A stretch of DNA of 64,000 bases from an uncultured Bacteroidota bacterium (GTDB taxonomy: Bacteria; Bacteroidota; Ignavibacteria; Kryptoniales; JAKASW01). The notes under the pieces are model-generated. The model was not told the origin of the DNA and ran no database searches. It saw only the letters and a program-made list of their open reading frames with translations. The DNA is taken from contig CAWEES010000002.1 in assembly GCA_963808245.1 (NCBI GenBank), forward strand, positions 113,676-177,675, given 5' to 3'. Within the stretch, counting starts at the first letter, position 1. Each line of letters starts with the position of its first letter. Shown one piece after another: positions 1 through 64,000 of this stretch. A program made the position numbers and the translations under genes.

Positions 1-1010
1 CCCCGAATTCACCCGGTGTTTATAAAGTGTACGGCGCAGAAGATGAAATTATTTATGTAGGGAAAGCGAAGAATTTGAAAATCAGAATTGCATCCTACCT
101 TACGGAAAACGAGAAAGATTCCATTAAAGTCAAAAAGATGCTTAAACTGGCGAAGAGAATCGAGATTGAAACAACCGTTTCCGAGTTGTCCGCGTTCTTA
201 AGGGAGCTTCAACTTATCAGGCAATATCGACCGAAGCTTAATTCGCAGCTTGTCAATCCGAGACGATTTCCATTTATACGACTTTCAACTGAAAATAAAT
301 ACGATAGATTGGATGTGGTCTATGAACTGGATGGAGAGGGACGATATTACGGTCCATTTGAAAATTCGTTTGTTGCCGAACAGGTACTGTTCGCGGCCGA
401 CAAATATTTCAAGCTGGTAAAATGTGAAAAAGATTTTGCAAAACCTTTCGATCCTTGCCTTTATTTTCATATAGAAAGGTGTATGGCTCCTTGCCGCGGC
501 AGTATCAACATTTCTGAAGAATATGAAAGGGAAGTGGAAGCGGTCGAGGAATTCCTTTCCGGATCTTTCGAAAAGCTCACTTTTGAATTGAGATTCAAGC
601 TTGATGAATTGTCAAAAAAACTGGAGTTCGAGGAGGCAATAGAAACAAGAGACCTGCTTGAAGTCCTCGAAAGAACCTCGTCTCGCTTAAAACTTCTTGA
701 GGGACCATTAAGCAAGGCGAATTTTATATGCGGTTGGCTCTATGAAAATCAATATGAAGTTTATGTAGTTCGACGCGGCATTTTAGCGGGGCCGGTGATC
801 ACAAGTGAAGTCGAACTCGAGCCAGGATTGACATTTCTATTCAAAAATGCTTCCCCTCTCACAACTGATTTTGCTCCTTTGCGAATCCTCTTGAATCATG
901 CCTTGAAGAACCCATCAGGTTTTTTCAGGATTGATGCGAAGGGGGAAGAAGCTGAACTTGCAAACAAAATAAAAACCGCTGTCGGCCATACGCCAGCAGC
1001 GGTCTCTTAA
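1..1010 (+). CDS. GIY-YIG nuclease, UvrC N-terminal-half / Cho-like (5' partial, runs off the left edge)
   Basis: The reading frame stays open upstream of the listed GTG to nt 3. It reads PNSPGVYKVYGAEDEIIYVGKAKNLKIRIASYL, a GIY-YIG motif. A UvrC-type Cys cluster (CLYFHIERCMAPC) and a UVR-like helix (ELSKKLEFEEAIETRDLLEVLE) follow. The C-terminal endonuclease/HhH half of UvrC is absent. Confidence 0.7.
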   Translation, partial: PNSPGVYKVYGAEDEIIYVGKAKNLKIRIASYLTENEKDSIKVKKMLKLAKRIEIETTVSELSAFLRELQLIRQYRPKLNSQLVNPRRFPFIRLSTENKYDRLDVVYELDGEGRYYGPFENSFVAEQVLFAADKYFKLVKCEKDFAKPFDPCLYFHIERCMAPCRGSINISEEYEREVEAVEEFLSGSFEKLTFELRFKLDELSKKLEFEEAIETRDLLEVLERTSSRLKLLEGPLSKANFICGWLYENQYEVYVVRRGILAGPVITSEVELEPGLTFLFKNASPLTTDFAPLRILLNHALKNPSGFFRIDAKGEEAELANKIKTAVGHTPAAVS

Positions 1011-1028
1011 TAGAAAATCTTTAAACTC

Positions 1029-1814
1029 TTACAGTTGGCTTAGGTATCCTTTAGCCCGGGTAGCGTATTGGGATTTCGGATATTTAGTAACTAATGTCTC
1101 CCATGTTGACCGCGCATTAGTTTTGTCACCCAATCGAAGATAACTCATTCCAAGCATAACGTATGCCGCTCCCAGCTTATAACTCTTAGGATAAGTGAGG
1201 GTCTTTTGAAATTCCTTCGAAGCATCATCGTACTGCTTGGTGGCATAGTAACATTCGCCAAGCCAGTAATGAGCGTTGCTGATCAGAATATCGTCTACAG
1301 AACTTGCTGCCAAGCCCTGAAGATCCGCAATCGCCTCTTTATATTTCCTCGCTTTGAAAAGTTTCAACGCCTCATCGTAGTTCTTCTTGAAGTCCGCATT
1401 TGAAGTAACCGCAGCTCCCATCCCCGATTTTTCGACATCTGCATTTCTAGCACTCAGATCACGATTGATTTGTTTTTCTACTGTAAGCTCAGAGTCCAAT
1501 GTATTTACGCGGACCTGTAAATCCTGAAAATCCTGCCATTGCTGACTGCTCTGTCCCAGTTTTGAAGTTAAGTCCGCAACTTTAGCGGTCAAAGCTTTCT
1601 TATCTTGATCCAGCTGAGCATTGGTTTTCTTTAATTGTGAATTCTCATCCTGTAATCTCTGGTTGTCAGATTGCAACGAAGCAGTCAAAGAATCAGGCTG
1701 TCCACTAGTCGACTCTGTGGTTTCTGCGGAGGAGCCGCAGCCGCTTAAAGTCAAATTTGTCACAAAAAGGAAAATGACAAAAAGGTAAGATGCCCCATGC
1801 AGTAACGTCTTCAT
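1029..1814 (-). CDS. coiled-coil + TPR lipoprotein, YbgF/CpoB-like
   Basis: Signal peptide with a lipobox (LTLSGC). A Gln/Leu-rich coiled-coil segment is followed by a C-terminal TPR block (YDEALKLFKARKYKEAI...AHYWLGECYY...YPKSQYATRAKGYL) typical of YbgF C-termini. This is the only supported minus-strand gene. Confidence 0.6.
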   Translation of the reverse strand: MKTLLHGASYLFVIFLFVTNLTLSGCGSSAETTESTSGQPDSLTASLQSDNQRLQDENSQLKKTNAQLDQDKKALTAKVADLTSKLGQSSQQWQDFQDLQVRVNTLDSELTVEKQINRDLSARNADVEKSGMGAAVTSNADFKKNYDEALKLFKARKYKEAIADLQGLAASSVDDILISNAHYWLGECYYATKQYDDASKEFQKTLTYPKSYKLGAAYVMLGMSYLRLGDKTNARSTWETLVTKYPKSQYATRAKGYLSQL

Positions 1815-2157
1815 AGATTTTCCTCCTCGATTTTTAGTTTATAAATCGAATGAAAATAGACAAAGGAGACTTAAAAGTCAAGAAAATTAGTCCAATTTTG
1901 ACAATCGGGCGATCATCAGGCACGGGAGATGGATAATTTAGCTGAAAAGTCGATGCAACTGGCAGCTAAAAAAAGTGTGTATTCTTTTCACTGGGGGTCA
2001 AGTTTCGTTCAATAGCTAACAAATAAATCATTGCGATCATCAGAAACTTGTGAGATTTATTTCCATCAAGATAGGATAGGCTACATAACTTACGGATGGT
2101 ATTTCTCGGCGTGTTTAAATAGATTTATTCAATGCGGAACAAAACGGAGCTATACGG

Positions 2158-5100
2158 TTGTTAAGGGCATTAAATTATCAAATCTTTGAGTTTCATATTT
2201 CCAGGAAAGCGCGGAAGCGTTTCAATTTTGAAGAGTCACTTTTTACTCTGTCCGGCGATCTCATCTTTCCGAATTTTCAAGCAGTTCAAACCTTTTCCGC
2301 AATTCTCAATAATGAACGACAAGTAGATACCGATCAAAAATCTCCAACTGGGACTAAACGCAAGACCCCATCCACGGTATCGCCGGGGGACATTAATGCG
2401 ATGGGATTATTCCACGAGGTCCTTCATTTTGTAATCAATTCTTATGTAAATGAAATCAATCCGTCCGCGTTTGCCCATCTGGAAGTTTGGCTTCGAAAAA
2501 ATATTGGGGCCTCAGAATTTGAGAGAAGTGCCAACACATTCGTGGAATTGTTCCCATCTACTCCATTGTATCGGGGAGAGGAATCAGTTGATCATTATCT
2601 CCACAAATCCATTAGCGCCGCTTCAAATCGTCAGGCGGTCTTGATAGAATTAATTTTACTTTGGCTTGAGAATCGTAATCCTTCATTCGCTCCAATTTCA
2701 ACCCTCATCGATGATGGCGAATTAAAGAAAGAATCGAAATATGACGATATCATCACGGATAGCGATAAGTTCTTTGACACTCAACCGAAATTTTCTTCCG
2801 ATAAGCCATCTCTCTTAAAGATGCTTCGTGCTCCGATCGAAGCTCACCCTGACTCAATTACCAATCAGCTTCAGTTTATGGCTAAACATTGGGAGAAGAT
2901 ACTTTCAAAGTCTCCTTATCTTCTCAAACTACTCACTGCGGTTGACATCTTGAAGGAAGAGGGAAAATACTTTTTGATGCTTGCGCAGTCGCAGGCAGAC
3001 AAGAATAAAATACCGGAGGTGCGCCGGGCTTCGTATCTTGGATTTGGCGAAAAGGAACCGCAGGCGGTTCCACAGTTCAGGGGACATGAGTTTGAAAGTG
3101 AAAATTTTAGCCCCGATCTAGGATGGATGCCGAAACTCGTACTGATCGCAAAAAGCACATTTGTCTGGCTCGACCAGCTCAGCAAGAAATATCAACGTTC
3201 GATAACGAGACTCGATCAAATCCCGGATGAGGAACTGGATATCCTTGTGCAACGCGGATTCAGCGGACTTTGGTTGATAGGAATATGGGAAAGAAGTCAC
3301 GCGTCGCAGAGGATAAAGCACCTAAACGGAAATACCGACGCGATTGCATCGGCTTATTCGTTGAATTCTTATAATATTTCTCAGGAGCTCGGCGGCGATG
3401 AGGCCTTTTTCAATCTCAGAGACCGCGCGATGAGTCGCGGAATTCGGTTGGCAAGCGATATGGTACCGAACCATATGGGAATCGACTCGGATTGGGTGAT
3501 AAGTCATCCGGATTGGTTTTTGAGTTCCGATTATCCTCCGTTTCCAAATTACAAGTTCAACGGTCCGGATTTAAGCATGGATGATCGAGTGGGAATATTT
3601 ATTGAAGATGGATATTGGACAAAACAGGATGCCGCGGTTGTATTCAAGCGACTTGACAGGTGGACAGGTACCGTAAGGTATATTTATCACGGTAATGACG
3701 GCACGCATATGCCTTGGAACGATACGGCCCAGTTGGATTTTACTAAACCGGACGTCAGAGAAGCGGTGATCCAGACTATATTAAATGTCGCCAGAAAATT
3801 TTCCATAATCCGTTTTGACGCAGCAATGGTCCTTGCAAAGAAACACATCGAGCGGCTCTGGTTCCCTGAACCAGGAACGGGAGGGGCGATTCCTTCACGT
3901 TCAAATTATTCGATGTCGAAAGAACAATTCGAAGCTGTTATACCGAATGAGTTTTGGAGAGAAGTTGTCGACCGGATACAAAGGGAAGTCCCCGACACTC
4001 TGCTATTGGCTGAAGCTTTCTGGTTGATGGAAGGATACTTTGTGAGGACACTCGGCATGCACCGCGTTTACAATAGCGCGTTCATGAACATGTTTAAGAG
4101 AGAGGAGAATGCAAATTACCGTCAGGTTATAAAAAATATACTTGAGTATAATCCGCAAATACTCAAGCGTTTTGTAAACTTTGTAAATAATCCCGATGAA
4201 GAAACCGCCATTGCACAGTTCGGAAAAGATGATAAGTACTTCGGTGTGTGCATAATGATGGCAACGATGCCCGGGCTTCCGATGTTCGGTCACGGTCAGG
4301 TGGAGGGACTTACCGAAAAATATGGTATGGAATACAAACGTGCTTACCGGGATGAACGTCCGGATGAAAATCTTGTAGCACGCCACCAGCGGGAAATCTT
4401 TCCCTTGTTAAAGAAGAGACAGCTGTTCAGCGAAATGGATAACTTCCTTTTGTATGACCTATCCACTGGAGAAGGAACGGTAAATGAAGACGTTTTTGCT
4501 TACAGCAATCGGGTCGGAGAGGAACGGACTCTTGTTGTTTTTAACAATCGTTACTCACATACATCGGGTTGGATAAAAAATTCAGTCGGTTTTCGGGATA
4601 CCAAAGGGAGAATTACACAAAAATCACTTTACGATGGGCTTATGCTCGATGACCGGAAAGAGAATTATTGTATCTTCGAAGATGCGATCACACATCTTGA
4701 ATATGTAAGACCTGTAAAGTCATTGATGAAAGAAGGACTTTATGTCGAACTCGGCGCCTATAAATACAATGTATTTATGAATTTTCGCGAAGTACAATCG
4801 TCAGATGAAATGCCGTACGGTGAGTTATGCAAAACATTGAACGGGGCTGGAGTCCATTCGGTTGAAGATGTCCTTCAAGATTACAAGCTCCGAAATATAC
4901 ATTCTGCATTTTATGAGGCGATGAACGCCGGAAGTTTGAAATATCTAATTGGTGGCTCCGGAAACGAAAAGGCGTTGAAAGAGAGAGAAAAAGTTTTCAA
5001 GGAAAAAGTTGAGGCTCTTATTTCGGCTGCTTCCGATTATGAAACGGTGCATCGAAATGTTGAAGAAAATTCAAGCGACGTGTCAAAAGAGTTCAACGCC

Positions 5101-5697
5101 CTGTTATTATTACCAGAAATTCTTGAAAAGTTTAAGTCAAGAAACTTGAGGGCAAAAGTTCTACCTCCTTCAGGCAACGATGGCTTGTACGGTTGGCGAG
5201 CGCTATTTCTTTGGGTCGTACTGGATGCGGCAAAACGATTCCTCATCGAAGAAAAGAAAAGCATCCATCTTATTAAAGAGTGGCGCTTGGCCCCGCAAGT
5301 TGCTTCCTCTTTTCGCGAACTAGGTCTGGAAGATGGCATTTCAAATTACGAATCGACGATAGTCGAGGAAATGCTGGAGGACATCGGTGATGGAGAGAAT
5401 CTAAATATCAGGGAGATAGTTGTCGATGCCTCGAAGAGAGAGTCTTCGCGGGCATTACTTGGCGTGAATATTTACGAGAATGTCCTATGGTTCAATAAAG
5501 AGCGCTTCACGGAGTTTCTTGACTACTTGACCCTGGCGGTCATGGTGAAGCAGTTGGCCCAAATAGGGAAGAAGAAAACGGAAGAAACAAAGATTGCTTT
5601 GAAAAAAATAGTGGTTGATTCGTCGAAGATCGAGAAACTTGCATCGAGAACGAATTACAAACTTGAGGAATTTGTGAAGGAACTTCTCCTCATCTGA
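2158..5697 (+). CDS. very large alpha-amylase-family (GH13-like) glycoside hydrolase
   Basis: GH13 conserved regions are visible: region I DMVPNH, region II IIRFDAAM, region III LLLAEAFW, region IV FVNNPDEE. The preceding DFTKPDVREAV segment is also typical. About 330 aa N-terminal and about 400 aa C-terminal have no motif I recognise. The TTG start is uncertain. Confidence 0.75.
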   Translation: MLRALNYQIFEFHISRKARKRFNFEESLFTLSGDLIFPNFQAVQTFSAILNNERQVDTDQKSPTGTKRKTPSTVSPGDINAMGLFHEVLHFVINSYVNEINPSAFAHLEVWLRKNIGASEFERSANTFVELFPSTPLYRGEESVDHYLHKSISAASNRQAVLIELILLWLENRNPSFAPISTLIDDGELKKESKYDDIITDSDKFFDTQPKFSSDKPSLLKMLRAPIEAHPDSITNQLQFMAKHWEKILSKSPYLLKLLTAVDILKEEGKYFLMLAQSQADKNKIPEVRRASYLGFGEKEPQAVPQFRGHEFESENFSPDLGWMPKLVLIAKSTFVWLDQLSKKYQRSITRLDQIPDEELDILVQRGFSGLWLIGIWERSHASQRIKHLNGNTDAIASAYSLNSYNISQELGGDEAFFNLRDRAMSRGIRLASDMVPNHMGIDSDWVISHPDWFLSSDYPPFPNYKFNGPDLSMDDRVGIFIEDGYWTKQDAAVVFKRLDRWTGTVRYIYHGNDGTHMPWNDTAQLDFTKPDVREAVIQTILNVARKFSIIRFDAAMVLAKKHIERLWFPEPGTGGAIPSRSNYSMSKEQFEAVIPNEFWREVVDRIQREVPDTLLLAEAFWLMEGYFVRTLGMHRVYNSAFMNMFKREENANYRQVIKNILEYNPQILKRFVNFVNNPDEETAIAQFGKDDKYFGVCIMMATMPGLPMFGHGQVEGLTEKYGMEYKRAYRDERPDENLVARHQREIFPLLKKRQLFSEMDNFLLYDLSTGEGTVNEDVFAYSNRVGEERTLVVFNNRYSHTSGWIKNSVGFRDTKGRITQKSLYDGLMLDDRKENYCIFEDAITHLEYVRPVKSLMKEGLYVELGAYKYNVFMNFREVQSSDEMPYGELCKTLNGAGVHSVEDVLQDYKLRNIHSAFYEAMNAGSLKYLIGGSGNEKALKEREKVFKEKVEALISAASDYETVHRNVEENSSDVSKEFNALLLLPEILEKFKSRNLRAKVLPPSGNDGLYGWRALFLWVVLDAAKRFLIEEKKSIHLIKEWRLAPQVASSFRELGLEDGISNYESTIVEEMLEDIGDGENLNIREIVVDASKRESSRALLGVNIYENVLWFNKERFTEFLDYLTLAVMVKQLAQIGKKKTEETKIALKKIVVDSSKIEKLASRTNYKLEEFVKELLLI

Positions 5698-5870
5698 GCG
5701 TCGGCGACGAAATCAAACCTGAAATGGATTGATAATCTGACCGCAACATTTCCCAGGGAAACTCTTCTTGTTTTTTCCCCGCAAAAGTGAAAACTTATCT
5801 TTCATGCAGTTAATGACATGCATTGCAGCGCCGCTTAATTGATACATACTGTTAACGAGGAGAATTTCGA

Positions 5871-7652
5871 ATGAAGCTTACTTACGTGGACTGGACTGTA
5901 ATAGCTCTCTACTTTGCATTTAACCTGGCCGTTGGACTTTACTATCGAAAGCGAGCCACTCAAAGTGTAAGCGACTTCTTCTTATCAGGTAGAAAGGTTA
6001 CATGGTGGCTTGCGGGGACTTCGATGGTTGCAACCACGTTTGCGGCCGATACTCCGCTTGCTGTTACCGGACTGGTTGCTCGAAATGGCATCGCCGGAAA
6101 CTGGATATGGTGGAGCATGTTGTTCAGCGGTATGTTGACGGTTTTCTTTTATGCCCGGCTTTGGAGAAGAGCAGGAGTCCTTACAGATGTCGAGTTTGCG
6201 GAAATAAGATACGGCGGGAAGCCTGCTAGTTTTCTGCGCGGATTCAGAGCCTTGTACCTCGGTTTGCCGGTTAATTTAATTATCATGGGATGGGTTAATC
6301 TTGCAATAGTAAAAATTATGATGCTTACCCTCGGAGTTTCCAAAGTGGAAGCTCTCGCCATCGCAATCCTCATTATGTTCATTACGGCATCAATCTCCAC
6401 ACTATCTGGATTATGGGGAGTTCTCGTGACAGATCTTTTTCAATTTGTCTTAAAGATGGGGATGGTAATCGTATTGGCGATATTTGCCGTACAGGCAACC
6501 GGCGGAATGAGCGGTTTAATTACCGGATTGCATCAAATCGATCAGACGCGACAAGCAACAGGATCGATCTTATCTTTTGTTCCTGATTTACGTTCGACCT
6601 GGATGCCGTTGACAACTTTTTTTGTTTACATTGCCGTTAATTGGTGGGCATCATGGTACCCGGGCGCAGAACCAGGTGGCGGGGGGTACATTGCACAGAG
6701 AATCTTTTCAGCTAAAGATGAGAAGAACTCGTTGTTGGCTACGCTTTGGTTCAATATCGCCCATTACGCCCTCCGTCCCTGGCCATGGATTATTGTGGCA
6801 TTAGTTGCGGTGGTAAGATTGCAGCACGATCCCGGTTTTATCGGTGATCCTGAGTCCGGTTACATTAGAATTCTCGTGTCCGATTTGCCCGCCTCGCTGC
6901 GCGGATTAATGCTTGCGGCTTTTGCCGCGGCTTACATGTCAACAATTGGAACGCAATTGAACTGGGGAGCGAGTTATGTGGTAAATGATTTTTACAGGCG
7001 CTTCTGGATTAAGAATAAAAACGAGAAACATTATGTAAATGCGTCTCAAGTAGCAACTATAGTTTTGATGCTGCTGTCTGCAATTGTGACTTTTTACATG
7101 AATTCAATTTCGAATGCCTGGAAATTCCTCATTGCCCTCGGGGCAGGAACAGGATTGGTTTATATCCTGCGGTGGTTTTGGTGGAGAATAAATGCATGGA
7201 GTGAAGTATCGTCAATGGCCGCCGCGCTCATAACTTCACTCACGCTCCAATATTATTTTCATCTCAGCGATGCCGAACCGAAGGACTTTGCCTATCTGGT
7301 GATGATCACGGTATTGGTGACAACGATTATCTGGCTCGTTGTTACTTACATTACCGGCCCTGAAAAAAGAGAGATTCTCGCGGCATTTTATCGACGGGTT
7401 CATCCGAGTGCGAAGCTTTGGGGACCGATTGCAAAGGAAGTAACTGACGTTAATCCCGATACCGATGGAATTTTCAATTTGGTAGATTGGTTAAGTGGAG
7501 TAGCCATGATCTACTCGCTCCTTTTCGGAACAGGAAACATAATTTTCGGCAACACTTTAACTGGAGCAATAATGATTTTTGTGGGTTTGATATTCGGATC
7601 GATAATTTTTGTAGATCTAAATAAACGTGGATGGGCGACATTAAGCAAATAA
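5871..7652 (+). CDS. sodium:solute symporter family transporter
   Basis: 593-aa polytopic membrane protein with an SSF-like N-terminus (FFLSGRKVTWWLAGTSMVATTFAADTPL) and many hydrophobic helices. An SD-like GAGGAG lies upstream of the ATG. Confidence 0.7.
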   Translation: MKLTYVDWTVIALYFAFNLAVGLYYRKRATQSVSDFFLSGRKVTWWLAGTSMVATTFAADTPLAVTGLVARNGIAGNWIWWSMLFSGMLTVFFYARLWRRAGVLTDVEFAEIRYGGKPASFLRGFRALYLGLPVNLIIMGWVNLAIVKIMMLTLGVSKVEALAIAILIMFITASISTLSGLWGVLVTDLFQFVLKMGMVIVLAIFAVQATGGMSGLITGLHQIDQTRQATGSILSFVPDLRSTWMPLTTFFVYIAVNWWASWYPGAEPGGGGYIAQRIFSAKDEKNSLLATLWFNIAHYALRPWPWIIVALVAVVRLQHDPGFIGDPESGYIRILVSDLPASLRGLMLAAFAAAYMSTIGTQLNWGASYVVNDFYRRFWIKNKNEKHYVNASQVATIVLMLLSAIVTFYMNSISNAWKFLIALGAGTGLVYILRWFWWRINAWSEVSSMAAALITSLTLQYYFHLSDAEPKDFAYLVMITVLVTTIIWLVVTYITGPEKREILAAFYRRVHPSAKLWGPIAKEVTDVNPDTDGIFNLVDWLSGVAMIYSLLFGTGNIIFGNTLTGAIMIFVGLIFGSIIFVDLNKRGWATLSK

Positions 7653-7692
7653 AATATTTTCGGCATAGTCAGAGAGCTATTGGCTTATCCTA

Positions 7693-8343
7693 ATGTCGAT
7701 TGAAGAACATATAATAAAATTAAGGCGCGAATATTCCGGGAAATCGCTCGATGAATCGGGGGTAAACCCGGATCCGTTTAAACAATTTGAAGAATGGTTT
7801 GAGGACGCGGTTAAAGCAGAGATTTCTGATCCGCACGCCATGATAATCGCGACCGTTTCACAGAATGGAAAGCCTTCCGCCAGGGTTGTTCTTCTTCGAG
7901 GCTTTGAAAGAAACGGACTCGTCTTCTATACCAATTATCAAAGCCATAAGGGAACCGATGTTGTCGGAAACCCAAATGTCGCCGCAGTATTTTATTGGAA
8001 CCAATTGGATAGACAGGTACGGATCGAGGGGACCGTCGAGAAAGTTAGTCCGGAGGAGTCCGATAATTATTTTCATTCCAGACCGCGGGAAAGTCAGATC
8101 GCGGCGTGGGCATCGAATCAAAGTGAAGTAATTCACAGCCGGTCGGAATTAGATAAACTCTACAATGAATATGAAATTAGGTTTGTAAATGGATTCGTGC
8201 CCCGACCGGATAAATGGGGAGGATTCAGGATAATTCCTGCCAGTTATGAATTCTGGCAGGGAAGGCCGAGTCGAATGCACGACAGGATTCTTTATAAACT
8301 TGGCGCCACCGGCAAGTGGGAAATAAGCAGGCTTGCTCCTTAA
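7693..8343 (+). CDS. pdxH: pyridoxamine 5'-phosphate oxidase
   Basis: Collinear with the classic PdxH sequence: LRREY..., RVVLLRGFERNGLVFYTNYQSHKG, YFHSRPRESQIAAWAS, WGGFRIIPASYEFWQGRPSRMHDRILY, ISRLAP at the C-terminus. Confidence 0.9.
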   Translation: MSIEEHIIKLRREYSGKSLDESGVNPDPFKQFEEWFEDAVKAEISDPHAMIIATVSQNGKPSARVVLLRGFERNGLVFYTNYQSHKGTDVVGNPNVAAVFYWNQLDRQVRIEGTVEKVSPEESDNYFHSRPRESQIAAWASNQSEVIHSRSELDKLYNEYEIRFVNGFVPRPDKWGGFRIIPASYEFWQGRPSRMHDRILYKLGATGKWEISRLAP

Positions 8344-8454
8344 GAACTCCTTCATTCTTAATGTCGAATTAATTTATTCTAAAATCTGTTTACGATATTT
8401 TACACAATAAAGCGAGTGAATTTGTCCTTTTTTTTCTCCAATTTAATTTAAAGT

Positions 8455-9717
8455 GTGGCTACCAAACTAATCATCATAGCGATATTACTTATCGTAGCAT
8501 TCATATTGTCTGCCGGCGAGGTTGCGCTGTATTCATTGACAAGCTCCAAGGAATCTCTGGAGGGCGGAATCTTTTCCCGCCTGTTTAAGTCTCCACAGCT
8601 TTTGCTATCGACTATTTTAGTTTCAAATGCTGCAGCAGTTTTTTTGTTTTCGCTAACGGGAGCTTCTGTAGCGATTGATGTTGCAAACCGATTTTCCTTC
8701 AGTAAAGCAATTGCCCTTTCGGCTGAAGTTGTGATATTTTCAGGATTGCTGATTCTGTTTGCTGACTCGGTTCCAAAAATTGTTGCATCTCGTAACCCAG
8801 GATTTGTTGCGCGAGCAATTATGCCGCTGCTTGTAGTCCTTCTATTGATAGAAAGTCCTATCGTTCTTCCTCTGAATTCTTTTCTTTCCAGGATAAACCG
8901 GAGACGCAAGAAAGCATCTTTAAAAATAGATAACGAAGGGCTGAAGACTCTTTCAGAGTTAGCCACAACTGCGGGAGTAATGGAGGAGAATGAGGCGCAG
9001 CTATTAAAGAAAATATCGGTCCTTGGAGAAAAAACTGTTCGTAATGCGATGACCCCGCGTGCGGAAATTACCAGTATATCCGATGAAAGCGGGTTTGCCG
9101 AGGTTCTTGAAATATTAAAACGTTGTGAGCATTCCCGGCTGCCGGTTTATTCGGGAGCTTCTGAAAATGTTGTGGGTATGCTTTATGCCCGGGATTTTCT
9201 TCGCGTTTTCAGAAGGAAAGTTGCTCGCAAAAGATTTCAAGTGAGTGCACTCATGCGTAAACCGGTTTTTGTGCCGGAGACTCAATCGCTTGAAAGGCTT
9301 ATCGAGACTTTTAAAGAAAATACGGTACATATCGCTGTTGCCGTTGACGAATTCGGTGGACTGGCAGGTATTATTACTCTTTCAGATGTCGTGCGGGAAA
9401 TTTTTGGTTCAAGTGCCGAAGAGCCAAGGCAAAGTCAACGAATAGCCAGGCTTTCCGATTCAACTTTCTCAATTAAAGGAAATGCACGCCTGGATGAAAT
9501 CGCAACTGAAGTAGAGGGCTTCGACGCTGGAGAGAAAACGACTGAAACAATTTCTTCATTACTGACAGCGATTCATGGATACGTACCAAGACTTGGGAAC
9601 AGAACCAAATTAGGCAATTTTGAAATCGAGGTCAAGCAAGCAACTCCAAAAACAATTTTGCAAGTTAGGCTTCGTCGATTAAATTCATTGCCAGTCAATG
9701 ACGATGAACAAGACTAA
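8455..9717 (+). CDS. CNNM / HlyC-CorC family membrane protein (DUF21 + CBS pair + CorC_HlyC), GldE-like
   Basis: N-terminal 4-TM DUF21-like region. CBS-pair region (VRNAMTPRAEI...HSRLPVY...HIAVAVDEFGGLAGIITLSDV). C-terminal CorC/HlyC transporter-associated domain. GTG start. Confidence 0.75.
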   Translation: MATKLIIIAILLIVAFILSAGEVALYSLTSSKESLEGGIFSRLFKSPQLLLSTILVSNAAAVFLFSLTGASVAIDVANRFSFSKAIALSAEVVIFSGLLILFADSVPKIVASRNPGFVARAIMPLLVVLLLIESPIVLPLNSFLSRINRRRKKASLKIDNEGLKTLSELATTAGVMEENEAQLLKKISVLGEKTVRNAMTPRAEITSISDESGFAEVLEILKRCEHSRLPVYSGASENVVGMLYARDFLRVFRRKVARKRFQVSALMRKPVFVPETQSLERLIETFKENTVHIAVAVDEFGGLAGIITLSDVVREIFGSSAEEPRQSQRIARLSDSTFSIKGNARLDEIATEVEGFDAGEKTTETISSLLTAIHGYVPRLGNRTKLGNFEIEVKQATPKTILQVRLRRLNSLPVNDDEQD

Positions 9718-10258
9718 GAACATTATTTTCCTATCAGGATTCATGGGAAGCGGAAAAAGTACAATTGGACCGCGTTTGGCGAAGAAACTCGGTTACGATT
9801 TCGTCGATATCGACGACGTCATCGAAAAGAGAAATGGGATTTCGATCGCATCGATTTTCACAAAACATGGCGAGAGACATTTTCGAAACATGGAGAAACA
9901 AATCCTGGATGAAATCTTGTCAGGCAAGGAGAGAATTGTCGTTGCTCTTGGGGGAGGGACTTTGACACGCAAAGAAAGCAGAGAGCTGATAAAAAAGGGC
10001 GGAGTTCTTATTTACCTAAAAACCGATCCCGATGTTATCCTTGATCGAGTCGGGCGCGGAAAGACTGATCGACCTATGCTTTTGGCGCCGGACGGAAGTA
10101 GATTGTCCGGCAGGGAACTTTCGATTAAGATTCGATCTCTTTTAACAGAGAGAGAGGGACATTATCTTGAAGCGGGCATAGTAATCGATACTTCGCTAAA
10201 GGGCGTTAGCGGAGTGGTAGAGGAAATCACTTCGAAACTAGGAGGCGAAATTCTATGA
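9698..10258 (+). CDS. aroK: shikimate kinase
   Basis: Walker A GFMGSGKSTIG followed by LGYDFVDID and FRNMEKQIL...VVALGGG. Overlaps the upstream gene end. An alternative ATG at 9704 is possible. Confidence 0.85.
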   Translation: MTMNKTKNIIFLSGFMGSGKSTIGPRLAKKLGYDFVDIDDVIEKRNGISIASIFTKHGERHFRNMEKQILDEILSGKERIVVALGGGTLTRKESRELIKKGGVLIYLKTDPDVILDRVGRGKTDRPMLLAPDGSRLSGRELSIKIRSLLTEREGHYLEAGIVIDTSLKGVSGVVEEITSKLGGEIL

Positions 10259-11340
10259 AGGTAATGAGTTACCGAGTCAATTCTTTGCGTATACCGATCT
10301 ACTTGGGAGATTCAGGGTCGCAAATAATCAGTCAATTGCGTTCTGTATCCAAGCCTGCCGTCGTGGTGGATTCAAAAGTAGCGGATCTTTATAAAGATTT
10401 AATAACAGAGATCGGTGGAATAAACGATTGCGCGCTTGTGGTTTTTCATGCCTCAGAAGAGAACAAAAACCTCGATAAGGTAGAGGAAATTCTAACATAC
10501 TTTCTGGAAAGAAATATCAGGCGCGATGCGGTTCTGTTCGCAATAGGCGGCGGAATAACGGGAGATCTTTCGGGATTTGTAGCTGCCGTTCTCCAGAGAG
10601 GAATAAATTATGTGCACATTCCAACGACGCTACTCGCTATGGTAGACAGTTCAATCGGGGGAAAAGTAGGTGTGAATCATAATTTCGGCAAGAACATGAT
10701 AGGTGCGTTTCATCAGCCTGCTTCGATAATTATGAACATAAAATTCTTAGAGACCCTCTCAAAGGAAGAACTTATCTGCGGTTTGGGCGAGATTGTAAAG
10801 TATGCTGTCCTTCGGGGGGAGCATTTCTTTGACTTTCTTGAAAAGAATTACGTAAGGCTACTCAACAAGGACTCGAAATCTTTCGAGAGAATAATCAAAA
10901 TGTCAATCGAGACAAAAAAACTTTATGTAGAAAGAGACGCGAAAGAGTCTGGCATTAGAGCTTATTTGAATTTAGGACATACGATCGGTCACGCCGTGGA
11001 AGCCGCTACAAAATACACAAAGTTTAAGCATGGTGAAGCCGTCCTCATCGGTCTCGTCGCTGAGGCACATATCGCGATGCACATGAAACTTCTTCGTGCA
11101 ACAAATTTCGAACGGATACTAAAGATGGTTCGGCAGATTGCACGTCAAAGGGACGAGAAAGTCGTTCTTGAAGAAATCATAAACCGTTTAAGTTTTGACA
11201 AGAAGATGAAGTCGGGAAAGATAAGATTCGTGCTGCCGACTGGAATAGGCAGAGTAGTGATCCGTGACGATGTCTCGACCAAGAACGTCATCGACTCGAT
11301 CAAATTTGTAGCGGCAGACGGATTGTTGGCCTTAAACTAA
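10255..11340 (+). CDS. aroB: 3-dehydroquinate synthase
   Basis: AIGGGITGDLSGFVAA, IPTTLLAMVDSSIGGKVGVN, NLGHTIGHAVE and KHGEAV motifs. The start overlaps the aroK stop (ATGA), matching the usual aroK-aroB pairing. Confidence 0.9.
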   Translation: MKVMSYRVNSLRIPIYLGDSGSQIISQLRSVSKPAVVVDSKVADLYKDLITEIGGINDCALVVFHASEENKNLDKVEEILTYFLERNIRRDAVLFAIGGGITGDLSGFVAAVLQRGINYVHIPTTLLAMVDSSIGGKVGVNHNFGKNMIGAFHQPASIIMNIKFLETLSKEELICGLGEIVKYAVLRGEHFFDFLEKNYVRLLNKDSKSFERIIKMSIETKKLYVERDAKESGIRAYLNLGHTIGHAVEAATKYTKFKHGEAVLIGLVAEAHIAMHMKLLRATNFERILKMVRQIARQRDEKVVLEEIINRLSFDKKMKSGKIRFVLPTGIGRVVIRDDVSTKNVIDSIKFVAADGLLALN

Positions 11341-11389
11341 TTTTAGATTCAAAAATATGAAGCGATATTGGATTGTTGAGAATTAATTG

Positions 11390-12385
11390 ATGACTACTTA
11401 TAAACAAAGCGGCGTAAACATAGACGAAGCGGAAGATCTTGTAAATAGAATCAAGCCGCTCGCCAAGCGAACATTCAATAAAAATGTCTTGTCCGAGATC
11501 GGATTCTTCGGAGGTTTTTTTAACGGGAAATTCGCAGGTTATCGAAATCCCGTTTTAGTTTCAAGCGTGGATGGAGTAGGAACAAAAGTCAAAATTGCGA
11601 TCGAAATGAACAAGCACGACACCATAGGCCAGGATTTAGTCAATCATTGTGTAAACGATATCGGCGTCGGAGGTGCGAAGCCGCTCTTCTTCCTGGATTA
11701 TTTTGCCTGTGGAAAGTTAAGCGCCGATATTGCGGAACAAGTTATCAAAGGTTTATCGATTGCGTGCAAAGAAAACGACCTTGCGTTAATTGGAGGAGAA
11801 ACTGCGGAGATGCCGGGGGTTTACTCGGAACATGATTATGATTTGGCCGGGACAATCGTCGGCGTTGTGGATAAATCCAAGGTGATAGACGGAAGTAAAG
11901 TTAAGAAAGGGGATTTGCTCATCGGCATTGCTTCGACGGGATTGCATACAAACGGGTACTCTCTGGCAAGGAAAACATTGTTGTCAAGGTATAATATCGA
12001 TAGTTTCATCGATGAGCTTGGCGAAACTGCCGGAGAAGCACTGCTTAAAACGCATAGGTCCTATTCAAAGTTGATAGCATTTGTCACAAAAAAATACTCG
12101 ATTCACGGTATGTCGCATATTACCGGTGGCGGCATAGTAGGAAACACTTCCCGAGTGATTAGAAAACCGCACGGGTTCAAAGTGTTTTGGGAAAATTGGG
12201 AAGTGCCGCCGATTTTCAAATTGATCCAATCGATAGGGAATGTTCCGGATGAAGATGTGAGGCGTACTTTGAATATGGGTGTTGGATTGATTCTGATCGC
12301 ATCGAAAAGAGAATCCGATTCCATTCTCGAAAGTTTGAGGAAAAAAGGTGAAAAGTGTTTCATCGTTGGAGAAGTTATTGCCTAG
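11390..12385 (+). CDS. purM: phosphoribosylformylglycinamidine cyclo-ligase (AIR synthetase)
   Basis: YKQSGVNIDEA, SSVDGVGTKVKIA, VNHCVNDI, FLDYFACGKL, IGGETAEMPG and GLHTNGYSLARK motifs. I prefer the ATG at 11390 over the adjacent TTG at 11387. Confidence 0.9.
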   Translation: MTTYKQSGVNIDEAEDLVNRIKPLAKRTFNKNVLSEIGFFGGFFNGKFAGYRNPVLVSSVDGVGTKVKIAIEMNKHDTIGQDLVNHCVNDIGVGGAKPLFFLDYFACGKLSADIAEQVIKGLSIACKENDLALIGGETAEMPGVYSEHDYDLAGTIVGVVDKSKVIDGSKVKKGDLLIGIASTGLHTNGYSLARKTLLSRYNIDSFIDELGETAGEALLKTHRSYSKLIAFVTKKYSIHGMSHITGGGIVGNTSRVIRKPHGFKVFWENWEVPPIFKLIQSIGNVPDEDVRRTLNMGVGLILIASKRESDSILESLRKKGEKCFIVGEVIA

Positions 12386-12617
12386 CTGATGATCACCCTT
12401 TTCCTGATGCATTATTTTCTCGTCTGATTTTACTTTCCCATATCTATCATACCGAATCGTTTATCTCATTTCCTGCGACTTCATTTATTCAATTAGAGGC
12501 GTCTCCGTAAATTGGATGAATTAATATGAGACTTAATTCAGGACTAGATTTGCCGGAATATAAAATCATGTATTTCAACGGATGATAGTTTGAAACTGAA
12601 CCGAACAATTTCTAACA

Positions 12618-14237
12618 TTGTTCAGTTTGATAAAACAGCAAATAGAGCCGGATACATGCAATTCAAATAGAGATAGCGATGTAAGAGGTGAACTCACGAA
12701 CAAGACAATATTTATCTTCTTGCTTACCGTATTAGTAAATTGGAATTCCCAATCGTTTGCTCAGGAAAAGAAATCGAATTTGGTTACCATTGCCGCCAAT
12801 GATACGAAAGTCGAAATCATCCGAAAGGCGGCGAACGTCGTTCCCTCGCGTGAGCAGTACGATTGGCAGAAGATGGAGTATATTGCATTCGTCCATTTTG
12901 GATTGAACACATTCACATCGAACGAATTGGGGAACGGAAGCGAGGATCCGAAACTGTTCAACCCGACGAGTCTGGATTGTGACGAATGGGCCCGCGTTTT
13001 CAAGAATGCGGGGATCAAAATGGCGATACTAACCGCAAAACATCACGATGGATTTTGTCTCTGGCCGAGCAAATACACAGACTATTCCGTTAAAAAAAGT
13101 AATTGGAAAAACGGGAAGGGGGACGTCGTCCGTGAATTTGTAAATGCATGCAGAAAGTATAATCTGAAAGTCGGGTTCTATCTATCCCCCTGGGATAGGA
13201 ATAATCCGAGTTATGGGACATCCAGATACAACGAGTATTTCATGGATCAGCTAATAGAACTTCTCTCGAATTATGGCAAGATCACTGAAGTGTGGTTCGA
13301 CGGCTACAAAGGTACAGGGTCAAAATCGGAAACTTATGATTGGCATTCATATTACAAGTTGATCAGAAAACTTCAGCCCCAGGCATTGATCGCAATTATG
13401 GGCGATGATATACGATGGGTTGGAACTGAATCCGGATACGGGAGAGAAACTGAATGGGACGTATTACCGATCGACTTGAGTGGACTCACTAAGGATGAAA
13501 TATCAAAGGAAGTTCATCCGATTGACGAGGTATTTACCCCGCGTAATTATTTGGGAAATGATCTCGGGAGCAGGGACTCGCTTTACGACTCCAAGGGATT
13601 ATTCTGGTATCCCTCGGAAACAGATGTATCTATACGTCCCAACTGGTTCTACGTTGCGTCTCAGGACAGCGCTGTGAAATCAGTTGCTCAGTTAGTAGAC
13701 ATCTATTTCAATTCTGTCGGAAAGAATTCAGTATTGCTTCTCAATGTACCGGCTGACAAGAGAGGATTAATTTCCAGTTATGACATAAGAGCATTAAGAG
13801 GACTTCACGATGTTATTACCGAGACCTTTCGAACGAATATGGCCAGCAGTTCAATCGTCAACATTGACGGAAGCGGAAAGGCGATCAGTTTCTTTAAATT
13901 ATTTGGCAATGACAGGTACTGGAGCGCAAACAAAGGATCCGATACCGCCTCATTGGAATTTGAATTTAATAAGGAAAAAACTTTCGACGTCGCAATGTTA
14001 CAGGAACAGATCAAAGTTGGTCAGAGAATAGAAAAGTTTCACATCGATTACTGGGACGGAAATGGATGGCAGAATTTGACAAGCGGCACGACAGTTGGAT
14101 ACAAGAGACTCCTTCGCTTTAACCCTGTCACTACAACGGACGTGCGATTGGTGATCGATAAGTCAAGATTGAACCCGACGCTTTTTAAATTCGGATTGTA
14201 TATGCTCCCACCAGTCTATGTCCACACATCTCCTTGA
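12618..14237 (+). CDS. secreted alpha-L-fucosidase (GH29) with C-terminal F5/8-type-C (discoidin) domain
   Basis: GH29 motifs (AKHHDGFCLWPSKYTDYSV, YLSPWDRN, EVWFDG) and a C-terminal beta-sandwich region. A signal-peptide-like FIFLLTVLVNWNSQSFAQE lies about 28 aa after the only available TTG starts (12618 or 12627), so the start is uncertain. Confidence 0.8.
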   Translation: MFSLIKQQIEPDTCNSNRDSDVRGELTNKTIFIFLLTVLVNWNSQSFAQEKKSNLVTIAANDTKVEIIRKAANVVPSREQYDWQKMEYIAFVHFGLNTFTSNELGNGSEDPKLFNPTSLDCDEWARVFKNAGIKMAILTAKHHDGFCLWPSKYTDYSVKKSNWKNGKGDVVREFVNACRKYNLKVGFYLSPWDRNNPSYGTSRYNEYFMDQLIELLSNYGKITEVWFDGYKGTGSKSETYDWHSYYKLIRKLQPQALIAIMGDDIRWVGTESGYGRETEWDVLPIDLSGLTKDEISKEVHPIDEVFTPRNYLGNDLGSRDSLYDSKGLFWYPSETDVSIRPNWFYVASQDSAVKSVAQLVDIYFNSVGKNSVLLLNVPADKRGLISSYDIRALRGLHDVITETFRTNMASSSIVNIDGSGKAISFFKLFGNDRYWSANKGSDTASLEFEFNKEKTFDVAMLQEQIKVGQRIEKFHIDYWDGNGWQNLTSGTTVGYKRLLRFNPVTTTDVRLVIDKSRLNPTLFKFGLYMLPPVYVHTSP

Positions 14238-14305
14238 GATTGAATTTCTTAATCAGGCTAATGCATTGTTTACAAAGCTAAAAATTTTGAAGAAGGTCCA
14301 ATATA

Positions 14306-16552
14306 ATGAGAGAACTTGGCTTCGTCTTTATTCTTATAACTGCAGTTTGTTTGACAAAGGGTCTCGCCCAAACACCCATCAACATAATACCCAAACCCGA
14401 TTCGATAGTGAACAAAGTCGGTTCGTTCACATTCTCGAGGACTACGTTGATTAGTAGTGAAATTACTCTTGATAGACTTTCAGAATATTTGTCACAGGAA
14501 TTGCAAGTACTAACCAAGATATCGCCGCAAGTGAACGACTCTCCCGGATTAAAAAAGACGGATGTCATACTGTTGAGCGTGGATTCCACGTTTGTTCCTC
14601 CAAACCCGGAGGGCTACTTCCTTGAGGTTTCCACGAAGGAAGTCTTGCTCAGGGCGAGGACTGATACAGGTCTATTTAGAGGCATTCAAACGCTTCTTCA
14701 GCTTTTCCCGCTTGCAGATTCCGTCCGCAAAGGAGAGAGCTATAGCATCCCTTGCTGTACCATCATCGACTATCCAAGATTTACCTGGCGCGGCTTGAAC
14801 CTCGATTGTTGCCGCCATTTCATGACTAAAGATTTCATTAAACGATATATCGACCTTCTGGCATATTACAAGTTCGACGTTTTCCATTGGCATCTGACAG
14901 ACGATCAGGGCTGGCGGATCGAAATCAAAAAGTATCCAAAGCTTACGCAAATAGGGGCGTGGCGGAAGGAAGCCGACGGAACCGTTTATGGCGGGTTCTA
15001 TAGTCAGGATGATATTAAGGATGTCGTTGCGTATGCGCAAAGCAGATTTATAACAGTTGTACCTGAAATTGAAATGCCGGGCCATTGCACGGCTTCACTC
15101 GCAGCATATCCCGAGAACTCTTGTACCGGTGGGCCTTTTGCGGTCGGAATTAGGTGGGGAGTTTATAAAGATGTCTATTGTGCCGGTAAAGAATCTACGT
15201 TCACTTTTCTTGAGAATGTTTTAACCGAAGTGATGGACCTTTTCCCGTCTCATTACATCCATATTGGCGGAGACGAAGTGCCGAAAGACAGATGGAAAGT
15301 ATGTCCATTTTGCCAGAAGAGAATCAAAGACGAAGGGTTAAAGGATGAAGAAGGTTTGCAGAGCTATTTCATGAAGCGAATCGAGAAGTTCGTTGAGTCA
15401 AGAGGAAGAGAAGTAATCGGGTGGGACGAAATATTGGAGGGAGGTCTTGGTCCAGACGCGACAGTCCAATCATGGCGAGGCATAGACGGAGCTATCCAGG
15501 CTGCTCAAAGCCAACATAATACGATTGTCTCTCCTGAGGGCTACACATATCTTAATCGGAGTGCGGATGAACTGGGCATAGACACTGTCTATTCCTTTGA
15601 CCCCGTTCCAAAAGGGCTGAGTGTTGATGAATCGCGCTACGTTCTTGGTACCGAGGCCAATATGTGGAGTGAACAGGCGCCGCAGGAAACGATAGACAGC
15701 AAATTATTCCCGCGCATCCTGGCGTTGTCTGAAATTGCCTGGACTCAACCACAAAAAAAGAATTATGACGACTTTCACAAGAGACTGGAGATCGAGTATG
15801 ATCGTTTAGCTTATCTTGGAGTGAACTTTGGGCCCGAAAAGCAGGCAATACTTTTCCAGACTAAATTGGACACGACAAAAGATGAGTTTACTATAAGTCT
15901 TAAGGCAGGGCAAGGCGATTCAAAGATTCACTACACGTTAGATGGAAGCTTGCCCACGCGGTCTTCATTTACCTATGAAGAACCTCTCATTATAAAAAAT
16001 TCAACTGAACTTTCCGCGCAGTTGGAAATGAGGGGAAGGCTTCTCGGCAGCCCGGTCAACCTGGCATTTACAATTTCCAAGACATTGAATTCCAAAATCT
16101 CGCTGAAGACCTCGTACTCGGAAAAATATCCCTCTGGCGGTCCTGGTTCTCTCGTCGACGGTATTCGCGGGACAATGGATTTCCATGACGGGTTCTGGCA
16201 GGGTTACGAAGGAGTGGACATTAAGGCAATAATCGATCTTGGAAAAGAGGAAGAGATATCACAAGCTGGAGCCGGATTTTTCCAGGCGACAGATTCATGG
16301 ATCTTCATGCCTGACAGCGTCGAATTCTTCGTATCAAGCGACGGCGTTAACTTCATAAATGTTGGAGTGGTGAGGAACGATGTCCCGCAGAAAGACCCTG
16401 ACCCGGTAAAGAAGGATTTCGTAGTTTCGTTTGACAAAAAGACAACACGCTACATAAAGATGGTTGCCAAGAATATCGGCATTTGTCCTCCCTGGCATGA
16501 CGGAGCAGGAGGGAAAGCCTGGCTTTTCATAGATGAGATCTTTGCTAACTAG
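14306..16552 (+). CDS. secreted beta-N-acetylhexosaminidase (GH20) with C-terminal carbohydrate-binding-like domain
   Basis: Signal peptide. GH20 signature FHWHLTDDQGWRIEIKKYPKL, PEIEMPGH and IHIGGDEV (catalytic D-E). C-terminal discoidin-like region. Confidence 0.85.
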   Translation: MRELGFVFILITAVCLTKGLAQTPINIIPKPDSIVNKVGSFTFSRTTLISSEITLDRLSEYLSQELQVLTKISPQVNDSPGLKKTDVILLSVDSTFVPPNPEGYFLEVSTKEVLLRARTDTGLFRGIQTLLQLFPLADSVRKGESYSIPCCTIIDYPRFTWRGLNLDCCRHFMTKDFIKRYIDLLAYYKFDVFHWHLTDDQGWRIEIKKYPKLTQIGAWRKEADGTVYGGFYSQDDIKDVVAYAQSRFITVVPEIEMPGHCTASLAAYPENSCTGGPFAVGIRWGVYKDVYCAGKESTFTFLENVLTEVMDLFPSHYIHIGGDEVPKDRWKVCPFCQKRIKDEGLKDEEGLQSYFMKRIEKFVESRGREVIGWDEILEGGLGPDATVQSWRGIDGAIQAAQSQHNTIVSPEGYTYLNRSADELGIDTVYSFDPVPKGLSVDESRYVLGTEANMWSEQAPQETIDSKLFPRILALSEIAWTQPQKKNYDDFHKRLEIEYDRLAYLGVNFGPEKQAILFQTKLDTTKDEFTISLKAGQGDSKIHYTLDGSLPTRSSFTYEEPLIIKNSTELSAQLEMRGRLLGSPVNLAFTISKTLNSKISLKTSYSEKYPSGGPGSLVDGIRGTMDFHDGFWQGYEGVDIKAIIDLGKEEEISQAGAGFFQATDSWIFMPDSVEFFVSSDGVNFINVGVVRNDVPQKDPDPVKKDFVVSFDKKTTRYIKMVAKNIGICPPWHDGAGGKAWLFIDEIFAN

Positions 16553-16676
16553 TTGTCGAATTCATAGTACCTGAACAAATGCGGTCATCAATTTTGTAAG
16601 CATACTATCAACTGAATCATGGTAAAATATTTTCAGCTAGTCGGATAAATGACGTATCATGGAAGGAGAGTTATAA

Positions 16677-18122
16677 GTGAAAAAATTATTTGTTCTAATT
16701 TTCTCTACGCTCTTAGTGGTAAACATCTCTCTCGCTCAAGAAATCGCTCAAAGATATTATCCTGAAACTGATTCTCTCGTCGTAAAAAAACTTAACGAAT
16801 GGCAGAAGATAAAGTTCGGATTACTGATGCATTGGGGTACATATAGCCAGTGGGGAGTCGTCGAATCCTGGTCAATCTGCTCAGAGGATGAAGGATGGGA
16901 GACAAGAAACGACTCAAATTATACCGAATATAAAGAGAAATATCAGAACCTGATAAAAACTTTTAATCCGGTAAAATTCGATCCGGCAAAGTGGGCTGAA
17001 GCCGCCAAAGAAGCGGGAATGAAGTACGTCGTATTTACAACAAAGCATCACGATGGGTTCTGCATGTTCGATACCAAGACAACCGACTATAAGGTGACAG
17101 GCCCGGAATGCGCGTTTCACACCGATCCCCGCGCGAACATCACCAAGGAAATCTTCGATGCCTTCCGGAAAGACGGGTTCATGATTGGCGCTTATTTCTC
17201 GAAGCCAGATTGGCATAGTCCATACTATTGGTGGCCGAACTTTGCAACACCCGACCGTAATCCAAACTACAGCATCAAACGATATCCGGATCGTTGGCAA
17301 AAATTCGTGGAGTACACGCAAACACAGATCGATGAGCTCATGTCGAATTACGGACATCTGGACATCCTATGGCTGGACGGAGGCTGGGTGAGGAAAAAGA
17401 CAGAGACGGAGATTCTGAATGAAAAACTGAATGCCGATTATCCGGTTTTTCCACAGAGCCAGGACATCGATATGCCGTTGATAGTAAATAAGGCTCGTGA
17501 GAAGCAGCCTGGTCTTATCGTGGTCGACCGAGCAGTGTCCGGCCCGAACCAGGACTACCTTACACCTGAAAATACGGTTCCCCAAAAACCGCTTCCATAT
17601 CCATGGGAAACATGCATGCCCATGGCCACAAGCTGGTCTTATGTTCCTCATGATAAATATAAAACAGTCAACGAATTGATAGATCTTCTAGTTGATATTG
17701 TATCAAAAGGAGGAAATTTCCTACTGAATATTGGCCCCGGCCCGGACGGTGAATTTGATCCAGTCGCATACGATCGGCTGAAAGGGATCGGCGAATGGAT
17801 GAAAGTGAATAGCGAAGCAATCTATGACACGCATCCTGTACCACCTTATAAGGATGGAAAAATTTCCCTGACCCAACTTGACGACGGAACGACTTATGCG
17901 ATTTACCTTGCAGACAGGAACGAAATTAATCCTCCTTCGAAAATATGGTTGTCTGAAATATCTCCCTTCGAGGGGGCCAAGGTGACATTGCTCGGATCGG
18001 ATGAGGAACTCAAGTGGGAAAAAATCGGCAAAGGTTTCGAGGTAAACATCCCGCTAGAATATCAGAAACATCCACCATGCGAATATGCCTGGGTACTGAA
18101 AATCTCAGGTATTCAAAAATAA
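16677..18122 (+). CDS. secreted alpha-L-fucosidase (GH29), second copy
   Basis: Signal peptide MKKLFVLIFSTLLVVNISLAQE. TKHHDGFCMFDTKTTDYKV, YFSKPDWH and ILWLDGGW motifs. Paralogous to the gene at 12618-14237. GTG start with a GGAAGGAGAG SD. Confidence 0.8.
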   Translation: MKKLFVLIFSTLLVVNISLAQEIAQRYYPETDSLVVKKLNEWQKIKFGLLMHWGTYSQWGVVESWSICSEDEGWETRNDSNYTEYKEKYQNLIKTFNPVKFDPAKWAEAAKEAGMKYVVFTTKHHDGFCMFDTKTTDYKVTGPECAFHTDPRANITKEIFDAFRKDGFMIGAYFSKPDWHSPYYWWPNFATPDRNPNYSIKRYPDRWQKFVEYTQTQIDELMSNYGHLDILWLDGGWVRKKTETEILNEKLNADYPVFPQSQDIDMPLIVNKAREKQPGLIVVDRAVSGPNQDYLTPENTVPQKPLPYPWETCMPMATSWSYVPHDKYKTVNELIDLLVDIVSKGGNFLLNIGPGPDGEFDPVAYDRLKGIGEWMKVNSEAIYDTHPVPPYKDGKISLTQLDDGTTYAIYLADRNEINPPSKIWLSEISPFEGAKVTLLGSDEELKWEKIGKGFEVNIPLEYQKHPPCEYAWVLKISGIQK

Positions 18123-18393
18123 AAAAATGTTTGTGTCTAAGTTATGAGCGGATAAGCGAACCGTCATAAGTTCTCATAAAAGGATGGCTTTTTGTTGATG
18201 GCCTCATAATTCTTATGATTTGACAAGGCGGTTACATTTTGACAGAGTGGCAGTCTATTACCTGGAAATGTCAAACAAGAAGAATTAGCCTTTTCAAAAG
18301 TGAGCAGATCGGTCAAAAACAAAGGGTTTCTGGCGGCATGATGCTTGATCTAATGGTCATGAATTCTATTCAATTAAAGGAGAGATATATAAA

Positions 18394-20331
18394 ATGGCGA
18401 AGATAATAGGTATCGATCTCGGCACCACAAACTCTTGTGTCGCCGTGATGGAAGGCAATACCCCGACGGTAATCGCAAATTCAGAGGGAGCTCGTACAAC
18501 TCCTTCGGTAGTTGCACAATCAAAAACTAGCGAATGGTTAGTTGGCGCTCCCGCAAAGCGGCAGGCCATTACTAATCCTCAGAATACGGTTTCCTCGATC
18601 AAACGGTTCATGGGTCGATTTTATAATGAAGTGACAGAAGAAATGTCTCGTGTGCCTTACAAGGTCGTGCGCGGCGAGAACGACTCGGCTCGAGTCGAAA
18701 TTAGCGGCAGGCAATATTCGCCACCCGAAGTCAGCGCAATGATTTTACAAAAGATGAAACAAACTGCCGAAGATTATCTCGGCGAAAAGATTACTGAAGC
18801 AGTTATCACTGTTCCGGCTTACTTCAACGATGCACAAAGGCAGGCGACAAAAGAAGCCGGTGAAATCGCTGGACTCAATGTACGCAGAATCATAAATGAG
18901 CCCACCGCTGCAGCCCTTGCTTACGGTCTAGACAAGAAAAATAAAAATATGAAGGTCGCGGTTTACGATCTCGGCGGAGGCACCTTTGATATTTCTATTC
19001 TAGAGTTAGGCGAAGGAGTGTTTGAGGTGAAGTCCACAAACGGCGACACCCATCTCGGCGGCGATGACTTCGATATGAAGATCATGGACTTCATTGCAGA
19101 TGAATTTAGAAAGACGGAAAGCATTGATTTGCGCAAAGACCCGATGGCGCTTCAACGATTGAAGGAAGCTGCAGAGAAGGCAAAGATGGAACTTTCGTCC
19201 CAGCTTCAGACTGAAGTGAATCTTCCTTTTATTACTGCAACCGCCGACGGACCGAAGCATCTCAACATGACTCTGACCCGTGCAAAACTTGAACAACTTG
19301 TCGGGGAGCTTATTCAACGAACAATTGATCCGGTCAAGAAAGCCCTCGAAGATGCCAAGTTGACTCCGAATGATATTGAAGAAGTAATTTTGGTAGGCGG
19401 AATGACGAGGATGCCGAAGGTTGGAGAAGTTGTAAAGAGCTTCTTTAGCCGCGAACCTCACAGGGGAGTTAACCCGGATGAAGTTGTTGCTATCGGAGCA
19501 AGTATCCAGGGTGCAGTTTTAACAGGAGAAATAAAAGACGTCCTGCTTCTCGACGTAACTCCACTTTCTCTAGGAATTGAAACTCTCGGCGGAGTTATGA
19601 CCCCGTTGATCAAATCGAACACGACGATCCCGACCCGGAAGAGTGAAATATTTTCAACGGCCGCAGACAGTCAGACATCTGTGGAGATCCATGTCCTTCA
19701 AGGTGAACGGCCTATGGCAGTTGACAATAGGACATTGGGCAGGTTTATTCTTGATGGCCTACCACCGGCTCCACGCGGAATTCCTCAAATCGAAGTCGCG
19801 TTCGACATTGACGCAAATGGAATTCTTCATGTCTCGGCAAAAGATAAGGCTACTGCAAAAGAGCAAAGTATCAGAATCACTTCATCGAGCGGCCTGAGCC
19901 GTGAAGAGATTGAAAAGATGAAGAAGGTTGCCGAAGAGCATGCGTCAGAGGATAAGAATCGGAAAGAAGAAGTGGAGACCAGGAATCAGGCCGACAATCT
20001 TATTTTCCAGAGCAAGAAGCAGTTGCAGGAATTCGGTGATAAAATCCCGGCCGACAAAAAGAAACCTTTGGAAGATGCAATACAGAAATTAGAAGGCTTG
20101 GTCAAAACCGCTCCGCTTTCACAACTGAAGTCGGAGATCGAAAATCTGAACAAGGTATGGAGCGAAGCCGCAACATACATGTACCAGCAAGCTCAGTCAT
20201 CTCAACAGGCTGGCCCACAGAATCAGGACCCGCAAGGATCCGCCCAGCCTGGCCAGAGCCAGGGTTCGGAAGGGCAGAAGACCGCCGAGAATGCTGATTA
20301 TGAAATAATTGATGATAAGGATAAGAAATAA
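18394..20331 (+). CDS. dnaK: molecular chaperone DnaK (Hsp70)
   Basis: Full-length Hsp70 signatures are present: [34 protein letters not shown]. Strong SD (AAAGGAGAG). Confidence 0.97.
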
Positions 20332-20347
20332 TTAAGTGGATCCCAAC

Positions 20348-20370
20348 GTGCAGGAGTTTAACTCCTGCAC
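20348..20370 (+). terminator. GC-rich hairpin after dnaK (terminator-like, no U tract)
   Basis: Perfect stem GTGCAGGAG(T)/(A)CTCCTGCAC with a 3-5 nt loop, 17 nt after the dnaK stop. The downstream sequence CGGAGTCC lacks a T run, so it may attenuate rather than fully terminate. Confidence 0.5.
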
Positions 20371-20494
20371 CGGAGTCCAGTGAAGCAATTTCTGACTTTC
20401 GACAAAAGAAGCAAATGGATTGCTTCGCGCAATGATAAGTAACTTCTCTTTTTAGCAGGCGAGGCTAAGAGTGAAGAACGAATAGGAAAATTTT

Positions 20495-23179
20495 ATGAAC
20501 CCAAATAAACTTACAGTAAAATCTCAAGAAGCATTGGAAGCCGCAAGGTCAATTGCGGAAGAAAATGGTAACCAGGCAATTGAGCCCGAACATCTTCTTT
20601 TGGCTCTTTTGCGCGATGACGAGGGAATCCCCGCATCAATTCTAAAGAAAGCCGGAGCAAACCTCGATTATATCAGGTCGAAGACGGATGAGTCCGTAAA
20701 GAAATTTCCGAAAATTTCCGGCGGCGGAGTTTCAAATCAATACATTTCGCAACCTCTTGCAAAAGTTCTCGACGCGTCTGAAAGAGAATCCGTTCAGATG
20801 AGAGATGAGTTCGTGAGTACAGAGCACATTTTGCTCGCCTTTCTCGTCGAAAAAAGTACAGATTCCTTCAAGATCTTAACGGCGCAAGGAATCGACCGCG
20901 ACCTGGTGTTGAAAGCTCTGCGTGAAATTCGCGGGACACAAAGAGTGACGGATCAAACTCCCGAAGAGAAATACCAATCCCTGCAAAAGTTTGGACGGGA
21001 TTTGACCGATCTTGCAAGGAAAGGGAAATTAGATCCGGTCATTGGACGCGACGACGAGATAAGGAGGGTGTTGCAGGTTCTCGCAAGAAGGACAAAAAAT
21101 AATCCTGTCCTAATAGGAGATCCCGGTGTCGGAAAGACCGCCGTTGTCGAGGGTATCGCGAGGAGAATCGCAAGCGGTGACGTTCCGGATGGACTCAAGT
21201 CGAAACGAATTGTCGAACTGGACATGGGCAGTTTGGTCGCCGGTACATCCTTTCGAGGACAGTTCGAAGACAGGCTGAAATCGATCATCAAAGAAGTTGT
21301 CGAATCCGAAGGCGAGATCATTCTCTTCATGGATGAGCTTCACACTCTGGTCGGAGCAGGCGCCGTCCAGGGTTCCGTCGACGCTTCAAATATGTTGAAG
21401 CCTGCACTTGCGCGAGGAGAGCTTAGAGCGATTGGTGCCACGACGATAAACGAATACCGGAAATATATCGAGAAAGATCCTGCTTTGGAAAGAAGGTTCC
21501 AGCCAATCATGATCGACGAGCCGTCCATTGAAGATACAATTTCAATTCTCCGTGGCTTGAAGGAAAGATACGAAGTACATCACGGCGTTCGCATAACCGA
21601 TGGAGCAATTGTTGCAGCCGCGCAACTGAGCAATCGCTATATAACGGAGAGGTTTCTTCCTGACAAAGCGATAGATTTGATAGACGAAGCCGCTTCAAAA
21701 CTCAGGATCGAGATGGATTCCTTGCCGGAAGAACTTGATGAAGTTGAAAGAAAAATCAAACAGCTTGAAATCGAGAAGGAAGCAGTTAGGCGTGAGAAAG
21801 ACGAAGAATCGCTAAAACGTCTGCAGATTATTGAACGGGAGCTTGCTGACCTGCGTGAACAAAGCGGAAAACTGAGAGCTCATTGGCAAATCGAAAAGGA
21901 TCTCATCCAATCCATCCAGAAATCGAAAGAGGAGATCGAGAAACTTAAAATAGATGCAGACAAAGCCGAACGGCAAGGCGATCTTGGAAAAGTAGCAGAG
22001 ATCAGGTACGGAAGAATCATCGAGCTTGAAAAAAAAATGAAGGAATCTTCCAAGCGTCTTGGTGAAGTTCAGATTAAGAGCAAGATGCTTAAAGAGGAAG
22101 TGGACTCTGAGGATATTGCGGAAATCGTTTCGCGATGGACCGGAATTCCAGTATCCCGCATGCTCGAAAGTGAAAGGACCAAACTACTTCATATCGAAGA
22201 GAAGATTCACGAACGCCTCGTCGACCAGGAAGAAGCCGTTTCCGCGGTTGCAAATGCGGTACGGCGCGCGCGCGCAGGGCTTCAGGATGAGAAAAGGCCT
22301 ATTGGTTCCTTTATCTTCATCGGCTCAACCGGTGTTGGAAAAACAGAATTGGCGCGTGCACTTGCAGAAACTCTTTTCGATGATGAAGATGCCATGGTAC
22401 GCATTGATATGTCCGAGTATACCGAAAAATTTTCGGTATCCCGATTAATGGGAGCGCCTCCCGGCTATGTCGGATACGAAGAGGGAGGACAATTAACGGA
22501 AGCCGTCCGCAGAAAGCCCTATTCCGTAGTTCTCCTGGACGAAATAGAAAAGGCTCATCCTGAAGTCTTCAACGTTCTCCTTCAGGTTTTGGATGAGGGG
22601 AGGCTCACGGACAGCAAGGGAAGGACCGTGAATTTCAAAAACACGATCATAATCATGACTTCCAATCTTGGTTCACAACTGGTTCAACAGAAAATTGAGA
22701 CGACCACTGAGCGGAACCGTAACGAGATGATGGAGACTCTACGAATCGATCTTTTCAATCTACTGAAGCAAACCATTCGTCCCGAGTTCCTCAACAGGAT
22801 CGACGAGATCATCGTGTTCAAGCCACTTACAAGAAATGAAATTCGAAGCATTGTAGACCGGCAGCTTGTCAGAATAGTTTCGAGAATAAGCGAGAACAAC
22901 AACATTACGTTGAAAGTTAGCGAACGGACAAAACTTTTTTTGGCGGATGCCGGATACGATCCGACATTCGGCGCACGGCCGCTGAAGAGAACGATACAAA
23001 AATACGTTTCCAATCCACTTGCTGAGAAAGTCCTTGCCGGAGAATTTACGCCGGGGGACTCGATTGAAATTGATATCCCCGAAACCGGCAAGTTGGAATT
23101 CAATAAAGTTAATGGAAAAGAGGAAGCCTCCTCCCGCAAAAGATCCGGATCGTTGCCGCCCGCTAAAGCTGTCAAATAA
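20495..23179 (+). CDS. clpB: ATP-dependent chaperone/disaggregase ClpB
   Basis: Clp N-domain. Two AAA+ modules (GDPGVGKTA and GSTGVGKTE Walker A motifs). A long coiled-coil middle domain between them distinguishes ClpB from ClpA/C. Confidence 0.97.
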
Positions 23180-23196
23180 GATTTAATATCTCTCCA

Positions 23197-23235
23197 AAAG
23201 CCCGTCGAAAGTAACGCCGACGGGCTTTCTCTTTT
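23197..23235 (+). terminator. Rho-independent terminator after clpB
   Basis: An 11-bp stem AAAGCCCGTCG / CGACGGGCTTT (23197-23207 / 23218-23228) with a 10-nt loop, followed by CTCTTTTT. Confidence 0.8.
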
Positions 23236-23312
23236 TAAAGGAAGGCGATAATCATTACACCCCTCGAAATTCTTGCATTTCTGTAAAAAAATCAGCATTT
23301 TTATATAAAAAA

Positions 23313-23900
23313 GTGGCACGAAAAGCATTCTTCAACCGCAATACTAAAGAGACGAAGATTTCCTGTTCCCTTAATTTGGATGGAAAAGGAAAGTTTCAAA
23401 TCTCAACTGGCATCAAATTCTTCAATCATATGCTCGAACTTTTTGCAAAACACAGCCTCATCGACATTGAACTCAAGGCAAAAGGTGACGTCGACGTGGA
23501 TGACCACCACACAATCGAAGATGTTGCAATAGTGCTCGGGAAGTGTATTGAAAAAGCTCTTGCCGATAAGTCGGGAATAAACCGATACGGCACGGCGTTC
23601 GTCCCGATGGACGAATCGTTAGCTAGGTGCGTTCTCGACCTTTCGGGACGAGGCGCTTGCGTCTTCAATGCTGAATTCTCTCGAGCAAAGATAAACGATC
23701 TATCGGCTGAGATGATTGAGCACTTCTTCAAATCGATTGCGGAAAACTTGAAAGCAAATCTTCATATAGAACTTATTTATGGAAAAAATAATCATCACCG
23801 TAGTGAAGCGATTTTCAAATCATTCGCGCTTGCGCTGAGGGAAGCTGTAACAATCAATCCCCGAATCTCCGGCGTCCAGTCGACGAAAGGAAAACTATAA
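23313..23900 (+). CDS. hisB: imidazoleglycerol-phosphate dehydratase (monofunctional)
   Basis: RNTKETKI, DDHHTIEDVAIVLG, GKNNHHRSEAIFKSFALAL motifs. GTG start. Confidence 0.9.
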   Translation: MARKAFFNRNTKETKISCSLNLDGKGKFQISTGIKFFNHMLELFAKHSLIDIELKAKGDVDVDDHHTIEDVAIVLGKCIEKALADKSGINRYGTAFVPMDESLARCVLDLSGRGACVFNAEFSRAKINDLSAEMIEHFFKSIAENLKANLHIELIYGKNNHHRSEAIFKSFALALREAVTINPRISGVQSTKGKL

Positions 23901-23901
23901 T

Positions 23902-24738
23902 ATGTTGAATTCGAAAAAGATCGGAGTTATAGGCGCAGGCCACATTGGCGCTGCAGTTATCGGCGGATTACTAAGGGCGAAATTAACTTCGGCAAAAAAT
24001 ATTACGGCCTCACGAAGAAATGAAGCAAACCTTGTTGAGCTCGCAAGAAGTTTCAGTATCCACACGACAACCGACAACAAAAAGGTTGCGAAGTCTTCAG
24101 ATATCATTGTATTAGCTGTAAAGCCCATGAATTCCAGGGAAGTGTTGAATGAGATCAAAGAATTTGTAAGACCATCTCAGCTTATTATAAGCGTAATGGC
24201 AGGGATAAAAACTTCTTTCATAAATTCTTCGCTCGGAGTTTCATGTCCGGTTATCCGCTCAATGCCGAACACTCCGGTTCTGGTTGATGCCGGCGCCACA
24301 GCAATAAGTAAAGGGGAGTTCGCCAGCGAAGAAGACCTTAAGATCGCTCACGCCATATTCAAATCCGTCGGCACTGTTGAAGTGGTTCCGGAGAATCTCC
24401 TCGATGCGGTCACCGGACTGAGCGGAAGCGGACCGGCGTATATTTATATGGTCATAGAAGCGATGACTGACGGCGGAGTTAAGATGGGAATACCGAGGCA
24501 GATCGCCTTCAAACTCGCGGCGCAGACCGTTTTCGGTGCGGCAAAGCTTGTGATCGAAACGGGGAAGCATCCGGCAATTCTCAAAGACGAAGTTACTACT
24601 CCCGGGGGGACGGCAATAGCGGCGGTGCACGAACTTGAAACTCACGGCTTGAGAACAATGTTAATCAACGCCGTATCGACGGCGACAATCCGAAGCAAAG
24701 AACTAAGCAAAATAATCGAAGAGAATGACACCCTGTAA
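23902..24738 (+). CDS. proC: pyrroline-5-carboxylate reductase
   Basis: Rossmann N-terminus IGVIGAGHIGAAV. VKP...V..EI and SMPNTPVLV motifs. C-terminal dimerisation motif VTTPGGTAIAAVHELE. Confidence 0.85.
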   Translation: MLNSKKIGVIGAGHIGAAVIGGLLRAKLTSAKNITASRRNEANLVELARSFSIHTTTDNKKVAKSSDIIVLAVKPMNSREVLNEIKEFVRPSQLIISVMAGIKTSFINSSLGVSCPVIRSMPNTPVLVDAGATAISKGEFASEEDLKIAHAIFKSVGTVEVVPENLLDAVTGLSGSGPAYIYMVIEAMTDGGVKMGIPRQIAFKLAAQTVFGAAKLVIETGKHPAILKDEVTTPGGTAIAAVHELETHGLRTMLINAVSTATIRSKELSKIIEENDTL

Positions 24739-25333
24739 AATAACGATTGTTGATTACCGAACGAGTAACCTGCTATCGATTGCAAAAGCTTTGCAGGCGG
24801 TTGGAGCAATCGTCGAGATGACCAGCAAGCCGGAAGAAATTGCGAATGCCGAGAGATTGGTTTTACCGGGAGTTGGAGCTTTCGGCGCCGCAATTAGAAA
24901 TATGGAAACGTTGGGAATTAAACAGTCTATCACCGAGTTCGGAAAAAGTGGAAAGCCGCTTATTGGCATATGCCTCGGGATGCAATTACTTTTTTCCGTG
25001 AGCTTCGAACTTGGAATCAACGCTGGTCTCAATTTGATACCGGGCGATGTTGTCGCATTTAATTCGTCGTTGAAGGTTCCACACATGGGATGGAACAAGG
25101 TCGAGTTTATGAAGCCATCAAGACTTTTCCGTGACCTGGAAGAGAGCCAGTATGCGTACTTCGTACACTCATATTACGCAAAGCCCGACGACAGTTACGT
25201 TTCCGGCATGACTGAGTACGGCGTTCGGTTTCCCTCGATAGTGGAGAACGGAAATGTTTTCGGCATTCAATTCCACCCTGAGAAAAGTCAGAGTTTCGGT
25301 TTAAAGATTTTACAAAACTTTTTGAAAGCGTAA
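24725..25333 (+). CDS. hisH: imidazole glycerol phosphate synthase, glutaminase subunit
   Basis: LPGVGAFG, catalytic GICLGMQLL, HMGWN and FGIQFHPEKS motifs. Confidence 0.9.
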   Translation: MTPCKITIVDYRTSNLLSIAKALQAVGAIVEMTSKPEEIANAERLVLPGVGAFGAAIRNMETLGIKQSITEFGKSGKPLIGICLGMQLLFSVSFELGINAGLNLIPGDVVAFNSSLKVPHMGWNKVEFMKPSRLFRDLEESQYAYFVHSYYAKPDDSYVSGMTEYGVRFPSIVENGNVFGIQFHPEKSQSFGLKILQNFLKA

Positions 25334-26098
25334 ATGATTCTGGTAATTCCGGCAATAGATTTACGACACGGCAAGTGCGTGCGCCTGGTTCGCGGTGAAG
25401 CCGGGACGGAAAAAATATATTCCGACGACCCCGTAAAAATGGCAACCATTTGGCGGGGCGAAAACTTTAAAACGCTGCACGTTGTCGATCTGGATGGCGC
25501 ATTTGAAGGGAAACTTTCAAATTTTAACGCGTTAAAATCCATCGTTGATGCCGTCGATATTCCCGTAGAATACGGAGGAGGCGTGAGAACTTATGAAGAC
25601 GCCAAGAAAGTAATAGATGCCGGGGTTTATCGTGTTATTATTGGTACCGCTGCGATCACTGACGAAGATTTGCTCCTGAGGCTTTTAAGAGATTTTGGGC
25701 CGCGAAGGATTGCCGCAGGGATTGATATGAGAGACGGCATCGTGCAAGTGAAAGGATGGAAAGATTCCAGCGGTATTTCTTCAATCGATCTGGGAAAAAA
25801 ATTGAAAACCTACGGGATCGTTCGGGTGGTCTATACTGATATCACACGCGATGGAACATTAAGAGGACCGAATATTGAAGCGATGAAAGCATTTGGAGTT
25901 GAAACCGGTCTTCGTGTGACCGCATCAGGAGGCGTATCTTCGTACCAGGATTTACTTAAACTTCAAGAGCTAGAGCAGTTCGGAGTTGATTCTATAATTG
26001 TCGGAAAAGCGCTTTACGAAAATAGATTTCCGTGTGTCGATTTGTGGAGACACAACGAAAAAGTGTTGGACGATCTCGGCCCAACGAGACGAAGTTAG
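25334..26098 (+). CDS. hisA: 1-(5-phosphoribosyl)-5-[(5-phosphoribosylamino)methylideneamino]imidazole-4-carboxamide isomerase
   Basis: IPAIDLRHGKCVRL, LHVVDLDGA, GGGVR, YTDITRDGTL, ASGGVSS and GKALYE motifs. Confidence 0.9.
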   Translation: MILVIPAIDLRHGKCVRLVRGEAGTEKIYSDDPVKMATIWRGENFKTLHVVDLDGAFEGKLSNFNALKSIVDAVDIPVEYGGGVRTYEDAKKVIDAGVYRVIIGTAAITDEDLLLRLLRDFGPRRIAAGIDMRDGIVQVKGWKDSSGISSIDLGKKLKTYGIVRVVYTDITRDGTLRGPNIEAMKAFGVETGLRVTASGGVSSYQDLLKLQELEQFGVDSIIVGKALYENRFPCVDLWRHNEKVLDDLGPTRRS

Positions 26099-26929
26099 AT
26101 GCTCGCTAAACGCATTATTCCATGCCTCGATGTAAATTGTGGCAGAGTTGTTAAAGGAGTGAACTTTGTTAACCTGACCGATGCTGGCGATCCGGTTGAA
26201 TCGGCAAAGTTTTATGAGCAGGAAGGAGCCGATGAGATAGTATTTCTCGATATTACGGCTAGCGTCGATAACAGAGCTACAATGCTGAGCGTTGTGCGGA
26301 AAACGGCGGAAAGTGTGTTCATTCCGTTCAGCGTCGGTGGAGGAATTAGATCCGTGGATGACATTAGAGGCATCCTTTCAAATGGAGCCGATAAAGTCAG
26401 CCTTAATACTGCTGCGGTGTTAAAACCCGACCTTATTTCGGAAGGTGCCGAAGAGTTTGGAGTGCAGTGCATCGTCGTCGCGATCGACTCAACACGAAAT
26501 AGCCTCCAGCAAGATGCAAATGGTGTTCCCCTGCCGGCCGCACTTGATCACATGAAGATCGCAGAAGTCGAGACCCCTTCCGGCTACGAAGTTTATATTA
26601 ACGGAGGAAGGACGCCGACAAAGCTCGATGCCGTTGAATGGGCTAAATACGTTGTTGCTCATGGAGCAGGCGAAATCTTATTGACCAGCATTGACAAAGA
26701 CGGGACGAACAGCGGGTACGAGATAGACATTTTGCAAAAGGTGACCAAAGCAGTGAATGTGCCCGTGATAGCGAGCGGCGGAGCCGGCAGCCTCAATCAT
26801 TTTTATGACGCAATAAATCTTGGAGGGGCAGACGCTGTCCTTGCCGCGTCCGTTTTCCATTTCGGCAAATTTAAAATCAAGGAAGTAAAGAACTACTTAT
26901 CCGAAAAAGGTGTTGCGGTAAGATTATGA
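26099..26929 (+). CDS. hisF: imidazole glycerol phosphate synthase, cyclase subunit
   Basis: [51 protein letters not shown] and ASGGAG motifs. Confidence 0.92.
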
Positions 26930-27330
26930 AGAACATAGATGAGGTAATCAACAGGTTGAAGTTTGACGATGATGGTTTAATCACCGCAGTGGCACAGGAT
27001 TATAGAACAGGCGAAGTTCTTATGCTCGCGCACATGAATTCTGAAAGCTTCAAAAAGACCGTTGAGAGTGGACAGGCGGTTTATTGGAGCAGGTCAAGGA
27101 AGAAACTCTGGCACAAGGGAGAAGTGTCAGGGAATGTGCAAAATATTAAAGACATTCTCATTGATTGCGACGGAGATGCTTTAGTTTTAAAAGTTGAACA
27201 GGTCGGTGGAGCAGCTTGTCATACCGGCAACCGTTCCTGCTTTTCAACAAAAGTTCAGGACGGAAAACCGGTTGAGGTCGGGACCAAAATATTCGATCCA
27301 GGGAAAGTTTACAAACATAAAGGTGAGTGA
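26926..27330 (+). CDS. hisI: phosphoribosyl-AMP cyclohydrolase (monofunctional, no HisE fusion)
   Basis: [49 protein letters not shown] and [10 protein letters not shown] motifs. Confidence 0.88.
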
Positions 27331-27794
27331 TGGCAAAACCAAAAGTAGCTATCCTGATTGGAAGTAAATCCGATGAACCTGCTATTTCTGAGGCGTTTGC
27401 TTATTTGGATTACTTTGGAATCGAGCATGAGCTGCATGTTTTGAGCGCCCATCGGAATCCGAAAGAAACCGCTGAGTTCGCTTCAACTGCAGAAAAGAAT
27501 GGTTATAGTCTGCTGATCGCGGGTGCAGGCATGGCGGCTCACCTACCGGGAGTTGTTGCAAGCCTGACAATCCTTCCGGTTATCGGAGTACCCCTAAGCG
27601 GCTCGGAACTCGCCGGGGTCGACGCATTGTATTCAATTGTACAGATGCCGCCGGGAATTCCTGTCGCAACAGTCGCAATCGGAAAAGCAGGTGCAAAAAA
27701 CGCCGGAGTTCTCGCTGCGGAAATTATCGGATTATCAAACAAAGATGTTAAACAGAAATTAATCGAATTCAGATCGAAAGGATCGAAACTGTGA
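27327..27794 (+). CDS. purE: 5-(carboxyamino)imidazole ribonucleotide mutase
   Basis: [33 protein letters not shown] and PVIGVPL motifs. Confidence 0.9.
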
Positions 27795-27893
27795 AGGTTG
27801 CCGCCTTCCGGGAATCTCCAACGGATACGATTCAAAAGAAGAACCTGAAAACCTTAGAGCAGTGGAACAAGTATGCTGGCTGGGTCGCACCGC

Positions 27894-28808
27894 ATGCCTG
27901 AAAGAATACTCATTACGGGTGCGAGTGGACTACTCGGTCAGAAGATCGTCGATATATTTAGAAGAGAATCCGAATATGAACTCATTCCGTGCGATTTGGT
28001 GAAGAACAAAGAAGATGGATTGAGCCTTGATATCACCGATCATCAGAAAGTTATGGATGTTGTGGGATCTTACAGGCCTTCAGTTATAATTAACGCGGCA
28101 GCATTTACGAATGTGGATTTAGCGGAGACTGAAAAGGAAGTGGCGTATAAGATAAACGCGACAGCGGTCGGTCATCTTGCAGACGCAGCAAATGTTTTCA
28201 ACGCCAAGCTGGTACATGTTTCAACTGATTATGTCTTCGATGGAAAAAAGGGGGGATACTCCGAAGAGTCCCTCCCTGAACCGATCAATTACTACGGAAA
28301 AACAAAGCTGGCAGGAGAAAATCTTGTCAAATCAAAACTTGAGGACTTTGCAATTCTCAGGACACAAGTTCTCTATGGATTTGAAAAGAATATCAAAAAG
28401 AATTTCGTATTGTGGGTGATCGAGAAATTGAAAAAACATGAAACCATCAACGTTGTCGACGATCAGGTAGGTAATCCGACTCTGGCAGATGAATTAGCTT
28501 TTGCCATATTAAAAGTATGCCAGAAGAATTCTACCGGCTTGTATCATGTCTCAGGCTATGAGACGATTTCTCGATACGGATTCGCATCTAGAATTGCGGA
28601 AGTTTTTGGTTTGGATTTTTCTTTTGTAAGGATGATAAAATCTGATGACCTGGTACAAACCGCAAGAAGACCGCAGAACTCCAGCTTCATCTGCCTGAAA
28701 GCCCAAACGGAACTTGGCATCAATATGCCGCCGGTTACTGATTCTCTTTCCCAGATGAAACAACAGATGAAAGTTGCCGGCACGTTCGGTCCGCTCAATC
28801 ATAACTAA
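27894..28808 (+). CDS. rfbD: dTDP-4-dehydrorhamnose reductase
   Basis: ILITGASGLLG Rossmann motif, VINAAAFTNVD, STDYVFDG and YGKTKLAGE (YxxxK) motifs. I prefer the ATG at 27894 (MPERILITG) over 27873. Confidence 0.75.
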   Translation: MPERILITGASGLLGQKIVDIFRRESEYELIPCDLVKNKEDGLSLDITDHQKVMDVVGSYRPSVIINAAAFTNVDLAETEKEVAYKINATAVGHLADAANVFNAKLVHVSTDYVFDGKKGGYSEESLPEPINYYGKTKLAGENLVKSKLEDFAILRTQVLYGFEKNIKKNFVLWVIEKLKKHETINVVDDQVGNPTLADELAFAILKVCQKNSTGLYHVSGYETISRYGFASRIAEVFGLDFSFVRMIKSDDLVQTARRPQNSSFICLKAQTELGINMPPVTDSLSQMKQQMKVAGTFGPLNHN

Positions 28809-28819
28809 TGTGAGAACAA

Positions 28820-30100
28820 ATGCTTGATCTAAAGTACATCCGGGAAAACCCGGAAGTTGTAAGAGAAGCCATTAAAAAGAAACACGAAAAAGATCGTCTC
28901 GATGAGATTTTAGAACTCGACGGAAAGAGAAGAGGTCTCGTCCAAAAATCCGAGGTAATAAAAAGCGAACGAAATAAAGTCGCAGATGAAGTTGCCAGAA
29001 TGAAACGACAAGGTCAGGATTCTTCTGCTCTCATTGCCGCAGGTAAAGAGAAGGGAGACCTCCTGAAGTCGCTCGAAGAAGATCTGAGAGTCGTAGAACA
29101 AAAACTTAATGATCTTATCTTGTATGTTCCAAATATACCTCATCCTTCTGTCCCGGCTGGAAACAACTCTAAGGACAATGTGGAAGTAAGGAAATGGGGA
29201 GATTCGACAAAAAATTTCGACTTCAAGCCGCTTGATCATTTGAGTCTTGGGGAAAAATTAGGGATACTCGATTTTAACAGAGGAAGCAAGATCACTGGCG
29301 CCGGTTTTCCGGTTTATGTCGGAAAAGGAGCCGCACTTGAGAGAGCTTTGATAAACTTTATGCTCGATTTGCATGTTAATAAACATGGATACACAGAAGT
29401 ATTCCCGCCCTTTGTCGTGAACCAAGCGTCAATGCGCGGAACAGGTCAACTACCAAGGATGGCTGAAGACATGTATCACTGTGAAATTGATGATCTTTAT
29501 TTAGTGCCGACGGCAGAGGTCCCGGTGACGAATATGCACCGCGATGAAATACTTCCCGTTGAGCAGCTACCGATGAAATACGCAGCATATTCTGCATGCT
29601 TCAGAAGAGAAGCAGGAAGCTGGGGAAAAGAATCCCGTGGATTCTTGAGAGTGCACCAGTTCAATAAAGTGGAACTTGTAAAATTTGCCAGACCGGAAGA
29701 ATCTTATGATGAACTTGAAAAACTTGTTGTAGACGTTGAGGATGTACTCCAGTTGTTGAATATTCCATACAGGGTAATGCTTCTTTGCAATGGAGACTTA
29801 AGTTTCTCGGCGGCGAAATGTTACGACATCGAAGTCTTTGCGCCGGCTGCCGAAGTCAGAAACGGCTGGCTGGAAGCATCGAGCTGCTCGAACTTTGAAA
29901 GTTTTCAAGCACGCCGTGCGAACATCAAGTTCAAAAGGGATCCAAAGTCAAAACCGGAATTTGTCCACACGTTAAATGGATCAGGGCTTGCGACATCGAG
30001 ATTGATGGTTGCGCTTCTTGAAAATTACCAGACGCCGGAAGGAAAGGTTATCGTGCCAAAGGCACTTCACGAATATACAAAATTCACCGTGATAGGCTGA
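28820..30100 (+). CDS. serS: seryl-tRNA synthetase
   Basis: [13 protein letters not shown]-terminus and a long coiled-coil arm. Class II motifs: [25 protein letters not shown]. Confidence 0.93.
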
Positions 30101-30103
30101 ACC

Positions 30104-31849
30104 ATGAAAGCGCTTCTTCGTTTGCTGCCGTATCTAAAAAAATATAAGAGGACACTAATCCTTGGTCTGCTGACGGTAGTATTATCGAATATTTTCGGCA
30201 ACTTCGTCCCTCTGATCATAGGAAGTGCTATCGACCAGTTGAAATCATCACCCACATCCCGGGAACTAATAGAATATGCCGCCCTCATTATCAGCTTAAT
30301 ATTTCTCAGCGGTTTTTTCACTTTCCTGACCAGGCAGACAATAATCGTGACTTCACGCAAGACCGAATTTGATCTTGTTAACAGTTTTTATTCCCATATC
30401 CAAAAGCTTTCCTATCCTTTCTTTCTGAATATCCCGACTGGCGACTTGATGGCCCATGCGACTAATGATATATCCGCCGTTCGAAACGTCCTTGGTCCGG
30501 GAATCATGTACACCTCCGACACCATCACCGGTTTTATCATGGTGATCACGATAATGTTTTCTATCAACGTAAAACTTACACTCTATTCGCTGATCCCTCT
30601 CCCGTTTGTTTCAGCCGCAGTTTATTACATCGGACGACTTGTAAATCGACACTTTGAAGATGTGCAGGCACAGTACAGTCTCCTGACGGCGAGGGCACAG
30701 GAGAGTATTTCGGGCGTACGGATTGTTCGCTCATATGTCAGAGAAGATTATGAAACGGACAGGTTTAAATTACTGAGTCACAATTATCTCAAGAAGAACC
30801 TGATACTTGCACAGGTCCAATCAATTTTGTGGCCCCTTATGGGAATATTGACGGGGGCTGCAACAGTTATCGTAATATGGGTAGGTGGATTGGACGTAAT
30901 TTACAAAACACTATCCCTGGGCACGATGGTCTCGTTCCTGATTTACCTCACTTTGCTGACGTGGCCGCTGATAGCATTCGGATGGGTCATAAATATTTTC
31001 CAGCGCGGCGCCGCTTCCATGGGAAGGCTTAACAAAATTTTTGATACACCCCCTGAAATAAAGGACACCGAAGAGACCGACCACTCAATTAACGAGATCG
31101 AAGGAAAAATCTTATTCAAAGATGTTTCCTTCCGCTTTCCATCAAAAGAATATGATGCACTAAGGGACATCGATCTCGAAATAGAAAAAGGGACCACGCT
31201 TGCAATTGTCGGAAGAACCGGCACGGGCAAATCGACTCTCGTGAATCTCATCCCTCGACTTCTTGAGAGCACCTCCGGCGAAATCTTGATCGATGGAATC
31301 CCGATAAAAAGAATACCTCTTGAGGCCTTGAGAAGAAGCATCGGATATGTTCAACAGGAAACATTCCTTTTCTCGGATACGATAGCAAATAATATTGCTT
31401 ATGGAATTGAGCGCGCAACGCGGGAAGATATCGAATGGGCGGCAAGAGTATCTCAAATCCAAAAGGATATCGATACATTCCCGCACAAGTTCGACACGCT
31501 TGTGGGCGAGAGAGGAATCACATTATCCGGCGGCCAGAAACAAAGAGTAGGAATAGCGAGGGCGATCATGCGAAAGCCGAGTATATTGATTCTGGACGAT
31601 GCGCTTTCTGCAGTCGATACATATACTGAGGAAGAAATCTTATCCCAGTTGAAACAGGTGATGAAAGAGAGAACAAGCATTATCATAAGTCACCGGATAT
31701 CGACGGTCAAGGATGCAGACACGATAATCGTGCTGGAAGACGGGACAATAACAGAATCTGGAACTCACGAATCGCTCGTTCTAAAAGACGGAACATATGC
31801 TGACCTTTACCAGCGCCAGCTGCTCGAAGATGAGTTGCAGAGGATGTGA
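30104..31849 (+). CDS. ABC exporter half-transporter (TMD-NBD), degenerate-site partner
   Basis: Six-helix TMD followed by an NBD. Walker A is GRTGTGKST and the signature is LSGGQKQR. Walker B is ILILDD followed by A, so Asp (31598-31600) sits where the catalytic Glu normally is. Confidence 0.85.
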   Translation: MKALLRLLPYLKKYKRTLILGLLTVVLSNIFGNFVPLIIGSAIDQLKSSPTSRELIEYAALIISLIFLSGFFTFLTRQTIIVTSRKTEFDLVNSFYSHIQKLSYPFFLNIPTGDLMAHATNDISAVRNVLGPGIMYTSDTITGFIMVITIMFSINVKLTLYSLIPLPFVSAAVYYIGRLVNRHFEDVQAQYSLLTARAQESISGVRIVRSYVREDYETDRFKLLSHNYLKKNLILAQVQSILWPLMGILTGAATVIVIWVGGLDVIYKTLSLGTMVSFLIYLTLLTWPLIAFGWVINIFQRGAASMGRLNKIFDTPPEIKDTEETDHSINEIEGKILFKDVSFRFPSKEYDALRDIDLEIEKGTTLAIVGRTGTGKSTLVNLIPRLLESTSGEILIDGIPIKRIPLEALRRSIGYVQQETFLFSDTIANNIAYGIERATREDIEWAARVSQIQKDIDTFPHKFDTLVGERGITLSGGQKQRVGIARAIMRKPSILILDDALSAVDTYTEEEILSQLKQVMKERTSIIISHRISTVKDADTIIVLEDGTITESGTHESLVLKDGTYADLYQRQLLEDELQRM

Positions 31850-31904
31850 TTTGAAATCGGGAATAAAGAATTCTGAGCCGTCCGCGAAAACCAAGAAATG
31901 AAAT

Positions 31905-32915
31905 ATGCTGAAGATAAATTTTTATGAAGTAGATAAAGCCGATAAACGGTTCATCAATAAATCCTTGAAAGGGAAGTTCACGCTCTCATTCTTCAAGGAG
32001 CCTCTCACCGATTCCAACATCGATACTGCAAAAGATGCGGACATCGTCTCCGTTTTTATCTATTCCATCCTCGATAAAAAAAATATCTCCTCGCTGCCGA
32101 GGCTTAAACTGATTGCGACGCGAAGCACTGGATTCAATCACATTGACTTGAAAACGGCCTCGTCCAGGACAATTCCCGTTTGCAATGTTCCGTATTACGG
32201 CGAAAACACAGTGGCCGAGCACACATTCGGACTAATACTCGCGCTTTCGCGCAATATTCATAAAGCTTATATGCGAACAATTCGAAATAATTTCTCCGTT
32301 GAAGGTCTTGAAGGCTGGGACATAAAAGGAAAGACTCTTGGAGTCATCGGTGCCGGAAGCATCGGTTCACATGTCATTAAGATTGCAAAAGGCTTCGGCA
32401 TGAACGTACTCGCCTTTGACGCCCATAAGAATCATTTTATGGAAGAAGTCCTCGGCTTTAAATATGCGTCGCTTGAAGAGCTGCTGAAGAATTCGGATAT
32501 CATCTCCCTTCATTGTCCCTATAATAAAGCGACCCATCACCTCATCAACATGAATAACATTGAACTTGTGAAACATGGCGCGTTGTTTATAAATACAGCG
32601 CGTGCAAGCATCATCGAACCGGCTTCACTTCATTATGCATTGGAAACCGGAATCTTCGGCGGCGCGGGATTGGATGTGTTTGAAGGAGAAGACCTGGTAA
32701 AGGAAGAAAACCAGATGCTGACAAGAAATGTTTCGGTTGAGCATCTGCGTGCGGTACTGGAAAAAAATATTTTACTGAATCGTGAGAATGTGATCATCAC
32801 GCCGCATATCGCGTTTGACAGCGTAGAAGCAGTCGAGAGAATCCTCGAGACGACCGTAGATAATATAGAAGGATTCATCGCAAAGAATCCCACCAACGTG
32901 GTGAACAGGGATTGA
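31905..32915 (+). CDS. D-isomer-specific 2-hydroxyacid dehydrogenase (D-lactate dehydrogenase-like)
   Basis: NAD-binding GKTLGVIGAGSIGSHV, the LHCP...T.HLIN segment, FINTARA, and the catalytic His context ITPHIAF. Confidence 0.8.
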   Translation: MLKINFYEVDKADKRFINKSLKGKFTLSFFKEPLTDSNIDTAKDADIVSVFIYSILDKKNISSLPRLKLIATRSTGFNHIDLKTASSRTIPVCNVPYYGENTVAEHTFGLILALSRNIHKAYMRTIRNNFSVEGLEGWDIKGKTLGVIGAGSIGSHVIKIAKGFGMNVLAFDAHKNHFMEEVLGFKYASLEELLKNSDIISLHCPYNKATHHLINMNNIELVKHGALFINTARASIIEPASLHYALETGIFGGAGLDVFEGEDLVKEENQMLTRNVSVEHLRAVLEKNILLNRENVIITPHIAFDSVEAVERILETTVDNIEGFIAKNPTNVVNRD

Positions 32916-32960
32916 TCGTTGATATGTTGCGGAACCAAATAAAAAGATTGAATTAGCACT

Positions 32961-34793
32961 ATGGCAGTTGAGCAGCACGAGGAAGAAATACTAGGAAAAG
33001 CTTACGACGCAAGATTAATGCGGAGACTCCTTCATTATCTGAAGCCGTATTGGGGGCAAGTAGTTTTCGCGATCATCATCACCATCGCGTATTCTGGAAT
33101 GGGGCCAATCCGTCCTTACTTTACACAGATTGCAATCGACAGTTATATTCGACGCGGGGACACCGCTGGACTTTTTAAGATTGTCGAGTTACTCTTCGCG
33201 GTCGCCTTTGCCCAGGCACTCTTGCGGTACGGGTCGGCATACCTGACGCAGTGGATCGGACAGAAAACGATTTTCGATATGCGGATGGAGATTTATAAAC
33301 ATCTTCACAAGCTGGGGATTAAATACTTCGACAGAAATCCAGTCGGAAGGCTCGTGACGAGAGTAACTAACGATGTAGAAGCACTGAATGATCTTTTTTC
33401 TTCGGGTATAGTGATGGCATTCGGTGATGTCTTCACTATCATTTGGATACTTTATTTCATGTTCAAGCTTAGCGTGCCGCTGGCATTTGTGACCCTCCTT
33501 GTCCTTCCGGTACTTGGATATATCACAATGCTTTTCAGGAAAAAAGTCCGGGCGGCATATCGCCAGGTTCGCCTGCAGATTGCGCGAATGAACGCGTTCC
33601 TACAAGAACACATTTCCGGAGTTATGGTCGACCAGATTTATAATCGAGAACGAAGAGCTTTTCATGATTTCCAGGATGTCAGCGGAAAAATGAGAGATGC
33701 AAATATAAAGTCCGTTTTCTACTATGCTCTTTTCTATCCTGGTGTCGAAGCCACTCAAGCAATAGCTATCGGGTTAATCATCTGGTTCGGGGGAACCCAT
33801 CTTATTTCTGAATCTTTTTTTCAGGCTCACGGCGGCATTTCAGTCGGAGTCCTGATAGCGTTCCTGCAATTCACCGATCAATTTTTCATGCCGATAAGGG
33901 ATCTATCGGAAAAGTATAACATCCTTCAGACTGCCATGGCATCGTCTGAAAGGATTTTTAAAGTAATAGATGATAAGACGATCATAGCTGAGACTGAAAA
34001 ACCTGCGGCGTTAGGAGATGTCAAAGGAAAGATAGAATTCAGGGATGTGACATTTGCTTACGACGATCAGAATTATGTTTTGAAAAATGTAACGTTTACA
34101 GCAAATCCGGGAGAGACCATTGCAATTGTGGGTGCCACCGGTGCGGGGAAGACTTCCATCGTCAATCTCCTCATGAGATTTTACGACGTGAACGAAGGAG
34201 GCGTTTTTATAGACGGGGTTAATGTGAAAGATGTGTCAAGTGCGGAACTTCGCAAAAACATTTCCATTGTCATGCAGGATGTCTTTCTCTTTTCGGGAAG
34301 CGTACACGAAAATATTTCTTTAGGCAATGGGGCAATATCAAATGAAAGTATAGAAAAAGCGGCGTCATTGGTGGGCGCCGACCAATTCATAAAAAGACTT
34401 CCGAAAGCGTACGATGACGACGTGAAAGAGCGCGGGGCTGCGCTGTCCGTCGGACAGAAGCAGTTAATCTCGTTTGCACGCGCACTGGCTCACGATCCAA
34501 AGATTCTGATTCTCGATGAGGCTACTGCAAACATCGATACGGAAACCGAGCAGTTGATACAAAAAGCTACAGAGAACTTGTTAAGAGGACGGACGAGTAT
34601 TGTTATAGCTCACAGGTTATCGACGATCCAGCACTCATCGAAAATCATCGTCCTCCATAAGGGTGAAATCAGGGAACAGGGCACCCACCAGGAGCTAATT
34701 GCACTGGGCGGAATCTATTACCGCCTGTACCAGCTTCAGTATAAAGATCAAGAGCGTCTCGCCCAAAAAGGACACTCAAGTATGGTAAAATAA
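32961..34793 (+). CDS. ABC exporter half-transporter (TMD-NBD), consensus-site partner
   Basis: TMD plus NBD. Walker A is GATGAGKTS. Walker B with catalytic Glu is ILILDEAT. The ABC signature is non-canonical, LSVGQ (34443-34457). Confidence 0.85.
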   Translation: MAVEQHEEEILGKAYDARLMRRLLHYLKPYWGQVVFAIIITIAYSGMGPIRPYFTQIAIDSYIRRGDTAGLFKIVELLFAVAFAQALLRYGSAYLTQWIGQKTIFDMRMEIYKHLHKLGIKYFDRNPVGRLVTRVTNDVEALNDLFSSGIVMAFGDVFTIIWILYFMFKLSVPLAFVTLLVLPVLGYITMLFRKKVRAAYRQVRLQIARMNAFLQEHISGVMVDQIYNRERRAFHDFQDVSGKMRDANIKSVFYYALFYPGVEATQAIAIGLIIWFGGTHLISESFFQAHGGISVGVLIAFLQFTDQFFMPIRDLSEKYNILQTAMASSERIFKVIDDKTIIAETEKPAALGDVKGKIEFRDVTFAYDDQNYVLKNVTFTANPGETIAIVGATGAGKTSIVNLLMRFYDVNEGGVFIDGVNVKDVSSAELRKNISIVMQDVFLFSGSVHENISLGNGAISNESIEKAASLVGADQFIKRLPKAYDDDVKERGAALSVGQKQLISFARALAHDPKILILDEATANIDTETEQLIQKATENLLRGRTSIVIAHRLSTIQHSSKIIVLHKGEIREQGTHQELIALGGIYYRLYQLQYKDQERLAQKGHSSMVK

Positions 34794-35022
34794 AGCCGGT
34801 CGATTCTAGTTTCCTTCGGCTATTCCACGATCAATTGTAACTGATCGCGGAAGGTATCTGATTATCTTACTTGGGTTTATTGCAGCCAATAAACAAATGG
34901 TTATCTTTGCAATAGATTATCATCAGGAAAAAACATGCGATTATAACCGGCAGCAAATGGCCGGTCGTGAAATTCAAAGTAATTCACTAGTCGTTAGTAT
35001 TTTGAGTCAAGGGAGAATAAAG

Positions 35023-36141
35023 ATGAAAGCAAAATTACTAAGAGCTCTTTCGGTTGCGGTGTATCTCACAATTATGCTCAATTTGATTTCATGCTCATCC
35101 TTTCCCGTAAAATCAGACGCTGGAAAAACAGGCATTATTGACGCCGCCGACCCTAACATTGAGTACATCGGAAGATTTGATTTCTCCAATCCGAAGAAAG
35201 TGGTATTCGATTGGGCAGGAGTTTACATCTGTGCGAAATTCGAAGGGACCGCCTGTTCGATAAGAATCCATGATAGCACAGACGAATACGCCATCACAAT
35301 TGACGGTCACGCTCCAAGATTACTCTCCACAGACAGTTCGGAAGTTTACAATGTTGCTTCCGGACTTTCCGATTCAGTTGCTCACACGATTATGGTTCAG
35401 AAAAGAACCGAACCTCTTGTCGGGAAAGGAACCTTCATGGGATTCATACTCGACAAAAACGCAACTCTTCTTCCACCTGACAAACGTCCCGATCGGAGAA
35501 TTGAGTTCATCGGCAATTCAATAACGAGCGGGTTTGGTGTGATGGGGGACTCCTCGAATTGCCATTTCAGCCCGCAAACCGAAAACGCCACCATGTCTTA
35601 TGCCTCAATGGCGGCGAGGGAATTACAGGCGGATTACGATCTTATCTCTTACTCCGGAAGAGGTGTCGTCCGAAATTATGGCGACAAGAATAAAACGTCG
35701 ATTGACCCAATGCCGTCACTTTACGACCGCACCTGCTACTTCGACTCTACCTTGAAATGGAATTTTAAGAAATGGGTGCCACAGGCAGTCGTCATCAATT
35801 TAGGGACGAACGATTTTTCGACTAAACCATATCCGGACAAAGATGTTTTTATAGCGGCCTACGACCGACTTATTGACCGCGTGCGCGCCCTCTATCCCGA
35901 TGTTACAATCTTTTGCGTGACCGGTCCAATGATAGGTGAACCGTGCACTGATTATGTCCGTGAGGTTGTGAATGAGGAACAGCTGAAGGAGGGGAGGGAC
36001 AAAGATGTTTTCTTTATCGAAATTCCGTGGCGCATAATGAGCGATGACGATTGGGGATGCGACATGCATCCGAATATCTTCGGCGCAGAGAAAATGGCTG
36101 ATTTCGCCGTACAACTGATAAGACTCAGGATGAACTGGTAA
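35023..36141 (+). CDS. SGNH/GDSL hydrolase lipoprotein, carbohydrate esterase family 2-like
   Basis: Lipoprotein signal MKAKLLRALSVAVYLTIMLNLISC. An N-terminal beta-sandwich-like region is followed by SGNH blocks EFIGNSITSG, INLGTNDF and CDMHPN. I prefer the ATG at 35023, which has a GGGAGA SD, over the track start at 34897. Confidence 0.65.
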   Translation: MKAKLLRALSVAVYLTIMLNLISCSSFPVKSDAGKTGIIDAADPNIEYIGRFDFSNPKKVVFDWAGVYICAKFEGTACSIRIHDSTDEYAITIDGHAPRLLSTDSSEVYNVASGLSDSVAHTIMVQKRTEPLVGKGTFMGFILDKNATLLPPDKRPDRRIEFIGNSITSGFGVMGDSSNCHFSPQTENATMSYASMAARELQADYDLISYSGRGVVRNYGDKNKTSIDPMPSLYDRTCYFDSTLKWNFKKWVPQAVVINLGTNDFSTKPYPDKDVFIAAYDRLIDRVRALYPDVTIFCVTGPMIGEPCTDYVREVVNEEQLKEGRDKDVFFIEIPWRIMSDDDWGCDMHPNIFGAEKMADFAVQLIRLRMNW

Positions 36142-36344
36142 ATTAGAGAGGAAAGTGAACGGAAAGGATACCGGCCGGAACAACGCGGAAGTGTCTACTG
36201 ATAAGATTAAGCACCGATTCATTCGAGGGCAATTAATGATTTTGAAAATTGTTCCGATATTTATACCTATGACGTGAGGCTAGTCAAGTAGTTCCTATTT
36301 TAGCGTATGAGATTTCATTAAAGAATTAAATTTTGGAGAAATAG

Positions 36345-36752
36345 ATGGCATTAGTAGGATGGAGCAGTAAATATGCAGTAAACATCGCTGAAATAGATCG
36401 GCAACACCAAAGATGGTTTGATATTTTGAATGACCTTCATGAGGCGATGAAATCAGGAAAAGGAAAAGAAAAATTGGGGGAGATATTCGAGGGCCTGGTC
36501 GAATATACAAAAGTGCATTTTCAAGCGGAAGAAAAACTTATGCGGCAAAATGGATATCCGTTTTATGAAGGCCACAAGAAGATCCATGACGACATGATAA
36601 AAGAAGTAGAATTGCTCCAGTTGAGATACAAATCCGGTGAAGTTGCACTAAGCGTTGATGTCATGAATTTCTTGAGGAACTGGCTTAGCGACCATATTAT
36701 GGGAACTGACAAAAATTACGGGCCATATCTGAATTCGAAAGGAATTTCATAA
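36345..36752 (+). CDS. bacteriohemerythrin
   Basis: The full set of hemerythrin iron ligand contexts is present: IDRQHQRWF, HFQAEEKLM, HKKIHDDM, WLSDHIMGTD. Confidence 0.8.
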   Translation: MALVGWSSKYAVNIAEIDRQHQRWFDILNDLHEAMKSGKGKEKLGEIFEGLVEYTKVHFQAEEKLMRQNGYPFYEGHKKIHDDMIKEVELLQLRYKSGEVALSVDVMNFLRNWLSDHIMGTDKNYGPYLNSKGIS

Positions 36753-37076
36753 CCATCCGATTCCGGCTTTCTTAACGTTTCCGCGGTGTCCGGAGAAACG
36801 TCATCTTGTTACAGAGCATTTCATTCTTCTACTTACTGATCCAGTAATTCTCGCTTGATCATATTTAAAACCCCGACTTACATATCCAGATAGCACAGTT
36901 AGTATAGAATCTAGAACCTCTTTGCCATTGCGATTGTTATATGTTTATGCTTTTCTAAATGTTTTCTAGGTTAGTTAATGAACTTGTCGGATGCATTCAA
37001 AAGGCATGAGTACTGATAAACAAAATAATCTTTGGAAATCATAGAGAATCCCCAAAAACTAAAAACCATTTCAATT

Positions 37077-38387
37077 ATGAGAATAATGAACATAGAAGAT
37101 TCCGAGTTACGAGAACACCATGATGTTCTATCCCGAAAGTACAAAGAGTTTCAGGCACAAAAACTTAAACTAGATCTGTCACGAGGTAAGCCTTGCCCGG
37201 CTCAATTGGATCTTTCCGACGGGATGATGGATTGTCTCAGCAAAACCGATTACAAGACTATCGGCGGTACCGATTGCCGTAATTACGGTGGCGTAGACGG
37301 AATTCCCGAAGCAAAAGAACTCTGCGCCGGAATTTTGGAAGCAAGCCCCAAAGAAATAATTATCGGGGGAAATTCCAGTCTAGCTATGATGCATGATCTG
37401 ATTGCCAGGGCCATGGTACGCGGTTTGCCCGGGGTTGACACTCCATGGATACATTTGCCGTCCGTAAAATTTCTTTGCCCGAGCCCCGGCTATGATCGAC
37501 ATTTTTCAATCTGTGAATATTTTGGGATTGAAATGATTCTTACCAATTATTTAAATGACGGCCCTGACATGGATCAAGTAGAGGAAATGGCCCTGAGCGA
37601 TTCATCCATCAAAGGCATCTGGTGCGTACCCAAATATAGCAATCCAACAGGGATTACTTATTCTGACGAAGTTGTGGAACGCCTGGCAGCGATGACAACG
37701 AAAGCTCCCGACTTCCGAATATTTTGGGATAATGCTTATGCACTCCATCATTTGTATGATCCCACCGACCGGTTATTAAATATTTTGGATGCCTGTAAGA
37801 AAGCGGGACATTCTGACCGAGTTTTTGTATTCAGTTCAACTTCCAAGATCAGTTTTGCCGGCGCAGGTATCGGTATGATGGCCGGAAGCGAAACCAATAT
37901 AAACTGGCTTAGAAAGCAGATGATAATCCAAACAATTGGACCCGATAAATTGAATCAACTGCGACACGTTCGTTTCTTCAAAGATCATGCGGGTATCGAA
38001 ACCCACATGAAGCGGCATGCCACCATCCTCAGACCAAAATTTGATCTCGTATTGCAGATTCTAGAATCGGAGTTGGGCGATAAGAACCTTGCCGACTGGA
38101 ATAAGCCGAAGGGTGGATACTTTATAAATTTAAACACGCATCCCGGCTGTGCTCAAAAGGTAGTAGCAAAAGCTGCCGCGGCAGGGGTCACTCTCACCGA
38201 TGCTGGAGCTACTTTTCCTTATGGTCAGGATCCAGAAGACAAGAACATCCGGATCGCGGTCACTTTCCCGGGTTTATCTGAATTAAAATCAGCGACCGAG
38301 TTGCTGGCTCTCTGCGTTCAACTCGTCGCTACTGAAACTGAGTTTGTTCGGCGTGGATACAAAGCTCAGGTATCAGTGGACGGGTAA
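37077..38387 (+). CDS. PLP-dependent class I/II aminotransferase (AspB / subgroup Ic-like)
   Basis: LDLSRGKPCPAQLDLS N-terminal motif. YSNPTG and SSTSKISFAGAGIG (PLP-lysine context). I chose the ATG at 37077; the track TTG at 37032 is also possible. Substrate specificity cannot be told from sequence. Confidence 0.65.
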   Translation: MRIMNIEDSELREHHDVLSRKYKEFQAQKLKLDLSRGKPCPAQLDLSDGMMDCLSKTDYKTIGGTDCRNYGGVDGIPEAKELCAGILEASPKEIIIGGNSSLAMMHDLIARAMVRGLPGVDTPWIHLPSVKFLCPSPGYDRHFSICEYFGIEMILTNYLNDGPDMDQVEEMALSDSSIKGIWCVPKYSNPTGITYSDEVVERLAAMTTKAPDFRIFWDNAYALHHLYDPTDRLLNILDACKKAGHSDRVFVFSSTSKISFAGAGIGMMAGSETNINWLRKQMIIQTIGPDKLNQLRHVRFFKDHAGIETHMKRHATILRPKFDLVLQILESELGDKNLADWNKPKGGYFINLNTHPGCAQKVVAKAAAAGVTLTDAGATFPYGQDPEDKNIRIAVTFPGLSELKSATELLALCVQLVATETEFVRRGYKAQVSVDG

Positions 38388-38534
38388 TTGCACTTCAATC
38401 CCAGCATTGAAACAGAAAGGAAGGTTGTTTAAAATTAATTAACAGCGGTTCCTCTTTGAGAAATTGATCTCATTACCTTCGGAGTTGATGCCTCACTACT
38501 ACTTAAATTGTAAACCAGAGATTTGGAGTCCAAG

Positions 38535-41243
38535 ATGAAACAAGCGAGCAATTCCTTCTCCACTAAGAAACTTTTTAAAATAAAAAGCGGATCGGTAACA
38601 ATCTTTCACTTACCATCATTGAATGAGCATGGATATACTTTGGAAAATCTTCCTTACTCAATGAGGGTGCTGCTCGAGAACCTGCTGAGATTCGAAGATG
38701 GAAAGGTTGTGACTTCTGCCGACATCGAGACGCTTTTAAAGTGGAACGGAAAACCGACCCAGGACAAAGAGTTGGCATTCATGCCGGCACGTGTCCTCCT
38801 CCAGGATTTTACGGGAGTTCCTGCAGTCGTGGATCTTGCAGCTATGCGAAGTGCCGTCGAACGAATGAAGGGGGATACCAAAAAAATAAACCCGCTTATA
38901 CCGTCCGAATTAGTCATCGATCATTCTGTTCAAGTTGATAAGTTCGGCACTGACGATTCTTTTTTGTTCAATGCCGACCTGGAGTTTAAGAGAAATGTCG
39001 AACGATATGCTCTACTTCGCTGGGGTCAGAAAGCGTTCAAGAACTTTAAAGTTGTCCCTCCGGATACCGGGATAGTTCATCAGATAAATCTCGAATATTT
39101 GGCTCGCGTTGTTGAAACAAGAGAACAAAATGGCGTAGTCATGGCCTTCCCCGATTCGCTCGTGGGAACAGACTCGCACACCACAATGATAAACGGACTT
39201 GGCGTATTTGGATGGGGAGTGGGTGGAATTGAAGCTGAAGCCGTAATGCTCGGGCAGCCTTATTTCATGTTGACACCGGAAGTCGTCGGAGTAAGATTGA
39301 GAGGAGAATTGCCGGAAGGCGCTACTGCGACGGACCTGGTCCTTACTTTGACGCAGCTCCTCCGTAAGAAAGGCGTTGTCGGAAAGATTGTGGAGTATTT
39401 TGGCGAGGGGATTGCAAAATTGAGTTTGCCTGACCGCGCCACGATAAGTAATATGTCGCCTGAGTATGGCGCAACAATGGGATTCTTTCCAGTTGATGAG
39501 GAGACAATAAAATATTTGAACCTGACCGGACGAAGCGACAAGCAGGTATCCATCGTCGAAAGTTATTGCAAAGAGCAGGGACTCTTCTGGAGCAAAAATG
39601 CGACTGAACCGGTTTACAGCGATGTTGTAGAATTGGATATGAGCACTGTCGAGACTTGTCTCTCGGGGCCGAAAAGACCCCAGGATAGAGTTCTCCTGCG
39701 TGACGTGAAAAGCTCTTTCATGAAGTCTCTCACAGCACTTCCAGCTGATCGAGGATTCGGGTTGAAGCCAGAGAATTTGACCAAGAATGTGAAAGGCCGT
39801 ATGAATGGGGACTCGTTTGAATTGCACAATGGTTCAGTCGCAATTGCTGCGATCACGAGTTGCACTAATACCTCAAATCCAAGTGTTCTAATAGCTGCTG
39901 GTCTATTGGCAAAGAAGGCAGTTGAGATATACGGCTTAACGTCAAAGCCATGGGTAAAGACAAGCTTAGCGCCTGGCTCACAGGTGGTCATGGATTATTT
40001 GAAGGAAGCAGGTTTACTGAAGGCGCTGGATGAACTTCACTTTAATCTTGTAGGCTTTGGCTGCACTACCTGCATAGGAAACAGTGGGCCGTTGGACGAA
40101 AATATTTCTTCGGCAATCGAGAAAGAGAATTTGGTAGTGGCATCCGTACTCAGTGGGAACAGGAACTTTGAAGGAAGAATCAATCCGCACACAAAAGCAA
40201 GTTACCTCGCTTCGCCACCTCTCGTGATCGCATATGCGCTTGCTGGTAGAATAGACTTCGACCCGTTGACAGAACCGATTGATTATACAAAGGATAATAA
40301 GCCTGTTTTCTTAAAAGACTTATGGCCATCTCAACTGGAAATTCAGAAGGCAATAAAAGAATCAGTAAAGCCGGAAATGTATCGTTCGCGATATGCTCAT
40401 GTATTTGAAGGGGATGCAAAATGGAAAACCCTAAGAGTCCCTGAGGGGAGCAGTTATAGCTGGGAAAGCAAGTCCACTTATATCCAAGAGCCTCCTTTTT
40501 TCATGGACATCGCCATCGTTCCTCCAAAAGTTCAGGATATCACGAATGCAAGGGTGCTTGCCTTCTTGGGTGATTCTGTCACCACCGATCACATTTCTCC
40601 GGCGGGATCGATCCCGGCAAACAGTCCTGCTGGAAAGTACCTGATCGAGCATGGCGTCCAGCCAAAAGATTTTAATTCATACGGTGCAAGGCGTGGAAAT
40701 CACGAGATCATGATGCGTGGAACATTTGCTAACATACGATTAAAAAATATGTTAGTCCCCGAAACTGAAGGTGGTTGGAGTATCTATTTGCCCGAGAACC
40801 AGAAGATGTGGCTATATGATGCTTCGATGAAATACCAGTCTGAGAGGATTCCATTGCTTGTGATCGCAGGAAAAGAATACGGTAGCGGTAGTTCCCGCGA
40901 TTGGGCCGCAAAAGGAACACTCCTTTTGGGAATTAAAGCTGTTATCGCTGAAAGCTATGAAAGGATTCACAGAAGCAACCTTGTCGGCCTTGGAGTGTTG
41001 CCGCTTCAATTCAAGGAAGGAGAAAATGCCGCTACCCTCGGCATAACCGGGAAAGAAGTATTTTCAATAGTGGGCATAAAGGATAACTTGACTCCCCATA
41101 AAGGAATCAGTGTCATAGCCATTGGTGAAAAAGGGGAGACGACAAAGTTCACAGCCATTGCGCGCTTGGACAGTCAGGTTGATGTTGAGTATTACCTGAA
41201 TGGAGGCATTTTGAATACTGTCCTAAGGCAAATGCTTGTATAG
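38535..41243 (+). CDS. acnA: aconitate hydratase A
   Basis: PARVLLQDFTGVPAVVDLAAMR, GTDSHTTMINGLG, the Fe-S ligand contexts ITSCTNTSNP and GFGCTTCIGNSG, and the swivel domain SGSSRDWAAKG. I prefer the ATG at 38535 over the TTG at 38523. Confidence 0.93.
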   Translation: MKQASNSFSTKKLFKIKSGSVTIFHLPSLNEHGYTLENLPYSMRVLLENLLRFEDGKVVTSADIETLLKWNGKPTQDKELAFMPARVLLQDFTGVPAVVDLAAMRSAVERMKGDTKKINPLIPSELVIDHSVQVDKFGTDDSFLFNADLEFKRNVERYALLRWGQKAFKNFKVVPPDTGIVHQINLEYLARVVETREQNGVVMAFPDSLVGTDSHTTMINGLGVFGWGVGGIEAEAVMLGQPYFMLTPEVVGVRLRGELPEGATATDLVLTLTQLLRKKGVVGKIVEYFGEGIAKLSLPDRATISNMSPEYGATMGFFPVDEETIKYLNLTGRSDKQVSIVESYCKEQGLFWSKNATEPVYSDVVELDMSTVETCLSGPKRPQDRVLLRDVKSSFMKSLTALPADRGFGLKPENLTKNVKGRMNGDSFELHNGSVAIAAITSCTNTSNPSVLIAAGLLAKKAVEIYGLTSKPWVKTSLAPGSQVVMDYLKEAGLLKALDELHFNLVGFGCTTCIGNSGPLDENISSAIEKENLVVASVLSGNRNFEGRINPHTKASYLASPPLVIAYALAGRIDFDPLTEPIDYTKDNKPVFLKDLWPSQLEIQKAIKESVKPEMYRSRYAHVFEGDAKWKTLRVPEGSSYSWESKSTYIQEPPFFMDIAIVPPKVQDITNARVLAFLGDSVTTDHISPAGSIPANSPAGKYLIEHGVQPKDFNSYGARRGNHEIMMRGTFANIRLKNMLVPETEGGWSIYLPENQKMWLYDASMKYQSERIPLLVIAGKEYGSGSSRDWAAKGTLLLGIKAVIAESYERIHRSNLVGLGVLPLQFKEGENAATLGITGKEVFSIVGIKDNLTPHKGISVIAIGEKGETTKFTAIARLDSQVDVEYYLNGGILNTVLRQMLV

Positions 41244-41632
41244 AGGATGCTTACAAACAAGTACAAGGCAGTCCGACGTCATCGAATGGAATTAGCGCTT
41301 AACACATTCTGTGAATCCACATTGAATATTCTTTCGTCGATTGAAGACCTCAAGTCGCAAGCAACTGACTTGGAAGTGCTTCAGCTGTAAAGTAACTTAA
41401 TAAGTTCGGTTGCCAAGCCTGAAAATGTTCTATGAACCGATGGGCTTAAAAGTTGTAAATGGTTGGTTAAACGACTTTAATATTTCTTTGAGTATGAAAT
41501 ATTAAAAGAGCAAAAATTAGCCAACGAGACGTGGCCAAGTCAGGGAATGCATTGTCCACTTTTGCGAAGTATGCGTACCATCTATGCAGAGTCAACAGAA
41601 AAAGATAATTAAAATTTACTCATTAAGTACAA

Positions 41633-43948
41633 ATGACTTTGAGTGATTCACAGGTACCTGATCGTACAGAAGAAAAAGAATCAATCTCAACAACTCTTAA
41701 GCACTGCCCGTCTTGCTACGGAGAGGTAAAAGCCGACGCGGTCAAGTGCGAACATTGCGGCAGATTGCTTTCATCTGGATCGACCCCGATTGAGAACAAC
41801 CCTGAGTCAAATGTCAAAGTTGCTCTTGCCTCAAAGTACGAGATAGTTGAAAGCCTTGGTAAAGGCGAGGTATGCACCGTCTACAGGGCTATCCATCGTG
41901 ATCTGAATAAAGAAGTTGCTCTTGAGATCCTTCCACATCATTTGGCACAAAGCCGGGAGTACGTCGATCGTTTTCACAGAGAGGCACATGCCGCTTCCGT
42001 TCTAAATCATCCAAACATCACTAAAATATTTGATGAAGGAGTCGAAAATGGAGTCCACTTCATCGCCGTAGAGTATCTCGACGGAACAGACCTTCACACA
42101 CTGATTATGTGGAAGGGAAGACTTGACTCCGAAGAGTCGGTAAATATCATTACCCCAGCCGTTGAAGCTCTCGCTTATGCCCATGAGAGAGGAATTTTAC
42201 ACAGAGATATTAGAAGCTCAAACATTATGGTGACTGATATGGGGAGATCGGTCTTGACAGATTTTTGGATCGACCATGCCTTCAGAGGTGCCAAACTAGC
42301 TCAAGCTGCAAGAGTTATCGGCACATTAGAATATATGAGCCCGGAGCAAGCAGAGGGTAAGGAACTTGGACGAAGCAGCAATATTTATTGCCTTGGGATA
42401 GTCCTCTATGAGGCATTGACCGGAAAGGTTCCATTCACGGGCGGGAACCCATTCACAACGGTGGGTAAAATAATCAATAGCCCTCCGGTCCCGCCAAGGC
42501 AGATTTCTCCTTCGATACCAATCTGGATGGAAGAAATCATTCTCAAGTGTCTTGCAAAAAAACCTGAGAACCGATTCTCAAGTGCTGCAGAGTTGGCCGG
42601 TGTACTGCTGAGAAGCATGCACCCAACTGCGGCCACAATGCTTCAACCATCTTCAGACGCAATTCCAATTGTTCATCCGAAGGAAAAAGAGCATGAAAAA
42701 AAGGAAAAGCCGAAAAGAAAAGGGCCGATCACTATCGTGCCCAAGTCCTCTTCCGAGTCAATTCAAATTCTCCAACCAGGAAAAGAACAAATTGAAGAGC
42801 CGTCTGAGATAAGAAAGGAAAAACGTAACTGGCGGATTCCGACTAAGGCCTTCTTCAAGGTTGTCGTTCCCCTCATGGCTGTAGGAGTGGCTATTGCTCT
42901 TATACTCAACCACCCGTCTTTTTTACATCTTAAAATGGGAAACTCTGTACCATCGCCTGTCAACAAAACTAGATCCGAGATCCCTGTTGTTACCCGAATA
43001 ACCAAGACTCAGCAAACACAACCCTCTAATTCCACGCCTGATAAAAATCGGGCACTCATTAGTGCGCCGGGCTCAGCTAAACAAGGAACAATAAACCCAA
43101 GCGGTGTGCCTAATAAAATAATTTCCACAAGTCAAGAGGCAAACGCATCAAAGGAAACCGCTGAGCGAACACCGAATCTGCCCAAAACAATAGCTGACAA
43201 AAAGGGGCAGCCAGTAGTTCAACCTTTAGCGCCGGATAAAGTGGAACGTCAAAGTCAACTTAATAGTATTCAATGGACTTTCGTTGAAGGCGGGACATTT
43301 CAGATGGGAAGCAATGATTACCCTTATACAAAGCCTGTACATTCTGTCAAGGTTTCTGGCTTTCATATGAGCACAACAGAAATAACGTTTGACCAATACG
43401 ACAAATTCTGCGACGCTACCCATACCAAGAAGCCAAACGATAATGGATGGGGAAGGGGAAAAATGCCGGTTGTCAACGTAAGCTGGAACGATGCTTTGGC
43501 TTATTGCCGATGGATGTCAGACCAAACTGGGAAGACGATTCGTCTCCCTTCAGAAGCTGAATATGAATTTGCGGCACGAGGCGGAAATAAAAGTGAAGGG
43601 TCTCAATACAGCGGTACCGACAATATTGGGTGGACTGCCTGGTATATTGGAAACTCAGGCGGCATACCACATGAAGTTGGTACAAAGGCACCTAATGCAC
43701 TTGGCTTATATGACATGAGTGGAAACGTGTGGGAATGGTGTGAGGATTGGTACCACCAATCGTATGACAAGGCTCCCGCAGACGGAAGCGCCTGGAAAGT
43801 TGAAGATCGTTATAACCCGTATAGGGTCGTGCGCGGTGGCTCGGCGAAGGGTGCGAGCTACTGTAGCTTGGTTTCGTTCCGATTCTTTCTCCTTCCATAC
43901 TTCAGGGACAACGTCATCGGGTTTCGTTGCGTTCAGGAAGCAAAGTGA
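41633..43948 (+). CDS. membrane receptor: zinc ribbon + degenerate Ser/Thr protein-kinase domain + TM helix + C-terminal FGE-sulfatase (SUMF1-like) domain
   Basis: Zinc ribbon [19 protein letters not shown]. Hanks-type kinase fold with altered catalytic motifs (details in findings). One hydrophobic helix, [22 protein letters not shown]-sulfatase motifs [37 protein letters not shown] and RVVRGGS. Confidence 0.8.
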
Positions 43949-44070
43949 TGGTAAAGAATGCGTTCTTCTCCGCCAACTCAGATTCTGCAAAAAGAGAGGC
44001 TATCAGTTCTCGCCGCTCAGTTTGCAATTTACTCGATAATTTCATAGATTTAAGCATAAAAGGAGAACCA

Positions 44071-44292
44071 ATGCGAACCGGAATCCACCCTAAATATCAT
44101 ATAGTGACAGTAACCTGTGTTTGTGGCAATACATTCCAAACTCGTTCAACGGAACCTGGTCAGTTTTTAAAAGTAGAAATTTGCTCGAGTTGCCATCCAT
44201 TCTTTACGGGTAAACAAAAACTTATTGACTCTGCTGGTCGTGTTGAAAAGTTTATGCGTAAGTATGGAAAGAAGGCCGAAGCTGAAGCCTAA
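44071..44292 (+). CDS. rpmE: 50S ribosomal protein L31
   Basis: [10 protein letters not shown]...CxC...[13 protein letters not shown]...[12 protein letters not shown] strong SD (AAAGGAGA) lies 5-12 nt upstream of the ATG at 44071. The longer track ORF from 43927 is an artefactual 5' extension. Confidence 0.92.
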
Positions 44293-44316
44293 TCCTTCAT
44301 TCGGCCTTGTTATTTT
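44272..44316 (+). terminator. terminator-like hairpin at the rpmE 3' end
   Basis: A 9-bp stem AAGGCCGAA (44272-44280) / TTCGGCCTT (44300-44308) followed by GTTATTTT. The 19-nt loop contains the stop codon. Confidence 0.55.
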
Positions 44317-44511
44317 CAGGAAGATTTTCAAAAAAGATCAAGTGGAGTAAACCAAATACTTAATTCATGATTTAACAAAATAGACCCATATAACTAAATC
44401 AAATGATGATTATTTTTGTTTGATTCAAAGTTGTCAAGGCACAAATTAACCAACGGGTATGCAGGTGTTTTGGCAGTAGGAGATGTAAAGGAAACACAGG
44501 GGGACGCAGAG

Positions 44512-45900
44512 ATGGAAAGTTCCAAGAACAACAAAAGTTATCCAAAAGAAAATTCCGACATTGTATTGTACCAAACCGCCCGCGAGATGGCAATTAAGGT
44601 ATTGAACAGGGTTGAAAGAACGGATTCTTACCTTGATAAACTTTTAGACTTTGAATTAAGAAATCCCGACTTAAGCAGGTTAGACAAATCCTTCCTTACG
44701 GAATTAGTTAATGGCACTGTCAGATGGAAGATGAGATTGGATTATGCGATAGCACAATTCTACAGGGGAGACTTCTCAAGGTTTGAAATAAATATCAAGA
44801 ATGCCCTGAGAATTGCAATGTACCAGTTAATGTTTTTGGAACGAATTCCTCAATCGGCGGCTGTTAATGAAGCAGTTGAATTCGTAAAAAAACTTCGCGG
44901 GCAAGAAGTAGCAAACCTCATAAACGCCGTTCTAAGATATGCCGTAAGAAATATAAAGAATATAGAGTACCCGGCTGTCGATGAAGATCCCATAAAAGCG
45001 CTTTCGACAATTCAGTCATTTCCTCCGTGGCTCGTCAGGCGATTCATCGACAGGTTCGGTGTTTATGAAACAGAGCAGCTTTTAGCTGCGCTTAACGATA
45101 GACCGCGGTTATCTATCAGGGTAAACCCTCTAAAAGGTTCCGCAGATCAATTGGCTTCCGAGTTTGAACAGAAAGGGCTGCTTGTCGATCGTGGAAAGTT
45201 TATTCCAAACTTTCTATACGTAGAAGGTTTATCGCGAATCTCCGAATTAGATTCGTTCCGTGAAGGAAGGTTTGTGGTACAGGATGAGAGCTCCGGAATT
45301 GTTTCTATTCTCCTCGATCCGAAGCCGGGAGAAAGAATTCTCGACGTTTGTTCAGCGCCTGGCGGAAAAACGTCTCACATTCTTGAATTGACAGGAGGCA
45401 ATGTTGACCTAGTTTCTGTCGAAAAATATGAGAACCGTGCGGCACTCATACAAAATTTACTGGACAGGATGGGGTATGACAAACCGGAGATCGTTGTAGG
45501 AGATGCGGCTACTTACGTTAATCCCGATCCTTTCGATAAAATATTAATCGATGTGCCTTGCACGGGATTCGGTGTAATAAGAAAAAAACCCGACTCAAAG
45601 TGGAAGAGAGAGCCGGAGGATATCAAACAGTTGAATGAAATCCAGTCTTTGATTTTCGAAAACGTCTCTAAGTTACTAAAACCGAATGGCGTAATAGTTT
45701 ACAGCACATGTACTATTGAATTGGAAGAGAATCAGTCGATTGTGAAAGCATTTCTAGCCCGCCATCCGGAATTTGTATTGGAGCCTGCAGACGCATTTGT
45801 CAATCGCGCTCTCGTTAGCCGTGAAGGATTCGTAGAGATTTTTCCACATAGACACGACACGGATGGTGGCTTCGCCGCCCGGATCCGTAAAACTGCTTAA
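44512..45900 (+). CDS. rsmB: 16S rRNA (cytosine-C5)-methyltransferase RsmB/Sun
   Basis: NusB-like N-terminal domain. FVVQDESS, SAM site DVCSAPGGKT, catalytic Cys motifs DVPCTGFGVIRKKPD and YSTCT. I prefer the ATG at 44512. Confidence 0.85.
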   Translation: MESSKNNKSYPKENSDIVLYQTAREMAIKVLNRVERTDSYLDKLLDFELRNPDLSRLDKSFLTELVNGTVRWKMRLDYAIAQFYRGDFSRFEINIKNALRIAMYQLMFLERIPQSAAVNEAVEFVKKLRGQEVANLINAVLRYAVRNIKNIEYPAVDEDPIKALSTIQSFPPWLVRRFIDRFGVYETEQLLAALNDRPRLSIRVNPLKGSADQLASEFEQKGLLVDRGKFIPNFLYVEGLSRISELDSFREGRFVVQDESSGIVSILLDPKPGERILDVCSAPGGKTSHILELTGGNVDLVSVEKYENRAALIQNLLDRMGYDKPEIVVGDAATYVNPDPFDKILIDVPCTGFGVIRKKPDSKWKREPEDIKQLNEIQSLIFENVSKLLKPNGVIVYSTCTIELEENQSIVKAFLARHPEFVLEPADAFVNRALVSREGFVEIFPHRHDTDGGFAARIRKTA

Positions 45901-45918
45901 TTCTATTTCAGAAGTTTC

Positions 45919-45949
45919 TTGTAATGAAAACAACTCTTTAATAACTTTG
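45919..45949 (+). promoter_or_regulatory. candidate Bacteroidetes/FCB-type promoter for the aldolase gene (TTG-N20-TAACTTTG)
   Basis: TTG at 45919-45921 and TAACTTTG at 45942-45949 fit the reported Bacteroidetes sigma-A pattern TTTG-N19-21-TAnnTTTG. The site sits 26 nt upstream of the ATG. This is motif matching only. Confidence 0.3.
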
Positions 45950-45974
45950 TAATGAAAACATTTTGGAGGTTTAA

Positions 45975-47324
45975 ATGATTAAGAACGTTGACGAACTTAA
46001 AACTAATTTACAAGGTGTCGTCGAGGTAGACGGCTGGCAGAAGCTGAAGGTTTCTAATGCTGAAAAACTTCGAAGTTCCGTGATAGATACTCTCGTTTAT
46101 GAATCGGTTTTCAATCCGAGCGAAGAAGTGAAGACCAAGATTCGATGGTTGATCCGCGAACTTGCGAGAAGCCTTGGTGCAGGCTCGGCTTCGATTCAAG
46201 GACTCTATTCCGCATACGGACGGGGTGAAGTATCCGGCTTTACTGTCCCCGCAGTTAACGTGCGCGGAATTACTTACGATTTTGCGCGGGCTATGTTCAG
46301 AGTTGCAAAGAAAAACAACATCGGTCCTTTCGTATTCGAGATCGCGAAATCAGAGATGGGATACACCGAACAGCGACCGGCTGAATATTCAGCCTGCGTA
46401 TTAGCCGCGGCGGTAAAGGAAAATTATTCGGGGCCGGTATTCATTCAAGGCGATCACTTCCAATTTAATGCAAAGAAGTTTGCTCAAGATCCTCAAAAGG
46501 AAATTGAATCTTTAAAATCTCTTATCAAGGAAGCAATCGCTGCTGAATTCTACAACATAGATATCGATTCTTCGACACTTGTTGATCTCAGCAAAAAGAC
46601 AATTGAAGAACAGCAACGCAACAATTTCGAGTTAGCTGCGGAACTGACTGCATTGATCAGGGAAATCGAACCCAAAGGCGTGACCGTCTCGGTTGGCGGT
46701 GAAATCGGGGAAGTGGGCGGAAAGAATTCAACACCGGAGGAATTCCGTGCTTACATGCAGGGCTACGTTAAAGCTCTAAACTCAAAAAGAACCGGCGCTA
46801 CAACAATAAGCAAGATCAGCGTCCAAACCGGATCGAGTCATGGCGGAGTACCGCTGCCGGATGGTTCGGTTGCTCAAGTCAAGATTGATTTTAGCGTCCT
46901 CGAATCAATTTCCAAAATTGCGCGAAAAGAATATGGCATGGCAGGAGCCGTGCAGCATGGCGCATCCACTTTACCAGAAGAACTTTTCGACAAGTTCCCG
47001 GGTGTCGGAACAGCCGAAATTCATCTCGCAACCGGGTTTCAAAACCTGTTATTCGATATCTTCCCGAAGGATTTCAGAGAGACCATTTACGATTATCTAA
47101 GGAAGAACTGCGCAGACGAAAAGAAACCCGACCTGACAGATGAGCAGTTCATTTACAAGACGCGGAAGAAAGCCTTCGGACCTTTCAAGCAGCAAATGTG
47201 GAATCTTGGCAAGGACTGGTTCTCGAAAGCGAACTTAGAACTTGAGAAGCGATTTGAGTTTTTGTTCCTGAAACTCAACACAAAAGATACAAAGAATACC
47301 GTCAACAAGTACGTCAAAGTCTAA
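45975..47324 (+). CDS. class II fructose/ketose-bisphosphate aldolase family protein (long form)
   Basis: PAVNVRG, GDHFQ (metal His), NIDIDSS, GGEIGEVGG, QTGSSHGG and VQHGASTLP correspond to the class II aldolase barrel motifs. SD GGAGG upstream. Confidence 0.7.
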   Translation: MIKNVDELKTNLQGVVEVDGWQKLKVSNAEKLRSSVIDTLVYESVFNPSEEVKTKIRWLIRELARSLGAGSASIQGLYSAYGRGEVSGFTVPAVNVRGITYDFARAMFRVAKKNNIGPFVFEIAKSEMGYTEQRPAEYSACVLAAAVKENYSGPVFIQGDHFQFNAKKFAQDPQKEIESLKSLIKEAIAAEFYNIDIDSSTLVDLSKKTIEEQQRNNFELAAELTALIREIEPKGVTVSVGGEIGEVGGKNSTPEEFRAYMQGYVKALNSKRTGATTISKISVQTGSSHGGVPLPDGSVAQVKIDFSVLESISKIARKEYGMAGAVQHGASTLPEELFDKFPGVGTAEIHLATGFQNLLFDIFPKDFRETIYDYLRKNCADEKKPDLTDEQFIYKTRKKAFGPFKQQMWNLGKDWFSKANLELEKRFEFLFLKLNTKDTKNTVNKYVKV

Positions 47325-47347
47325 TCCCGAAGGGATCGCTTGGCCGA

Positions 47348-48727
47348 TTGACGCAAAAATCATCGCAAGAAAAATCCAGGGCGGCGATAAGTTCTGTAAT
47401 CGCCGCCATTTTTCTTACTGCCTTCAAGCTTACGGTCGGAATTTTTTCAGGCAGCCTCGGCATTCTAAGTGAAGCTGCCCATTCCGGTTTCGATCTTCTT
47501 GCGGCTGTTACGACTATGTTTACCATCAAGGCATCGGATAAGCCTGCGGACATTGAACATCACTACGGCCACGGTAAATTTGAGAATATCTCGGCACTCT
47601 TCGAAACCGTTCTCCTGCTATTAACCTGTTTCCTCATTGGAAGAGAAGCCATCTCCAGACTTTTTTTTAAGAAGGTCGCAATCGATATTACCACATGGAG
47701 CTTCGTAGTAATGCTCACTTCGATTGCGGTGGATTTAACCAGATCCAGAATTCTTTCACGCGCCGCAAAGAAATACCACAGCCAGGCTCTCGAGGCAGAT
47801 GCCCTTCATTTTTCTACAGACATGCTTAGTTCCAGCGTTGTAATTTTGGGTTTGATCGGTGTAAAATTTGGACTCGACTTCGCCGACCCGGTCGCCTCGC
47901 TTGGAGTCGCTATAATAATTGTATTCATAAGTCTCAGGCTCGGAAAGAGAACTGTTGATGTTTTGGTTGACCGAAGTCCTGAATCGACCTTAGTGGTCGA
48001 CATACGGGCGGCGGCTTTAAGCATAAGAGAGGTCGAAGAAGTGAGGAGTCTAAGAGTAAGAGATTCCGGAGGTAAGATTTTTGTCGATATGATTGTAGGA
48101 TTACCGAGGCTTCTTCCTTTTGAGAATGCCCATGCGCTGGTCGATGAAATCGAAAGCAAAGTACGCAGTGTGAGGGAAGGGATAGACGTTGTCGTACATG
48201 CTGAACCTGTTCGTACCAGCAAGGAGACCGTAGTCGACAAAATAAAATTCGCTTCAGAGAAAGCTGAGTGTGATGTCCACGAAATTGAAGTCTTCTCAAC
48301 CCCAACCGGATTTGTGGTTGATTTACATTTAGAAGTCAAAGATGCGGAGACAATTGAGTCGGCCCATCACAAGGCAGACATGCTGGAAAATGCAATTCGC
48401 AAACAGGTCGAAAATGTCGACCAGGTATATGTTCACATCGACAAGCTATTGGTGAAACCGAAACGCGCGACGATTCCAAATTTCCATTCTACGGATATTC
48501 CGGCAAAATTACTGGAATATGTCAGGTGTAAGCCCGGAGTTGCAAAATGTGGCAATCTGAATTTTACAGAAAGCGAGTCAGGCGTAAGGGTGGCGATGGT
48601 TTGCCAATTTGATGAAACTTTTTCGCTCGAAGACACGGTTAAGATGGTTAATGAACTTGAGATGGATATCGTAAGAGAATTTCCGATAATTTCCAGGGTT
48701 ATCATTCACCAAGAGCCACTATCTTGA
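47348..48727 (+). CDS. cation diffusion facilitator (CDF) transporter with triplicated C-terminal cytoplasmic domain
   Basis: CDF TMD (SEAAHSGFDLLA, HHYGHGKFE, ALHFSTDMLSS) followed by three consecutive ZT_dimer-like modules, ending in VVVHAEP, VYVHID and VIIHQEP. TTG start. Confidence 0.8.
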   Translation: MTQKSSQEKSRAAISSVIAAIFLTAFKLTVGIFSGSLGILSEAAHSGFDLLAAVTTMFTIKASDKPADIEHHYGHGKFENISALFETVLLLLTCFLIGREAISRLFFKKVAIDITTWSFVVMLTSIAVDLTRSRILSRAAKKYHSQALEADALHFSTDMLSSSVVILGLIGVKFGLDFADPVASLGVAIIIVFISLRLGKRTVDVLVDRSPESTLVVDIRAAALSIREVEEVRSLRVRDSGGKIFVDMIVGLPRLLPFENAHALVDEIESKVRSVREGIDVVVHAEPVRTSKETVVDKIKFASEKAECDVHEIEVFSTPTGFVVDLHLEVKDAETIESAHHKADMLENAIRKQVENVDQVYVHIDKLLVKPKRATIPNFHSTDIPAKLLEYVRCKPGVAKCGNLNFTESESGVRVAMVCQFDETFSLEDTVKMVNELEMDIVREFPIISRVIIHQEPLS

Positions 48728-48734
48728 AGAAATT

Positions 48735-49913
48735 ATGAGACCATATTATACCGATCCATACACCGTTGATTTTGAAACTGAAGTAATTGAAATATTTCGA
48801 AAGGATGACAAACCAGCCGTGGTTTTGGATAACAGCTATTTTTATCCAACCTCAGGCGGACAGGAACATGATACAGGTTCCATAAACGGCGTCAACGTAA
48901 TCGATGTCGCGGAAGAAAACGGCAAGGTTATCCACTTATTATCAGGAGAAATAAAAGCAGGGAAGGTTAGCTGCAAAATCGATTGGTCGCGGCGATATGA
49001 GAACATGCAGCAACATACAGGTCAACATATTTTATCGGCCGCTTTCGAAAACCTCTATGGCATTCAAACAGTTTCCAGCCGGCTGGGCGAAAATATAGGC
49101 ACCGTCGACCTTTCGAGACAACCTTCTGTGGATGAGTTGCAAAAAGTGGTGGCATTGTCAAATAAAATCGTCCAGGAAAATCGGGAAGTCCTTATCCATT
49201 TTGCGGATAAGACAAATTTGAGCTCTTTCAAACTACGTAAGCCTCCTAAAGTCGATGGAACAATTCGGATAATCGAAGTAAAGGATTTCGATTTTTCACC
49301 TTGCGGGGGAACTCATTGCACACATTCCTCAGAAGTGGGTGTAATCCTTACCGGTAATATCGAGAAAGTTAAAGCCTCGCTGACCCGGATCGAATTTGCG
49401 TGCGGCAATAGAGCCGTTAAAAATTATTATGCTCTCCATAAGTCTATCTCCGAAAGCGCAAGACTCCTTTCCACGGTTGCCGTAGATTTGCCCGATGTAA
49501 TTGAAAAATTAAAGCACCAGATCCAGGAGAATGGAAATAAACTAAAGGAGTTATCAGAACGAATCCTTACAGATGTGTCTGAACGGTTGAAGCAACGTCT
49601 TGACAACTCTTCTGAGATACTTGATGTATTTGATCTAACGAGCGAAGTAACTTTGTCTGAAGAATTACGCTATGTTGCAAGTTATTTGTCGAAACAAACG
49701 ACAAAATCGTTTGCTGTATTCAAGAACGTAGAAAACCTTTGTCAGATGAATCTTAACCTATCGATAAGCAAAGCCGACTCTATAATGAATCAGCTTCGAC
49801 AAGATTTCAATGTTAAAGGAGGAGGTAGAAACGGTTTTTTCTCATTGAATTTCGATCGAGAGCGTTTTGCCGGCGTGATTGAGAAGATACGTGAGGAGAT
49901 CCGGAATGGCTGA
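48735..49913 (+). CDS. alaX: alanyl-tRNA editing protein, AlaX-L type (tRNA_SAD + DHHA1-like C-terminus)
   Basis: Zinc-binding editing motifs HTGQHILS and CGGTHC. C-terminal GGGRNGF segment, as in the AlaRS C-terminal domain. Confidence 0.75.
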
Positions 49914-50181
49914 TGCAGGCGCACATTTGTTCGTGAGCGGAATAGTGCAGGGGGTTGGTTACCGTTTTTTCGCGATTCGAAAAGCCAGCCTATATGGAAT
50001 TAGAGGTTTCGTAAAAAACCTGATCGATGGAAGAGTCGAAGTTGTTGCCGAAGGTGAGAGAGGTTTGATTGAAGAATTTATCAAAGACTTGAGGCGTGGA
50101 CCTATGTCAGCTCATATTACTGATATTAGGATCGAATGGACAATTCCCACTTATAAATTTGAAGGATTTCAAAGCCTATGA
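49906..50181 (+). CDS. acyP: acylphosphatase
   Basis: [13 protein letters not shown]...[21 protein letters not shown] signature. The ATG at 49906 overlaps the alaX stop (ATGGCTGA). Confidence 0.85.
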
Positions 50182-50645
50182 GAATTGGATTCGGATTTGA
50201 TGCTCATGAACTCATCGAGAAGAAGCCGCTCAAATTAGGAGGCGTGATTATTGCATTTCATTCAGGTCTTCGAGGCCATTCTGATGGGGATGTGGTGCTT
50301 CACGCGTTGAGTGACGCAATACTTGGAGCCTGCGCTAAGGGAGATATCGGAATTTATTTTCGCGACGATGAAAAGAAAAACGAAGGTATCGACAGCAAGT
50401 TGATATTAAAATTTGCTTTGAAAGCCGCCGCCGAAAGTAATCTAAAGTCAAAGAACATCGACATCGTAATAGTTGCCGACGAACCTAAATTAAGTTCCAA
50501 TTACGAATTAATTCGGGATTCAATTTCCAAGGAATCCGATATTCCGATCTCCGATGTTTCGGTCAAATCGAAAACTACTGAAGGAACAATGATCGGGAAA
50601 AATGCCATCGGTTGCTTCGCCTTGGTCTTGATGGACGAACAGTGA
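50178..50645 (+). CDS. ispF: 2-C-methyl-D-erythritol 2,4-cyclodiphosphate synthase
   Basis: [37 protein letters not shown]. The start overlaps the acyP stop (ATGA). Confidence 0.92.
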
Positions 50646-51253
50646 CCCACTTAGAGCACTTATTTACACTTCTGAACAATACCGCTCCGATTTACCTTTA
50701 CTTGAGTTTATTCTTCTTTGCTTTTCTAGAAAATCTTTTCCCGCCGTCGCCAAGTGATTTGGTCATAGCTTTCGGGGGGTCCCTCGTTGGCCTCGGCAAA
50801 CTCAATGTTTTTACAGCAATATTCTTTTCGACTCTCGGAAGCACAGCTGGATTTATTCTCATGTATTACATAGGATTTTTCCTCGGTAGAGAGTTGATTG
50901 ATTCCGGCAAAATAAAATTTCTACCGGTCGATAAGATAAAAACCGTCGAAGGCTGGTTCATAAAATATGGGTATGGAATTGTTGTCGCGAATCGATTCCT
51001 TTCCGGCACGCGGGCGGTGATTTCATTCTTTGTCGGGCTTTCCGAATTATCAATTGCGATCACCTTGCCCCTTTGCGCTTTAAGCGCGCTTCTTTGGAAC
51101 ACGATTCTAATCATGGGCGGTTCTATCCTTGGCCACAATTGGAAACAATTGGAACACTATCTTGACATTTATGGAACGATAGTCGGGATAATTATTTTAT
51201 TAGCGATTGTATTCATAGTTGTCCGTTATGTTCGCAGGCAAAAACATGCTTAA
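50642..51253 (+). CDS. DedA/VTT-family membrane protein
   Basis: FLENLFPPSPSD...GG and RFLSGTRAVISFFVG motifs, with 4-5 hydrophobic helices. I prefer the GTG at 50642, which overlaps the ispF stop (GTGA). The track start at 50612 would be an in-gene overlap. Confidence 0.7.
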   Translation: MTHLEHLFTLLNNTAPIYLYLSLFFFAFLENLFPPSPSDLVIAFGGSLVGLGKLNVFTAIFFSTLGSTAGFILMYYIGFFLGRELIDSGKIKFLPVDKIKTVEGWFIKYGYGIVVANRFLSGTRAVISFFVGLSELSIAITLPLCALSALLWNTILIMGGSILGHNWKQLEHYLDIYGTIVGIIILLAIVFIVVRYVRRQKHA

Positions 51254-52448
51254 AAAGATTCTGAAAACTATGGGGATTTTACTTGCCGCCGTCATCCTCA
51301 GTTCGATTGCCAACGACCTCCTGACATATCGAATCGAAAGGGAAGCAGGAATAAATTTCGGCAAGTACCACGAATATTCAGGAGTGATACACATACATTC
51401 AACTTATTCCGACGGCAGCGGGACTTATGCGCAAATCGGAAAAATATGTGATTCACTCGGACTCGATTTCGCGATCATAACCGACCACAACACTGTGCAG
51501 CCACTGAAGGACAGCCTTGCAAACCGCTTTGGTGTTACACTTATCGTCCCCGCCGTGGAGATTTCCACTGACGGTGAACATGGGCATTTTCTCGTAGTAG
51601 GCGACAGCATTCCTCTGGTTCCGCGCAACGGTGTTACTTCCGATTCCGTGTTCCACGATGCACTCCATAAGAAGAGTATCGTGATACTCGCACATGTCTT
51701 TCATCCCCGGAGCACACTTGATTGGGACAACTGGAACATAGGGAATTTTACAGGCATCGAATTGTATAATTTCGATGAAGGTTGGAGAAATACTTTAAAC
51801 TTTTTCAGGATTAACAAATTGATCGGGGTATATCTTGCCTATAAACTTCAACCGGATCCTTTAAACTACGTATTAAGCTATCCAGAAAAAGAAATAAAAA
51901 AGTTTGACGAACTGAACATGAACCGAAAGGTCATCGGCATCGGTTCATTGGATGCTCACGCGAACATAAAACTGGGAAAAAGTGGAAGCTGGCATTTCCC
52001 ATCCTATCAGAGTTTATTTAACCTTGTCCATACGGTGATAGTTACAAGAGAACCCTTCAACGGAACTTATCGCCACGACAGGACATTATTGTTGAACGCA
52101 GTTCGAAACGGAAACATGTTTGTCGCTTTTTCCGGGCTCGAGCAGGCGCGAGGTTTTTTGTTTACCGCGAATTCTGATACAAACGAAGTAATAATGGGAG
52201 ACAGCTTAAAAGTTGAGACTTCAGCAACCCTTCACGTTGAGATGCCGGACAGCGACGATGTTGAAACGCAGGTTGTTTGGAACGGACAAGTAATTGCTTC
52301 CTACGACAACGCGAGCTCAATTAATCTTCCTGTGGTTCATCCCGGAGAATATCGTATCCAAGCATTCCAGAAAAGGACCATGCTGCCGCTTTTTATAAAG
52401 CGATCATTCCCATGGATATTGTCGGATCCTATTTATATCTATCGCTAA
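51246..52448 (+). CDS. membrane-anchored PHP-family (CehA/McbA-like) metallophosphoesterase
   Basis: N-terminal anchor MLKKILKTMGILLAAVILSS. PHP metal motifs GVIHIHSTYSDG, FAIITDHN, EISTDGEHGHF, ILAHVFHP and SLDAHAN. Function unknown. Confidence 0.6.
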   Translation: MLKKILKTMGILLAAVILSSIANDLLTYRIEREAGINFGKYHEYSGVIHIHSTYSDGSGTYAQIGKICDSLGLDFAIITDHNTVQPLKDSLANRFGVTLIVPAVEISTDGEHGHFLVVGDSIPLVPRNGVTSDSVFHDALHKKSIVILAHVFHPRSTLDWDNWNIGNFTGIELYNFDEGWRNTLNFFRINKLIGVYLAYKLQPDPLNYVLSYPEKEIKKFDELNMNRKVIGIGSLDAHANIKLGKSGSWHFPSYQSLFNLVHTVIVTREPFNGTYRHDRTLLLNAVRNGNMFVAFSGLEQARGFLFTANSDTNEVIMGDSLKVETSATLHVEMPDSDDVETQVVWNGQVIASYDNASSINLPVVHPGEYRIQAFQKRTMLPLFIKRSFPWILSDPIYIYR

Positions 52449-52451
52449 CCT

Positions 52452-54092
52452 ATGATGAAGATAATAAAAGGAATTGCTGACCCATCACTTATCCTGCCGG
52501 TTTTTTCCGGTCTGCTTCTTGGCTTTTCTTTTCCTCCTTTTCACTTCGGTTCGCTCGCATTTGTCGGATTCGTCCCCCTCATTTTTGCCGTGGACAAGGC
52601 ACAAAATTACCGCGAAGTCCTCAAGCTTTCTTACTTTGCTTTCCTGATTTTCAATATCGTAGCAATCTACTGGATCGGCGGATGGACAAAAGAGACCGAT
52701 CCGTTCTTGATGATCAGCGGGGTCGCGCTTGTCATTTGCCATCCGTTTTTCTTTACCATTCCAATGCTGTTGTATCACTTTGTTCGCAAAAGATTTGGAA
52801 TGATCTCGGTCTTCCTTTTTCCTTTTCTTTACCTTTCGTTCGAGCATTTGCACTCAATGACTGAAGTTGCATTTCCCTGGCTCACTGTCGGTTATTCGCA
52901 AGTATACAACCTTGCTGATATTCAGTTCATATCTTTCACCGGACTTTTCGGTCTATCCCTCCAAATCCTTTTTGTGAATTCTTTTATTTATTACGCTTTA
53001 ATTCTTTGGATGTCCGATCGAATATCTTCGGGAGAAAATCGCCGGACAAACCGAATATTGATCGCGGGATTGCTGATTGCAGCAATAGCGTTGATAATTT
53101 TGCCCGAAGTTTATGGCGACATTGTACTTCAATCCACAGGTAAGAATCAATATTCAAGGCAATTGAAGGTCGCAATTATTCAGCCCAACATCGATCCTTA
53201 CGAAAAATGGAACGGCAATCAAAATAGAATCATGGATATTTATAAGCAGGAGACGTACAAATTGGAAAGCAATAAACCTGATCTTGTCGTCTGGCCTGAA
53301 ACCGCAATTCCATTTTACATTCTCTTGCCCCAGCTTTCATTTTACAGATATTCACTTCAGACATTCTTAGACAGCACCAATACAACGTTGCTTAGCGGCG
53401 TCCCTCTAGCCCATTATTATTCTGACAGCGACAGCGCAAAACCAAGCAGTCACTACGACGAATATCTGCATAAATACTACGATGCGTATAATGGGGCTGC
53501 TCTATTCGAACCTAATACCAACGTGTATCAAACTTATGGGAAGATTCTTCTCGTTCCATTCGGCGAGCGAATCCCTTATGCGGATGCTGTACCCTTCCTA
53601 ATTAAGTCTCTCAATTGGGGAGTCGGCATCAGCAACTGGGCACTCGGAAGAGATACGACCATATTCAGGCTCAGAAATGGGATAAACTTTTCAACGGTAA
53701 TCTGCTACGAAAGTATTTTCCCGGACTATGTAAGGAGATTTGTAAAGAAGGGGGCAAGCTTCCTGGTGATTATTACCAACGACGGTTGGTATGGTAAATC
53801 CTCCGGCCCGTACCAGCACGCTGCATACGCCGTCCTTCGCGCCGTAGAGAATCGAAGGTCTGTCGTACGCGCTGCAAACACAGGGATATCCGAATTTATT
53901 GATCCTTACGGGAGAATCATCGGTAGACAGACTAAGCTCGATGAAATGACCACTCTTGCCGCTGAAATACCGATTTCTAATCAGTTTACATTTTACACCG
54001 AACACGGAGACTGGATAGCAAATATTTGCGAAGTTATTTCTGCAGGCCTAATTCTTATCGGACTTTTTCTTAAATTTAAAAAGAAAAACTAA
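52452..54092 (+). CDS. lnt: apolipoprotein N-acyltransferase
   Basis: Multi-TM N-terminal region plus a CN-hydrolase domain: VVWPETA (Glu), LVPFGERIPY (Lys region), ICYESIFP (Cys). Confidence 0.85.
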   Translation: MMKIIKGIADPSLILPVFSGLLLGFSFPPFHFGSLAFVGFVPLIFAVDKAQNYREVLKLSYFAFLIFNIVAIYWIGGWTKETDPFLMISGVALVICHPFFFTIPMLLYHFVRKRFGMISVFLFPFLYLSFEHLHSMTEVAFPWLTVGYSQVYNLADIQFISFTGLFGLSLQILFVNSFIYYALILWMSDRISSGENRRTNRILIAGLLIAAIALIILPEVYGDIVLQSTGKNQYSRQLKVAIIQPNIDPYEKWNGNQNRIMDIYKQETYKLESNKPDLVVWPETAIPFYILLPQLSFYRYSLQTFLDSTNTTLLSGVPLAHYYSDSDSAKPSSHYDEYLHKYYDAYNGAALFEPNTNVYQTYGKILLVPFGERIPYADAVPFLIKSLNWGVGISNWALGRDTTIFRLRNGINFSTVICYESIFPDYVRRFVKKGASFLVIITNDGWYGKSSGPYQHAAYAVLRAVENRRSVVRAANTGISEFIDPYGRIIGRQTKLDEMTTLAAEIPISNQFTFYTEHGDWIANICEVISAGLILIGLFLKFKKKN

Positions 54093-54118
54093 GGAGATGT
54101 GTTACGAAATACATTGAT

Positions 54119-55135
54119 TTGAGAAGTGACACTGTCACCAGGCCAAGCGAGGCAATGCGCAAAGCGATGGCGAATGCTGAAGTTGGCGACGATGTGTTTG
54201 GAGAAGATCCGACAGTAAACCGACTACAAGAAAAGGTCGCAGAACTTCTTAATAAAGAAGCGGCGTTATATGTGCCGAGCGGCACAATGTCTAACCAGCT
54301 TGCACTGAAGACCCATACAAACCCGGGAGATGAAGTAATTGTCGAAAGAGAATCACACATTTTCAACTACGAGTCCGCGGCGCCATCTTTGTTGTCAGGA
54401 ATTCAACTGAATCCTGTCCCTGGTGTCCGGGGTCTGATGACAGCGAATGCGGTGGAAGAAGCGATCAGGCCTGACGTTTATTACATGATGCCGACAAAAC
54501 TAGTTTGTGTGGAAAATACTCACAACCGCGGCGGTGGAAGTATTTATCCGATGAAGTTGATCGGTGAAATAAAAAGTGTCGTCACACAATACAAGTTAAA
54601 AAGCCATCTCGATGGCGCCAGGTTATGGAACGCGTCAGTCGCGACCGGAATAAAAGTTTCCGATTATGCCTCGCCTTTTGATTCAGTTTCCGTGTGTCTT
54701 TCTAAAGGCTTAGGTGCACCAGTTGGCTCGGTCCTGACAGGAACAAAAGAATACATAAACAGGGCACATAGGTTCCGGAAAATATTTGGCGGAGGTATGC
54801 GGCAAGCTGGAGTACTTGCGGCCGCAGGTTTATATGCGCTCGAACATAATATACAGCGGCTTGCCGAGGACCACGAGAAGGCAAAGGTATTTGCAAAAAT
54901 ACTTGGTGAATCACCGCTCTTCGATGTAAACCTCGATCATGTTGAGACAAACATAATTATCTTCGGTATCAAGCCGCCAATGTTGGTAAACAAATTCATC
55001 TCCGACATGAAATCGTTTGGTGTATTATTGTCGGCAGGAAGCGTAGGGAAGATACGTGCTGTGACCCATCTTGATGTCTCAATGGGAGATGTAAAGATAG
55101 CAGCGGAAGCCTTGGCAAAGTACCGTCCCGATTGA
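54119..55135 (+). CDS. ltaE: low-specificity L-threonine aldolase
   Basis: (ID)LRSDTVTRPSEAMRKAM, GDDVFGEDPTVN, PSGTMSNQLAL, ENTHNRGGG, HLDGARLWNA, and the PLP Lys context CLSKGLGAPVGS. The start is uncertain: the conserved KYID residues lie in frame just upstream of the TTG (details in findings). Confidence 0.8.
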   Translation: MRSDTVTRPSEAMRKAMANAEVGDDVFGEDPTVNRLQEKVAELLNKEAALYVPSGTMSNQLALKTHTNPGDEVIVERESHIFNYESAAPSLLSGIQLNPVPGVRGLMTANAVEEAIRPDVYYMMPTKLVCVENTHNRGGGSIYPMKLIGEIKSVVTQYKLKSHLDGARLWNASVATGIKVSDYASPFDSVSVCLSKGLGAPVGSVLTGTKEYINRAHRFRKIFGGGMRQAGVLAAAGLYALEHNIQRLAEDHEKAKVFAKILGESPLFDVNLDHVETNIIIFGIKPPMLVNKFISDMKSFGVLLSAGSVGKIRAVTHLDVSMGDVKIAAEALAKYRPD

Positions 55136-55180
55136 GAATAACCGATTCACATTAAAACGATCATGATGGAGTTAAGATAA

Positions 55181-56683
55181 ATGTCGCCGGTGAATGGCGA
55201 GCAATTGCCTAACCAATCCGAACTAGAGAGTGCAAAATCTGCGGGGTTCACTCATTATCCTATCATAATGGAGATCATGGAGGACGTTCTCACTCCGGTC
55301 GGACTCTATCTTCGATTGCGACGCTTTGGAAACAATAGTTTTCTCCTCGAGAGCGCCGAAGGAGGAGAGAACATCGGTCGGTATTCATTCATGGGTATAA
55401 ATCCATTTGCGACATTCATAGTCAAAGACGGTGCGGTGACTAAAATAGTCGGCGACAAGAGATTAGTGACAAAAGCCGCGCCGATTTCAGAACTCAAACT
55501 TTTCTTTTCTGCGTTTAAAATTTTTCCTGTCGCAAACCTTCCTCGATTTTCAGCAGGAGCTGTCGGGTATTTCGGATACGACTTCGTAAAATACCTGGAA
55601 GCAATCAGGATAAATGAGTCAAAAAACTCTCTACCCGAAGTATTTCTAAACTTTTATGATACAATCCTTGCTGTCGATAACTTAAAAAGAAAAGTCCTCC
55701 TGGTTTCTTTAGTTCCGTTAACAGACAATTCGACTTCTTTATCACAGGCTCTTGAAAACCGCTTAAATTATTTGAGGAAAATCGTGAGTTTTCTGGAGAC
55801 AAGCGGTGAGGTGAATGAAGTAAAATACTGTGAGGTTGGAGAGGCGAAGTTCAATGTCACCAAAGAACATTACAAGAAAGTTGTCGAGAGGGCAAAGCAA
55901 TACATCATTGAAGGTGACATTTTCCAGGTCGTCCTATCACAGCGAGCCGAATTTGATCTAAAAGGCGATCCATTCTTGCTCTACCGCGGCGTTCGCGCGT
56001 TGAATCCTTCTCCTTATATGTTTTATCTGGAATCGATTCAAAGCGAAAAAAGGATGGCCATTATCGGGTCATCCCCTGAAATGTTTGTCAGAAAGGAAGG
56101 GGAAAAGATTGAGATGAGGCCCATCGCCGGGACAAGCCCTCGCGGTTCTGATATTCTTGAAGACGAAGATTTGACCCGGAGATTACTATCCGACGAAAAA
56201 GAAAAGGCCGAGCATGTTATGCTAGTCGATCTCGGGAGGAACGATATCGGCAGAGTGGCTTCGACTGGAAGCGTCCATGTAAATAATTTCATGCACGTCG
56301 AGAAATTTTCGCACGTGATGCACATTGTATCGGATGTCGTCGGAAAAATCGATGAGAAACGGGATGCGATAGAGACACTCGCTGCTTGCTTCCCTGCGGG
56401 AACGCTCAGCGGGGCGCCGAAAGTCCGAGCGATGGAAATAATTTCGGAATTGGAGATCACAGGCCGACAGGTTTACGGCGGTGCTGTCGGGTACATAGAT
56501 TTTAATAACAACATGGATACCTGCATCGCAATACGCACCTTCATTGTTGACGGCGACAAAGCATACCTCCAGGCCGGAGCAGGAATCGTTTATGATTCCG
56601 ACCCTGAAAGGGAATATAACGAAACGATAAACAAGATGAAGGCAAACCTAGAAGCACTCAAACTCCTGGGAAGTTTCCGATGA
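55181..56683 (+). CDS. trpE: anthranilate synthase component I
   Basis: Trp-feedback motif LLES-X10-S ([16 protein letters not shown]). Chorismate-binding C-terminus: [44 protein letters not shown]. Confidence 0.9.
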
Positions 56684-57250
56684 TCCTTCTAATAGATAAT
56701 TATGATTCTTTCACGTACAACCTGTACCAATATATTAGCGAGCTTGGTGCTGAAGTTTTCGTGGTACGGAACGACAAAATTACTTTGGAAGAAATCCACG
56801 ATAAGAACCCGGAAGCAATCGTAATATCGCCGGGTCCCAAAACCCCCGGCGAAGCCGGGGATCTCGGAAGATGTCATAAGGGAATTTCATAAAACACTCC
56901 CCATTTTCGGCGTTTGCCTCGGCCATCAGGCGATAGGAGAGGTCTTCGGCGGAAAGGTTGTCAAAGCGCCCCTTCCGATGCATGGAAAGACTTCACAGAT
57001 AATTCATAACGGCAGATCAATTTTCCATTCTATGGAGATCCCATTCGCTGCCACCAGATATCATTCGTTGATCGTATCGAGAGAAAACCTTCCTGATCAA
57101 CTCGAAGTGATCGCGTGGACCGAGGACAATTTGGTCATGGGATTGAAGCATAGGGATTACCCAACGATCGGCGTCCAGTTCCATCCTGAATCAATAATGA
57201 CGGAAAATGGAAAAACACTCTTACAAAATTTTATAAACGGAAGAATCTAA
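56680..57250 (+). pseudogene. trpG: anthranilate synthase component II (glutamine amidotransferase) interrupted by a +1 frameshift in a G4 run
   Basis: The 5' part (56680-56860) reads [15 protein letters not shown]...[12 protein letters not shown]. The homology continues in the +1 frame from 56861: [47 protein letters not shown]...RYHSL...GVQFHPES. The break is the GGGG at 56857-56860, and the original frame stops at 56890-56892. The start overlaps the trpE stop (ATGA). Confidence 0.8.
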
Positions 57251-57252
57251 TA

Positions 57253-57957
57253 ATGAGCATAACACTAAATCATAACCATGAAAACGACCGGATGGCGATT
57301 TTAGAAGCCCGCCAGAGAGATGTTTGGAGAATATTCAAAATAATGTCTGAGTTTGTCGACGGCTTTGATCTCCTGAGCAGAGCTTCTCCCGCAGTTTCGA
57401 TATTTGGATCGGCACGAATGAAAGAGGGGAGTAAATATTATGAGCTGACGCGACGAGTAGCATTTGAACTCGCCAGAACCGGATATGCGATTGTGAGCGG
57501 TGGCGGAGGTGGGCTCATGGAAGCCGCTAATCGAGGAGCAAAGGAGGCGGGCGGCGAATCCATCGGACTAAACATTTCGCTGCCGTTCGAACAAAAGTCA
57601 AATGAATATATAGATTCCGACAAACTGATGACGTTCAGCCATTTCTTTGTCAGGAAGGTCATGTTCGTAAAGTATGCACAGGGGTTTGTAGTTATGCCTG
57701 GTGGTTACGGGACAATAGATGAATTTTCCGAGGCAATCACTCTTATCCAGACAAAAAAGACAATGGAATTTCCTGTTATTCTTATGGGGGAAAGTTACTG
57801 GAAAACATTATTGGAATGGATGAAAGAAACTGCGGTTGCAGAGGGATGTATATCGGAGAATGACCTGGATATTTTTCACGTCTGCGACGAACCGGATGAA
57901 GTGGTACAGATTATTAAAGACTTTGGGATACACCATGGCTATGTCACGAACTTCTAA
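57253..57957 (+). CDS. LOG-family / TIGR00730 Rossmann-fold nucleotide-binding protein (cytokinin riboside 5'-monophosphate phosphoribohydrolase-like)
   Basis: VSIFGSAR, GGGGGLMEAANRGA and PGGYGTIDE motifs. Confidence 0.8.
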   Translation: MSITLNHNHENDRMAILEARQRDVWRIFKIMSEFVDGFDLLSRASPAVSIFGSARMKEGSKYYELTRRVAFELARTGYAIVSGGGGGLMEAANRGAKEAGGESIGLNISLPFEQKSNEYIDSDKLMTFSHFFVRKVMFVKYAQGFVVMPGGYGTIDEFSEAITLIQTKKTMEFPVILMGESYWKTLLEWMKETAVAEGCISENDLDIFHVCDEPDEVVQIIKDFGIHHGYVTNF

Positions 57958-59101
57958 TAAATTCTTTTCTGTTCTCTTTGCAACTCATACTCTTTCAATT
58001 GTACTATTAGTTGTTGATCTCATTTCTTGTCGCTTATGTTTCAGCCAAACGCAGCTTAATGGCAGAGTTCAGGACGCTAGCCGTCTTTCAATGTATCGAA
58101 TCCCCGATTCGTTAAATTTTTGCGGAGAGCGAATGCCGCTGGAAATTCCTGATGTCAGGGAAAGGATGGAGCAGGCTTTCTATTTGGAATTATCCGACGC
58201 TCAAATAATTCTCGATCTCAAACGAAGTACGAGATATTTCCCTTACATTGAGCAGAAGTTACGGGATATGAACCTCCCGTTGGATCTGGAATACCTCGCG
58301 GTCGCTGAAAGCGCGCTTCGGAATGTAGTTTCTAGCAAAAACGCCTCCGGAATTTGGCAATTCACTGATGACACGGCGAGACGTTATGGATTAAAAGTGA
58401 ACGAGTACGTTGATGAGAGGTTTAATTTCCATAAGGAAACGGATGCAGCACTGAAGTGTTTGACCGATTTGCATTCCGCACTAGGGACTTGGTCCCTTGC
58501 TGCGGCAGCGTATAACATGGGGTCCGGCGGAGTAAAAGCAAGCTTAGATTACCAGATGGTAAATAATTACTACAGTCTCTATTTAAATGACGAAACATTC
58601 AGATTTGTTTTCAGAATAGTCGCATCGAAACAGATCATGGCACATTACCGGATGTACGGTTTTAATTTATCTCCCCAAGATTTCTATGCGCCTTATGAAA
58701 CGAGACTCATGGTTGTCGCGCAAATCCCTGACATCGCAACCTGGGCAAGAAAACAGGGATCGAGTTATAAGGAAGTAAAGTATTTGAACCCCTGGCTAAT
58801 AGGCCGTAGCTTGCCAGCCGGAACATGGGCAATAGAACTTCCCAAATATTCCCAGCCTGTTGTCTTTACTTCCTCCTCGCCTGTTATTGATTCGACGTTA
58901 GAAAGAGGCGATACCATTGGACAGGGAAGCGGAGGCGTAACGTACGTTGTAAAGCGAGGAGATACCCTGGATAGAATAGCCGTGATTTACGGAGTCTCCG
59001 TAAAGAATCTGGCCAATTGGAACAATCTCAGGGACCAAAGTCATCTGTTTGTCGGTGAAAAGTTGAAAATCATAATCGGAAGTATAGAACCGGACCAGTA
59101 G
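57935..59101 (+). CDS. lytic murein transglycosylase (SLT domain) with C-terminal LysM
   Basis: SLT catalytic context AVAESALR...SKNASGIWQF and AAAYNMG. C-terminal LysM: YVVKRGDTLDRIAVIYGVSVKNLANWNNL. I chose the ATG at 57935 or 57941, before the hydrophobic anchor; the track start at 57836 lies inside the LOG gene. Confidence 0.75.
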   Translation: MAMSRTSNKFFSVLFATHTLSIVLLVVDLISCRLCFSQTQLNGRVQDASRLSMYRIPDSLNFCGERMPLEIPDVRERMEQAFYLELSDAQIILDLKRSTRYFPYIEQKLRDMNLPLDLEYLAVAESALRNVVSSKNASGIWQFTDDTARRYGLKVNEYVDERFNFHKETDAALKCLTDLHSALGTWSLAAAAYNMGSGGVKASLDYQMVNNYYSLYLNDETFRFVFRIVASKQIMAHYRMYGFNLSPQDFYAPYETRLMVVAQIPDIATWARKQGSSYKEVKYLNPWLIGRSLPAGTWAIELPKYSQPVVFTSSSPVIDSTLERGDTIGQGSGGVTYVVKRGDTLDRIAVIYGVSVKNLANWNNLRDQSHLFVGEKLKIIIGSIEPDQ

Positions 59102-59182
59102 AACAATTTCCTGTAAAGAGACTTCTCAGCCAAGTCTTCTCAAAAAATGAATTGATTGCTAATTTTCACAAGGAGGTGTGAA

Positions 59183-62100
59183 ATGAAATACAATCTGTTA
59201 CGTCATGCTATGTATCAGCAGGACGCTTCTTTAATTTTCCTTTTCGTTATCTGTTTTGGGGTAGTAAATATTTTTTCAACAAATTGTGCCTTCGCACAGG
59301 ACTCTGTAAAAGATACTACCGACTTACTGCAGAACATTCCATTTAGAAATATCGGGCCAGCTGCGGCGGGTGGAAGAGTAAGTGCCGTTGTCGGAGTACC
59401 CGGTAAACCGAATATTTACTATGTCGGCGCAGCGGGAGGCGGCGTATTTAAAACCATTGACGGCGGAATATCATGGAAAGCCGTATTCGAGAAGGAACCT
59501 TCATTATCCATCGGAGCAATTGCAATCGCTCCTTCAAATCCGAATTTTATTTGGGTCGGAACGGGCGAGGCAAATTTAAGGAATGACATAATCACTGGAA
59601 AGGGAGTTTATTTTTCTCCGGACGCGGGGAAGTCGTGGCAGGAAATGGGATTAAAAGACGCCGGGCAAATTTCTCGCATTGTCATCGATCCTTCCAATCC
59701 GGACAATGTGTTCGTCGCCGCAATTGGGCACGCATGGGCACCGAATTCGGAAAGAGGGATATTTCGTACGACAGATGCTGGCAAAACATGGCAGAAAGTC
59801 TTATATGTGAACGATACAACCGGAGCTTCTGATTTAATTTTCGAACCCGATAACCCTAAAGTTCTCTTTGCAGCTCTATGGCAGGTTCAGAGGCACCCCT
59901 GGGCGCTTGATGACGGTGGAGACGGAGGTGGACTTCATCGCTCTACAGATGGTGGTACAACCTGGACAAAATTAACGGAAGGACTCCCGAAGAGACCACT
60001 CGGGAGAATTGCCCTGGCGGCAGCTCCGAGCGACCCCAATCACATTTACGCTCTGATTGAGACAAAGAATGGTTTGCTGTGGGATTCCGATGACCTCGGG
60101 GATCATTGGAAGATGGTTAGTAATAATCATGCACTCGATGTCCGTCCATTTTACTTCTCAAGGTTTATCGTGTCACCCGACAATGAAGACAAACTTTACT
60201 TCCTTTCTTTCATTATTTCTAAATCAACCGACGGCGGAAAAACTGCAAAAAGCATAAACGGAGAAGTTCACGTAGACCAGCATGATATCTGGATCGATCC
60301 ACAGAATCCCGACAGAATTATATTGGGAAATGACGGCGGCGTATATCTTTCATTGGATGGCGGAGATTCATGGCGGTTTCTAAACAATCTTCCCATCGAA
60401 CAGTTTTATCAAGTTGCCTCCGACAGCAGTAATCCGTATAACCTCGGTGGCGGATTGCAGGACAATAATGCCTGGTACGGGACTTCTCATAATCTTGACG
60501 GAAGAGCGATTACCGGACAGAACTGGTTTATCGTAGCAGGCGGCGACGGCGAATATGTCGTTCCTGCTCCAAGCAATCCAAACATAGTGTACGCCGAATC
60601 ACAAAACGGGTGGTTATCGAGGATTGATCTAAGAACAGGCATTTCAAAAGACATCAGGCCTTATCTCTATGATGCACCCGACATGCCGCCTTCTAAATTG
60701 AAGTACAGATTCAATTGGACAACCCCGATTGCAGTTGCTGCAAGTAACGAAAATGAGGTTTGTCTCGGCGCAAACGTTCTATTCAAAACCATGGATGGTG
60801 GAACACATTGGGAAGTTATCAGCCCAGACCTGACTCGAAATGATAAGTCCAAACAAATACCGAGCGGCGGCAAGGTCGAACTCGACATGAGCGGCGCGGA
60901 GAATTTTGATACAATACTTTCGATTGCAATCTCACCATTGGATTCAAACATAATCTGGATCGGCACCGATGACGGCCTTGTTCAGGTAACTCTTGACGGC
61001 GGTAAAACATGGGACAATGTCACGAAAAACATTCCTCAATTACCCGAGTGGGGAAGAATTTACCAGGTCGAACCCTCGCCATTCGACAAAGGCGGTTGTT
61101 GTATAACTGTCGATTTCCATGAATTAGATGACAATAGACCCTATGTTTTTGAAACAGACAATTTCGGTAAATCATGGACTTCAATTTCAAAAGGACTTCC
61201 TGATGGATATCCGGCACATGTCATACGCGAGGATCCTAACAAGAGAGGTTTACTTATCGTTGGGACCGACCACGGTCTTTATTATTCAAAAGATAATGGA
61301 ACTGGATGGCGGGACCTCAAGAGTAATTTCCCGACTGTTTGCGTGTACGATCTTAAGTTCGTGAAGCAGTCCCACGATTTTGTAGTGGCAACACACGGTC
61401 GCGGTATTTTTGTTCTCGATAACATAACGCCGCTCGAAGAGTTCGACAACAATATGGATCACGACAAGTTTCGACTTTTTACTGCGTTACCCGCATACAT
61501 GTTTCATAGGTGGGACAAGGATGGATTTAACGACCTCAGCACTTACTCAGCGCCAAATCCGCCTGCAGGAGCGATGATAGATTATTATTTGAAGGACACG
61601 ATTAGTATAACGCCAAAAGAAACCAAAGGACATGAAACTCCTGTAAAGGTTGAGATATCTTCTTCAGCTGAAAAACATGTGGCTACTCTTTATGGCACAG
61701 CTCACAAAGGATTCAATAGATACGTTTGGAATTTGCGTTATCAAAGCCCCGCACCATTAAGGTTGGACGATAGAGAAACAGAACGAGCGAATCCATTTAC
61801 ATCCAATGGACCGTTGGTTGTTCCCGGCGTTTACAAGATTCGCGTTACTGTCGATGGAATGACCGACACAACACAGGTTGAAGTTAAACCGGACCCGCGG
61901 TTTGAAACACCTTTAGATTTCTTTGCTTCAAATACCGATAACGGATTGAAAGCCAGAAATGAGATGTCAACCTTGAATGAAATGCTAAATAGGATCCAAA
62001 ATATTCAGTCCCAAATCGCGACGATAAGAAAATCGGTTGCCACGGATGAAAATGGGATGAAGTCAGGAAAATACAAAGCGGTTCTAGATCAACTCGATTC

Positions 62101-62422
62101 AGTTGAAACAAAGTGTTCGATCTTGAAAGACACCGTGTTTGACAAATCCATTCAGCATGAAGTCGGAGAGGACGACATACACAGTTTCTCTGATTTCCAT
62201 TCCCAGATGGGAGGAATGGTGTACGCGTTCGAGTCACCTTATAGTGGCATCCCAAACGACGTGGTGCTCAAGTATGCCGGATTGTTAGACAATGAACTAA
62301 GCGAATACCTGCAGCGATTCGACGGAATATTGGACAAGGACATTCCGGAATTCAATAAAATAGCGGAAGAGAATTCAGTCCCAATAATTTTCGGAGGACC
62401 GAGAATCGAAGTTGAGGAGTAG
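59183..62422 (+). CDS. secreted BNR/Asp-box repeat, sortilin (VPS10)-like beta-propeller protein
   Basis: Signal peptide ending NCAFAQD. Repeated Asp-box-like motifs: S.DGG.SW, T.DAGKTW, STDGGTTW, S.DLGDHW, S.DGGDSW, T.DGGTHW, T.DGGKTW, T.DNFGKSW, S.DNGTGW. ATG at 59183 with an AGGAGG SD. Confidence 0.65.
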   Translation: MKYNLLRHAMYQQDASLIFLFVICFGVVNIFSTNCAFAQDSVKDTTDLLQNIPFRNIGPAAAGGRVSAVVGVPGKPNIYYVGAAGGGVFKTIDGGISWKAVFEKEPSLSIGAIAIAPSNPNFIWVGTGEANLRNDIITGKGVYFSPDAGKSWQEMGLKDAGQISRIVIDPSNPDNVFVAAIGHAWAPNSERGIFRTTDAGKTWQKVLYVNDTTGASDLIFEPDNPKVLFAALWQVQRHPWALDDGGDGGGLHRSTDGGTTWTKLTEGLPKRPLGRIALAAAPSDPNHIYALIETKNGLLWDSDDLGDHWKMVSNNHALDVRPFYFSRFIVSPDNEDKLYFLSFIISKSTDGGKTAKSINGEVHVDQHDIWIDPQNPDRIILGNDGGVYLSLDGGDSWRFLNNLPIEQFYQVASDSSNPYNLGGGLQDNNAWYGTSHNLDGRAITGQNWFIVAGGDGEYVVPAPSNPNIVYAESQNGWLSRIDLRTGISKDIRPYLYDAPDMPPSKLKYRFNWTTPIAVAASNENEVCLGANVLFKTMDGGTHWEVISPDLTRNDKSKQIPSGGKVELDMSGAENFDTILSIAISPLDSNIIWIGTDDGLVQVTLDGGKTWDNVTKNIPQLPEWGRIYQVEPSPFDKGGCCITVDFHELDDNRPYVFETDNFGKSWTSISKGLPDGYPAHVIREDPNKRGLLIVGTDHGLYYSKDNGTGWRDLKSNFPTVCVYDLKFVKQSHDFVVATHGRGIFVLDNITPLEEFDNNMDHDKFRLFTALPAYMFHRWDKDGFNDLSTYSAPNPPAGAMIDYYLKDTISITPKETKGHETPVKVEISSSAEKHVATLYGTAHKGFNRYVWNLRYQSPAPLRLDDRETERANPFTSNGPLVVPGVYKIRVTVDGMTDTTQVEVKPDPRFETPLDFFASNTDNGLKARNEMSTLNEMLNRIQNIQSQIATIRKSVATDENGMKSGKYKAVLDQLDSVETKCSILKDTVFDKSIQHEVGEDDIHSFSDFHSQMGGMVYAFESPYSGIPNDVVLKYAGLLDNELSEYLQRFDGILDKDIPEFNKIAEENSVPIIFGGPRIEVEE

Positions 62423-62688
62423 AGAATACCGGTAGAAATGCAAAACTAGAGGAACGAAGGATTCACTAAAGCAATTAAGAGTTTTCTTTTCTTCAGACAG
62501 ACAGGTTGCAGAATCGGTGTTATGTTACTCTACAATAAAGAGACCATGTCGTTACTTCGGATCGATTCCTCTTTACCCAAATAGCTAATCTGCCATCTTC
62601 CCTGCGTAATCACTACGTCAATTTCAGGAGAAGCAGGATCGCTACACCTCACTTTCAGCTTTGTAAGTTGAAGGTTCTCCTTCATGCA

Positions 62689-62720
62689 TTTGCTTTCAAG
62701 GCTCGACAACTATAAATTTA
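62689..62720 (+). promoter_or_regulatory. candidate FCB-type promoter for the TPP riboswitch transcript (TTTG-N20-TAAATTTA)
   Basis: TTTG at 62689-62692 and TAAATTTA at 62713-62720 (7 of 8 matches to TAnnTTTG). This would place a transcription start a few nt before riboswitch helix P1 (62724). Motif matching only. Confidence 0.3.
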
Positions 62721-62721
62721 A

Positions 62722-62822
62722 TTGTCCGTTAGGGGTGCTATCCCATGAAATTGTTAAACGGGATGGCTGAGAAAAACCCTACGAACCTGATCTGGACAAT
62801 ACCAGCGGAGGAAAATGGACCG
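62722..62822 (+). promoter_or_regulatory. TPP (THI-box) riboswitch
   Basis: GTCCGTTAGGGGTGCTATCCC...GGGATGGCTGAGAAAAACCCTACGAACCTGATCTGGACAATACCAGCGGAGGAAAATGGAC matches the THI-element core (GGGGUGC, CUGAGA, ACCCU..GAACCUGAUCUGGAUAAUACCAGCG.AGGAA). P1 (GTCC/GGAC) and P3 (GCTATCCC/GGGATGGC) pairings are visible. It lies 86 nt upstream of the TonB-dependent receptor ATG. Confidence 0.85.
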
Positions 62823-62907
62823 AGCTTTTCTATCGTTAGCCGTTTTTGTTTTCAACCGCAGTATTTCTAATCGAGACAAAAACGGTTTAATTGTCTATGG
62901 AGAAGCT

Positions 62908-64000
62908 ATGAAAACACAATGGGTTATATGCCTCGTTCTATTAGTCAATTCAATGTCAGTGAACGCCCAGGACAAGTTTAGTTTAAATGGAGTTGTCGTT
63001 GATTCATCAGACAATTCAAAAATAGTCGGGGCTCGTATAAGTCTTCTCCCGGGGCTCGACAGCACAACGAGTGATTCAAACGGTAAATTTAGCTTCGTAA
63101 ATGTACATCGAGGCAAGTACCTCATTGAAATTTCCGCTCTCGGATATAGTCCCGTAAATGTAGCTGCGACGGTCCCAAGTGAATCGTGCACAATATATAT
63201 GACGAGAAAGACTTATCACCTTTTACCAATCCTAGTCACGGCTCAACTTGCAAAAGAAAGGCAATCGCCAGTCACTTTTAGCGAGTTGCCTGATAAGGTA
63301 ATCGAACATCAATTCGCTTATCAGGACGTCCCTAGTTTGTTATCGCAGCTTCCATCCGTAACTCAGTATTCCGAAAATGGCGAAGGCATCGGCTACTCTT
63401 ACATCACGATGCGCGGTTTTGACCAACGAAGAATCTCTATCATGGTCAATGGAATTCCACTAAACGACCCTGAAGATCACAACGTCTACTGGATCGATGT
63501 CCCTGACCTGCAAGCAAACACCCAGTCGATCCAGGTCCAGCGCGGCGCGGGAAATGAATTCTATGGGGCTCCAGCAATTGGCGGATCAATTAACCTCGAA
63601 ACAACTAATCTTGCAAACGATCGCGCTCTGAACTTCACTTTCGGTGCAGGATCCACAGGCTCAAATGGAGTTGTGCAGAGATATTCCACCACTCTCAGTT
63701 CAGGATTAATTGATAATCGATATTCGATTTATGCTCATCTTGCAAAGAATATGACCGATGGGTATCGGCAGGATTCATGGGTAAATCTGGACAGTTATTT
63801 CATTAACGCAACGAGGTACGACGACAACGTAACGACCGAGATAAACATTTACGGTGGGCCCATTTCAGATGGACTTTCTTACTTAGGGCTGCCGAAGTCT
63901 GAAGCGTTAGACAAAAATCTTCGCACAGCTAATTGGGATGACTGGAATAGCGACAGCACTATAGTCGACTATTCGCCGCACATGACCCGGTTCATCGCGA
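62908..64000 (+). CDS. TonB-dependent outer-membrane receptor (3' partial, runs off the right edge), probable thiamine-related uptake
   Basis: Not in the ORF track because it has no stop inside the window. My translation is open from the ATG at 62908 to nt 64000. It reads MKTQWVICLVLLVNSMSVNAQD (signal), then a CarboxypepD_reg-like domain (LNGVVVDSSDNSKIVGARISL...SNGKFSF...GKYLIEISALGY). A plug domain follows (YITMRGFDQRRISIMVNGIPLNDPEDHNVYW...IQVQRGAGNEFYGAPAIGGSINLET). Confidence 0.85.
   Translation, partial: MKTQWVICLVLLVNSMSVNAQDKFSLNGVVVDSSDNSKIVGARISLLPGLDSTTSDSNGKFSFVNVHRGKYLIEISALGYSPVNVAATVPSESCTIYMTRKTYHLLPILVTAQLAKERQSPVTFSELPDKVIEHQFAYQDVPSLLSQLPSVTQYSENGEGIGYSYITMRGFDQRRISIMVNGIPLNDPEDHNVYWIDVPDLQANTQSIQVQRGAGNEFYGAPAIGGSINLETTNLANDRALNFTFGAGSTGSNGVVQRYSTTLSSGLIDNRYSIYAHLAKNMTDGYRQDSWVNLDSYFINATRYDDNVTTEINIYGGPISDGLSYLGLPKSEALDKNLRTANWDDWNSDSTIVDYSPHMTRFIA

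Follow-up and report, generated by a model that had tools for sequence, protein, structure and literature searches.

The stretch of DNA considered here, a window of 64,000 nucleotides, contains on its + strand a gene for a receptor-like predicted pseudokinase (41633..43948; all features described below lie on the same strand), which begins with ATG and has 771 codons followed by a stop, exactly as the original prediction had it, down to the codons for Glu98, Arg194 and the DFW motif. Upstream, a 389-bp spacer (41244..41632) separates the gene from that for aconitase and is poorly conserved except for about 20 nt before the ATG, with a mean column identity of 36% across an alignment of seven orthologous spacers; downstream, rpmE starts at about 44071, some 120 nt past the stop codon. 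Neither a convincing + strand terminator nor a regulatory RNA (Rfam) was found in the flanking spacers, the one sub-threshold Rfam match falling inside coding sequence. The gene had been described as standing alone, and this holds for the upstream spacer and for the window's lack of a partner kinase or phosphatase: the other ORFs of at least 150 amino acids include no partner kinase, PP2C or FHA protein, and six-frame ORFs of at least 60 amino acids contain no second kinase domain. What needs correcting is the position of rpmE, which does not abut the gene.

From its N terminus, the protein comprises a CxxC-N10-CxxC zinc ribbon (residues 23-44, 41699..41764), a Hanks-type, PknB-like kinase-fold domain (41837..42583), a charged, K/E/P-rich, disordered juxtamembrane linker (residues 330-403, 42620..42841, pLDDT <50), a single transmembrane helix (residues 404-426, 42842..42910, helical in the model and with a Kyte-Doolittle maximum of 2.55 at residue 407), a disordered extracytoplasmic stalk rich in S/T/P/K/N/Q (residues 427-545, 42911..43267, recognised by its composition and a pLDDT of ~35) and a C-terminal FGE-sulfatase-fold (C-type-lectin-like) domain (residues 546-771, 43268..43945, recognised by Pfam, PDB sequence matches and the model). 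AlphaFold2 leaves residues 333-401 and 433-542 disordered and builds 546-771 with confidence; together with Pfam it bears out the predicted order of linker, one transmembrane helix, spacer and extracytoplasmic FGE-sulfatase domain. The zinc ribbon, likewise predicted, is present in the window protein (pLDDT 77-86, with Pfam matches to UPF0547, DZR and Zn_ribbon_3 that are weak and under threshold) but is not a general feature of its orthologues: six of the nine lack it and only three keep it, although in the sister kinase family it is an ancestral feature.

Assignment of the cytoplasmic domain to the Hanks-type fold rests on a Pfam Pkinase match (PF00069, residues 69-317, E 2.5e-42, 145.5 bits against a cutoff of 31.7) and on Foldseek alignments to PknB structures, with target-normalised TM-scores (TMt) of 0.82-0.92; Mycobacterium tuberculosis PknB is also matched by phmmer at E 3e-54. 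The AlphaFold2 model extends the fold to residues 57-329 and is confident throughout (pLDDT >90) outside the activation loop at 216-229.

Within this well-formed domain, several of the positions on which catalysis depends have changed. In the phmmer alignment to PknB, Glu98 (codon GAG, 41924..41926) occupies the position of the beta3 VAIK lysine, K40; Arg194 (codon AGA, 42212-42214) occupies that of K140 in a catalytic loop that reads HRDIRSSN (42200..42223); and Trp212 occupies that of the DFG glycine, G158, in a DFW motif encoded by GATTTTTGG (42260-42268). These are the three replacements that the original prediction had named. DFW opens an activation segment running to SPE (42260..42346), in which Asp214 stands where Ala is expected and the phospho-acceptor Thr equivalent to PknB T171 is absent. 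The same alignment shows D192 (HRD), N197, D210 (DFG) and E117 (alphaC) to be kept in the window protein, and the kinase fold as a whole is preserved, including its hydrophobic core, the P+1/SPE segment and the C-lobe; the retention of the HRD Asp, the SPE end of the activation segment and the C-lobe had been foreseen and is borne out. Not every change counts equally toward loss of function. The Gly-rich loop, GKGEVC (41858..41875), is indeed altered, by the clade-specific replacements G79->E and A/S81->C, but the earlier argument from a lost third Gly fails because PknB (GFGGMS) and 13/13 canonical sisters already have Ser or Ala there. Likewise, Arg194 would not be inactivating alone, because Src-type tyrosine kinases normally carry Arg at the HRDxK position. 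Conversely, further catalysis-linked sites that the prediction had not listed (the gatekeeper, the alphaF Asp, the activation-loop Thr, the P+1 Thr and the alphaC Arg) are changed or no longer conserved in the alignments, which supports the reading of the domain as a predicted pseudokinase.

These features are shared by every orthologue found. The orthologue set consists of nine clusters, 54-65% identical overall and 69-77% identical in the kinase domain, and GKGExC, VALE, HRDxRSSN and DFW are present in all of them. The beta3 position is Glu in 9/9 orthologues and Lys in 13/13 of the nearest canonical relatives; Arg194 is likewise found in 9/9, as is Trp212, next to a conserved Asp210 and Phe211, so that E98, R194 and W212 occur together in each cluster and none has the canonical K/DFG combination. 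Also fixed in every orthologue are the gatekeeper change from Met to Val, the alphaF change from Asp to Asn and the conversion of DFGxA to DFWxD. The full set of type-II shifts between the clade and its canonical relatives is G79E, A81C, K98E, M146V, K194R, G212W, A214D, P232L, R248S and D250N. Constraint has been lost at L91 (PknB L33), R116 (the alphaC Arg), T223 (PknB T171) and T231 (PknB T179, P+1), and has been gained at W160, R163, D202, R218, E244 and R247, which are invariant in the clade. The activation loop is modelled with low confidence and carries a 6-amino-acid deletion in 5/9 orthologues.

Outside the clade, the canonical state is found in 12/12 more distant kinase-FGE fusions and in 13/13 of the nearest non-clade relatives; the nearest outgroup kinases, 51-56% identical to the window protein, are all canonical, as are the nearest single-domain neighbours checked after the phmmer search. 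That search, exhaustive over 1.84 billion representatives, placed the entire clade within one 50%-identity cluster, and in the tree the pseudokinase clade is monophyletic, on a long stem, beside canonical zinc-ribbon kinases. Its distribution is narrow (about ten clusters from an uncultured lineage), and a scan of GTDB genomes gave no orthologue among the matches listed, which were mostly generic FGE-domain matches. The pseudokinase family is best regarded as restricted to one lineage, which, judging from the neighbours of DnaK, is probably Candidatus Kryptoniota.

The codon for E98, GAG, is a single transition away from AAG, and one could therefore imagine a normal kinase seen through a strain-specific mutation, a sequencing error or the decay of its gene. 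We give this idea practically no credence: decay and sequencing error are excluded because the changes are common to all nine orthologue clusters and because the exact same protein is found on several independent assemblies. The reading frame is intact, and among the seven orthologous genes whose DNA was included in a codon comparison there has been synonymous turnover at E79, E98, V146, R194, D214 and N250 (at E98, both GAG and GAA are found); since the codons turn over while the residues stay constant, the residues themselves are selected. The two folded domains change as slowly as neighbouring housekeeping genes: identity between genomes is 69-77% for the kinase domain and 73-78% for the FGE domain, compared with 70-73% for RsmB (where a full-length match was found), 74-79% for CDF and 73-84% for aconitase from the same genomes. 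The linkers are 23-35% identical between genomes. The juxtamembrane linker (26-35% where matched, at 3/6 loci) is highly variable in both length and sequence, with EAEK-repeat expansions in two orthologues, P0008 and P0009, and the stalk is 23-34% identical at 4/6 loci. Under an operational definition, a pseudokinase is a conserved protein that has lost at least one of the VAIK Lys, the HRD Asp and the DFG Asp (10.1101/2025.01.12.632604); here the beta3 Lys has become Glu and the loss is fixed in orthologues under purifying selection, so this is not a pseudogene.

We consider it reasonably likely, if some way from assured, that the protein is a bitopic membrane protein that arose from an active zinc-ribbon, PknB-like receptor Ser/Thr kinase and is now maintained by selection as a pseudokinase. 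Since every relative found has the same changes, the gene is probably functional, not broken, with a product that senses or docks without enzymatic activity. The loss of catalysis in the kinase domain is, for its part, a prediction from sequence. On the PknB-position alignment, the nucleotide cleft would be some four charge units more acidic and partly filled by Trp212, and with such a cleft both ATP-dependent phosphotransfer and activation-loop autophosphorylation would be expected to be lost.

The same cleft invites a different reading, namely that the domain is an atypical active enzyme in which three retained residues (D192, N197, D210) and three new ones (E79, E98, R194) bind metal and nucleotide in a non-canonical manner and carry out phosphorylation or some other nucleotide-dependent reaction. 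WNK, CASK, POMK, SelO and SidJ are precedents for one or the other. Consistent with this reading, 9/9 orthologues have the HRD Asp, the catalytic-loop Asn and the DFG Asp, neither the P+1/SPE segment nor the core is disrupted, and the DYD and DLHK pseudokinase families, which keep HRD and/or DFG, have been modelled with ATP (PMC12599244). However, comparison of the clade with canonical kinases reveals no substitute Lys entering the pocket: the G-loop position of the WNK type is always Cys (C81), and the alignment shows no basic residue peculiar to the clade at any pocket-lining position or in the N-lobe, K77 and R85 being basic in canonical relatives too. The alignment hence speaks against K77 as a WNK-style active-site Lys, which the original prediction had named as an alternative, and more generally lends no support to a WNK-, POMK- or DYD-style rescue of the lost Lys. 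Furthermore, the beta3 residue is acidic, unlike the basic K->R replacement of DYD and ActPs2, and the alphaC Glu position is not charge-swapped but varies among E, D and V across orthologues; conservation of the P+1 Thr (PknB T179) and of the activation-loop Thr is gone, and about four negative charges have been added to the cleft. An atypical enzyme is on balance unlikely, and we continue to favour a selection-maintained pseudokinase, in which the invariant catalytic Asp, Asn and DFG Asp could still point to retained metal or nucleotide binding or to an unconventional reaction.

The ectodomain is a clear member of the FGE-sulfatase family (PF03781, residues 548-767, E 5.6e-53, 180.6 bits) and, modelled alone, reaches a pLDDT of 90.6. 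The top PDB sequence match is TvpA (2y3c, E 1.3e-26), with PvdO and FGEs also matched, and the best Foldseek match is PvdO, with a query-normalised TM-score (TMq) of 0.80, followed by TvpA and FGEs. Formylglycine-generating enzymes need two catalytic, Cu(I)-binding Cys (C272/C277 in the Streptomyces coelicolor enzyme, C336/C341 in the human one). In the window protein the alignment has a gap at the first of these and places C744 at the second; with one of the two catalytic Cys missing, the idea of a true FGE enzyme is rejected and the ectodomain is predicted to be non-catalytic. One orthologue bears the automatic NCBI name [quoted passage not shown], neither half of which is likely to be correct.

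The place of TvpA at the head of these sequence matches raises the question of whether the protein is a variable receptor of a diversity-generating retroelement (DGR), as TvpA is itself a DGR target and the targets in a survey of DGRs include FGE-sulfatase proteins, among them one that also has a kinase domain (PMC5758913). The locus offers little room for this: direct repeats of 40 nt or more are absent from the 64-kb window, the 3' 700 nt have no template-repeat-like blastn match, no reverse transcriptase is found among window ORFs of at least 150 amino acids, and the C-terminal region that would have to vary is highly conserved across orthologues. The absence of a template repeat and, among those ORFs, of a reverse transcriptase, together with the conserved C terminus, rules out a DGR target at this locus, and the probability we would still attach to the idea is vanishingly small.

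The surroundings of the gene bear on two further proposals. The block hemerythrin-aconitase-pseudokinase-rpmE-rsmB-fba is syntenic in 7/7 contexts, and the invariable adjacency of aconitase might suggest a functional tie; yet synteny extends over the entire block, which measures at least 15 kb, so that the adjacency is most simply explained by shared ancestry, and we set this tie aside. The second proposal, a PD-T4-6-type kinase acting as a one-gene antiphage system or else a kinase associated with MADS, arises from PADLOC PD-T4-6 models, which match residues 59-541 with E-values down to 9e-90, and from a partial NCBIfam MAD6 match under its cutoff. The PADLOC matches reflect the generic kinase domain only, the gene belongs to a housekeeping block passed on by vertical descent, there are no defence genes nearby among window ORFs of at least 150 amino acids, and a defence kinase would be expected to require catalysis. 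Hence a role in defence seems very improbable.

If the protein is a selection-maintained pseudokinase, a mechanism can be outlined. The kinase-fold domain would act as a stable module that engages a cytoplasmic partner by docking or allostery. That partner would be encoded elsewhere, the most plausible candidates being an active Hanks kinase paralogue and such a kinase's substrate, and the interaction surface would probably be the newly constrained face of the C-lobe and activation segment (W160, R163, D202, R218, E244, R247). The back-to-back N-lobe dimer of PknB-type kinases is probably not used, since the residue equivalent to L33 is no longer conserved, an argument that rests on one residue. 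Outside the cell, the FGE-fold domain, carried by a disordered stalk some 120 residues long, may act as a non-enzymatic ligand-binding module for a conserved envelope or environmental ligand. Because the linkers are disordered and variable in length, any coupling between the two sides would rely on clustering or localisation instead of a rigid conformational relay.

A bolder extension, which we regard as improbable but worth stating, is that the remodelled cleft (E79, E98, D214, D192, N197, D210, C81 and Trp212) has become a new site for a divalent metal or cationic metabolite, or for a non-phosphotransfer reaction, and acts as a ligand-gated switch. If so, the protein would be a two-sided sensor, sensing through the FGE-fold ectodomain on the outer side and through a ligand-gated pseudokinase switch in the cytoplasm, and it might be tied functionally to the invariably adjacent hemerythrin and aconitase genes, that is, to iron or oxidative status.

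Bacterial pseudokinases have been catalogued recently, in seven families drawn from RefSeq and UniProt, and a function is known for almost none of them (10.1101/2025.01.12.632604; PMC12599244). Judged by their published descriptions, the clade matches none of the seven. It is a distinct type: Glu has taken the place of the beta3 Lys, the G-loop carries a Glu and DFG reads DFW, while the rest of the catalytic loop is complete, and an FGE-fold domain is attached on the extracytoplasmic side. The existence of a clear, active sister family makes it a clean natural experiment on the conversion of a receptor kinase into a pseudokinase, and comparison with that family could show which constraints go first: those on phospho-regulation, on the dimer interface or on the nucleotide clamp. 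The impact is limited by the narrow distribution of about ten clusters in an uncultured lineage.

It is instructive to set the protein beside known systems, beginning outside the membrane. It shares with FGE (SUMF1; the S. coelicolor enzyme, 2Q17/6MUJ) the Pfam family, the NVWEW core motif and the overall fold, but has only the second Cys (C744), and identity in the Foldseek alignments is 23-29%. Closer in character are the non-catalytic FGE-sulfatase-fold proteins PvdO (5HHA), Treponema denticola TvpA (2Y3C) and PorK/GldK, of which PvdO and TvpA are the best ectodomain matches; unlike these, the window protein has no lipoprotein signal and no DGR, and a transmembrane helix joins its domain to a kinase fold. 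TvpA shows that the FGE fold can be used as a binding module without FGE activity (PMC5758913).

On the cytoplasmic side, the likeness to some systems is one of concept. The MviN/MurJ-linked pseudokinase ActPs3 and eukaryotic receptor pseudokinases such as HER3 and plant BIR2 are membrane proteins whose kinase fold recruits or allosterically regulates partners without catalysis; beyond the fold they have no sequence relationship to the clade, and their partners are known. In ActPs3 all three catalytic residues are lost and the activation loop is shortened (10.1101/2025.01.12.632604). In the GLW family, GLW replaces HRD, Leu or Trp stands at the beta3 Lys, and both the HRD and DFG Asp are lost (10.1101/2025.01.12.632604). 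Its members are like the clade in being membrane-anchored, with a C-terminal transmembrane segment and a bulky hydrophobic residue or Trp in the active site, but by their description they differ from it, since the clade keeps both Asp and has its Trp at the DFG Gly. The DYD family of Actinobacteria and Firmicutes carries a beta3 Arg that pairs with the second Asp of the DYD motif (10.1101/2025.01.12.632604; PMC12599244). It resembles the clade in its membrane association, in the loss of the beta3 Lys, in retaining the Asp of both HRD and DFG and in the relaxed constraint on its alphaC Glu; again by description, it differs in having neither the beta3 Glu and DFW nor the FCB-group host of the clade, and no FGE domain has been reported for it.

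The PknB/Stk1-type receptor Ser/Thr kinases (PknB, PDB 1MRU/1O6Y) provide the best match in both sequence (E 3e-54) and structure (TMt up to 0.92), and have the same plan of a cytoplasmic N-terminal kinase, a juxtamembrane linker, one transmembrane helix and an extracytoplasmic sensor domain. They differ in that here the beta3 Lys, catalytic-loop Lys, DFG Gly, gatekeeper, activation-loop phospho-Thr and L33 are changed or unconstrained, and in that the sensor is of the FGE fold, where Stk1 and PknB have PASTA domains; Pfam finds no PASTA here, and the NCBIfam Stk1 model (NF033483) scores 309 bits against a cutoff of 450. The nearest relatives of all are the canonical zinc-ribbon kinases of the FCB group (P0011-P0017, P0021, P0187 and others), with a mean kinase-domain identity to the clade of 45-52%. 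These have the same N-terminal CPxCG...KCxxCG ribbon, and one of them, P0011, a canonical kinase-TPR-FGE protein, also ends in an FGE-sulfatase domain. In contrast to the clade, they retain GxGGM, VALK, HRDxKxxN, DFG and the activation-loop Thr, and the clade stands beside them as a separate monophyletic branch.

The 771-aa ORF at 41633–43948 on the forward strand opens with an ATG and encodes the two domains that had been predicted, a kinase domain (Pfam Pkinase, residues 69–317, E 2.5e-42) and an FGE-sulfatase domain (residues 548–767, E 5.6e-53). A full-length AlphaFold2 model built from 29 aligned sequences contains a confident kinase fold at 57–329, low only in the activation loop (216–229), and this part matches M. 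tuberculosis PknB structures with target-normalised TM-scores (TMt) of 0.82–0.92. A helix at 404–426, which is also the sole strong hydrophobic peak in the protein, agrees with the expected single transmembrane helix; disordered segments lie on either side of it (333–401 and 433–542), and the C-terminal domain is confident.

A phmmer alignment of the kinase domain to PknB (E 3e-54; gap-free over the N-lobe and catalytic loop) places E98 at the β3 Lys (K40), E117 at the αC Glu (E59), D192 at the HRD Asp (D138), R194 at the catalytic-loop Lys (K140), N197 at the catalytic-loop Asn (N143) and D210-F211-W212 at the DFG (D156-F157-G158). The metal-binding and base residues are retained, and substitutions fall at the β3 Lys, the catalytic-loop Lys and the DFG Gly, three changes that had been assigned by eye. 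Codon read-out on the forward strand likewise bears out every codon quoted at that stage: GAG for E98 (41924–41926), AGA for R194 (42212–42214), DFW (42260–42268) and the G-loop GKGEVC (41858–41875). The claim that the third G-loop Gly is lost does not hold. G76-K77-G78-E79-V80-C81 corresponds to PknB G18-F19-G20-G21-M22-S23, and the third position is Ser or Ala in PknB and in all 13 nearest canonical relatives; the actual novelties in the column comparison with these relatives are G79 to E and A/S81 to C. Src-type tyrosine kinases normally have Arg in the HRDxK motif (HRDLRAAN), so R194 alone is not disabling.

The main rival to a pseudokinase reading is that the retained Asp, Asn and Asp support non-canonical catalysis or ligand binding, which we regard as improbable. 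By alignment, the cleft is about 4 charge units more negative (K98E, G79E, A214D), and no new basic residue appears at the pocket positions when the nine pseudokinases are compared with the 13 canonical sisters and PknB. The WNK-type position is C81 in the clade; K77, considered as a WNK-style substitute Lys, is, like R85, basic in canonical relatives too.

A search of 5.8 billion proteins returned an identical protein, eight full-length orthologue clusters (54–65% identity) and one N-terminally truncated cluster; the exact sequence of the window protein occurs on several independent assemblies. GKGExCTVY, VALEIL, HRDxRSSN and DFW are present in 9/9 full-length proteins, and the orthologue survey suggested with the original prediction thus finds E98, R194 and W212 kept throughout. 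Canonical motifs are found in 12/12 more distant kinase-FGE fusions and in the closest proteins outside the clade, and the nearest single-domain neighbours (P0012, P0187, P0210, P0213, P0241, P0267 and P0271; 51–56% identical) all carry G79, M80, K98, K194 and G212. Among the seven genes with DNA examined, the altered residues are written with different synonymous codons (GAG/GAA for E79 and E98, AGA/AGG for R194, GTA/GTC/GTT for V146, AAT/AAC for N250), so selection acts on the amino acids themselves. The orthologue P0002 (locus L088, ~5960–6000) has ATT where the other genes carry a conserved ATG.

When 1.84 billion representatives at 50% identity are scanned exhaustively with phmmer, the whole clade is one cluster, and in a kinase-domain neighbour-joining tree it is monophyletic, on a long stem beside canonical zinc-ribbon kinases. 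The proposed N-terminal zinc ribbon survives in part: weak, sub-threshold Pfam matches lie at residues 23–44, but only 3/9 orthologues have kept the ribbon, which is ancestral, as the sister family has it too. Among these three, P0006 has a mis-called start that leaves out its in-frame upstream ribbon (CPSCAAELEPDALKCQHCG; L090, ~3140–3262).

The column-by-column comparison of the nine pseudokinases with the 13 canonical sisters and PknB reveals three kinds of shift. Positions conserved in both groups but with different residues are G79E, A81C, K98E, M146V (the PknB M92 gatekeeper position), K194R, G212W, A214D, P232L in the P+1 loop, R248S, D250N and S253C. D250N falls on the αF Asp, which in active kinases anchors the catalytic loop. 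Invariant in the sisters and unconstrained in the clade are M80, L91 (PknB L33), R93, R116, T223 (PknB activation-loop T171), G226, T231 (PknB T179) and D246, and the activation loop carries a six-residue deletion in 5/9 orthologues. R116 lies in the αC helix, where an atlas of bacterial kinases describes a bSTK-specific Arg (bioRxiv 10.1101/2025.01.12.632604), and the PknB mutants L33D and L33E are those crystallised in PDB entries 3ORI–3ORT and 6I2P. Invariant in the clade only are T156, W160, R163, D202, R218, E244 and R247, mostly in the C-lobe and activation segment. As read from these alignments, the pattern is a coordinated loss of constraints on nucleotide clamping and phospho-activation, possibly including that on back-to-back dimerisation, while new constraints arise at the surface.

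Compared with six orthologous loci, the window shows identities of 69–77% in the kinase domain and 73–78% in the FGE domain, comparable to the neighbouring products: RsmB, 70–73% in four loci (one locus has only a partial match and one none); CDF transporter, 74–79%; AlaX, 56–73%; and aconitase, 73–84%. Hence both folded domains evolve like housekeeping proteins, and the kinase domain is not decaying. The two linkers are 23–35% identical where alignable. P0008 and P0009 (L005 8001–10553) have a 60–100-residue charged EAEK/EKRR repeat expansion in the juxtamembrane linker, missing from the window protein, so linker length is not constrained.

The gene is flanked by aconitase on one side and rpmE-rsmB-fba-CDF-alaX on the other in all seven contexts, with downstream rearrangement in only one; aconitase is usually preceded by a hemerythrin gene. 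The aconitase-to-alaX region is a vertically inherited housekeeping block, and adjacency therefore says little about function. The hemerythrin-domain gene is just upstream of aconitase (window 36200–38387) in 5/7 contexts (L002, L005, L007, L088 and L089), with an aminotransferase gene between them in L002, the window's own context; this conserved iron- or O2-related neighbourhood adjoins the pseudokinase gene, a link that is probably only synteny. Window DnaK shares 83–88% identity with proteins named Candidatus Kryptonia or Kryptoniota, against 75% for Bacteroidota and Ignavibacteriae, so the lineage is probably Kryptoniota. Conservation is poor in the 389-bp upstream spacer, which contains no Rfam family at threshold. 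A short block (ATTTGCRCTTAAGA ... ATAAATTC; window ~41290–41320), just 3′ of the aconitase stop, recurs in about 4/7 loci (the window, L004, L005 and L088), the other spacer sequence being unalignable.

Consistent with the reported lack of a partner kinase or phosphatase, a Pfam scan of all window ORFs of at least 150 aa and a search of the kinase domain against six-frame ORFs found no further kinase and no PP2C, FHA or defence gene. Within the ORF (41633–43945) the kinase domain is hit by PADLOC PD-T4-6 models at E values as low as 9e-90, which seems to reflect generic Ser/Thr-kinase similarity and may lead to false defence-system calls for this gene. Mechanical and automatic calls over-extend rpmE (43927–44292; 114–121 aa), so that it overlaps or abuts the pseudokinase stop; L31 homology begins at Met ~44071 (MRTGIHPKY...), preceded by an AAAGGAG ribosome-binding site, giving 73 aa, in agreement with 72–80-aa calls in orthologous loci. 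Elsewhere, 2158–18122 is a glycan-utilisation cluster (a 1179-aa alpha-amylase-family protein, an SSF symporter, two alpha-L-fucosidases and a GH20 hexosaminidase with F5/8 type C domains) interspersed with pyridoxamine 5′-phosphate oxidase, CNNM/CBS-domain transporter, aroK, aroB and AIR-synthase-like genes, and 59156–62422 encodes a 1088-aa protein with Sortilin-Vps10 and BNR/Asp-box repeats. ORFs 27–1010 (327 aa) and 51219–52448 (409 aa) lack Pfam matches at E 1e-6; the latter is conserved in position between a VTT-domain gene and lnt.

By sequence, the best solved relatives of the ectodomain are T. denticola TvpA (2Y3C, E 1.3e-26), PvdO and true FGEs. For a separate model of residues 529–771 (pLDDT 90.6) the nearest structure is PvdO (query-normalised TM-score, TMq, 0.80), followed by TvpA and FGEs. 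Aligned with the FGEs of S. coelicolor and T. curvata, the domain has a gap at the first Cu-binding Cys, and only the second aligns, to C744. On these grounds the ectodomain is an FGE-fold module, and formylglycine production is very unlikely. Because kinase-FGE proteins are known among DGR targets (PMC5758913) and TvpA is itself a DGR variable protein, we considered this reading as well, and reject it: the 64-kb window contains no direct repeats of 40 nt or longer, no template-like match to the gene's 3′ 700 nt and no reverse transcriptase (Pfam, ORFs of at least 150 aa), and the C-terminus is conserved among orthologues.

These comparisons show a conserved kinase-fold protein, anchored in the membrane by a predicted helix, in which the standard catalytic triad is broken at the β3 Lys and the sequence constraints of phospho-regulation have been lost. 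With these changes present in 9/9 orthologues, the original pseudokinase interpretation is supported, and the protein quite probably lacks conventional protein-kinase activity. We give roughly even weight for and against a mechanism in which the kinase-fold domain would use its new C-lobe surface to dock, or act allosterically on, a partner whose gene lies elsewhere, and the FGE-fold domain, on its long flexible stalk, would bind a conserved extracytoplasmic ligand. The great variation in length of the disordered juxtamembrane linker (the EAEK repeats) would favour clustering or localisation rather than a rigid relay.

The clade, narrowly distributed and belonging to an uncultured lineage, is a clean case of a conserved (predicted) receptor-like pseudokinase of bacteria that had not been described before, and it has a clear active sister group. 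An orthologue is named by NCBI as a 'bifunctional serine/threonine-protein kinase/formylglycine-generating enzyme family protein', both halves of which the evidence here contradicts. Seven bacterial pseudokinase families (ActPs1-3, GLW, CP1, DYD and DLHK) have been described by one group in an atlas and a review (bioRxiv 10.1101/2025.01.12.632604; PMC12599244), and by these descriptions none has a β3 Glu, a DFW or an FGE-sulfatase domain, which the atlas attaches to the canonical Proteo1 family. DYD is nearest in logic, being membrane-associated, with the β3 Lys lost and the HRD and DFG Asp kept, but it has a β3 Arg and the DYD motif and is found in Actinobacteria and Firmicutes; GLW also brings in a Trp, but there it replaces HRD. 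The clade described here is thus a small, new family of an already recognised category.
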